Origin: Macrostomum lignano
Lineage: Eukaryota
NCBI GenBank assembly: GCA_002269645.1
Contig: NIVC01001992.1
Span: forward strand, 1 to 64,000
DNA: 64,000 bases
Reading direction: 5' to 3'
Shown: one piece after another, positions 1 to 64,000 of the stretch
Position numbering within the stretch: position 1 is the stretch's first letter
Layout: every line of letters begins with the position of its first letter
Translations under genes and position numbers: made by a program
The notes under the pieces: model-generated
What the model saw: only the letters and a program-made list of their open reading frames with translations
Told to the model about the DNA's origin: nothing
Databases searched by the model: none

Positions 1-159
1 GACAGATATATTTTCTTCGGGCAGATAATTCAAACAAAAATGAATTTATGTTTCGGGATACATTTCTTACTCTGACGCCATATTCAGCTTTAAAAATTTG
101 TAAGCAGAATTTTTCTGACCCAAAGAAAAAAAAATTGGCATGAATGCAGTGTGTCAAAA

Positions 160-540
160 GACGAATTCATTGGCACCCATTACAAACACATTTTGGAAGC
201 AAATATCTCGGGAAATACAAAAGGAAATCACGTGTCTAAGATGTCATTGCAAAGCTGAGACATGCGTCAAGAAGTGATAAAAGTTTCAGAGCAAATGATT
301 GAAGCATTGAGACGCAGCGATAAATCAAAGTTTTGGTTTATCTTGGTTGAAGATCGTTGATCAACAAAAACTTTGATTTATCGCTGTGTCTCAATGCTTC
401 AATCATTTGCTCTGAAACTTTTATCACTTCTGACGCATGTCTCAGCTTTGCAATGACATCTTAGACACATGATTTCCTTTTGTATTTCCCGAGATATTTG
501 CTTCCAAAATGTGTCTGTAATGGGTGCCAATGAATTCGTC
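160..540. mobile_element. Foldback/MITE-like long inverted repeat
   Basis: Arms 160-334 and 367-540 are near-perfect reverse complements (~175 nt, 32-nt spacer). GACAGATAT at 1-9 pairs with 557-565, so it probably extends beyond the window. A degenerate relative lies at ~23036-23220. Confidence 0.75.
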
Positions 541-3209
541 TGAATCTGTCGGGTGAATATCTGTCGGGGAACCCACACATTTCTAGATAAGATGGACATA
601 TTTGGAAAATAGAAAAGAGTCAATATTTTGCTTACCATTGCCTTATCAGCCATTTTTTTGCCAAATGTTTTAGGTGTGTAATATATACAATCTAAGAATA
701 TATTAATGGTAAAATGTTGGATTAGTATATTATCAATAGGCAAAAAGTCATTTTTGGAAAAATTTGGACATTTTTCTAAGCAAAAGACATCATTAACTTT
801 GTGTACCTTTTAAAAACAAATAGAAAGCTTTGGGAGTTTGAAATAAACTATAGATAAAATTATAGTACTTGCATAATCAGATAAAAACATTAGCAACCAG
901 ATAATCTATATATTTTTATATATTGATACCTCAAAGTTACTAAATTGACAGAAAAAAATATGTTACGACCATAATGTTATAACCATAAGGCTGCCTTTTC
1001 TTTTTTATCTTTGTTGCCTTTATGAGTTTATATATTCTAATAAAAGAATATGATTTCTAAAGATGTTCTTAGTCAAATTTAAAAAATGTATTGCAAAATA
1101 TCAAAAATGAAAAATGTTATAAGACTTTTATCTTTTAGTTTCTGTGTCAAAAATCCTGTTGTTAGTGCCATTCAAGGTTTAATAGCATCTATACTAATGA
1201 TGATATCTATATGAAACTATATTAGTATATAAATATATTATTGACAAAATAATCCTTTATTCAAAATATTGGTTTACTATTATTAGATTTCATTTTATAA
1301 GTAAAAATAGCCTGTCATGTTATGACCATAATTATATGGAATGGCCCTATAGCATGTAGTCTAAGTCATTTTGTATACCAGAGTTTTCTAGTGCATACAT
1401 GTATACCATCTAGAGTCTTGTGTGCAAACAAAATTTTTCTGATAAGATTTGTTCTGGCACTTGGCACAATCAAACTCTTATGATAGGATTCATTCTAGCA
1501 CAGGTGTGCCATGATCCTATGGCTGTGGCACACATGGTGCACCTTCCTGACCATGGCATTGGATGGTTCCTTTAGAAATTTATGTCAAGAAATAATTATA
1601 GTACAAAAAAACAAATTACCTATATGGCCTAATGAAGAAACTAACTTCAACATATGCGGTATGCCTAGTAATATTAAAATTATTGCTTCAATGCCAAGCC
1701 AAGGCCAGGGCTGCTAGGCCCCCTCCAGGGTCCTGATCCTGACTACATGTCTATATGTGGAATAAAATATTTGTTTAAATTATTCTATTGAATTAAAATC
1801 GTATATACAATTTATTTTTACACCTTTAACTGCGTGCAAATTGATAAATTATTTTCTATTCATCAGCTTTTGAAAAGTTAACTTACTGTGAAAAAATACG
1901 AGCAATAATATTAGGTAGCATGATGCTTTCTTTATTATCTCTTTCGAGGGGAGCTAATATCAAGAAGCTGCTTGCAAGAGCGAAATATTGAAACTCAGAT
2001 GATATTAGCTTCAGTTTAGTTAAAATAACAAACCGAAACTGAATCAAACAGGTATTAAAGGCATAATTCAAAGACCTACGGTGTCTATTTACTTCATTTC
2101 TAGGAATTATAAAAACTGAAAAGGAATTTCACTTAACAAAATAGATAATAGAGCAATTTAATAACTTGTATTTATTGTGTAAATTTATTTCTATATAGTT
2201 AATCGTTTACTTAATGAACTTAAACTTAAAACTTAAACTTAATGAGTTTTTAAAAATAATAAATCAATTTTGAACTCCCTGGCCACGAAAAGGACCGAGA
2301 TTGGTTATTCAGATGTGGCAAAATATGTCAAGCCCAGATGTTTAATATTAAGACAATTTTTAAACGTCTTCTTACTTCGGATTAGCTCGGCGATAAGATG
2401 AATACTTTCATTGTGGAAATCTACCGTTCAAAAGTGAGACAATAATATCCTTGAGCAGACCAGGAATTAATTACAGTACTCGTATGGTTATGCAGTTAAA
2501 CGAGTTTTCATGAGCGACATGTAGTAAATGTCAATATTTTGCAGCCAAGTACTTCAGAAGATTCGACAAAATTTAAATCGTCTTTTGCAACGACTTTACT
2601 TGCGCAGCATTATCGCTTAATGCATGTAAGTGATACATATACATGTAAGTGACTGGCATCTTGGGCATGCACATGGATTTGATTAGGCTGTTACAATGCA
2701 CACTGTTAAAATATTTAAACTTTGTATTGGGCCGTTTTAGGTGGCACCTGGCTGGCCGTACTTCAAGAAATTATGCATTAAAAATTAAGTTAACTGACTC
2801 ATACATCATTTTTATGGCGAATTACAAGCCTACCGAAACTGTGTAAATAGGATATACTGAACTAAACGTTTATTGACAAGTAGACATGTATATGTAACTT
2901 TTGTGACAGTAGTTCGGGTAATACATGCATAAAAATGGTGCAATACAACATTTAGAAAAGAAAGCGTAATTAGTACTCGTATACATTTGTTGCAATAGCA
3001 ACGAGACTCAATTAACACCCCGAATACAGAAGCAGTGCAGTGAGGGAATGGGTGTTAGAAAAAGTAAAATAAAAAGGCACATAACAAAACTTTGAGTATA
3101 TGACTGAAAAATTAAAGATATAAAACAGACAAATAAATTGCACAACAACAAATAAGGCTTTGACCATAATTTAACACCGTAAAATTAGTTTGAACAAGCT
3201 AAAATAGCC

Positions 3210-6200
3210 TTAATGCCAACGAAGCTTAACAGTTTCATCAGATCTATCTGCTGTTGAATGAGTCGAATTAGGTGCCATCGAGGAGTTTCTGTTCGAGCAG
3301 TGCGGCTCGCGACTTGGTCGCTTCAAAGAATAAATCAGGAAGTCCAGCACGTACATCTGTCGAGGGGTTACGTAGTGAAACGATATCGAGGTATCGCTAC
3401 AGCATTCGGGACCCTGGAATTAAAGGTGGTGTGGGAAGATGCTTTTTACTAACAACTGCTTAAACACAATGGGAATTTCTGTTTAGGCATAACCAAGGTA
3501 CAGAACTCTGAGCCCCAGTCTGAGCACAGGGTGGAGTCCAGTCTGAGCACAGGGTGGAGTCCCAGTCTGAGCACAGGGTGGAGTCCCAGTCTGAGCACAG
3601 GGTGGAGTCCCAGTCTGAGCACAGGGTGGAGTCCCAGTCTGAGCACAGGGTGGAGTCCCAGTCTGAGCACAGGGTGGAGTCCCAGTCTGAGCACAGGGTA
3701 GAGAGTCCCAGTCTGAGCACAGGGTAGAGAGTCCCAGTCTGAGCACAGGGTGGAGAGTCCCAGTCTGAGCACAGGGTGGAGTCCCAGTCTGAGCACAGGG
3801 TGGAGTCCCAGTCTGAGCACAGGGTGGAGTCCCAGTCTGAGCACAGGGTGGAGTCCCAGCTCCATCGTATCAGCTCACCTCTCGCAGAGGATAATAATTG
3901 TAGCGGCGCAGCCAGTTACCAGGCGGAATGCCGCCCGGAGGCAGGTGTTGCTCGGGCTGGAACGGGTGAAATCTCTCTCGGCCAAGGCTGTCCAGCGAGT
4001 TCAGCACGCGTACGCCGAGCATGTTCATACAGGAGCCTGGGATCAGTGCGTTAGTAGTGAGATATATAAAAATTTCATGTAGTACTAGACTACTGGTATA
4101 TAAAACAATATTTAATTTTTTAAAGTAGTTGCAAGACTTATAGTCCAAAAAGTACTTTCAAAGTTTATAGTCCAGAATAGTACTTTCAAATCAAAGGATA
4201 TGCTTCTGGAGGTCTAGGATGTTTATAAAAATTAAAGAAACAGTTTTAAAGTGCAATATCTACTTTAGAAAGCTCTCCTAAAGGCCTCTTAAGATTGCAG
4301 GATGATTCCAATAAAGTACACGAAGCACTTTAACATCGGAGCAAGCGCGCACCCAGATTAACGTCCTCGCTAATAAACTGGCCAGAGCAGGCGGAGTCCC
4401 GGCTAGGCAGGCCCAGGTCAACAAATTTGCGCACGGCTGCTCTAGACAGCACGTAGCCGGCCCCGCCGGACATGTAACCCTGCCGGACAAATGGCCGGAA
4501 TCTCCGGCCGCTGTACAACGGCTCGTCGGGATCAGCGTCGGCCAGCAGACTGCGCAGGTTGTCAATCACTACGTAGGTGTCGTCGTCGGCCTTCAAAAAG
4601 AAATCGTACTTGGCTAGAAGGCCGCTGCGTTGAAGATAGCTCAGAGCCGCTGTGGTCTTCTTCCACAGATTGGCCCGACCTTCGGGCACGTCCAGGGCTG
4701 CGGAGGTGGCCAGTTTGAGCAGGATGTGCTTGGGATTCGGAGGCACTGATCTACCAGTGACCAACTTGGGATTCGGAGGCACTGATCTACCACAGTGACC
4801 AACTTGGGATTCAGAGGCACTGATCTACCAGTGACCAACTTGGGATTCGGAGGCACTGATCTACCACAGTGACCAACTTGGGATTCAGAGGCACTGATCT
4901 ACCACAGTGACCAACTTGAGATTCGGAGGCACTGATCTACCACAGTGACCAACTTGGGATTCAGAGGCACTGATCTACCAGTGACCAACTTGAGATTTGG
5001 AGGCACTGATCTACCACAGTGACCAACTTGGGATTCAGAGGCACTGATCTACCACAGTGACCAACTTGAGATTCGGAGGCACTGATCTACCACAGTGACC
5101 AACTTGGGATTCGGAGGCACTGATCTACCACAGTGACCAACTTGAGATTCGGAGGCACTGATCTACCACAGTGACCAACTTGGGATTCGGAGGCACTGAT
5201 CTACCACAGTGACCAACTTGAGATTCGGAGGCACTGATCTACCACAGTGACCAACTTGAGATTCGGAGGCACTGATCTACCACAGTGACCAACTTGAGAT
5301 TCGGAGGCACTGATCTACCACAGTGACCAACTTGAGATTCGGAGGCACTGATCTACCACAGTGACCAACTTGGGATTCAGAGGCACTGATCTACCACAGT
5401 GACCAACTTGGGATTCAGAGGCACTGATCTACCACAGTGACCAACTTGGGATGCAAAGGCACTGATCTACCACAGTGACCAACTTGAGATTCGGAGGCAC
5501 TGATCTACCACAGTGACCAACTTGGGATTTGGAGGCACTGATCTACCACAGTGACCAACTTGGGATTCAGAGGCACTGATCTACCACAGTGACCAATTGG
5601 GATTCAGAGGCACTGATCTACCAGTGACCAACTTGGGATTCAGAGGCACTGATCTACCACAGTGACCAACTTGGGATGCAAAGGCACTGATCTACCACAG
5701 TGACCAACTTGAGATTCAGAGGCACTGATCTACCAGTGACCAACTTGGGATGCAAAGGCACTGATCTACCACAGTGACCAACTTGGGATTCGGAGGCACT
5801 GATCTACCACAGTGGCAAACTGAGGTTGAAGAAGCGCAAACAGATTACCATGAGAGCTCACCAACAGAAGGCAGAGACGGATCAGAAACGGTGCTCATAA
5901 AGGTGTACCCGTTGCATCTGGACAACCAGGTTGACTTCACGTGATAAGCCTTACTGGCGTGATTCTCCGGCGAGGTGACTACCCAGCAGAAAATTCGAAC
6001 CCGCGACCATAGTGGATCGCCGCTAGACCGAGGCTGTTTCTTGACAGACTGCGGCCCGGGCTGCAGTGGCTGCTGGAGCTCCACATGTGGCAGATAGGCC
6101 TGAGAGGCTGGACGCCAGCAGTTGCGCTGTTGCCAGGCCGGGAACAGGCCCAGACTGATGATGCTGCCCAGGCAGAAGGAGACTGCGCAGCTGCCTAGCA

Positions 6201-6216
6201 ACAGGCAGTTCCGCAT
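3210..6216 (-). CDS. C1GALT1: Glycoprotein-N-acetylgalactosamine 3-beta-galactosyltransferase 1 (core 1 T-synthase), 353 aa; exons 6216-5862, 4697-4353, 4036-3879, 3413-3210
   Basis: GT-AG splicing gives an open frame. It has an N-terminal TM anchor and the family motifs CWVVTSPENH, FLKADDDTY, GYMSGGAGYVLS, EDVNLG, GRERFHPF and CCSDTSISFHYV. Confidence 0.93.
3514..3859. repeat. 24-nt minisatellite (CCCAGTCTGAGCACAGGGTGGAGT), ~14 copies, C1GALT1 intron 3
   Basis: Direct tandem periodicity. Confidence 0.97.
4729..5814. repeat. 36-38-nt minisatellite (TTGGGATTCGGAGGCACTGATCTACCACAGTGACCAAC), ~28 copies, C1GALT1 intron 1
   Basis: Direct tandem periodicity; fills almost all of intron 4698-5861. 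Confidence 0.97.
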
Positions 6217-6283
6217 GGGCTGGATTGGGGAAGCGGTTGCCAGGGTAATTAGAGGCTAGTATTGGGACGATTCTATGCTTGAT

Positions 6284-6610
6284 GGGCGATTCTAGATAGC
6301 TGAGGGGCGATTCTAGATGGCTGAGGGGCGATTCTAGATGGCTGAGGGGCGATTCTAGATAGCTGAGGGGCAATTCTAGATGGCTGAGGGGCGATTTTAG
6401 ATGGCTGCTGGTTGATTAAATATGGCTGATTAGCGATTCTAGATGGCTGAGGGGCGATTCTAGATGGCTGAGGGGCGATTCTAGATGGCTGAGGGGCGAT
6501 TCTAGATGGCCCATGGGCGATTCTAGATGGCTCATGGGCGATTCTAGATGGCTGCTGGTTGATTAAATATGGCTGATTGGCGATTCTAGATGGCTGCTGG
6601 ACGATTCTAG
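6284..6610. repeat. 21-nt minisatellite (GGGCGATTCTAGATGGCTGAG) upstream of C1GALT1
   Basis: Tandem periodicity with interruptions; GCGATT core. Confidence 0.93.
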
Positions 6611-6814
6611 AGAGAACTGCTTATAGTTACTTGTAAACATAAAATTATGAGAACACAAATGAACAATCCATAAAATTGGCTAATCTATAAGGTTCACATT
6701 TATTCTATAAAAAATTCGAAATTTATAAGTAAGAACAATGGTACAAAATTAGCATGACGTACATGCGCTGAACAACGAGCGCAATTATGATAGCTATTAC
6801 AGTATGATTCCTAC

Positions 6815-7477
6815 CATAGACTGTAGGGCGATGCTTATCATAGACCGAAGGGCGATTCCTATCTTAGACCGTAGGGCGATTCCTACCATGGACCGTAGGG
6901 CGATTCCCATGAAGGACCGTAGGGCGATTCCCATGAAGGACCGTAGGGCGATTCCCATGAAGGACCGTAGGGCGATTCCCATGAAGGACCGTAGGGCGAT
7001 TTCCATGAAGGACCGTAGGGCGATTCTCATGAAGGACCGTAGGGCGATTTCCATGAAGGACCGTAGGGCGATTCCTACCATGGACCGTAGGGCGATTCCT
7101 ACCATGGACCGTAGGGCGATTCCTACCATGGACCGTAGGGCGATTCCTACCATGGACCGTAGGGCGATTCCCATGAAGGACCGTAGGGCGATTCCCATGA
7201 AGGACCGTAGGGCGATTCCCATGAAGGACCGTAGGGCGATTCCCATGAAGGACCGTATGGCGATTCCCATGAAGGACCGTATGGCGATTCCATGAAGGAC
7301 CGTAGGGCGATTCTCATGAAGGACCGTAGGGCGATTTCCATGAAGGATCGTAGGGCGATTCCTATAATAGACCGTATGGCGATTCCCATGAAGGACCGTA
7401 GGGCGATTCCTACCATAGACCGTAGGGCGATTCCTACCATAGACCGTAGGGCGATTCCTATTATAGACGATAGGGCG
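6815..7477. repeat. 24-nt minisatellite (GACCGTAGGGCGATTCCCATGAAG), ~27 copies, downstream of the ECI1 stop
   Basis: Tandem periodicity; GCGATT core. Confidence 0.96.
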
Positions 7478-7534
7478 AGTCACAGGCTCAAAAAATGTCA
7501 GAATTATCCACACGCAGAGCATTATTATGATGAA

Positions 7535-9492
7535 TCAAGCCTTCTTAGCCTTGAGCTTATCCAGGTACTGGCCCAGCTGTGCCTGCACCCTACTATCCAG
7601 CACGTAGTCGCAGAAAGCGTTCATATCCTCCTGTCTGGCACTGTCCAACCGGTTAATCAAATTCGACCTGAGCATCCGCTTTACATCGGCTCGAGCTCGG
7701 GGCGACACGGCCAGATAGCGGCTAAGCGTTGATTCCGTCTTCTTCAATAGTTCGGCTTCGTTATCGAATAATTCGTCAACTAAACCGGCTTCGAGCGCGG
7801 CCTGCGGACCGATCAGCTGGCCGGCAGCAACCAGACGCTCGCAGTTCCGATTGCCGGCAACAAAACGAAACAATTCAACCAGCCAGACGGGCGGAGCAAC
7901 TCCAAATTGGGTCTCGTTGAGGCCGGTGAGCAGTTTGGGATTGCTGGACATCAGGCGGTAGTCGCTAGATAGGGACAGGGCCATTGCGCCGGCCATGCAG
8001 TGGCCCTGGGAATGCCAGGTGTCAATTGTTACCCGTGTGACTTCTGGCTGCAAGCTTGTTTCACCTGTTCTCACCTGTTGACTAGTTTCACCTGTTCTCA
8101 CCTGTTGACTAGTTTCACCTATTCTCACCTGTTGACTAGTTTCACCTGTTCTCACCTTTTGACTAGTTTCACCTGTTGACTAGTTTCACCTGTTGACTAA
8201 TTTTACCTGTTAACTTGTTTCACCCGTTGACTAGTTTTACCTGTTCTCACCTATTGACTAGTTTCACCTGTTCTCACCTGTTGACTAGTTTCACCTGTTC
8301 ACACCTGTTGACTAGTTTCACCTGTTCACACCTGTTGACTAGTTTCACCTGTTCACACCTGTTGACTAATTTCACCTGTTGACTTGTTTCACCTGTTCTC
8401 ACCTGTTGACTAGCTTTACCTGTTCTCACCTATTGACTAGCTTCACCTGTTGACTTGTTTCACCTGTTGACTTGTTTCACCTGTTGACTTGTTTCACCTG
8501 TTCTCACCTGTTGACTAATTTCACCTGTTGACTTGTTTCACCTGTTGACTAGTTTTACCTGTTCTCACCTATTGACTAGTTTCACCTGTTCTCACCTGTT
8601 AACTAGCTTCATCTGTTCTCACCTGTTGACTAGTTTCACCTGTTCTCACCTGTTGAAAAATTTCACCTGTTCTCACCTGTTGACTAGTTTTACCTGTTCT
8701 CGCCTATTGACTAGCTTCATCTGTTGACTTGTTTCACCTGTTGACTAATTTCACCCGTTGACTTTTTCACCTGTTCTCACCTTTTGACTTATTTCACCCG
8801 TTGACTTTTTCACCTGTTCTCACCTTTTGACTAATTTCACCCGTTGACTTGTTTCACATGTTCTCACCTGTTGACTTGTTTCACATGTTCTCACCTGTTG
8901 ACTAATTTCACCTGTTGACTAGTTTCACCTGTTGACTAATTTCACCTGTTCTCATCTGTTGACTAATTTCACCTGTTGACTAGTTTCACCTGTTCTCATC
9001 TGTTGACTAGTTGCACTGTTGTTTATTCGGTAGGCATTTTACCTGTGACCGAATTTCCCAGCTAGTAATCACAACAAATCTCACCTGAATCTGAGCAATC
9101 ACAACAAATCTCACCTGAATCTGAGCAATCACAACCAAATCTGTGCCAAATAGGTTCAAGAACAGCTCCTGAATCTCAGTGTAGAACTCTATGAGCCGCT
9201 CCCTATTGCTACCAGCCAGTTCCGTCAGCTCGAATCCGGCGCTAAAAATGCCAGCCAGCTGAGACCGCAGCAGCACGGCCCGAGCGCCGGACTTCTCAGC
9301 CTGTAGCAGCGCCTTGTTGAACTGGGCGGCCAGCTCGCCGTTCATAGCGTTGGCCGGCTTGCGGCAGAGCTCGATTGAAACGACGCCGTCCGAGGCGGAC
9401 TGTTCGCGCAGCTGCACCAGTTGAGAGGAGCCGGACAGCAAGCGGCGGCAGCCGGACACGGCTACTCGGCTGAACAGTCGGGTTGGCAGCAT
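7535..9492 (-). CDS. ECI1: Mitochondrial enoyl-CoA delta isomerase 1, 282 aa; exons 9492-9115 and 8005-7535
   Basis: Arg/Ser/Leu-rich transit-like N-terminus and crotonase motifs IFSAGFEL, IQ|GHCMAG, SDYRLM, GLNETQFG (catalytic Glu), AALEAGLVDE. Phase-0 GT-AG intron. Confidence 0.9.
8055..9008. repeat. Composite 10/17-nt minisatellite (TCACCTGTTC / TCACCTGTTGACTAGTT), ECI1 intron
   Basis: Tandem periodicity; the sense strand reads CAGGTGAG/CAGGTGAA repeatedly. Confidence 0.95.
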
Positions 9493-9582
9493 CGCTGCGG
9501 GGTGCCCACTGTACTTTTATTTCTATGTTCCTAAATCATTATTCATAAACTTTACTATTATCAGAAATACTGTCAATACAAA

Positions 9583-9895
9583 CTTTGGCACCTGAGCGAT
9601 TTCCCATCAGCTTTGGCACCTGAGCGATTCCCCATCAGCTTTGGCACCTGAGCGATTCCCCATCAGCTTTGGCACCTGAGCGATTCCCCATCAGCTTTGG
9701 CACCTGAGCGATTCCCCATCAGCTTTGGCACCTGAGCGATTCCCCATCAGCTTTGGCACCTGAGCGATTCCCCATCAGCTTTGGCACCTGAGCGATTCCC
9801 CATCAGCTTTGGCACCTGAGCGATTCCCCATCAGTTTTGGCACCTGAGCGATTCCCCATCAGCTTTGGCACCTGAGCGATTCCCCATCAGCTTTC
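9583..9895. repeat. 28-nt minisatellite (TTGGCACCTGAGCGATTCCCCATCAGCT), 11 copies, upstream of ECI1
   Basis: Near-perfect tandem; GCGATT core. Confidence 0.97.
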
Positions 9896-10224
9896 GCATT
9901 TGAGAAAATCCACTATGAAACTTAGCAACTCATACCTCGTGCATTGTACAATTCATACCAAGCTTAGGAATAATCTATCCAGGCTAGTCAAAGAATGCCA
10001 CAGCTTAACAATCAAGTTCAAACAAAGCAAAATAAATTTATTGTTTGTTGAGAGCAAAGCAGCAGGCTCATACGGCCTCATTAAAACACGCAACGAGGCA
10101 GTATAAAAAACAGTAAACAAAAAAATTACGTTATAAACGCTAAAACAAAACAGACTTCGAGTAGTATAATACGCATTTTTTATCTATCTAATGTGCAATC
10201 ATACAAGCATCTCATCGCAATTTA

Positions 10225-10301
10225 AGTCAGTCAGTCAGTCAGTCAGTCAGTCAGTCAGTCAGTCAGTCAGTCAGTCAGTCAGTCAGTCAGTCAGTCAGTC
10301 A
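10225..10301. repeat. (CAGT)n microsatellite overlapping the stop codon of the ECI paralog
   Basis: Perfect tetramer run; on the minus strand GCC TGA CTGA CTGA... Confidence 0.97.
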
Positions 10302-13300
10302 GGCCATCCGCTGCAGCGCCCCGGCCAGCAGCTGCTGGCACTCGGGCCGCAGCACGCTGTCCACAAACTGGTCCAAATCGGTCTCATCAGACATCGCCCC
10401 TAGTACTGGTCTGCTTAGCAGCGATCGAACCGAGTTAATGGCCCGGGGATCGGTGGCGTGCACCCGAGAAAGTTGCCGACCGGCTGCTTGGTCAAGAGCG
10501 TCGGAGTCCTTGGCCAAGATGTCTACTAGGCCGAGAGCCAGGGCTTGGCGCGGCGTGTGCAGCTGGGCGGGCAGGACGGCCCGCTCGCAGGCGTGCGGGC
10601 TGGAGAACCGACTCTCGGCCAGCCGGATCAGCCTGGCCGGATCGGTAATGGATTGTCTTGTGATGGGTTGTCTGGTAATGGATTGTCTGGTGATGGGTTG
10701 TCTGGTGATGGGCTGTCTGGTGATGGGATGTCCGGTAATGGGCTGTCTGGTGATGGACTGTCTGGTAATGGGCTGTCTGGTAATGGGCATTGGCTGTCTA
10801 GTATTGAGGTGCATTATATTACAGATGTACATCTTGTATACTAATTGCATTTAAAGCTTGCACTTACCATTCAGGCGGCGTGATGCCCTGTCAGAGAAAT
10901 TAGAAATGGATGGGATAGATTGCCACATCATCTTTAATAATTAATAAAACGACAATAACATTCTCAAGAGACAAGCCGTACCACTTTGGTAGGAGTGAGT
11001 CCAATTTTAATCTTGTCGCTGTCAAGAGCAATTCGATAGTCACAGGCCAGGGCGAGAGCGCAACCACCGGCTGGCGCGTGGCCCTGAGATCCAGGAGTGA
11101 GATGCGATCTTGGATGTAGATCTATTGCGATCTTGTAGATCTATTGCAATCTTGTAGATCTATTGCGATCTTGTAGATCTATTGCGATCTTGTAGATCTA
11201 TTGCGATCTTGTAGATCTTTTGCGATCTTGTAGATCTATTGCGATCTTGTAGATCTATTGCGATCTTGTAGATCTATTGCAATCTTGTAGATCTATTGCA
11301 ATCTTGTAGATCTATTGCGATCTTGTAGATCTATTGCGATCTTGTAGATCTATTGCGATCTTGTAGATCTATTGCGATCTTGTAGATCTATTGCGATCTT
11401 GTAGATCTATTGCGATCTTGTAGATCTATTGCGATCTTGTAGATCTATTGCGATCTTGTAGATCTATTGCGATCTTGTAGATCTATTGCGATCTTGTAGA
11501 TCTATTGCGATCATGTAGATCTATTGCGATCTTGTAGATCTATTGCGATCATGTAGATCTATTGCGATCTTGTAGATCTATTGCGATCAGTGCTGCAACT
11601 CTATATTGTGAAAAAATTAACGCACAAGGGAAAAAAACGCTTTCTAAAATTATGATTGTTTTTACCCCCCGTCACTAAAAGATGTTTGAACGTAGAATTT
11701 TTAACGCTAAATTCGAATTTTATATTTAATTTTTTTCCTTGATTCCAGATAGGCAACACAACAAACAAAACACACAACACAGTGCAGCAGAATAATGAAC
11801 CGTAAAAAATAGCTGTAATGAATTGACTTTAATAAAAAATTGATTGCTAAAAAGTTGCTTGTACTTAAAGAACAATGTGAAAGTTTATCCGTCATAGACA
11901 GTCAGATCAATTTATTGTACTACATTGTCATGGTCACAGGGCTTCTTGCTGGTGGAAGCTTCTCCATTAGCGTCGGCGATGGATTCTTGGTCCACATTGG
12001 CTTGACTAGAGGACTTGCGCTTCGTAGCTCTGCCTCCATCAAAATCACGTTGGTCTAGCATTTGGCGGTTTTTTTCCACTGCCATTTCGGCTTTCTGGGC
12101 AGCCTCCCGCTCACGCTGCGCTTGCTTTAGGTGCTCAGCGACCTTCTGCAGCGCCAACTCTGCTTCGGTGACCTTTCGATTGGCTTCCTGCCTGAGGTTA
12201 TGAGCAGCCTTCTCTCGCTGGCGAATCTTCGTTGCTTGCTCTAGGCGCTGCATTTCGCGATTTGCTGCCTCAGCATCCTTGGCCGCTTGCACTGCAGCAG
12301 CCGCCTGAGCCTTTTCTGTTGCCTTACGCTTTTTCTTTTCTGCCTGGTGGGCGAAATACTTGGCTCGTGCTTCGATCCCGAGATCAATCAGGTTCCGACT
12401 GATGTTCGCATAGATGCACAGTTGCTGAGTTGAGCAAAGGAAGCTACGAACTCGAAGATGAGCTAGACGAGTGGTGTCAGCCATTGCGTTTCGCTTTGAA
12501 TTATCATCGATGTCACTTGACTTCCCTATAGCACGTTCTGGATCGGCATTGGCGTGGAAGAAGGTCATGACAGCTTGCGCTAACTTAGTCATCAAGGGGA
12601 ACGCTGGCTCGTCGAAGATGTTCTTCTTATTGGCGACCTGACGCCAGAAAAGTGCTGGTGCTGGGTAGCTTTCGACAAGATGCCCTTGAAGATGCAGCTG
12701 CTGAACTTCTTGACGAAGAGAGTCAAGTTCCTTCTGGCGTATTACTGTTGGCAGCTGCTTGGCCAGCGCAACAGCAAGGTCGGGACTCTCTTCGTCAAGC
12801 AGTTTGCCTGGATTGAGAACTTACAGGCGCCGTAGGAATGGAAGTTCAGTTGCTAGGTAGGCAGCAAAGGCTTGATAGAATGCACGAACCTTAAGAAAGA
12901 ATAGTGCGTTTTGAGATTCTCGTCTTCCTGGGTCGCGGAGTAGAATTCGAGTCTCCTCGCCGACTCCCAGCTGGCTGTCATCGACTTGGCCGTTTCTTCG
13001 CTGGGCTTGTTTATTTATAATCATGAAAAAGGATGGGTACGGTGTATATAATAAGAAAAAACGCAGATATTACGCCTGGTGAAAAAATTATCGCATAACG
13101 CAGAGCCAGAGCTAAAAAAACGCAGCTGCGTTAAAAACGCAGGTAGTGGCAGCACTGATTGCGATCTTGTAGATCTATTGCGATCTTGTAGATCTATTGC
13201 AATCTTGTAGATCCATTGCAATCTTGTAGATCTATTGCGATCTTGTAGATCTATTGCGATCTTGTAGATCTAGAATACCTAGTGAATCTAGAATATCTAG

Positions 13301-14412
13301 TAGATCTAGAATAGGATCTGGCTGTCAGTCAAAAGCAGTAGGCTAAAAACTCACAGCAATCTGGGCCACAGTATAGAATGGCGCGGTGTACAGACTGTAA
13401 AACGCCTCCCGGAAAAGCTTGAGAAAGTCTTTCAGCTGATTGCGAGATGCCGGACGGCACAGAGTGTTGAGATCGAAACCCGACGAGAATATTGTTGGCA
13501 GCGACTGGCGTTAGAAAATGCGGTTGCGGCTGGTTTATAACGCAATGGCGTTGCGTACTCTATTGAGTAGCATACATGTAGACAGGAGCTTTAAAGCTAT
13601 GGGCTTAGGGGCTACCCAACAAAGGACAGATAAGGCTAGGGGCTACAAAAAAGGACAGGTGAGGCTAGGGGATACCTGACAGAGGACAGGTGAGGCTAGG
13701 GGCTACAAAAAAGGACAGGTGAGGCTAGGGGATACTAACAGAGGACAGGTTAGGCTAGGGGATACCTAACAGAGGACAGGTGAGGCTAGGGGCTACCCAA
13801 CAAAGGACAGGTGAGGCTAGGGGATACCCAACAAAGGACAGGTGAGGCTAGGGGATACCTAACAGAGGACAGGTGAGGCTAGGGGATACCTAACAGAGGA
13901 CAGGTGAGGCTAGGGGCTACCCAACAAAGGACAGGTGAGGCTAGGGGCTACCCAACAAAGGACAGGTGAGGCTAGGGGATACCTAACAAAGGACAGGTGA
14001 GGCTAGGGGCTACCCAACAAAGGACAGGTGAGGCTAGGGGCTACCCAACAAAGGACAGGTGAGGCTAGGGGCTACCCAACAAAGGACAGGTGACAAAGCT
14101 ACGGGCTACCCTAGTTAGTAGCCCATTACTTACAGATTTAATGACCAGAGATCGAACGTGGCGCCTCTCTCTAAGCTGGTGCATGGCATCAATAAACTGG
14201 AGTAGAAAAGCCTCAGTGAAAGTGTTGGCAGGCGGGCTGCTCATAGTCAGTGTGTATGATGAACTCGATTGCTCAGTGTCCGAAGTTTGACGCTCTTCAA
14301 GTGTCAAAATATTGTCTACCGCAGGCGCTGCAGTGGACAGCAGCCGAAGCGGCTGGCTACGAACAATCGTAGCTAATGCCGCGCTTCGCAGTCTGCTACT
14401 TATAGTAAGCAT
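10299..14412 (-). CDS. Enoyl-CoA delta isomerase 1-like paralog (crotonase fold), 294 aa; exons 14412-14134, 13504-13355, 11083-10982, 10887-10868, 10632-10299
   Basis: Five GT-AG exons join in frame (885 nt). Transit-like N-terminus; motifs IFSSGFDL, IA|GHAPAGGCALALACDYRI, GLTPTKVGITPPEW, ALALGLVD. Shares the AQIx|GH intron position with ECI1. Confidence 0.87.
10645..10795. repeat. 15-nt minisatellite (GGGCTGTCTGGTAAT/GAT), ECI-like intron 4
   Basis: Tandem periodicity. Confidence 0.92.
11103..11587. repeat. 19-nt minisatellite (GATCTATTGCGATCTTGTA), left part, ECI-like intron 2
   Basis: Tandem periodicity; resumes at 13158 after the transposon. Confidence 0.96.
11588..13157 (-). mobile_element. 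hAT-superfamily DNA transposon, internally deleted (1570 bp)
   Basis: TIR CAGTGCTGC(A/C)ACT at both ends. Exact 8-bp TSD ATTGCGAT (11580-11587, 13158-13165). Subterminal AACGC repeats. Transposase C-terminal remnant. Confidence 0.92.
11912..13024 (-). pseudogene. hAT transposase C-terminal remnant (dimerization region plus coiled-coil tail)
   Basis: ORFs 13024-12821 and 12595-11912 are in the same frame, with one TAA at 12823-12821. FWRQV...FPLMTKLAQAVMTFFHANADPERAI resembles the hAT C-terminal dimerization motif (...PxSNAxxERxFS). Confidence 0.8.
13158..13272. repeat. 19-nt minisatellite, right part (same unit as 11103-11587)
   Basis: Same unit resumes after the TSD. Confidence 0.95.
13605..14115. 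repeat. ~31-nt minisatellite (AGGACAGGTGAGGCTAGGGGATACCTAACAG), ECI-like intron 1
   Basis: Tandem periodicity. Confidence 0.95.
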
Positions 14413-14559
14413 GAGAGGCTTTTATCACTGAAATCACATTGTTAATACCGCAAAAATAAGCTGCATGTTAAAAATTACTAAAGAGTTGCTATGGACGTGG
14501 AAGTTGCAATAAAAGCGATGAATATTTTACTGGTCGCTTACTGAAGTTCATAAAGGAGA

Positions 14560-15737
14560 GTACTGCTACATTGAAGGTCATGGGATATGGTAATAGTGGT
14601 ATATTGAAGGTCATGGGATAGGGTAAGTGGTACATTCAAGGTCATGGGATAAGGGGTAAGTGGTACATTGAAGGTCATGGGATAGGGTAAGTGGTACATT
14701 GAAGGTCATGGGATAGGGTAAGTGGTACATTGAAGGCAATAGGATAGGGCAATAGTGGTGCATTAAAGGTCACGGGATAAGATGAGACTAATACATTGAT
14801 GGTCATGTGATAGGATAAGACTGGTACATTGAAGGTCAGGGGATAGGGTAGCAGGGGAACACTGAAGGTCAGGGGATAGGGTAGCAGGGGAACACTGAAG
14901 GTCAGGGGATAGGGTAGCAGGGGAACACTGAAGGGCAGGGGATAGGGTAGCAGGGGAACACTGAAGGTCAGGGGATAGGGTAGCAGGGGAACATTGAAGG
15001 TCAGGGGATAGGGTAGCAGGGGAACACTGAAGGGCAGGGGATAGGGTAGCAGGGGAACACTGAAGGTCAGGGGATAGGGTAGCAGGGGAACACTGAAGGG
15101 CAGGGGATAGGGTAGCAGGGGAACACTGAAGGTCAGGGGATAGGGTAGCAGGGGAACACTGAAGGTCAGGGGATAGGGTAGCAGGGGAACATTGAAGGTC
15201 AGGGGATAGGGTAGCAGGGGAACACTGAAGGTCAGGGAATAGGGTAGCAGGGGAACACTGAAGGGCAGGGGATGGGGTAGCAGGGGAACATTGAAGGTCA
15301 GGGGATAGGGTAGCAGGGGAACACTGAAGGTCAGGGGATAGGGTAGCAGGGGAACACTGAAGGGCAGGGGATAGGGTAGCAGGGGAACACTGAAGGGCAG
15401 GGGATAGGGTAGCAGGGGAACACTGAAGGGCAGGGGATAGGGTAGCAGGGGAACACTGAAGGGCAGGGGATAGGGTAGCAGGGGAACACTGAAGGTCAGG
15501 GGATAGGGTAGCAGGGGAACACTGAAGGGCAGGGGATGGGGTAGCAGGGGAACACTGAAGGGCAGGGGATAGGGTAGCAGGGGAACACTGAAGGGCAGGG
15601 GATAGGGTAGCAGGGGAACACTGAAGGTCAGGGGATGGGGTAGCAGGGGAACACTGAAGGGCAGGGGATGGGGTAGCAGGGGAACACTGAAGGGCAGGGG
15701 ATAGGGTAGCAGGGGAACACTGAAGGGCAGGGGATAC
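14560..15737. repeat. 33-nt G-rich minisatellite (TGAAGGTCAGGGGATAGGGTAGCAGGGGAACAC), ~35 copies, between ARL6IP1 and the ECI-like gene
   Basis: Tandem periodicity; degenerate left end, homogeneous right part. Confidence 0.96.
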
Positions 15738-16002
15738 ATTAATATAATCGCTGAAATTAGGTTGCATCGAAACTTCAATTGCACCAAAAAAATTAAATCA
15801 ACAGAAAAGTTTTTAGTTCCGAAATGAATGAAAAACCATTAAGTACAGATATCAAACAGTGCATGTGTTTTATAGTTATTATTGATATTAGTACGAGCTT
15901 ATATACAAACTAAATATTAACGAAAGCAGGAGGGCACTGAAGCAGCACAGGAAACTTAGAGTCAATGAACGTTGATTCCTAATTTAAGATTGCTAATTTA
16001 AA

Positions 16003-16240
16003 CGGCGATTTTAAAGGCGATTCATAGGGCGATTAATCGCCGATTTTCAGGAGCGATTAATCTGCCATTTTAAAAGGGATTATTAGGGGCGATTATTCAG
16101 CGATTTTATGGGCGATTTTTAGGGGCGATTTATCTGCCATTTTATGAGGGATTCTTAGGCGCGATTAATCTGCTTTTTTTGGGGGGGGGGAGGGCGATTA
16201 ACCGGCGAATATTTAGAGACAGTATACAGCGGCGATTAAG
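16003..16240. repeat. Degenerate GGCGATT-motif array downstream of the ARL6IP1 stop
   Basis: About 11 GCGATT copies with variable spacers. Confidence 0.75.
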
Positions 16241-16375
16241 CATTGTAATAGAAAACAATACCGACTGCAGTAGGTTATTGAGGTTCAATTTTTTAAAGTA
16301 TTGTAAAAAACGGGATACTCAATCAGTTTGCATCACTACTCAGCTTGGATGATTCTCTCAAAAAAACGGTGATGA

Positions 16376-18170
16376 TCATTCGGTTTTGCGGCCGCTTCGC
16401 AGCTTGCCAATGAGCTGGGCCATGGCCCGCTGAGGCAGCCCGGATCGGCGAAGGCCGGGGGCCAATAGCAGAGCTACAACAGCTAGGTAGGCCAGGAATA
16501 GATTGTTAATCCGTTCGCCAATTAGCATCAGGCCTAGTAGGGTGAGCACTGTGACCGCCAGGTACACCTGGGGTCGATCGCGGCGCCATTTAACTAGAGT
16601 TTCGGCGCCGCGCGCCACAACGTCCCAGTAACGGACTAGGCGGGAGCACAGATCGGTGTAGCGCTGCTCGTCAGCCTAGGGAAAGAAAAGTACAAATCAT
16701 TTATTTATATATGGGCGATAATAGTATTGTACATAAACTACTCGTACGCGATACCGTCAATAAGCGGAAATGCCCGTCAGTGAACTTCGACCCAAATAAT
16801 TTATTGGCGGTGAAACTCATCTAAGGTACACATTTCTTGAAGTGTTGGCTCATTTATATTGATTCTTTGCCCTATTTTCTCCAGTCCCTCTGACCTGGCT
16901 CCAGTCGTGACTCAAACCCCCTGACCTCGCTCCAGTCGTGACTCAAACCCCCTGACCTCGCTCCAGTCGTGACCCAAACCCCATGACCTCGCTCCAGTCG
17001 TGACTCAAACCCCCTGACCTGGCTCCAGTCGTGACCCAAACCCCCTGACCTGGCTCCAGTCGTGACTCAAACCCCCTGACCTGGCTCCAGTCGTGACCCA
17101 AACCCCCTGACCTGGCCCTAGTCGTGACCCAAACCCCCTGACCTGGACCCAGTCGTGACCCAAACCCCTGACCTGGCTCCAGTCGTGATCCAAACCCCCT
17201 GACCTGGACCCAGTCGTGACCCAAACCCCCTGACTTGGACCCAGTCGTGACCCAAACCCCTGACCTGGACCCAGTCGTTACCCAAACCCCCTGACCTGGA
17301 CCCAGTCGTGACCCAAACCCCTGACCTGGCTCCAGTCGTTACCCAAACCCCCTGACCTGGACCCAGTCGTGACCCAAACCCCCTGACTTGGACCCAGTCG
17401 TGACCCAAACCCCTGACCTGGACCCAGTCGTTACCCAAACCCCCTGACCTGGACCCAGTCGTGACCCAAACCCCCTGACCTGGACCCAGTCGTGACCCAA
17501 ACCCCCTGACTTGGACCCAGTCGTGACCCAAACCCCTGACCTGGACCCAGTCGTTACCCAAACCCCCTGACCTGGACCCAGTCGTGACCCAAACCCCCTG
17601 ACCTGGCTCCAGTCGTTACCCAAACCCCCTGACCTGGACCCAGTCGTGACCCAAACCCCCTGACTTGGACCCAGTCGTGACCCAAACCCCTGACCTGGAC
17701 CCAGTCGTTACCCAAACCCCCTGACCTGGACCCAGTCGTGACCCAAACCCCCTGACCTGGACCCAGTCGTGACCCAAACCCTTGACCTGGCTCCAGTCAT
17801 TGGGTAGCAGCAGCTGTGAGGCGCATGGCACCAGATAGTCGCAGGCAGCAGCCAGCAGACAGGCCAGAGCAGCCATGGTAATAAGCGGCGGCTGCAGCCA
17901 GGCAATGAGCACAAAGAGCAAGGTTATGCCAGCAAGTAGGGCGCCAAGGGTGGCTGGCTGTTCCCAGTGAAGAGCAGCGTCGAGGCGCACAAGAACTCGG
18001 CGCCAGGCATCAAGAGTTGAGGCTAGCGATTCTGTGCGATTCTGATGAGCAGTCAGAGAAGACTGCGATGACGGCTCCTGTGTCTGCTGCTGATCAGTGG
18101 TGTGCATAGTCTTGCTTAATAAGAGTGCTGCGGGAGTTGTTTCGACGTACCTGGTATTTTTATCAAGCAT
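16376..18170 (-). CDS. ARL6IP1: ARL6IP1-like ER-shaping membrane protein; exons 18170 (or ATG 18107)-17787 and 16675-16376
   Basis: A phase-0 GT-AG join gives ...DAALHWEQP...DYLVP...NDWSQ|ADEQRYTDLCSRLV...QVYLAVTVLTLLGLMLIGERINNLFLAYL...LLAPGL. This matches the ARL6IP1 two-hydrophobic-hairpin layout as I recall it. Start codon uncertain. Confidence 0.78.
16884..17800. repeat. 29-30-nt minisatellite derived from the ARL6IP1 exon 1/donor junction, ~30 copies
   Basis: Sense unit ACGACTGG(GT/AG)CCAG|GTCAGGGGGTTTGGGTC matches the junction ATGACTGGAGCCAG|GTCAAGGGTTTGGGTC. Confidence 0.95.
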
Positions 18171-18453
18171 GTCTTTTTCGATTTTATTGATATAACAGTA
18201 ATTAATGTATACTCGTTTTTAAAGCCTTTAAGTAAAATAAAACTTCTCAATAAAGCCGTTTTAAGCTTCAATTATGGTGTCAGTTTTTTTCAGAAGATCA
18301 AGCTAGCTCGTACCATTTCAGTTGGAATATCCAAAACGTACTGAGGAAAAGTACAACTTGGAACAACATGCTCTTGCGCAATTGTCCTTTGTCTTACTGG
18401 GAAAGGAGATAATTGATGTATAGAATCACTGTGTCTGTTTGGTTCCTCACTTT

Positions 18454-18684
<231 letters not shown>

Positions 18685-19155
18685 CTTTGTACTCTACTTT
18701 TTGCCATCAATCTGTTCTTTTTAGTCTCTGACTCATCTTATTGTACATGTACTCGCCTTGTGTACAGTTTTATGCATTTGTACTCTTTTATTTCTCTCTC
18801 TCTTTTTATTGATGTCCCCTGCCACTATCACCTTTAAATATTGATAGCAACTTGCACAAATAAACTTTACTCTACACACTCTGATGAAGAATTTATCAAA
18901 TTTGAAATATTGACAATAAATTTATTCAATTATCAGTTCTTTTTACCATGTCAGCACCTGAGATTGGAGGTGCCTTCCTCTCTCTCTTCTTTCTCCCTTT
19001 CTCTCTTTTAAGTTATTACACTGATCAAATTGTCAGTTGTACTATACATTTGACAAAACTTTGCTTTGGTATTTTCCTGGGTACATTCAATGCTATTTGG
19101 GTGCACTAATTAATAAGCATGCATAGGGTAATAAGTTGAATTCAAGTCACTAAGC

Positions 19156-19873
19156 CAGGGGTTGGCAAACTTTTCAGTGCAGGCTAGATTAGAAGATTGG
19201 CTAAAGCAAGAAGCCAGAACAAATACACAATAAATTGTGACTATAAATGACTAGTTTAGATTATTTGAGCAATTATAATTAACAACCATAAAACATATAG
19301 TTAAAACTAACATAAGAATAATGGGGTAAAAGCTAATTTTACTTGCAAATTTAAATGTTGAATACAAAATTCATTTGTAGGCCATATTTATATTGTTAAA
19401 TAATAAGAGTGCTACAGATTAGACTTAAGGTTATCACAGGCCAAATCTGGCTTATAGGCCAAAGATTACTAATCTTTGCATTAAGCTAACTAATAATGAT
19501 TATATTATTAGGCCTGGTCACAAGTAAGATATCTTAAACCTTAAGGCAATGGTTGATAACTCTAGCCCATAGGCTAGATCTAGCCTATAATTCTTTTTAA
19601 ATCTAGCCTAGTGTACATTCTACAACACTATCTAACAATATAAAAGTGGATTGCGAATCACTTTTGTGTTGAAATATTCAACTTTATAAGTAAAATTAGC
19701 TTTTATCCAATCATTTCTATTACTTTTAACTGTGGGTTGTTAGGTGTATTTGGTCAAATCATTGGAATTTTTCATTTATAGTTATAATTTGTAATATGTA
19801 TTTTTTCTAGCTCACCACCTTAGCCCAGTCTTCTAATCTGGCCAATACAAAAAAAGCTTTTTGTTAACCTCTG
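19156..19873. mobile_element. Degenerate hAT-like MITE
   Basis: Left end CAGGGGTTGGCAAAC...AGATTAGAAGA. The right end reverse complement reads CAGAGGTTAACAAA...AGATTAGAAGA. No convincing TSD. Confidence 0.4.
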
Positions 19874-20364
19874 CCTCAAGATGTAGACCTATAGATTTAT
19901 TTTAAAAGCTAATTAAGGCCTAATAATGTATTAAAATTTATAGGTTCCTGGATTGAGATTTTTTCTTGCAAATAGACATTAAAAAATTGAATTTAAGTTT
20001 TAAAATGCATACTTTAAGGCTACTTTACTTTGATGGAAATGTTATATTCAGTAGAGGTTGGATGGGATCTTGAAATCTTAGGATCCCAAGGAAAAATGGA
20101 TTCCTGCGGGACTAGAATCCTTGCCCTAAAAAACCCAAGAGTTGGTAACACACATGCCCAACACCTGTCCGACCTGTCCGAACTGGACAGGTGAAATGGC
20201 TGCTGGCCAAGGTAAGTTGCAAAATCAAAAACGCAAAAAACGAAAAATTGGGAGAAAAAAGAGAGGAGAGGAAGAGAAAAGGAAAAGAAAGGAGGGAAGA
20301 GAGAGAAGGGGAAAGAGGAGAAAGAAAGAGAAAAAGGCAAGAAAATTCATTTACAAAGTGAAAT

Positions 20365-20517
20365 TAAGTCGCAATTGGGAGGAACTAAGTTGTAATTGGG
20401 AGGAACTAAGTCGCAATTGAGAGGAACTAAGTCGCAATCGAGAGGAACTAAGTCACAATCGGGAGGAACTAAGTTGCAATTGAGAGGAACTAAGTCGCAA
20501 TCGAGAGGAACTAAGTT
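20365..20517. repeat. 21-nt minisatellite (GAGGAACTAAGTCGCAAT(C/T)G(A/G))
   Basis: About 7 tandem copies. Confidence 0.9.
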
Positions 20518-20639
20518 ATCTTGAATCCCATATTCTAAATCGTCTTAAAATCCTCTGTAAAGCCTTTCAAATACCATATCTTGTTTTCCCTGTTTGCAAA
20601 AACTGACTTCCATTGTCCAGACTCAGACTCTCATGTCTC

Positions 20640-21380
20640 ATCTCTGCACTCTCGCCGTTACTCTCTTCTCCCTCCTCCTCTCTACCTCTTTAGTTATCTT
20701 TTCTCCCTCGTGTTTCGTCTGTACCCTCTCTTGTCTCCTCTCTCCTCTCTTGTCTCCTCTCTTCTCTCTTATTTCTCCCCTCTTCTCTCCTCTCTCATAT
20801 CTCATCTCTACTCACTTATCTATTGTCTCTCCTATACCCTCTCTCTTCTCTTTTTTCTCTCCTCTCTGCTCTTGTTTATCATATCTCGTATACCCTCTCC
20901 TTTCTCATCTCCCATCTTTCTTGCTTCCTTTCTACCATCTCGATTCTATCTTCTCCCCTTTGTCTCTTCTCTTCTCTAATCTCTAATCTCTTCTCTCTCT
21001 TATTTTCTCAATCATATCTTTTCTCATTGCATCTTTCATCTGTCCTCTCTGCACTCTTACCTTTACCCTCTTTCTTTCTCCTCACTACTTTCTTCTCTTA
21101 ACTCTCTCATCTCTGATCTTTCATCTCTCTCCTCTCTTTTATTTCAGCTGTATGCTCTTATCCCTCCTTTCTTCTCTCATCTCTCCTGTCTCCTCTCTGC
21201 TATCTCATAACTCCTCTCTCATCTCCTCTTTCCTCTTCTCTTCTCTCTCCCTCTTCATTCCTACCTTACTCTCCTCTTCTCTCCCATCTGTCATCTCTAA
21301 TCTGTCCTCTCCCATATCTACTCTCTTTTCTATCATCTCTCCTCTTTGTTCACTCTTCTCTATACTTTCTCTTCTCTGAC
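20640..21380. repeat. CT-rich low-complexity tract
   Basis: Degenerate pyrimidine-rich sequence. Confidence 0.85.
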
Positions 21381-24300
21381 TCATTTAATATGCCAAATCC
21401 ATCAAAATCCTCTCTGTAAAAATGAACTCTATCAAAATCTCTTCATGAGACTGAACTTCATCAAAATCCCTTTTGATAAACTACAAATATATCTTTTCCT
21501 TGGAGGACTCTCACTTCTTTGGCCATCAGTCTCAGTCTCCGAATCTGAGTTCAAATGAATGGCTGTGTTGTGGTTGGATCCGCGCTTCAGTACCAGCATC
21601 AATTGATGGTCAACATTCTATAGCAATATATTCAGTATGAGCAGTGCGCCGTCGTACAAATTCTGTCTCAAGACTTCTAGTTTCTTCTTTATTTCAAAAA
21701 CAGCTTCTCTTTCAGCTGACATTACTCGAGGAGAGTAATGTTGTTGCATCTGCACTATGAATTTCAATTTTTTGCATTCTGCATAGATAGATCTCTATTA
21801 AAAGCAACAACCTCTGGATTTTGCACTGCCATTAACAGTCCCTCTCTGTGTGAGCTTGCTGAACATTGGGATAGTGGTGCTTCTAGTTCCCTTGAATGTG
21901 CTGCAGCTGCACCATCACCTGATCCCCTAGGCTGCACTTAAGATTGCTGGTAATTTTCTTCTAATATCCAATGTGCACCACAACAATCATTAACTTTTCT
22001 AGGAGTTACATGACCAAGTTTCCATCGTGTAAAGGGCTTTCACTCTTCAGCTGCAGAAAGGGGACACTAGTTGATGGAATAGTCTTTATGGCCATTTTCA
22101 TCCCTTTCATATGCAAGATTCAATATATAGTCAGGTGCAGGTCTATCTTTAAGTAAAGTATATAATGACTCAAAGAATGTACACCTATATATATATGAGT
22201 GCATGAGTGTATATATACAAGTTAGTTTGCCAGACATACAGTATAGTATGTAGGGAGCATAGCCTACAGGGTACAGGCTAAAATGCAGTTTAGTACTGCA
22301 AAAGTGAATAAGTGAATGATAAATCAATCGGGAAAGAGAGTGAAGGTAGGAAAAGAGAAGAGAAATGAGGTACTTTCATTTTTCAATAAGCACGAGCACG
22401 CAATGCGTGCTACCCCCCCCCCCCCCGGTCTTTCAGTGTGGTGGCGCATAGATAAGTCGCAAATCTGGACAAAACTAAGTTGCACTGGATGGGTGAAATT
22501 TTGAGGTTGGGCATATATGGTTGGTAACAGGTCTTTTGATTAAAAATTTTTAGAATTAGTGATTATTTAAATATATTTTGTTTTAACTTATATTTATTAC
22601 ATTATTATTTTGTTTGTTACAAAACTTGGCATTGATTTTGTTGTGTTTTACTTTTTGATCTTTGACATTTTTTTGCTTTTTTTGTTTAACTCTATATAGA
22701 CCTACGAACTACAATACACTAAAAGACCTAATCCCAATTCTTGATCCCAATCTTGATCCCGAGAAAAAAATTATTCTCAATCCCGATCCCACCCAAAGAT
22801 TTCAATCCCGTCCGACCTCTGTTATTCAGCTTTAAAATTCTATAAGTAGAATTTTTTGTCTTAAAGAAAAAACATTAGGCCTAGGCCTAGCATGAATATA
22901 GGCCCTGCCCTGTGCCTGGGGGGGGGGGCTTACAACGTTACAACGTAAAGACAAATTCAGTGGCACAAATCCATTTTGGAATTAGAAGCTAATATATAAA
23001 ATATAAAAGGAAATATAAAAGACAATCTAAAAATCATATGTCTAAGATATCATTGCAAAGCTAAAAAGACATGTGTAATATGTTAAGAAGTGATAAAAGT
23101 TTAAAAAAAATTTAAATAAAAAAAAAAATTTAAAAAAAGCAAATGATTAAAGCATAAAAAGATGCAGCAATAAATCAAATTTTTAGTTGATCAACAATCT
23201 TTCAACCAAGATTAACCATATGCTAGGACTGGTCTAAATTTGGTCTGAGAATCAACAAAATTAAAAGAATTTATTGAATTGTACAAAAATATAGATTGGG
23301 CCCTACTATACTTATGCTATGCCTAGCCTAGATCTATTGTCTAAAATAAGATAAAAAATAAACAAGTCAAAGGCCTTTTTGCTTAAGTCCAATATACTAA
23401 AAATGAAAATCTTGCTTGCTTGTAATCGTTTAATCTAAAAATATATAGGTAGACAATTTGTTAGCAGACAAAATAGGCCTAGGCAGTATAGGCCCTGCCC
23501 TGCCCTGTGCCTGGGGGGGGGGCTTACAACGTTACAAGTGACATAGGGGACCTAACATAATCTATTCATGACATACTTTTGTTTATTTTGCAGAAAAACT
23601 AACCAACTAGCTACAGATAGACAACTAACTAACTTCATTTCATTTTCGCGAGCATATCAAATTGGACCTTCAGGACTTTAGACGACTTTTAAGTTTTGAA
23701 CTGGAGTGGTTTTGTAATGAAATTATATCTCGATTTTGAATCTTGTACTTTAATTAGAATTTCTTAGTTTTATATTTTATTTATATTATTTTTATTGCAG
23801 TAGTAATATTGTAGTAGTATATTTGTACGTTATCTACTTATTTTGTTATGATTTAATTTATAAGAAATATATTCAAATTGGAAAGAGCGTCGCGCTGGGA
23901 CGGTTCGACGGTCAACTCGGGCTACTGGGTCGTGAGTCACAACGTAGCTTAGCGTCTTAACACCTAATAACAGCATTCATTAGCATTAGATTTTAGCATT
24001 AGAGCCTTAGGATTATCCAATTCAGTATTCTACATGTACTTCATTAGATCATTGACGTTAATAAAAACGCCCAACTAAGTAGTCACAGTTGCAGTCAATC
24101 GTTCGGGTGCTCGCTCAAGTATTAACATATTGAACGTGAACTACTTCACTTATTATTATTCACTTGGACTTCAAATCTGATTGCCATACTTGTTATCGAC
24201 TTTATTATTTTTGGAGAAAATAATTGGCGACCACACCTAGTTTCTATATCCTACTACACAGTACACATTCGAGCCCAACAGTTTGAAAATTCAAACGAGA

Positions 24301-27300
24301 CCCAAACCATACCTCTTTCTTTACAGTTTAGACTTTTGAATTGCCGCCTGCGTTGAGTTTGCACGTTTCAATCCGGAAATCTCGAGCAGTAGAACTCATT
24401 TATTGCGCCGGGTTACTCCGTCTACTGGGTCCTCAATTCCGGGGGAGGGTAGTTCAAGTCGTAATCTAGCGGTCATAAATTTAGCGTGGTCGTTCAGGTC
24501 CTCGGACACCGATTTTGATGTACTTCGATTTTCTCGCATGCTTGCATGCATGCTCTCGCATAAGTAGCGTATAGTGCTGCCACCACCGTAATTAACGTAT
24601 TACGGACCGTTATTCTCAGCTTTCTTCAAGTTGAGACTGGGTGGTTTTACGCCCCGGCCCCGTGGGTAAAGTATTCAAAGATAATGCTTATTGATCAAAG
24701 AATAAATAGCTTATTGTGCGGTTTATTAATAATGGCGTGAATTAATAAATACCATTCAGTGGAACCGACACGATAGAGGGCGACTTAATTGGCCGCGGTG
24801 CGAATGTCTGCATGTAGCTTTAGTAAGTAAATTAAAAAAAGTTAGCAGAAAACGGTTTAAAGGAGGTAATAATGCAAGAAAATAACACAAAACAAACCAA
24901 CAAGCTATAGGGAGCTTTCGGAAGAGAGAGGGTGGCAGCTATAGCGACATTGGTCATTTTTATACGGCATTGCTATATGGTTCCGCGCGTGTGGAATTCA
25001 TTGAGGCAACACATGCATGAAAAAATGGGAGATTAAGCACTGCGCTGCATGGTCCCGCGCGTGGAACTATAAAATAAGCACAGAAATAATACAAAAATCA
25101 AAAGGAGGGCAACGGAGGGTCCACAAAAAAGGAAATAAAAGGGGGCGGCCCGAAGCGGGCCAAACTGGGGTCGTGTACTACGTCATACCAAACCCTTCGG
25201 TATTTTTCGGTGTCCCATCACGGTGCACAAAATTAGTTATACACAAATTTTCACGAAAAAATACGAGTGGTAATTAGCCGACTAACTCACATTTTTAATT
25301 CATTCATCCATTTTGAATTTAACAATTGTGCAAGCAATAAATTTTTTATTTGTTTTTCCTTACTTAGTAATTTAGGCTTTCTTTGCTTCGCGATATTCAG
25401 TATTTTACATAAAACTCATAATATTAAAATACTGCGCGGTCTGGCGGCGGGCGTCACCGATTGCCATACCCCTCCTCCACGTGCTTTAATTTCAGCAAGG
25501 GTACGAGCGTAGCAGCCGTATAAACTCGATCACATATACCTACCTAGAGATAAACCATTTTTAGTATATATAAGCATACAAACCTTAGAGATTTAGTATA
25601 TTTAGATGGATAAGATTACGGACTAAGGTAATCGGGTGGACTCTGGTCACACCGATTTTAAGGCCCCAGTGTCAGAAAGCGCGCCGCTACACAAGCGAAA
25701 TCCTGGAGGAGTCTGTAAGGTTACCCCAGTCTCGCACAGAAGACAGTGAATGTATCATGATCGTTAATCAATGGATTCGGACCTTGCCGCGTATATAAGC
25801 GTGAGCAGCAGGACTTTAGCCCGGATCACGGATGGCCTAGTGCCAGTTAAAGCCTCCACCGGCGCAGCAGGATGGTTTCAGGAGCCTCGACGCTCTCATC
25901 AGCTCGAATTAGGCTGAGCGGTCGGGAGCAACCCTGTACGCTGACTGAGCAAAATGCTTTTGGATTTACATTTATACTACTTTACCAGAATCAGCAAGTA
26001 GTATCATCGAGGTTTTAGTGCATTTTCAGACTCAAACAATTCCAAGATAAACAGTATATCGATGTGAGAAATTGCGATGTAGATCAATATCTGCATAGCT
26101 TGGGCTATTTTTTCTACATTCAAGTATAACTTTCCATGGACTTGCTCAAATGCCAATCAACTTTAATATAGAAATACTTTTTCGTATAGAAGACCTTATA
26201 AAAAATGGATACTTGAGATTGTTGACTATCAAAAAGAGTTAGATCTTCCAAAGGGAATGCCAAATGCCTGCGAGGAAAAAATTCCTGTAGACATGTGCAC
26301 AACTGTATCTCTTAATGATACGTTGACCCTATGTGTATTTGCACGAAGAAGATCTCATCAACAAAGTGTCGTGACTCTCTGTACGCGTCTTGGATTGAAA
26401 AGCGAAGTTAAAGGGAATCGCTATTGCCTTAGCCCGGACCGGATGCCAAGATTTATAGAATGTCGCCAGTTTAACTGGAAGATATATTGCTTCAGGAAAT
26501 CGTGACAGTTCTCTGGTTTTACAAGTCGCCCAAGTTCCGTTTTGAAGGTATTATTGCCAATTGCATGCGCTGTGCCAAGCCCCAGGGTCTATAGTGAGAG
26601 TAGAGGGTTGCTGACAAGATTGATCTTCAATTGTACTGTTTTGTGTATTTTCACTTTGTGAACCTTATATAAACTTCAATGAGCAACCCGTTGCAATCAA
26701 TAAATATTCGAAGGAGAGCTGTGGCGGGCACCGTAGCGCGGCGGGGAGTACCGGGCACCCGGATAGAGCGGCGAGGCGAGGCCGACCATTCCGCTTACCC
26801 ACTAGAGACCACGGCCAGCTGGTGCTGCTGTGTCACGCATGGAGATCCGGTGGTGTCCACAGCGCGGTCCCCCTCCAGGAGAGTCCAGGAGGTGAATGGT
26901 CGCTCGCCCGGTGGCCCTCAGGCAGCGGACGAGCTGCAGCAGAGATTCTCGGGCCTGAAAACGTCGGAGAGGTCCGGGTTTCGGCCGGGGTACTGTACGT
27001 AGGTGAGCCTGTCCTGAGTAAAAGCGGGGCATTCACAGATCTTCGATTACAGAAGACTCCAGAGCACTTACATGTACAAGCAGGCACGCACTCATTCACC
27101 AGCTCACACAGGGTGTACAGCGACCCTGACTTTCCTATCGTGTCATATTAGGTCGCACGACAACCCTCATTGTCACCAAATTTTCACGCGCAAGCCTAAA
27201 TTAAGCACACAGGTTGTGGCTGTTTTACGTGAGTCATACGTGTTTACTACTAGTACTAGTGAGCGCCGCGACACTGCTACCAACATTACCCCTACACATC

Positions 27301-28824
27301 ACCTGAGCACCCAGCGGTCCCATTGATGTCCCCGTGATTTATTAGAATTAATCTATGCAATTAATACACTTCACGCTTCCCGTGACCCAGAGAGCCCCGC
27401 CTGCTCAGTGCAATTTCACGAACGAGTCCGACCTCCCCTGAGATCGACGCTGCAGCTCTGCTGATTTTGTTTGGGTTTCACACGCAACGCATGCGCACGG
27501 TTGACTGAAGGCTAAAAAGATAAGCAATTGCACTCAAGCCGATATACGTCGTAGCTTAGCTAGGTGTAAAAAATCGCACTCGAGTCATAAAATCCACTCC
27601 ACACCGTGTGTGAGCCATGTGTAGCTTGGCTGTGGGTTCACTCGTTCACTGAATATATGCCATTATAATGTTATACAATGTAATTATTAAACACGATCGT
27701 TCATTTCGTATTTTATATGAGTGTATAGACTGACTGCCTGCATGGAAAGTTAATTAAAATTAATACATGATTCGCGATATTGATGGCTGAGCTCAGCTGA
27801 CTGTAAATGCATGCAGACTTGGATGGGTGTGCGTGTACTATTGTATTATCGAAACTGCTTGAACAGATAGCTGCGGGCGGCCTGAGTGGAACTGCATGCA
27901 TATGGGAGTCGACTGAGATCGAAACACACGAGCCTTTGACCTAGTTAGATCATATTCCTCTTTTCATATTGAATCCCCCAATGCCCCGATCCCGCGCCCG
28001 CGGCCTTTAAAACCGCATTTTTGACTTTCCGTACCGATATGAATCGCCATTTCATCTTTGTGGGACTTTTTTTTGCTAGAGCACCACACATGCCATTATA
28101 TAACCACGTAATTATTTTGCTTTAAAAATATCCTGTAGTATGGTTTATTTCCACTGAGAATATTTATGTGGACAGTCGCAGAGTAATGAGAATTTCCGGT
28201 TGGAATCGTGGCACAATAAGACTCTAGGTAAATATTTATGATTATCATATTTATGGTAGGAATACGAGTAAGTCGTGACGCAATAGGAATGTCAGCTTAG
28301 CAAATCATGCGGCAATTGGTATGTCAGGAATGAGTCATGAGGCAATAGGAATGTCAGGAATAAGTCGTGACGCAATAGGAATGTCAGCTTAGCAAATCAT
28401 GAGGCAATTGGTATGTCAGGAATGAGTCATGAGACGATTGTAATGTCAGGAACAAGTCATGACGCCATAGGAATGTCAATAACAAGTCATAACGCATTTA
28501 AAATGCCGATACGAGCTAAAAGAAATAAAGAAATGAATATAATGTCAGTGAGAAGTCATGACACAATAGATAATAATGTCAGGAAGAAGTCACAGCTCGA
28601 AAAAATGTCAGAGTAATGAAATGACGTGAACAAAATGATCGCGTACCGAAAAGATATCAAGGAGACGATACCAGCATGCGATTATTTCGTGGGAGAGTCA
28701 ATATACTTGAAAGTGCTTAGAATAACAATTGATTAAATGCAACCTGACGTCATCTGAGGGCATTCCTAACAAGAAGTCGATTATAGGATCCCCATTTTTC
28801 GGATCCTTGTATGGCTCGGATCAG

Positions 28825-28827
<3 letters not shown>

Positions 28828-28890
<63 letters not shown>
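28828..28890. repeat. (CT)n microsatellite
   Basis: Perfect run. Confidence 0.97.
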
Positions 28891-28893
<3 letters not shown>

Positions 28894-29382
28894 AAAGCCT
28901 TGGCTAGATGTAGCGGAAAAAACACGAGCCATCCGCGCAACACAGCTCGAATGCTTTTAGGAGGGAGCTGGGGACACAATAATCTTCTTCTGTTTCCCGG
29001 GTCATTTTCTCTGAAACTACACTCGCGCTATATTTCTGAGAATCCCAGCTTGGCTACTTTTGTCAGAGACAGTAGCGCTAATGACAGATAATTGCCGCAT
29101 CCTGCTGTGACAGCCGGAACCATCCTCCCCTCAGAAGCCCCCCCCCCAGCTGAGGCCGGGCTATCACACCTGGGTTGTGCGTTTCTGTCAGATAATACAC
29201 CGAAAACGGGCTTTCAGGAGAATTTTGAATTTACGTTTCTATGGTAACGAGAATGAGGAAAAATTTCTAATCTGGTAGGCGAATTCGATTTGAGGGAATT
29301 ATTCTTACCCTCTACTTACTTTAATTATGAAATGTGTAACAATTCATAATCCTTTGACTATTTAGCTACTGGTAGACACTAT

Positions 29383-29845
29383 GAGAAATGAGAATACAGA
29401 TATGAGAGTACAGATATGAGAATACAGATATGAGAATACAGATATGAGAGTACAGATATGAGAGTACAGATATGAGAATACAGATATGAGAATACAGATA
29501 TGAGAGTACAGATATGAGAATACAGATATGAGAGTACAAATATGAGAATACAAATATGAGAATACAGATATGAGAATACAGATATGAGAATACAGATATG
29601 AGAATACAGATATGAGAGTACAGATATGAGAATACAGATATGAGAATACATATACGAGAATACAGATATGAGAATACAGATATGAGAATACAGATATGAG
29701 AGTACAGATATGAGAATACAGATATGAGAATACATATACGAGAATACAGATATGAGAATACAGATATGAGAATACAGATATGAGAATACAGATATGAGAG
29801 TACAGATATGAGAGTACAGATATGAGAGTACAGATATGAGAATAT
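29383..29845. repeat. 14-nt minisatellite (CAGATATGAGA(A/G)TA)
   Basis: Tandem periodicity. Confidence 0.96.
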
Positions 29846-30487
29846 TGAGAGCTGAGCAAGCACAGAACTAAACATGCTAACCGGTTGCACAGTTACTAAA
29901 CCATGCCTTTGAGCTAAGTTCATCAAAGCAACTCATACTAGAAATGTTCAATATTCTACTCTATGGCAATTTGAATTTGTTAAAAAAGATCACATCGCCC
30001 TCAAGGCTCAGTTAGGGCCGGCACGCACTTTCTCTCGGGATACTCAAATACTCATCTCTGCACTCGCTCTGGCTCAAGCCCTCCTCACTCAGCCCCCACC
30101 GTCTCCAATCCTGAGATGCGGATTTCAGCTTCCTTTCGTTATACAGCTTGAACAGAAACTGCCTGATTAATTATAAATGAGCAATTATTGCAAAAATAAC
30201 ACAGTTTGGCCTCAATCTTCGACCTCCTCGGCCACTGCAGGCCGTGGGGGCGGGCGGGTTCGATTGCTAAAAACCCCCTAAGGCACCTAAGCTCTCAATC
30301 ATTCTGCTGCTTTCACTTTCCTGGCCTAGGAGCAAGTCTATGCGGGTATTATACTCGACCCTAACTACCAGAGCAGTCCGACCCAAAGTACTTTTATCAT
30401 TTCATTAATTATATTTTCGTTTTCATATTGTTCCGTGTTGATAAATTAAAAAATTTCAAGCTTATAAATTTTCTAGCTTGTTAAGTT

Positions 30488-31737
30488 TCCAGCTTGTGAA
30501 CCTTCAAGCTTGTGAATTTTCAAGCTTGTGAACCTTCAGGCTTGGGAACCTTAAAGCTTGTGAATCTTCAAGCTTGTGAACCTTCAAGCTTGTGAACCTT
30601 CAAGCTTGTGAAACTTCAAGCTTGTGAAACTTCAAGCTTGTGAAACTTCAAGCTTGTGAAACTTTAAGCTTGTGAAACTTAAACCTTGTGAAACTTCAAG
30701 CTTGTGAAACTTCAAGCTTGTGAAACTTCAAGCCTGTGAAACTTAAAGCTTGTGAAACTTCAAGCCTGTGAAACTTAAAGCTTGTGAAACTTAAACCTTG
30801 TGAAACTTAAACCTTGTGAAACTTCAAGCTTGTGAAACTTCAAGCTTGTGAAACTTCAAGCTTGTGAAACTTCAAGCCTGTGAAACTTAAAGCTTGTGAA
30901 ACTTCAAGCCTGTGAAACTTAAAGCTTGTGAACCTTAAAGCTTGTGAACCTTAAAGCTTGTGAACCTTCAAGCTTGTGAACCTTAAAGCTTGTGAACCTT
31001 CAAGCTTGTGAAACTTCAAGCTTGTGAATTTTCAAGCTTGTGAACCTTCAAGCTTGTGAACCTTAAAGCTTGTGAACCTTCAAGCTTGTGAAACTTCAAG
31101 CTTGTGAAACTTAAAGCTTGTGAAACTTCAAGCCTGTGAAACTTAAAGCTTGTGAAACTTCAAGCCTGTGAAACTTAAAGCTTGTGAAACTTTAAGCTTG
31201 TGAACCTTCAAGCTTGTGAACCTTAAAGCTTGTGAACCTTCAAGCTTGTGAAACTTAAAGCTTGTGAATTTTCAAGCTTGTGAACCTTCAAGCTTGTGAA
31301 CCTTAAAGCTTGTGAACCTTCAAGCTTGTGAACCTTAAAGCTTGTGAACCTTCAAGCTTGTGAAACTTTAAGCTTGTGAAACTTCAAGCTTGTGAAACTT
31401 CAAGCTTGTGAAACTTAAAGCTTGTGAAACTTCAAGCCTGTGAAACTTAAAGCTTGTGAAACTTCAAGCCTGTGAAACTTAAAGCTTGTGAAACTTTAAG
31501 CTTGTGAAACTTAAACCTTGTGAAACTTCAAGCTTGGGAAATTTCAAGCTTGTGAAACTTCAAGCTTGTGAAACTTCAAGCTTGTGAAACTTAAAGCTTG
31601 TGAAACTTCAAGCCTGTGAAACTTAAAGCTTGTGAAACTTCAAGCTTGTGAAACTTCAAGCTTGTGAAACTTCAAGCCTGTGAAACTTAAACCTTGTGAA
31701 ACTTCAAGCTTGGGAAATTTCAAGCTTGTGAAACTTC
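30488..31737. repeat. 16-nt minisatellite (CAAGCTTGTGAAACTT), ~75 copies
   Basis: Tandem periodicity with variant blocks. Confidence 0.97.
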
Positions 31738-32203
31738 CTATCTTGCGAATGCATTTATTATTAATTATTAGCACAGATAAGTACAGCGCCATTCATACTG
31801 TACTTCAATATATACATGAGTTGCACTTTTGTAACACCTATATGGGCGTCCAAAACTAACTGCACAGGTAGCTATAATATATTATATTACTCCGCTCCTT
31901 TTGACTTTTAGTGACACAAGCGAGTTGACGGGAGGTTGGAGATGTGCGAACTCCTGCCGCTAGCACCTGTTTGCCCGCCTACGGTGCCTATTTGGGAATC
32001 TTCCAAGATCCATAGCAACTGCAGGCCAAAATCTCTCTCTGCTGTCTCTCCGTGTTTATCTTTCAAGCGGAATCCTTCCTTTATCTGCAAGCACCGTAGC
32101 CGTGATGGAGATGTATATTTTAAGACTTCAGGTATTGAATAAGGTTTTCAGGTCTCGGAACTTATGGAGCTTAAATTAGTGCGCGATGCTGGTAAGAGAG
32201 ATA

Positions 32204-32752
32204 CCAGTATTAGTCACTGTGATACCGGTATTAGTCACTGTGATACCGGTATAAGTCACTGTGATACCGGTATAAGTCACTGTGATACCGGTATTAGTCC
32301 CTGTGATACCGGTATAAGTCACTGTGATACCGGTATTAGTCACTGTGATACCGGTATTAGTCCCTGTGATACCGGTATAAGTCACTGTGATACCGGTATA
32401 AGTCACTGTGATACCGGTATTAGTCACTGTGATACCGAATTAGTCACTATGATACCGGTATTAGTCACTGTGATACCGGTATAAGTCACTGTGATACCGG
32501 TATAAGTCACTGTGATACCGGTATTAGTCACTGTGATACCGAATTAGTCACTATGATACCGGTATTAGTCACTGTGATACCGGTATAAGTCACTGTGATA
32601 CCGGTATAAGTCACTGTGATACCGGTATTAGTCACTGTGATACCGGTATTAGTCACTGTGATACCGGTATTAGTCACTGTGATACCGGTATTAGTCACTG
32701 TGATACCGGTATTAGTCACTGTGATACCGGTATTAGTCACTGTGATACCGGC
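32204..32752. repeat. 21-nt minisatellite (GTCACTGTGATACCGGTATTA)
   Basis: Tandem periodicity; contains the 10-bp palindrome ATACCGGTAT. Confidence 0.97.
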
Positions 32753-33699
32753 ATGGTTCCTAGTACTATCTTGCCAATGCATTCTTGTAGCGATAACCGG
32801 CCTCCAAAAGACATTTGCACCATCTTGTAGTTGTGCAATAATGTAAAACTCAAAGCATTTTCAATTCACAAACACGAATATATTTACCGATAATGACACT
32901 TATATAATAGTTACGACAGTAATTAAAATTAAAGTGCATTGGCCAGTGAAGATATTGAGTTGCATTTTTTATTAATATTCTCTGATGGGCGCGAGTTCAA
33001 ATAAACAAAAACTGTTGTTAAATAGCACTAGGGCGCGCAAAAGCGTTCTAATCTTGTTTCGTTGGTCCCAGGTTCGATTCTTGCCCCCGTAAATATTCGA
33101 GATAATTTCAATGTTAATCAGCTCAGTTATGTACATGCAATAAATTAGACAAAAATAAAGTGTTACACATAACAGCCATGCCCCACAACACGGACTATAA
33201 TGGGGAGAATTAATATCGCTGTTCTCAGTGAAGTTGATAATCAAGCAGAGCTTCGTTTTGATTGACATTTTATTAACCTGATTTAACTCGACTCGATTCT
33301 TCGGGATTCTGTGGGACTTGTAAATAAAATAAAATAATTACTTTCTAGAATGGCCTAGAAACGATTTAGTCTAGAATGATTATAAAATTCTAATCGTACG
33401 GGTTAGGGCGTTTTAACAAAACAAATCACCCAAATCGAGAAACTTGCGGAAAACAAAAAAACTAAGAACAGAATTGAAGATTGACAGATTTTGTTGCTGC
33501 AGATGATGACAGCGAGTTTACAAAAATGTTCTAAAAGAACTGCACCTTAAATATTCCAGATTCTAACAGTTCTTTATTAAAACAGTTTCTGTCGGGGTGA
33601 AAATATTTAGTGCAGTTTCTTAGAATAATTGAGTCTTCAAAACTTTGACAGACGATGTCAAACTCTAATCCAGTAACAGAACCTATGCTCAATCACCGA

Positions 33700-34124
33700 A
33701 TAGCCCAATCACTGATTAGCCCTATCATTGAATAGCCCTATCACTGAATAGCCTAGTCACTGAATAGCCCAGTCACTGAATAGCCCAGTCACTGAATAGC
33801 TCAGTCACTGAATAGCCCAGTCACTGAATAGCCCAGTCACTGAATAGCCCAGTCACTGAATAGCCCAGTCACTGAATAGCCCAGTCACTGAATAGCCCAG
33901 TCACTGAATAGCCCAGTCACTGAATAGCCCAGTCACTGAATAGCCCAGTCACTGAATAGCCCAGTCACTGAATAGCCCAGTCACTGAATAGCCCAGTCAC
34001 TGAATAGCCCAGTCACTGAATAGCCCAGTCACTGAATAGCCCAGTCACTGAATAGCCCAGTCACTGAATAGCCCAGTCACTGAATAGCCCAGTCACTGAA
34101 TAGCCCAGTCACTGAATAGCCCAG

Positions 34125-34134
<10 letters not shown>
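33700..34134. repeat. 16-nt minisatellite (CCCAGTCACTGAATAG) beginning at the complexin stop codon
   Basis: The sense unit TATTCAGTGACTGGGC includes the last codons and the TGA. Confidence 0.96.
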
Positions 34135-37620
<3,486 letters not shown>

Positions 37621-38002
37621 GAATTGGAGAATCGCTCAAGCGCTTCGGGGATCGAGAAACAGAATGAGGCACCTCAGGCCGCTTGCAAATCTCTGTTGGC
37701 TTTTTAAATAACGGGGATGAAAATAAGGGGGAGGATGAGGGAGAGCCAATCGCATCGATGCAGACCCCCATGCCCCCCCAATGACAAGGATAGAGTTTTA
37801 TGGCTTCTGGAATGGTCAGCCAAAAAGAGATTAGGATAGTACTATATGGAGTGAATGGGGACAGTTAAATGCATCTCGGGCACGAGTCTGCAACGTTCTG
37901 GATGAAGGGGTCAGGGGTGGAGGTTTATAGCATCTGACTTGGCTGAGATAACAGACCGGTTCGGTCCCTCTGGTGTTCACGCTGCAACCCATTGCTGCAG
38001 TA

Positions 38003-38708
38003 CCCTCTCCTATCTCCCTCTCCCATCTCCCTCTCCCATCTCCCTCTCCCATCTCCCTCTCCCATCTCCCTCTCCCATCTCCCTCTCCCATCTCCCTCTC
38101 CCATCTCCCTCTCCCATCTCCCTCTCCCATCTCCCTCTCCCATCTCCCTCTCCCATCTCCCTCTCCCATCTCCCTCTCCCATCTCCTCTCCCATCTCCCT
38201 CTCCCATCTCCCTCTCCCATCTCCCTCTCCCATCTCCCTCTCCCATCTCCCTCTCCCATCTCCCTCTCCCATCTCCCTCTCCCATCTCCCTCTCCCATCT
38301 CCCTCTCCCATCTCCTCTCCCATCTCCCTCTCCCATCTCCCTCTCCCATCTCCCTCTCCCATCTCCCTCTCCCATCTCCCTCTCCCATCTCCCTCTCCCA
38401 TCTCCTCTCCCATCTCCCTCTCCCATCTCCCTCTCCCATCTCCCTCTCCCATCTCCCTCTCCCATCTCCCTCTCCCATCTCCCTCTCCCATCTCCCTCTC
38501 CCATCTCCCTCTCCCATCTCCCTCTCCCATCTCCTCTCCCATCTCCCTCTCCCATCTCCCTCTCCCATCTCCCTCTCCCATCTCCCTCTCCCATCTCCCT
38601 CTCCCATCTCCCTCTCCCCATCTCCCTCTCCCATCTCCCTCTCCCATCTCCCTCTCCCATCTCCCTCTCCCATCTCCCTCTCCCCATCTCCCTCTCCCAT
38701 CTCTCCCT
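38003..38708. repeat. 13-nt minisatellite (CCATCTCCCTCTC)
   Basis: Tandem periodicity. Confidence 0.96.
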
Positions 38709-39157
38709 CTACACCTGTTAGGTCAATCTGCTCCTCCAACATGTTTGTCACAATTTTATCACAAACCCGAGCTTTTTTGCTTCCATTAAAAGCAGAAAGA
38801 AGCCCCAAAGAAATGACTGCAGCAAAATTTGTCCCGGGGCTGCCCTGATCTCCGAATGCCAGCTGCAGCCATGAAGTCAGCCCGGCAGCTGAGCCTGAGG
38901 CGATGCTGAGGGAATGCATCATCTCTGAGCTGCCCCCGTGGCCGGATCCCTCGAAGCAGCGGCTCGGAGCCTGGATATGATGGAGAAGGCGGTTTGGGGT
39001 TGACAGCTTCATTGGGAAGTGGAAGCCCGCTTGGGGATCTGTATCTGGGAGGGGGAGCAGGCCCTGACGACAGACTTGGGAAATGGGGAGATCAGCCGGC
39101 ATGCGGCCTGACTGGCCGACTCGAAATTCATGCGATATCGATTCCCAGGATTCCCAT

Positions 39158-39407
<250 letters not shown>

Positions 39408-39894
39408 AGCACTTCGGTGAAAGCTAAATTATCGGGCAGAACAGCAAGTTCCAATTAAGAGATTAGCTCTTAAATCAGTCCTTCCGGCTGGTGTGGGTTC
39501 TTCCCCACTCGAGCTCAGGAAGGGTTAGAATGATTTTCTCGTGACAAAGGTTGGAGTCAGCGCACCTTTTACAGGAGCGGATCGCAAGGGTGCTTGAAAA
39601 TCCCGCGGCAAAAAGAAGCGGTCAGGATAATTCGGGGGGCAATGGGCTGCTCATCCCGGCTGACACGCAAAGTGGACCGCCGCAGATTTGAGCTGGAAGT
39701 AGCTGGCTCACCTGCCTGTCTGCTCAGATGTGCGCCTGATTCTGGCAGACATTCACATCTGCATCCCAGCTGAACTGGCTGGCGCGTTTGCCGTTCTGGG
39801 ACCAGTTTTATTCTAATTGGACCCGTCACTGCATCGACGCCTGCCACCGCTTCCAGGCCTGTCTGTCCCTTTAACACTGTCTGCCCCTGTCACT

Positions 39895-40845
39895 TCCTGT
39901 CTCTCCCTGTCTCTCTCTGTCTCTCCCTGTCTCTCCCTGTCTCTCCCTGTCTCTCTCTGTCTCTCTCTGTCTCTCCCTGTCTCTCCCTGTCTCTCCCTGT
40001 CTCTCCCTGTCTCTCTCTGTCTCTCTCTGTCTCTCCCTGTCTCTCCCTGCCTCTCTCTGTCTCTCCCTGTCTCTCCCTGTCTCTCCCTGCCTCTCTCTGT
40101 CTCTCCCTGTCTCTCCCTGTCTCTCTCTGTCTCTCTCTGTCTCTCCCTGTCTCTCCCTGCCTCTCTCTGTCTCTCCCTGTCTCTCCCTGTCTCTCTCTGT
40201 CTCTCTCTGTCTCTCCCTGTCTCTCCCTGCCTCTCTCTGTCTCTCCCTGTCTCTCCCTGTCTCTCCCTGTCTCTCTCTCTGTCTCTCTCTGTCTCTCCCT
40301 GTCTCTCCCTGTCTCTCCCTGTCTCTCCTTGTCTCTCCCTGTCTCTCCTGTCTCTCCCTGTCTCTCCCTGTCTCTCTCTCTGTCTCTCTCTGTCTCTCCC
40401 TGTCTCTCCCTGTCTCTCCCTGTCTCTCCCTGCCTCTCTCTGTCTCTCCCTGCCTCTCTCTGTCTCTCCCTATCTCTCCCTGTCTCTCCCTGTCTCTCCC
40501 TGTCTCTCCCTGTCTCTCCCTGTCTCTCCCTGTCTCTCTCCCTGTCTCTCCCTGTCTCTCCCTGTCTCTCCCTGCCTCTCTCTGTCTCTCCCTGTCTCTC
40601 CCTGTCTCTCCCTATCTCTCCCTGTCTCTCCCTGTCTATCCCTGTCTCTCCCTGTCTCTCCCTGTCTCTCTCCCTGTCTCTCCCTGTCTCTCCCTGTCTC
40701 TCCCTGTCTCTCCCTGTCTCTCCCTGTCTCTCTCCCTGTCTCTCCCTGTCTCTCCCTGTCTCTCCCTGTCTCTCCCTGTCTCTCCCTGTCTCTCTCTCTG
40801 TCTCTCCCTGTCTCTCCCTGCCCCTCCCTGCCTCTCTTTGTCTCT
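39895..40845. repeat. 10-nt minisatellite (TCTCCCTGTC)
   Basis: Tandem periodicity. Confidence 0.95.
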
Positions 40846-41399
40846 CTCCTCTAGCCTAACATTGTCTCTTTCTCTCCCATAATCTTGCCCTCCCTGATCA
40901 ATTTCCCTTTTGCATCTCCCCGTCTCGGTCCATACTCTCACCAATTCAATATCCGTCTCATCTGTCTAATCTCTCCGCTCCGTCTCTCGTTGCTATCGCC
41001 AGCGCACTCTATTGTAGTATATAGCTTCTCATAAATCTTGCTAAAGCAACGAAATCCAATGATTTTGTCAGCTGATTGTTGTTGGCTCCAAGCTGTCAGC
41101 CAGTGTTCTTCAGCAGCTTCTCTGTTGAAATTTATTTTTTCATTTCCTCGAAAAGAATTTCTCGTTGTCCTTGCGTGCGTGACGTGACGACTGCACCCAG
41201 TCACCCGTTCGAGCCGGGCCTCAGCTGGTTCTCATGGGCGGCTGTGAATTTCCCGAGAGGCTTTCGTCGACTTCCTAGGCGACTGCTGACTCTTCTTCTA
41301 ATATCTGAAAATTTAGTTTAGAATTTACCAGGCAAATATTGATCTTCAGGGGCATTGAACATCGGGATAAAGGGCACATTGTGGGTATTAGGCGGACAT

Positions 41400-41708
41400 G
41401 GACATTGGGCATTAGACAGGCGGGGGCATTGGGCATTAGACATAAGGCGGGGGGCATTGGGCATTAGACAGGCGGGGGCATTGGGCATTAGACAGGCGGG
41501 GACATTGGGCATTAGACAGGCGGGGGCATTGGGCATTAGACAGGCGGGGGCATTGGGCATTAGACAGGCGGGGGCATTGAGCATTAGATATAAGGCGGGG
41601 ACATTGAGCATTAGACAGGCGGGGGCATTGGGCATTAGACAGGCGGGGACATTGGGCATTAGACAGGCGGGGGCATTGGGCATTAGACATAAGGCGGGAA
41701 CATTGGAC
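41400..41708. repeat. 24-nt minisatellite (GGCATTGGGCATTAGACAGGCGGG)
   Basis: Tandem periodicity. Confidence 0.94.
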
Positions 41709-42309
41709 ATAGTAATCATAGTGTAAAAAACATTCTAGAGTCACTACTTCGAAAGATTTTAGTTCGAATTTTCGCTATCATCTACTATATGTAGTAGTGC
41801 CAGTAGTGAATTGTTGGCTAAATTATTAAAGATGCTAAAATTATTTTAGAAAGCACAGAAACGTACAAAATTTTATAAATATCACGGCAGTACGAGCTAC
41901 TGGAGGAGAATAAGTTTGCTTTGCAAATTAAATTTGGTTCGAAAATCCGATACCCGAATGTAGCAATCGTGTTCGCTGAATCCAATGAAAGCAATCCTTA
42001 CTTAATATGGCAATCAGATCCTCAGCTGAATATTAAATTTGCCTTTGCCTTCTCTATTATCGAATTTCACAGCGAATTCTGCAAATCTCTCTTAGTGGAA
42101 TCGAACATTTTTTTTAATTCGATTCATAAGCTTGGGTACCAGCTGCCTGATTAGTACGCAGGACCTTGTTCCGTTGGATACACAGCTGCCGTTCTGTGTT
42201 TATCATTCCTAACGAGCCTTTAGCTTGGCGACTGGGGAGCTTTGCTACCTTGCAGCCTGACCTGCATTCGGCTTCATTGACAGCTGTTTTACAGCAGTGC
42301 GAAGCCGAT

Positions 42310-43590
42310 GAACCGGGGTTACTTGATATCCCAACAGGTAAACCGGGGTTACTTGATATCCCAACAGGTAAACCGGGGTTACTTGATATCCCAACAGGTA
42401 AACCGGGGTTATTTGATATCCCAACAGGTGAACCGGGGTTATTTGATATCCCAACAGGTAAACCGGGGTTATTTGATATCCCAACAGGTGAACCGGGGTT
42501 ACTTGATATCCCAACAGGTAAACCGGGGTTACTTGATATCCCAACAGGTAAACCGGGGTTATTTGATATCCCAACAGGTGAACCGGGGTTACTTGATATC
42601 CCAACAGGTGAGCCGAGGTTACTTGATATCCCAACAGGTGAACCGGGGTTACTTGATATCCCAACAGGTAAACCGGGGTTATTTGATATCCCAACAGGTA
42701 AACCGGGGTTACTTGATATCCCAACAGGTAAACCGGGGTTATTTGATATCCCAAAAGGTGAACCGGGGTTACTTGATATCCCAACAGGTAAACCGGGGTT
42801 ACTTGATATCCCAACAGGTAAACCGGGGTTATTTGATATCCCAACAGGTAAACCGGGGTTATTTGATATCCCAACAGGTGAACCGGGGTTACTTGATATC
42901 CCAACAGGTGAGCCGAGGTTACTTGATATCCCAACAGGTAAACCGGGGTTACTTGATATCCCAACAGGTAAACCGGGGTTATTTGATATCCCAACAGGTG
43001 AACCGGGGTTACTTGATATCCCAACAGGTAAACCGGGGTTATTTGATATCCCAACAGGTGAACCGGGGTTACTTGATATCCCAACAGGTGAACCGGGGTT
43101 ACTTGATATCCCAACAGGTAAACCGGGTTATTTGATATCCCAACAGGTAAACCGGGGTTATTTGATATCCCAACAGGTGAACCGGGGTTACTTGATATCC
43201 CAACAGGTGAGCCGAGGTTACTTGATATCCCAACAGGTAAACCGGGGTTACTTGATATCCCAACAGGTAAACCGGGGTTATTTGATATCCCAACAGGTGA
43301 ACCGGGGTTACTTGATATCCCAACAGGTAAACCGGGGTTATTTGATATCCCAACAGGTGAACCGGGGTTACTTGATATCCCAACAGGTAAACCGGGGTTA
43401 CTTGATATCCCAACAGGTAAACCGGGGTTATTTGATATCCCAACAGGTGAACCGGGGTTACTTGATATCCTAGCAGGTAAACCTGTGTTATCATCCAATA
43501 TTCTCACAGGTAAACCGGTGTTATCATCCTATATTCTCACAGGTAAACTAGTGTTATCATCCAATATTCTCACAGATACACCGGTGTTAT
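42310..43590. repeat. 30-nt minisatellite (AACCGGGGTTACTTGATATCCCAACAGGT(A/G)), ~40 copies
   Basis: Tandem periodicity; one 1-nt deletion near 43125; degenerate right end. Confidence 0.97.
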
Positions 43591-43912
43591 CATTCAATAT
43601 CACCACCGTAGACAGAGTATATTTTTAAAAGGATTAAGAGATCTGACATTCTAAAAAAATTAAAATATCATTATCCCTATTGACTGACTCGTCATTTTTT
43701 TCGAGTTTTGACTTTAATAGATCCTCTCTGCAGGTTTAATGATTTCATTAAGTCGTCTGGGATCTGCTAATCAAGGTGAAAGCTTTTATCTTGCTGCTCT
43801 ACCAGTCCGTCACGAACCGCTTCTTGGCTGCTGGATACTGGCGCTCCATCATTAGCTGATCCAGTACGAAGTCCTCCCAGGTCATGGGACCGACGCTCGG
43901 CGACTGCCTGCT

Positions 43913-44552
43913 AGGTTGAGCACAAGTTGAGTATAGGTTGAGCATAGGTTGAGTATAGGTTGAGCACAGGTTGAGCATAGGTTGAGTATAGGTTGAGCAC
44001 AGGTTGAGCATAGGTTTAGCATAGGTTGAGCACAGGTTGAGCACAGGTTAAGCATAGGTTGAGCATGAGTATGCTGAGTATAGGTTGAGCACAGGTTGAG
44101 CACAGGTTGAGCACAGGTTGAGCATAGGTTTAGCATAGGTTGAGCACAGGTTAAGCATAGGTTGAGCATGAGTATGCTGAGTATAGGTTGAGCACAGGTT
44201 GAGCACAGGTTGAGCACAGGTTGAGCATAGGTTGAGTGTAGGTTGAGTATAGGTTGAGCACAGGTTGAGCACAGGTTGAGCACAGGTTGAGCATAGGTTG
44301 AGTGTAGGTTGAGTATAGGTTGAGCACAGGTTGAGCACAGGTTGAGCATAGGTTAAGTATAGGTTGAGCACAGGTTGAGCATAGGTTTAGCATAGGTTTA
44401 GCATAGGTTGAGCACAGTTTAAGCATAGGTTGAGCATGAGTATGCTGAGTATAGGTTGAGCACAGGTTGAGCATAGGTTGAGCACAGGTTGAGTGTAGGT
44501 TGAGTATAGATTGAGTACAAGTTGGGCACAGGTTGAGCACAGGTTGGGCATA
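43913..44552. repeat. 11-nt minisatellite (AGGTTGAGCA(C/T))
   Basis: Tandem periodicity. Confidence 0.95.
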
Positions 44553-45679
44553 GGCATGAAATGTAACTAGACAATTCGCAGACCAGCAATACCTGTACCA
44601 ATGGTGTCCATCTGCCTGTCTCCCAAGGTGAGGTTCCTCATCTGTAAGCCAAACGATCAATACAAAAAGGGTACGTGAAACGAAAGAAATTATGACTGCA
44701 GCTGCGGCTTACCATTCGTATTGTAACTTGTCTCAGACAATACTTCTGAAATAGATACAAATAGTTTTATTAAGAAAAACTTAATTAGTGCATTAATTAG
44801 CGACTATAATTAGAAAATGCTCACCTAGCAGGCAGCAGGACACGGTCAGGAGAGCAATTAACGTTAGTGACGCAGAATGCATTGTGCGACGCTTAACGGT
44901 TGATAGTCTTAATAGTTTTTTTCTATGCTTTACAAAAAAGCTGAGAGCGCCGCCGCTGCAATGATCCCCAGAAATTGGGATTTTTTTAAATTGAATTTTC
45001 CTTCATATTGCTCAGGTTTGAGCGCCTGCCATTGGCTGTCGGAATTAGTCATCAGAGACACTGCAGGCAACCGATGCCCGAAGTCTTTCGTGGGCGGTGT
45101 AGTAATGGACTCAAGGCCCAGTAGAATTTGCTGAATAAGAAGTTAGCCACAACTTGGGCACAACCCCCAAGGCGCAGAGTGTGTACATGCCGGACGATTT
45201 GAAAGTCAGGGCCACTGTACACTCTGATACATTCTCGGCGTTGTCAAGCAGGCCGCTCTCGACCACCTGCTCGACCACGAACAAATTTAGATGCTGTAAT
45301 CTGGATGCGGTCCCCGGAAAACCTAGAAAAGTAAAAACTACAGAAAAAGCAGTCAGAAACTGTTGCTGCCACTAGCAGTAGTGTGCTTCTGATGCTGTTC
45401 CAAGTGCGTTAAAAATCGAACAAAAGTCAACAAGAATCGCAAAATGTTTTCTTTTCTGCCTACAAAGCTGATTAGCATTGTCTAATGATGACAATTCATT
45501 AGAGAAATTTGACTGAAAAGACGAATGAGTCTGATTGACAAATCCGATTGAAAGCTGCATCTCATCGCGAACTTTGACCTTACAATTTTAAGCTGACAGG
45601 TCTAAACTCACTTGACTTGATTAGAGTTTTTCCAGAGGCTTAAGAAAGCTAGAATGTGAAGTTTTCTTTATAAAAACGG

Positions 45680-46424
<745 letters not shown>

Positions 46425-46429
46425 CCTAT

Positions 46430-47700
46430 AGTTGCAATCAGAGCAACTTTGAATCTTCAGGATGCTTGTTAGGCTTCTGCTGGCTTCATCAAAGTCGTCT
46501 TTAAACGTGCAACGGCGAGCGTACGAGCGTAACGGAGGAACTGAGCTTTCAACATAACCTTGAATGTTTGCTTTGGGTGAAATCACTCCGGATGCAAGAG
46601 CTGGCGTGAATCGGTGGGTTTGAAGTAGATCGAGCACGAAAGTCTCTTTGTGTTATTGACTTCGTCAATCAGACTGACCCGGCAGTCCAGGAAGTGAAGC
46701 TTCTCTCTGCTGTATTGCACCGTGAGTGGGACGGATTCCTAGGCAGACATAAAGATGTTGGCGTAGGATGGCGCAAAGGCCTTTCCCATGCATGTGCCTT
46801 TGACTTGAAGATAGCGCGCGTCGTTGAAAAACAAAATCATTTTCGTTGAAGTTAATGTCCAGGTGCACAAGTAGATGGTTACGTGGCCTTGAGGTTTGCG
46901 GAACTTTTTGAAAGGCATCTCTAATGACGTCCGTCCCCTTCTCAGTAGGATTATTGGAGTACAGGGATTCAACATCCATTGTAACCAGAAAGGCATTTTC
47001 GTCTTAGTCAAAAATCAAATGATTGACAGCAGCTTGGAAAGGGGTCCGTGTCTCGGATGAAGGAGTCTTGTAGGAAGAGATCGATAAATTTGGCACTCAC
47101 GTAACTTTCCGAGCTGCAGTCCGAGACGAGATAAAAAATTGCGAGTATTGAAAAATGGTTTTGATAATGGCACTGGTCTGGGTGCTCATTGCGAAGTCAA
47201 GAGGTTGGTAGAAGGTTCCTGTTGGAGAGCTTCATGATGACTATATTGCTGCCCTTGTCGGCAGGTTTAATGACGATGCTGCTGTTGCCTCGAAGAGTCT
47301 TCAGTGCCATTCTCTCCTGCTCCTGAAGGCTTGGCATGTTGTGTGTATGATTCTTGGAATACTGATCTTGTCTAGGATTTCAAAAAAGTCCCCGTGAGAG
47401 CGCCGCTTGTCCAAGTTGATGTTGGGGATTGAAGCTCGTCCAGTGTAAGGGGTGTTGACAAAGTTCTTGCCCAATTCTATAATTTCGGTTTCGCAGTCAA
47501 AGAGACGATAATTCGATAAATTCAAGACTTGGCTGCGTGGTCGCATTCCTTGCCATAGACAATATTGAAGACTTTCAAGACGGATCGGTCAGATAGTGTG
47601 ACACGTGACCCTTCCGGTTGAGATTCTGGGCATGTCGGCTCAATTTGTCTACAGTGTTTCGGACGCTGCCTGTTGCCATGACATCCCCGCTGAGTCAGGT
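46430..47700 (-). mobile_element. Penelope-like retroelement remnant (fragmented RT ORF)
   Basis: Minus-strand motifs in correct order but broken by stops and frameshifts: VLNLSNY..ELGKNFVNTP (~47530), IVIKPADKGSNIVIM (~47277-47233), MDVESLY (46979), GTCMGKAFAPSYANIFM (~46797-46747). Confidence 0.85.
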
Positions 47701-47970
47701 GTGTAGATATTTGCCTTCTGAAAAGGCCTTGCGACAATGATTATCGATTTTTGTTAGCTGCTTGTCGAGGACACCTTCGAATTGTCTCTGCAGGTCATGA
47801 CAGCCGGCAAGGCAGCCGGACCAATCCCAGCCAGCCCAGGCCGTCTCTCTCGCAGCTCCCCACCGGGCTTAAAATAAAAGCTAAGCTGCAGCAGCTGTGT
47901 CCAGCGCCCCAGCGGACCTCATCGAACCCTGAAACGCAGCAGCTTCCTCCAAGTCAAGCGTCGAGAAACA

Positions 47971-50900
47971 ATGAACGCCACTCCGGTTCTCAATGGCAGC
48001 GCGCCTGTCAGCGTGGGCGCCACATCTCTTGGCGCCACCGTCCTGGTCTCGGCGCTGTACCTGGCCATCATGCTGGTGGGACTGTTCGGCAACAGCCTGG
48101 TCATCGTCACCATCCTGATGGACAAGAGGATGCGCGCCTCGGTGACGAATTTGTACATCCTCAACCTGGCCTGCTCCGACCTGCTGTCGTTGCTGCTGGC
48201 TCTGGCGGAAATCGGCTTCCGGTTGGCCTCGCAGCACTGGTTCCTCGGGCTGGCCGCCTGCAAGCTGCTGCGCTTCATCATGACCGCTGCGTTTTATACG
48301 TCGGTAATCACCTTGACAACCGTGTGCGTTGAGCGGTGAGTGCAAGCCGGATTATACGGGAGCGAATGGCGGGGGTTTTGAGTGTCAGGTGTGTCAGGTA
48401 TGTTTTAATGTGTGTGTCAGGTATGCTTTAATGTGTGTGTCAGGTGTGCTTTAATATGTGTGTCAGGTGTGCTTTAATATGTGTGTCAGGTGTGCTTTAA
48501 TATGTGTGTCAGGTGTGCTTTAATGTGTGTGTCAGGTGTGCTTTAATGTGTGTGTCAGGTGTGCTTTAATATGTGTGTCAGGTGTGCTTTAATGTGTGTG
48601 TCAGGTGTGCTTTAATGTGTGTGTCAGGTGTGCTTTAATGTGTGTGTCAGGTGTGCTTTAATATGTGTGTCAGGTGTGCTTTAATATGTGTGTCAGGTGT
48701 GCTTTAATATGTGTGTCAGGTGTGCTTTAATGTGTGTGTCAGGTGTGCTTTAATGTGTGTGTCAGGTGTGCTTTAATATGTGTGTCAGGTGTGCTTTAAT
48801 ATGTGTGTCAGGTGTGCTTTAATGTGTGTGTCAGGTGTGCTTTAATATGTGTGTCAGGTGTGCTTTAATATGTGTGTCAGGTGTGCTTTAATGTGTGTGT
48901 CAGGTGTGCTTTAATATGTGTGTCAGGTGTGCTTTAATATGTGTGTCAGGTGTGCTTTAATGTGTGTGTCAGGTGTGCTTTAATGTGTGTGTCAGGTGTG
49001 CTTTAATGTGTGTGTCAGGTGTGCTTTAATGTGTGTGTCAGGTGTGCTTTAATGTGTGTGTCAGGTGTGCTTTAATGTGTGTGTCAGGTGTGCTTTAATA
49101 TGTGTGTCAGGTGTGCTTTAATATGTGTGTCAGGTGTGCTTTAATGTGTGTCAGGTGTGCTTTAATGCTTTAATGTGTGTGTCAGGTGTGCTTTAATATG
49201 TGTGTCAGGTGTGCTTTAATGTGTGTGTCAGGTGTGCTTTAATGTGTGTCAGGTGTGCTTTAATGTGTGTGTCAGGTGTGCTTTAATATGTGTGTCAGGT
49301 GTGCTTTAATATGTGTGTCAAGTGTGCTTTAATGTGTGTGTCAGGTGTGCTTTAATATGTGTGTGTCAGGTGTGCTTTAATATGTGTGTCAGGTGTGCTT
49401 TAATATGTGTGTCAGGTGTGCTTTAATGTGTGTGTCAAGTGTGCTTTAATATGTGTGTCAGGTGTGCTTTAATGTGTGTGTCAGGTGTGCTTTAATGTGT
49501 GTGTCAGGTGTGCTTTAATGTGTGTGTCAGGTGTGCTTTAATGTGTGTCAGGTGTGCTTTAATATGTGTGTCAGGTGTGCTTTAATGTGTGTCAGGTGTG
49601 CTTTAATGTGTGTGTCAGGTGTGCTTTAATATGTGTGTCAGGTGTGCTTTAATATGTGTCGGATATGCTTTAATGTGTGTGTCAGATGTGCCATACTGTG
49701 TGTCAGGTATGCCATACTGTGTGTCAGGTATGCCATACTGTGTGTCAGGTATACCATACTGTGTGTCAGGTATGCCATACTGTGTGTCAGGTGTGCCATA
49801 CTGTGTGTCAGGTGTGCCATACTGTGTGTCAGGTATGCCATACTGTGTGTCAGGTATGCCATACTGTGTGTCAGGTATGCCATACTGTGTGTCAGGTATG
49901 CCATACTGTGTGTCAGGTGTGCCATACTGTGTGTCAGGTGTGCCATACTGTGTGTCAGGTATGCCATACTGTGTGTCAGGTGTGCCATACTGTGTGTCAG
50001 GTGTGCCATACTGTGTGTCAGGTATGCCATACTGTGTGTCAGGTATGCCGTACTGTGTGTCAGGTATGCTATACTGTGTGTCAGGTATGCCATACTGTGT
50101 GTCAGGTGTGCCATACTGTGTGTCAGGTGTGCCATACTGTGTGTCAGGTATGCCATACTGTGTGTCAGGTATGCCATACTGTGTGTCAGGTGTGCCATAC
50201 TGTGTGTCAGGTATGCCATACTGTGTGTCAGGTGTGCCATACTGTGTGTCAGGTATGCCATACTGTGTCAGGTGTGCCATACTGTGTGTCAGGTATGCCA
50301 TACTGTGTGTCAGGTGTGCCATACTGTGTGTCAGGTATGCCATACTGTGTGTCAGGTATGCCATACTGTGTGTCAGGTGTGCCATACTGTGTGTCAGGTG
50401 TGCCATACTGTGTGTCAGGTATGCCATACTGTGTGTCAGGTGTGCCATACTGTGTGTCAGGTATGCCATACTGTGTGTCAGGTGTGCCATACTGTGCTTA
50501 CAATTCGAGATGATGTATTACAGACATAACAATGTGCCAAGCTAGTGTCACTATGCATAGCGCTATGCGAAGCAGCTGATGCACACAATCGGGGATCCGA
50601 CCGCAATCTGCGGCAGTACAAGTCACTGCCCAGCTGTCATGGTCCCGCCATCCTACACTCAGACCAGCAGTTTTGTAAACTTCTGTCTGCCCACTGCTAG
50701 AGAGAGTCCGGAGGGCCGACGGGAGCTCGACCAGATGCAAGGGACAGGTCTCTCGTTGCTGGGGACTTTTTTTTACATTTTTTACCTTCACTGGCTGTAG
50801 AGTTTGCCCTGAGAGGAGAGGGAATGATGGCGAAGGAGGGAGGGAGGGAACGTAAGGGACGGAAACGGCTAATCCTTCCTCTTTCAGGGTTTCGTCTTCG

Positions 50901-53900
50901 AGTTTGCATTTATGGTTACTGGGGACAGGGGGAGCTGCGATGAGGCCCAGCTGCCTCTACCCTCCCTGCCGCTGTTGCTTGTGCGCGAGAAAGATCAATA
51001 GTAGCAGCATTCTGGGGGGGGGGTTCTGCAGACAATCGCTTTCTAAGCAGAGCTCCACTTGCTGGGAGTTGCCACTGCGCGTTGCTTTCAGCCTTGCCGA
51101 CACTTTGGTAGGCGGTTCGGGTTGCCCGCTCCGGCACATGCAGCCTTCGCTACTCTGTGAAAATCGGACTGAGAAACTGCTGCGAGAGAGCGCAAGTATG
51201 CTCTGGTCTGAATCAAATCAAGAGAAATGCACTGCTCAAGAAAGCCTGAATCCGAATCTGAATCTGAATCTGAATCTGAATCCGAATCTGAATCCGAATC
51301 TGAATCTGAATCCGAATCTGAATCTGAATCTGAATCTGAATCTGAATCTGAATCTGAATCCGAATCCGAATCTGAATCCGAATCTGAATCTGAATCTGAA
51401 TCTGAATCTGAATCTGAATCCGAATCCGAATCTGAATCCGAATCTGAATCCGAATCTGAATCTAAATCCGAATCCGAATCCGAATCTGAATCCGAATCCG
51501 AATCCGAATCCGAATCCAAATCCGAATCCGAATCTGAATCCGAATCCGAATCTGAATCCGAATCTGAATCCGAATCTGAATCCGAATCCAAATCAGAATC
51601 CAAATCTGAATCTGAATCCGAATCTGAATCTGAATCTAAATCCGAATCTGAATCTGAATCCAAATCCGAATCCGAATCCGAATCTGAATTCGAATCCGAA
51701 TCTGAATCTGAATCTGAATCTGAATCTGAATCTGAATCTGAATCCGAATCCGAATCTGAATCCGAATCTGAATCCGAATCTGAATCTAAATCCGAATCCG
51801 AATCCGAATCTGAATCCGAATCCAAATCCGAATCCGAATCCGAATCCAAATCCGAATCCGAATCTGAATCTGAATCCGAATCCAAATCCGAATCTGAATC
51901 CGAATCTGAATCCGAATCCAAATCAGAATCCGAATCTGAATCTGAATCCGAATCTGAATCCGAATCTGAATCCGAATCTGAATCTGAATCTAAATCCGAA
52001 TCTGAATCCGAATCCAAATCCGAATCCAAATCCGAATCCGAATCCGAATCTGAATTCGAATCCGAATCTGAATCCGAATCTGAATCTGAATCTGAATCTG
52101 AATCCGAATCCGAATCCGAATCCAAATCCGAATCCGAATCTGAATCCGAATTAAAGGTTCCATAATGCCGAGCACAATTGTGCAAACCGCCAGCTAGCTG
52201 TTAATCTCCCTAATCCCAGTCAGCAAGTCATTAATATTTGTGCACGTAAGCGCAAGCTGCATCAGTTGACGGACAGCTCATCGGGAGCAATCAGCGCAGC
52301 TATACGAGTATTCATTCGGGTTAGTGGTACATTTTGGTCCGGTATCGAGTGAGCAAATCCTGACCTGCATGCCAATTAGGCTGGGGCAGCTCTGGCTCTC
52401 GTCTCTGTGCCAGCCAGCCTTCTTACTCAAGTTGTTATCCGACGCGATCGATGCGACTTATTTTCGGGAGTTGTTGACTGAGTAGCTTCTCACATTGAGT
52501 AGCTGCTGACTGCCCGAGATATGGGAGCTCAGATTTGGAAAAGGATCATGGAAGACATTACCGGTGGCCAAAATCTGTGCCAGAAAGGAGGTGTAAAAAT
52601 AAGTTTGCGTGAAAGAATCAGTGTCAGAGGTGATAGAATGAGTGTCAGAGGTGATAGAATGAGTGTCAGAGGTGATAGAATGAGTGTCAGAGGTGATAGA
52701 ATGAGTGTCAGAGGTGATAGAATGAGTGTCAGAGGTGATAGAATGAGTGTCAGAGGTGATAGAATGAGTGTCAGAGGTGATAGAATGAGTGTCAGAGGTG
52801 ATAGAATGAGTGTCAGAGGTGATAGAATGAGTGTCAGAGGTGATAGAATGAGTGTCAGAGTGATAGAATGAGTGTCAGAGGTGATAGAATGAGTGTCAGA
52901 GTGATAGAATGAGTGTCAGAGGTGATAGAATGAGTGTCAGAGTGATAGAATGAGTGTCAGAGGTGATAGAATGAGTGTCAGAGTGATAGAATGAGTGTCA
53001 GAGGTGATAGAATGAGTGTCAGAGGTGATAGAATGAGTGTCAGAGGTGATAGAATGAGTGTCAGAGGTGATAGAATGAGTGTCAGAGGTGATAGAATGAG
53101 TGTCAGAGGTGCTAAAACCATTGTCAGGAGTCAGTGACAGGGTCCAGAACCGTGCCTGTGATGTACTGTGTCCGGATCGAGCAGCGTCAGGAGCAACAAC
53201 AGCAAGAGATGAATACTTTAACAAAAGCTTAACCTAAAAACGTCAAAAATGGCATTTTTGCAGCAGTAATTTGAGCTCAGGAGACTGCTAGCAGAGCAAG
53301 CCGGACACCCGAGCGGTGACACCCTCAGCCCCATCCCCCATCATGCAGCATCACTGGCAGAAAGAGTCGGTTCTGCTCAACAGAGAGCGCTGTGAATCAA
53401 TGTTGGCGCAACACACACAAACACCCACACACACACACACACACACGGAAAAGCTCGACCCCCATCATTACCCTCTAAATATGGATTTTGTTAGCAAATT
53501 ACCGGAGGCGAACCATCGCGCCTTAGGATCGAGAGATCCCAGTGGGCTACTGGGAAGAAGGAGAAACGGGGGGGCGAAAGGAGCTACCGGATACGAATAG
53601 GAAGGATTTTACAATGCTCCCATTTTTACTAGAAATTGAGCTGGAAATATGGCTTCTGTCGCCTATTCCGGTCAGGGAGCCGCCATCGCACACGGAGCGG
53701 TCAGCTCAGAGGAAATATGCTGCTAATGATTAGCTTTCCAAATTTTCGCGTAGTTCATTTCAGGATCTTGCTATCCCAGTTTTGTATTTTGTACTCTGTA
53801 TAATTTATATAGCATAATTAGTCTGGAGATTGTGTACCCATGATAATAAGGTTGCATTAGAAAAAACCTAGCTAATAAATGCAAAAACATTCAATTACTG

Positions 53901-54840
53901 ATTTTGTGACAATTTTGTATTGGTGCAAGATTCGTTCATATATTTCCAATATACCAAGCTGGGTCTCTTTGATCTTTGCCGCGCCAGAAGTGGGACTGTC
54001 TGAATGGGTGCATTGTGACTGGTCGGGTCTCTTTGATCTTTGCCGCGTCAGAAGTGGGACTGTCTGAATGGGTGCATTGTGACTGGTTAGGTCTCTTTGA
54101 TCTTTGCCGCGCCAGAAGTGGGACTGTCTGAATGGGTGCATTGTGACTGGTCGGGTCTCTTTGATCTTTGCCGCGTCAGAAGTGGGACTGTCTGAGTGGG
54201 TGCATTGTGACTGGTCGGGTCAGTCTGCCTAAAAGTGGAATTGATAGCTACTTGGCGTGAATCAAGCATCAGTCCATTCGACTTCGATTTCCAAATATGG
54301 CATAGACAGAGCCTCCATTAATGGCCCAGGGGGATCTGGTGTCTATTGCTGCACTCTCTGCAACCCCAGTCCACTCAGTGACGATCACTTTCCATTCTGG
54401 TTTAGCGGCCTTCCGGTCCCGCGCTGCCAGAACTCAAGAAACGGAAGCGCTAGGCAAGCCTGCCTGCCCTTCATCTGCAGTCTTGACCCAGTGCGCGCGG
54501 GTGATTTACGGTTGGCAATCTAGATAGGGCCTCTCTCTGATGGGGGTACCGCGGAAGTCCGCAGCTCCTGCTTGATAGACTGATAGATTGTTATGACAGA
54601 GATGGAAGAAAGGTGACTGTATATTTACATCGTACTTCTATACCATATAGTACTCTATTGCCCAATATTTAGCGTCAAAAACGTAAAAAACTTTGTGAGT
54701 ACAAGTGTATAAGTATACACGTAATAAAATTAATTACGCATCAATTGGCGAGAAAGAGAGAGAAACGGATGCAAAGATAGATAATTAAGAAAGTTAGAGG
54801 GAGAAATAGAGGAAGAGACAGAGGGAGAGGGAGAGGGAGA

Positions 54841-54877
<37 letters not shown>

Positions 54878-56345
54878 AGACAGAGAGGGAAGATACAGAG
54901 AGGGGAGAGACAGAGATGGGAGAGACAGAGGGGGAGATACAGAGAGGGGAGAGACAGAGGGGGAGATACAGAGGGGAGAAACAGAGGGGAGAGACAGAGG
55001 GGAGAGACAGAGGGGGAGATACAGAGGGGAGAAACAGAGGGGAGAGACAGAGGGGAGAGACAGAGATGGGAGAGACAGAGATGGGAGAGACAGAGGGGAG
55101 AAACAGAGGGAGAGACAGAGGGGAGAGAGACAGGGGGAGAGACAGAGAGGGGAGAGACAGAGATGGGAGAGACAGAGGGGAGAGACAGAGGGAGAGACAG
55201 AGATGGGAGAGACAGAGGGGAGAGACAGAGGGAGAGACAGAGATGGGAGAGACAGAGGGGAGAGACAGAGGGGAGACAGAGATGGGAGAGACAGAGGGGA
55301 GAGACAGAGATGGGAGAGACAGAGGGGAGAGACAGAGGGAGAGACAGAGGGAGAGACAGAGGGGAGAGACAGAGGGGAGAGACAGAGATGGGAGAGACAG
55401 AGGGGAGAGACAGAGGGAGAGACAGAGGGAGAGACAGAGGGGAGAGACAGAGGGGAGAGACAGAGATGGGAGAGACAGAGGGGAGAGACAGAGGGGAGAG
55501 ACAGAGGGAGAGACAGAGGGAGAGGGAGAGGGAGAGGGAGGGGGACAGAGGAAGAGACAGAGGGGGGAGATGGAGGGAGAGGCAGAGAGAGATAGAGAGG
55601 GAGACAGAGAGGAAGAGAGGGAGAGGGGGAGAGAGAGATGGAGAGGGAGCTGAGAGGCGGAGAAGTGATGCATCAATGGAAATTTCCCTCCAATTGAGAC
55701 GTGTGGCCAAAATTCCCAAAATGAAAAATGCAGTTTTTCTCTGAACTGCATCAGCCAGTTCAAAGAAAATCAAGAAAATCAATGGTTCTCGTATTAGCAT
55801 TCATTTTCATAGCTAATTACACGTACTACGAGCAGTGGCTAGCGTAAAAGCACTAAGCTAAGCAAGTTCCTGCTCTCCGGAGACGCTAAATAGGCCTTTA
55901 GCAATCGTAAATGCCGATTATGGAGAGGAGAAAAGTGGAGGCAGCCGCCCGGACATCCGGGTTGCCCCCAGAACGGCTCCTTTATGTTGATTGATGGCGA
56001 GACTTGCTGCAGCTCCGAAGCGCATTGCTCACTTGCTGCTTGTACGGACAGGATGTGCTCAGCGCGGTCAGACATAAGGGTGCAGTGAGCTTTTTCGCAG
56101 CAATAATGCTCAGGTGCTTATTTATAAGTGCTCGTAGTAGCTCGTAAAAGCTTTTCCGGCAAGGTCTCTCAGAATCTACTCAAATCAAAAAGGTTTCTCC
56201 TTTTTTTAAGCATAGAGATCGCCCAGTATCAGCTCTCACCTGAAGTGCTGAGGCCTTAGTTACTCTCATTATAAGCTGAAGTCTAAGCGATTTAAAAGTT
56301 CAAAGGGGCAAAAAGTTAGTTAGTTAGTTCGTTAGTTAGTTAGTC

Positions 56346-56402
<57 letters not shown>

Positions 56403-59400
56403 TTCAGTTAGTTAGTTAGTTAGTTAGTTAGTCAGTTATTCAGTTAGTTAGTTAGTTAGTTAGTTAGTCAATTTAACTTGGCAGCGAGCGGAATCGAACC
56501 CGGGTACAATGGAGCTTTACAGTCGGGAGGGTTACAGCGAACTTAGTTTGCAATAACTGAGTTTTAACTGCTGGGGAATGTTGGACCGAACAAAGGCCAA
56601 GGCAGCATGCAGAGGCCAGGCGGGCAGCTGATGCTAATTCACTGATGGATCGCTAAGCTACCTCCCCCTCCCCCCAGTGAAACGTGATTATTGCCCCATT
56701 ATTGACGGCCGGAGGTCGCCAAGGGACCAAAGGCGAACCCCTGAACCAGGCAGCGCAGCACAAGCGGCGGAATCGAACCCTGAGAGATGTCTTTCCCAGA
56801 AAACTCAGGAAGCTGAAATGCGCGAAGGCAAATAATGGCCAGAGCTTAGGGGAAGATTGGTATTCTGGCGGCCAGATGGAGAGCGATTCGGTTTTTGGCG
56901 TAGCAACAGCAGCGGCGGCAGTAAGAATTTGACAATTTGACGAGTCTCTGGGACTGTTGGCCAGACTGCCAGCAGCTTCCACAAAAGCCAAATTCTTTGC
57001 AAAGGCCTTCCTCTGGCAGTGCTGTGGCATGCTGCAGGCTGCGTATTTAATAACTTTTAGTCCATGGATAAAAAATGCTGTATAGATGAAGTACAGAAGA
57101 ATGTAATCTACTGTAGCTCGAATGTGAAGCAACGATAAAAAAATTAACTTTCGGCAAAATATCTACAATTTTAATGTTTCGGTATACTGAATGCTTGCAG
57201 GCGGAATGGAGTGGGTGCGGATTGGGGTGGGTGCGGAGTGAGGTGGGTGAGGAGTGAGGTGGGTGCGGAGTGAGGTGGGTGCGGAGTGAGCTGGGTGCAG
57301 AATGAGGGGGTGCGGAGTGGGGTGGGTACGGAGTGAGGTGGGTGCAGAATGAGGGGGTGCGGAGTGAGGTGGGTGCGGAGTGAGGTGGGTGCGGAGTGAG
57401 GTGGGTGCGGAGTGAGGTGGGTGCGGAGTGAGGTAGGTGCAGAATGAGGTGGGTGCGGAGTGAGGTGGGTGCGGAGTGAGGTGGGTGCGGAGTGAGGTGG
57501 GTGCGGAGTGAGGTGGGTGCGGAGTGATGTGGGTGCGGAGTGAGGTGGGTGCGGAGTGAGGTGGGTGCGGAGTGATGTGGGTGCGGAGTGAGGTGGGTGC
57601 GGAGTGAGGTGGGTGCGGAGTGAGGTGGGTGCGGAGTGATGTGGGTGCGGATTGACGTGGGTGCAGATTGGGGTGTGTACAGACAGTAATTACGATAAAA
57701 GGTGCGAAAATGATCGCTTTAAAACGATTTATCCCGCAGCTACGTGGCCATTGTCCACCCGATGCGCGCCCACCTGTGGTTCTCTCGTCGGCGCACCATC
57801 CTAACCCTGGCCTGCTGCTGGTTTCTCGGCCTCGGCTTAGCCTCACAGAGTCTCGTATTCCTCACCGTGATGCCCGTGCCGCCGCAGATGCACAGGCGCT
57901 GTGTGTCCAGATACGCGGACACCCTGGCCGAGCAGATGCGGATCAGCAACGCCATCGGCATGGCGGAGCTGGCCGTGTTCTACTTTCTTCCCCTGTGCCT
58001 GCAGGTGGTGCTCTACAGCCGAATGAGCGCCGCTCTGTTTGGCTCGTTTGGCGCCCACGCTCAGCTTAGAATCAACTGCGCTGGACAGCAGCAGCAGGCG
58101 GTTGCCAGGTGAGGGCTGATAGATAAGCAACCTTTTTTATTCCTTGATCGTCAGTGCTGGCTAGACTAGCAATCCATTCTGTTCCATCATCCCTAATTTG
58201 CTAGTCTAGCAATCCATTCTGTTCCATCATCCCTAATTGGCTAGTCTAGCAATCCATTCTGTTCCATCATTCCTAATTTGCTAGTCTAGCAATCCATTCT
58301 GTTCCATCATCCCTGATTGGATAGACTAGCAATCCATCCTGTTCCATCATCCCTAATTGGCTAGTCTAGCAATCCATTCTGTTCCATCATCCCTAATTGG
58401 CTAGTCTAGCAATCCATTCTGTTCCATCATCCCTGATTGGATAGACTAGCAATCCATCCTGTTCCATCATCCCTAATTGGCTAGTCTAGCAATCCATTCT
58501 GTTCCATCATCCCTAATTGGCTAGTCTAGCAATCCATTCTGTTCCATCATCCCTGATTGGATAGACTAGCAATCCATCCTGTTCCATCATCCCTAATTGG
58601 CTAGTCTAGCAATCCATTCTGTTCCATCATCCCTGATTGGATAGACTAGCAATCCATCCTGTTCCATCATCCCTAATTGGCTAGTCTAGCAATCCATTCT
58701 GTTCCATCATTCCTAATTTGCTAGTCTAGCAATCCATTCTGTTCCATCATCCCTGATTGGATAGACTAGCAATCCATCCTGTTCCATCATCCCTAATTGA
58801 CAAGTCTAGCAATCCATTCTGTTCCATCATCCCTAATTGGCTAGTCTAGCAATCCATTCTGTACCATCATCCCTGATTGGATAGACTAGCAATCCATCCT
58901 GTTCCATCATCCCTAATTGGCAAGTCTAGCAATCCATTCTGTTCCATCATCCCTAATTGGCAAGTCTAGCAATCCATTCTGTTCCATCATCCCTAATTGG
59001 CTAGACTAGCAATCCATCCTGTTCCCCATCCCCCCCAACAGGAGCCAGGCCGTTCCTAGCTCCGCTGCAATGAGCGGCCCAAGTGCCATCACTGTTCAGC
59101 AGCAGCCGCAGCAGCAGCAGAAGCCGAAGCGTCGACAGAAGCGCAGCGACAATCCAGCGATAGCCGGCCGGCAGCAGGTGGTGAAGATGCTGATTGCCTG
59201 CGTGATTGTGTACTTTGTGTGCTACCTGTCCAAGCTGCTGGAGGTGGTGTTCCGCATCGCCGGCTACCAGCCGATCCGGCCGGACACGGCCAAGACGGTC
59301 GTGATGGCGATGATCTACGCCAATTCGGCCGTTAATCCCCTGCTGTACACGGCGTTTAGTCGCAATTTCCGGCGTCAGTTCCGGTTGACATTTAGCCGCT

Positions 59401-59636
59401 GCGGCTGCTGCCGGGCGGAGCTTCGAGCTCAGGACCGCGGTGGCGGTGGCGGCGGCGCCAGGCAGATGCTGGGCGGCCGCAGTGGGTTCGGCGGGGGCAC
59501 CACGCTGCCAGCCGCCTCCAACTGGCACGCCAGTGACGCGGTGGAGTCCGCCGTCGGCCCGGAAGCAGCTGCAGGTGCCCGGGCGGAAGTGCAGATCCCG
59601 ATGCTGCCGCTGCGGGCCACCGGCCGACTGGATTGA
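47971..59636 (+). CDS. Class A (rhodopsin-like) peptide GPCR, 442 aa; exons 47971-48335, 57740-58108, 59042-59636
   Basis: Seven hydrophobic segments and motifs [15 protein letters not shown] (WFLGLAACK), ER|[41 protein letters not shown]. Two phase-2 GT-AG introns keep the frame. Confidence 0.92.
48384..49680. repeat. 22-nt minisatellite (GTGTGTCAGGTGTGCTTTAAT(A/G)T-type), GPCR intron 1
   Basis: Tandem periodicity. Confidence 0.96.
49681..50497. repeat. 21-nt minisatellite (GTGTGTCAGGT(A/G)TGCCATACT), GPCR intron 1
   Basis: Tandem periodicity; shares its core with the preceding array. Confidence 0.96.
51247..52150. repeat. (GAATCY)n hexamer microsatellite, GPCR intron 1
   Basis: Hexamer periodicity. 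Confidence 0.97.
52620..53111. repeat. 21-nt minisatellite (GTGTCAGAGGTGATAGAATGA)
   Basis: Tandem periodicity. Confidence 0.97.
53961..54221. repeat. 64-nt tandem repeat, 4 copies
   Basis: Units start at 53961, 54025, 54089 and 54153. Confidence 0.95.
54797..55650. repeat. GA-rich minisatellite (GAGACAGAGGG-based)
   Basis: Purine-rich tandem. Confidence 0.93.
56316..56470. repeat. (TTAG)n microsatellite
   Basis: Tetramer run. Confidence 0.95.
57195..57665. repeat. 16-nt G-rich minisatellite (GGAGTGAGGTGGGTGC)
   Basis: Tandem periodicity; ends ~70 nt before the acceptor at 57739. Confidence 0.95.
58160..59022. repeat. 40-nt minisatellite (CTAGTCTAGCAATCCATTCTGTTCCATCATCCCTAATTGG), ~21 copies, GPCR intron 2
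   Basis: Tandem periodicity; fills intron 58109-59041. Confidence 0.97.
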
Positions 59637-62600
59637 TGGCGACTCGGCGCTCTTGAATTTTTTTAACAGCGACTATAAGTAGTTAAGAGCTGAAGAAGTA
59701 TTGAAGAAAGTACGCTCGTAATTGGCAATTGTGTAGAACTCCTCAATAAACAAGCCGACTGAAAATCTTCATGTACGCTAAGCGTCGATTCATAGCCTCT
59801 ATATTTAGATTATTTATATTAGTGTCTATACTGCATTATATTTTACTGTACAAGCCTCTGCAAGTGGGACGGGACAGTTAGTTTGAAGAAAAAATTTGGG
59901 AAGGGCTAAATTTTCTTAACAAAATATGCACGGCTGAGATAGGAACTTTCTTAGTATTTAACATAAATATTGTGAAACTGGTTTCGTATATTTCCGTATA
60001 TTTCGCTAATATTTGCGTATCATATTTTCCCTAACATTCCCTGAATGTTTTATGCACAGGCGAGATGGATATCCGTGTATTTGTAATAATATTAAATATT
60101 ATCTGTTGTGTTATAATGCTCTCTGCTTTTTAGTTTGGCTCTGGATATCTTAAGAGAAATTATACGCATTGATACACTACAGTTTAATTTAACAGTTCTG
60201 CGCATGTACCCTGGCCACTCACAAGATCTATGCTTAAAATATAAGTTTATTTAATATCTATCAAATATCGTGCAATACCATTGGGCTTCAAGTGCCAAGC
60301 CCCAAGGTACGGAGAGTGTACATGCTAGAATTACAGTCAGACAAACCAATACACCATCATCCCCTCTGCAAGTGTCGCAGTGCAACAACTGCGTACGTCT
60401 TGTGCAATAAAATATTCAGATAATGTTCTAACTGCACTACTAAAGGACCACTCACTAGTGTTGGGCTATCGTTAATCCTAAATCCTAATCAGCGTTTATT
60501 CGTTACAACGTGAACTTTAAAAAAACCTCTAGCTTTCGATTTGGTCATTGCATGGACGTCACTTTGTGCCCTTGTTGACTCAGTCTAGTGATGAAATTTC
60601 ATAAGTTTATCGACAATGTGAAAGAGCACCATAAATTTTGTGCCTTCTGGACGAATGTATTCTTGTCAGAAGCTTCTGTGCAACATCAGATGCATAATAA
60701 TCCTTAATGGTTATGCTTTAAAAAACTTGTATTGTCAAATCAAGGACCACTAGCAGAATATACCACAGAACTTACACGTACAGTGATGTGTTCCTTATTA
60801 CCAGACTTATCTGTAATCAAAGAACACTCACTTCTAGCTACTAGCTAGGCAACAACCCAGTTATCAGATAAAGGTACTTCTTACCTTGACTTCGATTGGA
60901 GATATCTCTTCAGGAGTTCTCTTGTAGATCTCGCTTGGATCTCTCTTTGATCTCGTAGATCAGGCGCCTTGGTTCTCCTGTTGCCCTGGTCTTGGTTTTC
61001 TTGTACTTCCGATGAAGTGACTTCCGGCCGGTATCTGCAGTCAGGACCAATCAGAGGCCTCGTATCAAACAATGAGTACCCTGCGCCAAATAGCGGTTTC
61101 TCCTTAGCCTTCTAGTAGTGCCTCTATGCACTCTAGGTAATGCCCCGGTAATCTCTAATAGATCCTCTAAGATCTATTAGGGTAAGTCCTTCGGGTGACT
61201 ACAGCCAATGGAGTCTCAAATGGACTCAGAAGTCTCAGCAGACTCTAACACTCTAACTCTAACAATAGTGAGTCGACTTAACAACAACTGGTGCAAATGA
61301 GAAAGGCTTACCGCAACAATTCGACCGAGTCTCGATTGACTTGGTGATCAGGAAGTCCTCCTAAGGCTTCCTCTTCGGAGCTTCTCCTATCTGTTCTGTT
61401 GTTGAATTAACGAACGCAGAAACAAGATAGATAATTATCCGGGCGCTCAGTGGCACCAAAAGAAGGCTTGGCCAATAGGAGGGCGGCTAGTATATTTATG
61501 CACGCGGGGAAGGAAAGTTCTAGAAAGACCGGGAGAGGAAACTTCTGGAACAATGCGTAAACAAGTCCTGCTGTGGAAGTTTCTAGAAACCCTGTCCCCG
61601 AACTATCCCTACGCATTGCATGCCTTTGCAATACACAACACTATCGTCGGGAGTTGGCTCCGGTCCGCTTCGGACCGCTTGTATTTATAGAGAAGCAGAC
61701 CCCTCGTGAGGTCGTCCATTACCTTTTTCGAAAATGTCAAAAGGTCACGCTTTGGTTGTTGTCAAGCATGACAGGGTAGAAAGTTAAGCAACTAGTCTAG
61801 TGTAAGCGCGCATGATTCATTACCGTAGCTGAGCTATTTTTAGATACTTCGATGGGTTCATCTGAGTTCAAGCAAATGATGAATCGCAGGTGGGGTTTGA
61901 ACTGACAATTGTAGGTCACACGTGATTGGTTGGTTGCTAAAATTAGTAACATGATTCATCTTTTAGGTGCGCATGCATGCATTAGCATGCATTTGTTCTA
62001 CTACGATTGACTTATTTTACTTATGCGGGAGATATAACACTCTACAACAGAATGCTCAATCAGTACAATGTCTATGACTCCGAAATGCATGCGAGTGCAC
62101 TGCACTACTTTTTCGATCAAGGCGCCGAAACCGAAAGCAGTGCAGAGGATACTGATAAAGCATCATGTTTAATAGACGTCTCACCATCAATAGATATAGA
62201 AAACTGGTAAGCAAGCTAAACTGGTAAAAGCCGGCTCATATCAAGTATGCTAAGTGAGACAAAACTTACTATACTGAACTCAAGCGACACAAAATGAACG
62301 CACTATTGCACAGTTGACATTATCTGCAATGTGAATAGGCCCAACAGATTAGTATGAGCAATAGAGAAACTGCTAAATGCCAATCTCAATCACTTACATG
62401 TACCGGTCAAAATCTGATGGGAAATTGTGAAACCTTGTTTGTGGTGGACATCTGTATGCGCAAGTTACGGCATCCAAAAGTGGCGCGCTGAGTCCCTGAT
62501 TTACTGTCAGCCGACAACTTTTTTGATTAACTTAAAGCTCTTCAAGATGAGAAACCGTAGGGGGAGGCAGAGAAGTAAGTCTGTCTGACCCCTGGTTCGA

Positions 62601-63317
62601 TTCAACATTCCTTTAGGGCTTGTGTGCAGGAACATTGGGGACCCAGGGGTTCGTCGTGCGATTCACAGCCTTGAGGGCCAATTGGGATGATGTTGTTTGA
62701 CAACCTCGGCCACTTTAACAAGCTCGAAAGTGCATTCTGGTCAAAATTTCATAATCCACGAAGTCTATCTAACTGTAGTCTCTTTCGCCAATTAAAAGAC
62801 TATGGCAATAACCTTGCACACATTTTTGAATTTCTACAGTATATAGAAGCATTGCAGCCACGGACGGTAGCTGACAAGCCGTGTATGTGCATAATATATT
62901 GTATTTTTGTTTCAACCGAGACGAACTAGAAATTACGATGGCAAAATTATAGAGATAAAGGATACGGTGCAGCCAGCGGATAGGCATAATAAAAGACCTA
63001 CTGAATTATTAATTGCATTGACGTTTAACATTTTGGCGAATCTTCTTAATTAATAAAAATAGAAACACGAGCAGTTAGACCAAAGTTTATGATTTACCAG
63101 CCAGAAATACTGGCATTGGGGATGCATACACAAAGCAAAGTCATTTCTATGTATAACATAAGTATATTAACCGGCAATAAACAGGCTTGATTGAAGTAAA
63201 ACTACTAAAGCATGTATTTTCTATTCTTATGTTCAAATAACAGTTCAATTAATGCACATTGGCTGTCCAAATTAAAAATGGAATTATTACTTTCAGCTTC
63301 GTTATCGTTTTCTGGCT

Positions 63318-63692
63318 GAGTCATAAAGCCGGATATCCTTGTAGGTTTATTGATTTACTAGGCGGGGTCATAAACCGTATATCCTTGTAGGTTTATTGAT
63401 TTAATAAGGGGGGTCATAAACCCGTATATCCTTGTAGGTTTATCTATTTACTAGGCGGGGTCATAAACCCGGATATCCTTGTAGGTTTATAGATTTAATA
63501 AGGGGCGGGGTCATAAGCCCGTATATCCTTGTAGGTTTATAGATTTAATAAGGGGCGGGGTCATAAGCCCGTATATCCTTGTAGGTTTATCGATTTAATA
63601 AGGGAGGGTCATAAACCCGTACATCCTTGTAGGTTTTATCGATTTTCTTGCTGGGTCATAAACCTACCTGCCCGTGTAGGTTTATTGATTTT
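63318..63692. repeat. 43-48-nt degenerate minisatellite (GTCATAAACCCGTATATCCTTGTAGGTTTAT...), ~8 copies
   Basis: Tandem periodicity. Confidence 0.9.
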
Positions 63693-64000
63693 CTGGTTGG
63701 GACAATTAACACACCTAATTTTTCACCTCAGCTTGTGCAGCACTGCGAGTCTAAGATAAGTGCAATTTCTGGTTTACTAATTAATCACTGACGCTAAATC
63801 CTAACATTGAGTTTGAGTAGATCATGAAATGCCTACACTGTCTTCACAATGACAAACGCTTTCATTCGAAAAGTCAACACATTTCAAAGCAAACGCCTAC
63901 TAAAAATTATGAATGCTAAGCCGAAACACGTGATTCACAATGGCGAAATTGCCGCCAAAATTGCGCAATAAAAATGACTCGCAGAAGGCCAACGCCTGTG

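Follow-up and report, generated by a model that had tools for sequence, protein, structure and literature searches.

The window analysed here, 64,000 nt of Macrostomum lignano contig NIVC01001992.1, contains a cluster of four minus-strand genes: a RETREG/ARL6IP-like gene (16376-18125; PAA61848.1, Mlig000301g1, annotated as 'partial'); ECH-C (10299-14412; five exons, 294 aa, PAA61847.1, Mlig000301g2); ECH-B, an enoyl-CoA hydratase/isomerase-family gene (7535-9492; two exons); and, as the last gene of the cluster, a C1GALT1-like gene of the Fringe family (3210-6219), to which positions 18194-21203 of L096 correspond (window 6219-3210). The 282-aa model of ECH-B is a 99% match to PAA57508.1, and its annotated isoform has 292 aa (PAA61846.1, Mlig000072g1). 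ECH-C and ECH-B are ancient paralogues with ~31% amino-acid identity and an intron position in common.

Public annotation indicates that the four genes undergo SL trans-splicing and lie in common transcriptional units (TUs), and the operon framing of the cluster in the initial annotation is upheld because of the public locus tags and CDS starts. The unrelated neighbours RETREG-like and ECH-C carry one TU prefix (Mlig000301), as do ECH-C and ECH-B in a second genomic copy (Mlig000072g3 and Mlig000072g4); in the window copy the published TUs divide between ECH-C (Mlig000301) and ECH-B (Mlig000072). The CAG acceptors that had been guessed coincide exactly with two annotated CDS starts: the C1GALT1-like CDS begins at 6219, the first base past the acceptor AATCCAG, with the ATG one codon on at 6216, and the RETREG-like CDS is annotated from 18125, directly after the acceptor CTCCCGCAG. 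Among the four putative acceptors, only the TTTCAG of ECH-C (14428-14433, minus strand), 15 nt before its ATG, fits YTNCAG, the published trans-splice motif of M. lignano (PMC8629364). The spacers measure 1318, 806 and 1963 nt, and 323, 416 and 556 nt with the arrays removed, within the repeat-adjusted distance of <1 kb that serves as the operon threshold in M. lignano (published mode ~100 nt; PMC8629364). The cluster thus resembles published M. lignano operons in its adjacent same-strand genes, in the SL trans-splicing of downstream genes as inferred from annotation, in spacers of a few hundred nt after repeat subtraction, and in TUs that span or break in repeats.

Anatomy and position of the GCGATT arrays

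The hexamer GCGATT (sense AATCGC) occurs 68 times on the plus strand of the window and 10 times on the minus strand. As the initial annotation had reported, it recurs in four arrays in the same orientation (60 of the 68 plus-strand copies: A1, 12; A2, 26; A3, 11; A4, 11), all within intergenic spacers between the minus-strand genes of the cluster. A1 (6280-6611) is a 21-bp minisatellite of ~16 units (sense unit AATCGCCCCTCAGCCATCTAG; 85% matches in TRF) situated between AATAAA at 6699, the only one in its spacer, and the C1GALT1-like acceptor and ATG; it ends 60-65 nt upstream of the CAG that lies 3 nt before the ATG. A2 (6815-7477) is a 24-bp minisatellite of ~26 units (sense unit AATCGCCCTACGGTCCTTCATGGG; variants ..CCATGGTAGG and ..TATAATAGG) that starts 58 nt past the ECH-B stop codon and upstream of AATAAA, and is therefore probably in the 3'UTR. 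A3 (9583-9898) is a 28-bp minisatellite of 11.3 units, 98% homogeneous (sense unit AATCGCTCAGGTGCCAAAGCTGATGGGG), between AATAAA at 10037 and the ECH-B acceptor and ATG; it ends ~88 nt upstream of the CAG that lies 2 nt before the ATG. A4 (16003-16240) is old and degenerate, a 12-bp array (AATCGCCCCTAAA-like) in which sub-units of a 36-bp higher-order repeat read GCGATT, GCCATT and GGGATT, and it starts 135 nt past the RETREG-like stop codon. All four read in the minus-strand sense, and the earlier description of two arrays near acceptors and two after stop codons is accurate. By TRF they are minisatellites, with units of 21, 24, 28 and 12/36 bp, 11-26 copies and 79-98% matches.

Two spacer arrays on the same strand lack the motif: a 33-bp array (14568-15736), which lies closest to the ECH-C acceptor, ending 135 nt before TTTCAG, and serves as a hexamer-free control; and a (TGAC)n microsatellite (10225-10302) that begins with the ECH-C stop codon. 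As the initial annotation had noted, GCGATT stands in no other array consensus of the window; an intronic 19-bp array (11115-13272, minus strand; segments at 11115 and 13158) reads GCGATC instead. This 19-mer array is cut by a 1570-bp hAT-like insertion (11588-13157) in the window and in L095 and is uncut in L097, a direct example of one array becoming two. Within the same 15 kb, the motif is present in four of six spacer arrays versus none of about nine intronic arrays (0/9; Fisher p ~0.011, computed by hand and post hoc).

Tandem arrays make up 38% of the window, and some of them carry splice donors. Simple and tandem repeats account for 15% of the M. lignano genome and have caused difficulties in its assembly (PMC5730564), and the inflation of operon spacers by repeats in this species has been read as neutral accumulation (PMC8629364).

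Statistics of the shared core and relatedness of the units

The probability of ~0.006 that had been attached to the hexamer is valid just for a hexamer named in advance and fails under multiple testing. An oriented hexamer is shared by at least four arrays by chance in 55% of unit shuffles with all 48 arrays of the window and in 22% with the 38 complex arrays; four further hexamers (TCTCAC, AATCTG, CTGAAT and CTGTCT) are each common to four arrays. Only the longer core GGGCGATT, present in three arrays, is unusual among shared cores (3.3% of shuffles, counting the adjacent sisters A1 and A2 separately). With one seed unit per array, the 60 GCGATT copies amount to four amplification events rather than to 60 observations. 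Outside arrays, GCGATT and AATCGC occur 8 and 9 times in the window against 10.6 and 11.4 expected, with no enrichment and no strand bias; enrichment was likewise absent from unique spacer sequence and from the rest of the window, including the region upstream of a GPCR gene.

The units had also been described as otherwise unrelated, which proved incorrect. A1 aligns with the common A2 variant over the whole unit with a score of 25, reached in 2 of 5000 shuffles, or in 43 of 5000 if the hexamer is kept constant (p=0.009); A1 and A4 have 10 nt in common (AGGGGCGATT) and also TGAGGG..GATTCT (p=0.03, hexamer fixed); and A2 and A3 have ~9 nt in common (GCGATTCCC; p=0.11, hexamer fixed). For A1-A3 and A3-A4, no further similarity remains once the hexamer is fixed (p ~0.5). 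Similarity that reaches past the hexamer is as expected from common descent. Cores shared by neighbouring arrays are also a general property of the window, in which 19 pairs of array units have SW scores of at least 18, against 8.0 +/- 3.0 expected, and arrays <5 kb apart are more similar than distant ones (p=0.003; p=0.008 with the four arrays excluded); composition does not explain this similarity of neighbours, since the observed value was reached in 0 of 150 shuffles. Other groups share cores (14568/16886, 8058/9067/13606 and 42311/43474), and adjacent related arrays are found at 42311/43474 and 48389/49176.

Comparison of the flanks of the three spacers revealed no homology, and no terminal inverted repeats or target-site duplications were found to bracket any array. 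Gene duplication cannot have carried the arrays, because ECH-B and ECH-C are too diverged; nor can array splitting explain A3 and A4, which are parted from A1 and A2 by whole genes.

Turnover across genomic copies

Three genomic copies were compared: the window, L095 and L097. Their flanking unique sequence is 90-100% identical, and array copy number differs up to ~3-fold. A1 is also present in L095 (12559-12869) and L097 (15835-16166). A2 has 26 units in the window, 37 in L095 and 20 in L097, and a different variant dominates in each; A3 has 11, 10 and 20 units, the last in L097, where AATTGC replaces the sense hexamer in 10 of the 20 units, all among the 11 nearest the ECH-B ATG. A4 has 8 hexamer copies in L097 versus 11 in the window, and lies 1.6 kb upstream of the ECH-C acceptor in the window and 3.9 kb upstream in L095. 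A2 and A3 thus show across copies the fast change in copy number and variant units that characterizes minisatellites, and arrays with and without the motif behave alike, all being present in the three copies and all variable in copy number. There is no sign that the hexamer is under constraint in A1, A2 or the A3 of L097: the A1 core is as variable as the rest of the unit, and the invariant block of A2 is 15 nt, not 6. Because the three copies are merely 0-10% diverged, agreement among them says little on constraint either way.

Origin and possible roles of the arrays

We consider it probable, at roughly 60%, that the four arrays are ordinary, partly related non-coding minisatellites that swell the spacers of an operon. 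They would be members of the dense set of tandem arrays that fills M. lignano introns and spacers, the spacers of this cluster included; replication slippage and unequal exchange presumably enlarged each of them from a single seed unit. Common descent would then account for most of the sharing of the core GGGCGATT(C). A1 and A2 lie 200 bp apart as sister arrays and probably go back to one ancestral array that split and was then homogenized for different variants; A4 may be an older, decayed relative of A1; and A3, with only ~9 nt in common with A2, may be distantly related through local seeding, or may match it by coincidence. Such arrays would be tolerated in spacers while their copy number and dominant variant change quickly. 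The anatomy, relatedness, turnover and operon context of the arrays are observed; their neutrality and the route by which they split or were seeded are inferred. Set against neutrality are the confinement of all four motif arrays, all in the sense orientation, to three spacers of one co-transcribed cluster; the equivalent places of A1 and A3, between poly(A) signal and acceptor and near the position of the C. elegans Ur element; and the combination of spacer flanks without homology, no transposon-like brackets and genes between the arrays.

Parallels exist for parts of this history. A1 and A2 resemble sister arrays formed by splitting and variant-unit homogenization of one satellite in their proximity and end-to-end unit alignment; unlike such a case, the 203-bp piece between them has no transposon ends, and A3 and A4 lie beyond whole genes. 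Core families of human minisatellites are genome-wide and linked to recombination; Jeffreys et al. reportedly described in 1985 human hypervariable minisatellites with a common 10-15-bp G-rich core. The present arrays are similar in the fast turnover of copy number and variant units, and may be so in that unit lengths and remainders differ around a short G-rich core in one orientation; they differ in that there are four arrays within 10 kb and the core is GGGCGATT(C). GGGCGATT is present in three of them, but with A1 and A2 related over the whole unit and A3 linked through 9 nt only. The repeat-swollen operon spacers already described belong to the same species and the same contig set; there, the repeats are treated as neutral filler and no shared motif is reported, the motif search covered only +/-50 nt around splice sites, and the GGGCGATT core of the four arrays is undescribed (Ustyantsev & Berezikov 2021, PMC8629364; Wudarski et al. 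2017, PMC5730564).

Coincidence beyond A1 and A2 is an unlikely but credible alternative, in which just these two arrays are related and the hexamer in A3 and A4 is due to chance, having drawn notice because there are ~1000 unit positions and 48 arrays in the window. With A1 and A2 counted as one locus, a hexamer in three loci is expected in ~99% of shuffles, and the A1-A3, A3-A4 and A2-A3 comparisons with the hexamer fixed agree with chance. The 10-mer and second block common to A1 and A4 speak against it, as do the confinement of all four arrays to 10 kb and to successive spacers, their single orientation, and the general excess of similarity among neighbouring arrays in the window.

It is very improbable that the arrays are internal minisatellites of one dispersed transposon or satellite family that entered three spacers in separate insertions. 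Consistent with such a family are the A3-A2-A1-A4 chain of similarity, the hAT-like insertion, which demonstrates that transposons do enter arrays at this locus, and short inverted copies of its own unit in the A4 region; the arrays, however, have no terminal repeats, target-site duplications or common flanks, no additional copies occur in the remaining 46 kb of the window, and metagenome contigs scanned for 3x GGGCGATTC gave unrelated repeats only.

The initial annotation proposed a cis-element analogous to Ur or an internal-promoter motif multiplied by repeat expansion, a proposal not supported by the statistics, the relatedness of the units, the lack of enrichment outside arrays, the hexamer-free array of ECH-C or the spread of AATTGC. 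To our knowledge, no flatworm intercistronic signal has been described. That AAUCGC(CC) arrays form a processing signal specific to flatworm operon spacers, bound by a factor that couples cleavage and polyadenylation of one gene to SL trans-splicing of the next or that marks internal starts, and persist in spacers because they carry the motif, is very doubtful. As DNA, the arrays might be homotypic clusters of sites for a sequence-specific DNA-binding protein, acting as internal promoter, enhancer or boundary before downstream genes, and promoter tandem repeats do tune expression in other organisms. A1 and A3 adjoin the 5' ends of the C1GALT1-like gene and ECH-B, and the published TUs of the window copy break between these two ECH genes, which makes an internal start there conceivable; TU splitting in repeats, however, is a known assembly artefact (PMC8629364). 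Unit periods of 21, 24, 28 and 12 bp have no common helical phasing, strict orientation is unexpected for most DNA sites, A2 and A4 lie at 3' ends, the ECH-C-proximal array has no motif, the rest of the window shows no enrichment of it, and no known factor was matched to it; a DNA-level role is very improbable.

As RNA, AAUCGC(CC) repeats in the polycistronic pre-mRNA might be bound by a factor or by the SL snRNP and thereby link upstream 3'-end formation with downstream SL trans-splicing; the motif, its copies raised by repeat expansion, would then correspond in flatworms to the Ur element of nematodes. The operon-like, trans-spliced cluster and the sense orientation of the motif in all three spacers are compatible with this, and the published motif search, confined to +/-50 nt around splice sites, would have missed these arrays. 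As with Ur, which lies ~50 nt upstream of the trans-splice acceptor (PMC7668243), A1 and A3 are sense-oriented between upstream poly(A) signal and downstream acceptor, with their nearest ends 60-90 nt before the latter. Ur, however, consists of one short U-rich motif (TAYYTT) within a 50-200 nt spacer, works with a dedicated SL2-type RNA and pairs with the 5' splice-site region of that RNA, and intercistronic regions are mostly 50-200 nt in C. elegans, with a median of 246 nt in T. spiralis (bioRxiv 10.1101/642082); here AAUCGC is repeated in 8-37 copies over 240-880 nt, in longer spacers even without arrays, and a single 35-nt SL is described for M. lignano. Of the three arrays next to acceptors, that of ECH-C lacks the motif, with A4 1.6 kb upstream (3.9 kb in L095); A2 and A4 lie shortly after stop codons and apparently precede the poly(A) signal; the motif, which is not rich in U, is unlike the complement of the SL 5' splice site, the 35-nt SL contains no complement of AAUCGCCC, and no SL RNA gene was found in the window. 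With no fold shared by the arrays and none of unusual stability (z = -2.3, +2.0, -1.2 and -1.0), no enrichment in unique spacer sequence and a hexamer-free variant spread through the acceptor-proximal half of A3 in L097, an RNA element is very unlikely.

If a cis-signal were nevertheless present, it would be the first candidate for a polycistron-processing cis-signal outside nematodes, in an animal in which it could be tested by transgenesis. If the arrays are neutral, as we favour, the locus is a clear and well-annotated case of tandem repeats inflating M. lignano operon spacers and introns, and also shows the birth, splitting and turnover of arrays. Their variability bears on assembly, on annotation and on the choice of promoter and spacer fragments for transgenesis in this species.

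The four-gene cluster and its operon-like organization

Mapping of GCGATT across the window finds 68 copies on the + strand and 10 on the - strand, and 60 of the 68 + strand copies are held by four minisatellite arrays: A1 (6280-6611), a 21-mer; A2 (6815-7477), a 24-mer; A3 (9583-9898), a 28-mer; and A4 (16003-16240), a degenerate 12-mer with higher-order units of 36 bp. These arrays are confined to the three spacers among four genes, all on the minus strand, which encode a C1GALT1-like (Fringe-family) protein (3210-6219), the enoyl-CoA hydratase/isomerase-family paralogues ECH-B (7535-9492) and ECH-C (10299-14412), and a RETREG/ARL6IP-like protein (16376-18125); in the sense of transcription the motif reads AAUCGC. 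The array coordinates, single orientation and positional statements of the initial annotation are thus correct. An exhaustive HMMER search matches ECH-B to an M. lignano protein of equal length with 99% identity. Over positions 299-24412 the window has exactly the sequence of NIVC01001992.1:299-24412 in assembly Mlig_3_7. ECH-C is an ancient tandem paralogue of ECH-B (~31% identity) in which the intron preceding the GH..AG active-site segment has kept its position, and the homologous introns of the two genes contain unrelated arrays, indicating that these arose long after the gene was duplicated. Between 18.2 and 47.8 kb the search for genes gave no clear coding sequence, and an npr-15-like neuropeptide GPCR gene with three coding exons occupies 47971-59636 on the + strand; its first intron (~9.4 kb) contains at least nine different arrays.

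In the M. lignano annotation, the transcriptional unit (TU) cluster names the transcripts, and genes are cut at spliced leader (SL) and poly(A) signals (PMC5730564). The RETREG-like gene and ECH-C, whose proteins are unrelated, are Mlig000301g1 and Mlig000301g2, and a second genomic copy has ECH-C as Mlig000072g3 and ECH-B as Mlig000072g4. The C1GALT1-like and RETREG-like coding sequences are annotated from 6219 and 18125 (the latter with a partial flag), in each case the first in-frame base past a CAG acceptor, not an ATG, in agreement with acceptors that had been guessed from the DNA. Operon spacers of M. lignano have a mode of ~100 nt that is seen only once repeats are subtracted (PMC8629364), and the spacers of this cluster minus their arrays are 323, 416 and 556 nt long. 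The shared TU prefixes, the coding sequences that start at acceptors and the array-subtracted spacer lengths support an operon-like, trans-spliced cluster, as read from the annotation, and bear out the operon framing proposed initially. Repeats in operon spacers have been attributed to neutral accumulation, and TUs derived from RNA-seq tend to break there (PMC8629364).

Array content of the window and significance of the shared hexamer

Tandem arrays make up 38% of the 64 kb, compared with a reported 15% genome-wide for tandem and simple repeats (PMC5730564); there are ~48 of them, with mostly different units, in nearly every intron and spacer. Some arrays hold splice donors: through a 30-bp repeat (9067-9142), ECH-B has a duplicated 5' splice site and hence a protein of either 282 aa or, as annotated, 292 aa; a 27-mer intron array at 8058-9021 contains CAGGTGAG in every unit; and the annotated donor of the RETREG-like gene lies within the second unit of a 31-mer array (16886-17798).

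By the statistic that the initial annotation gave for it, recurrence of GCGATT in four arrays is no more than chance: at least four arrays share some oriented hexamer in 55% of unit shuffles of all arrays and in 22% of those of the 38 complex arrays, and four further hexamers are each common to four arrays in the window. A longer core, GGGCGATT, is common to three arrays and is rarer (3.3% of shuffles). The observation is real and, after allowing for selection, statistically modest.

Likeness between units extends well beyond the four motif arrays. Unit pairs with a Smith-Waterman score of at least 18 number 19, versus 8.0 +/- 3.0 in shuffles, and arrays less than 5 kb apart have units closer in sequence than distant pairs (p=0.003). 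This likeness of neighbours persists when A1-A4 are left out (p=0.008) and is independent of composition, with 0 of 150 shuffles reaching the observed value. Having cores in common characterizes the window's array population as a whole.

Variation among three genomic copies

Two further genomic copies of the cluster, L095 and L097, were compared with the window. Unique DNA is 90-100% identical among the three, in a mosaic: some L097 segments are 100% identical to the window and neighbouring ones 90-94%, a pattern suggestive of gene conversion or recombination in the DV1 line, between either duplicated chromosomes or haplotypes. All arrays are retained in all three copies, with the motif or without it, and copy number and dominant variant vary in all of them; the three copies are too similar for testing constraint. 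L095 alone has about 3 kb of additional sequence, which includes CT-rich, low-complexity arrays (1052-4080, versus 15737-16002 in the window), so that the spacer between the RETREG-like gene and ECH-C is 4204 nt there and 1963 nt in the window. A (TGAC)n microsatellite (10225-10302; 19.5, 11.5 and 36.5 repeats across the three copies) has the TGA stop codon of ECH-C as its first unit, and therefore a slippage-prone repeat begins at the very point where the reading frame ends.

One mechanism of array change, splitting, is viewed directly. A 19-mer array in an ECH-C intron was cut in two by a 1570-bp non-autonomous element (11588-13157; 6147-7705 in L095) whose terminal inverted repeats are 12 nt long (CAGTGCTGCAAC/GTGGCAGCACTG) and whose target duplication of 8 bp (ATTGCGAT) lies at 11580-11587 and 13158-13165; two genomic copies possess the element and L097 lacks it. 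The element is termed hAT-like, an assignment unconfirmed by Pfam, in which its internal coiled-coil ORF has no match.

Origin of the motif shared by the spacer arrays

The units of the four arrays had been described as otherwise unrelated, a description at odds with their alignments. Among 1406 pairwise comparisons, A1-A4 ranks 7, A1-A2 ranks 8 and A2-A3 ranks 16. A1 aligns end to end with the common A2 variant through three 1-nt indels (p=0.009 with the hexamer fixed); A1 and A4 have in common AGGGGCGATT plus TGAGGG..GATTCT (p=0.03); and A2 and A3 have in common GCGATTCCC (p=0.11). The alignments of A1 with A3 and of A3 with A4 contain nothing in common past the hexamer, as expected if its presence in A3, and perhaps in A4, is coincidental, a reading that claims a substantial part of the probability left over by relatedness.

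Several carriers of the arrays were rejected. For local segmental duplication of the spacers, the flanks show no homology and self-BLAST gives no matches from one spacer to another; the ECH duplication is ruled out because, at only ~31% identity, any duplication long predates the arrays; and no terminal inverted repeats, target duplications or transposon-like structure bracket A1-A4. A search of metagenomes for three copies of GGGCGATTC returned 94 loci, every one an unrelated repeat, the pattern being met by any 9-mer within any tandem repeat.

A route of descent linking A3 and A4 to A1 and A2 is unsupported by flanks, transposon brackets or the ECH duplication, which counts against relatedness and for a function, either as an RNA signal resembling the C. 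elegans intercistronic Ur element, as initially proposed, or as a cluster of DNA sites. All four arrays are in the sense orientation, motif arrays occur in all three spacers whereas ~9 intron arrays of the same 15 kb lack the motif (Fisher p ~0.011, calculated by hand for a comparison picked post hoc), and A1 and A3 are equivalently placed, ending 60-90 nt upstream of acceptors. Against either function, the hexamer is neither enriched nor strand-biased outside arrays (8 and 9 found versus 10.6 and 11.4 expected), nor is it the specially conserved part within them. The array adjoining the ECH-C acceptor (14568-15736) lacks it, and the motif array of that spacer, A4, is 1.6 kb upstream of the acceptor (3.9 kb in L095). 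A2 and A4 come after stop codons, and for A2 at least, the single AATAAA in the spacer is located downstream of the array. In A3 of L097, 10 of the 11 units closest to the ECH-B ATG read AATTGC, indicating that a hexamer-less variant has expanded exactly where an Ur-like element would be needed. Sense-strand RNA folds of the four arrays include none in common and none unusually stable, the motif is not U-rich, and its complement was not found in the 35-nt SL. An Ur-like signal is accordingly improbable, and a DNA site cluster equally so. Resemblance of GCGATTCC to a tRNA B box was weak and was rejected. ARAGORN and Rfam were negative across the window for tRNAs and known RNA families. With a probability of about 0.6, the motif is a remnant of relatedness among the ordinary, fast-evolving minisatellites that bloat the spacers of M. 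lignano.
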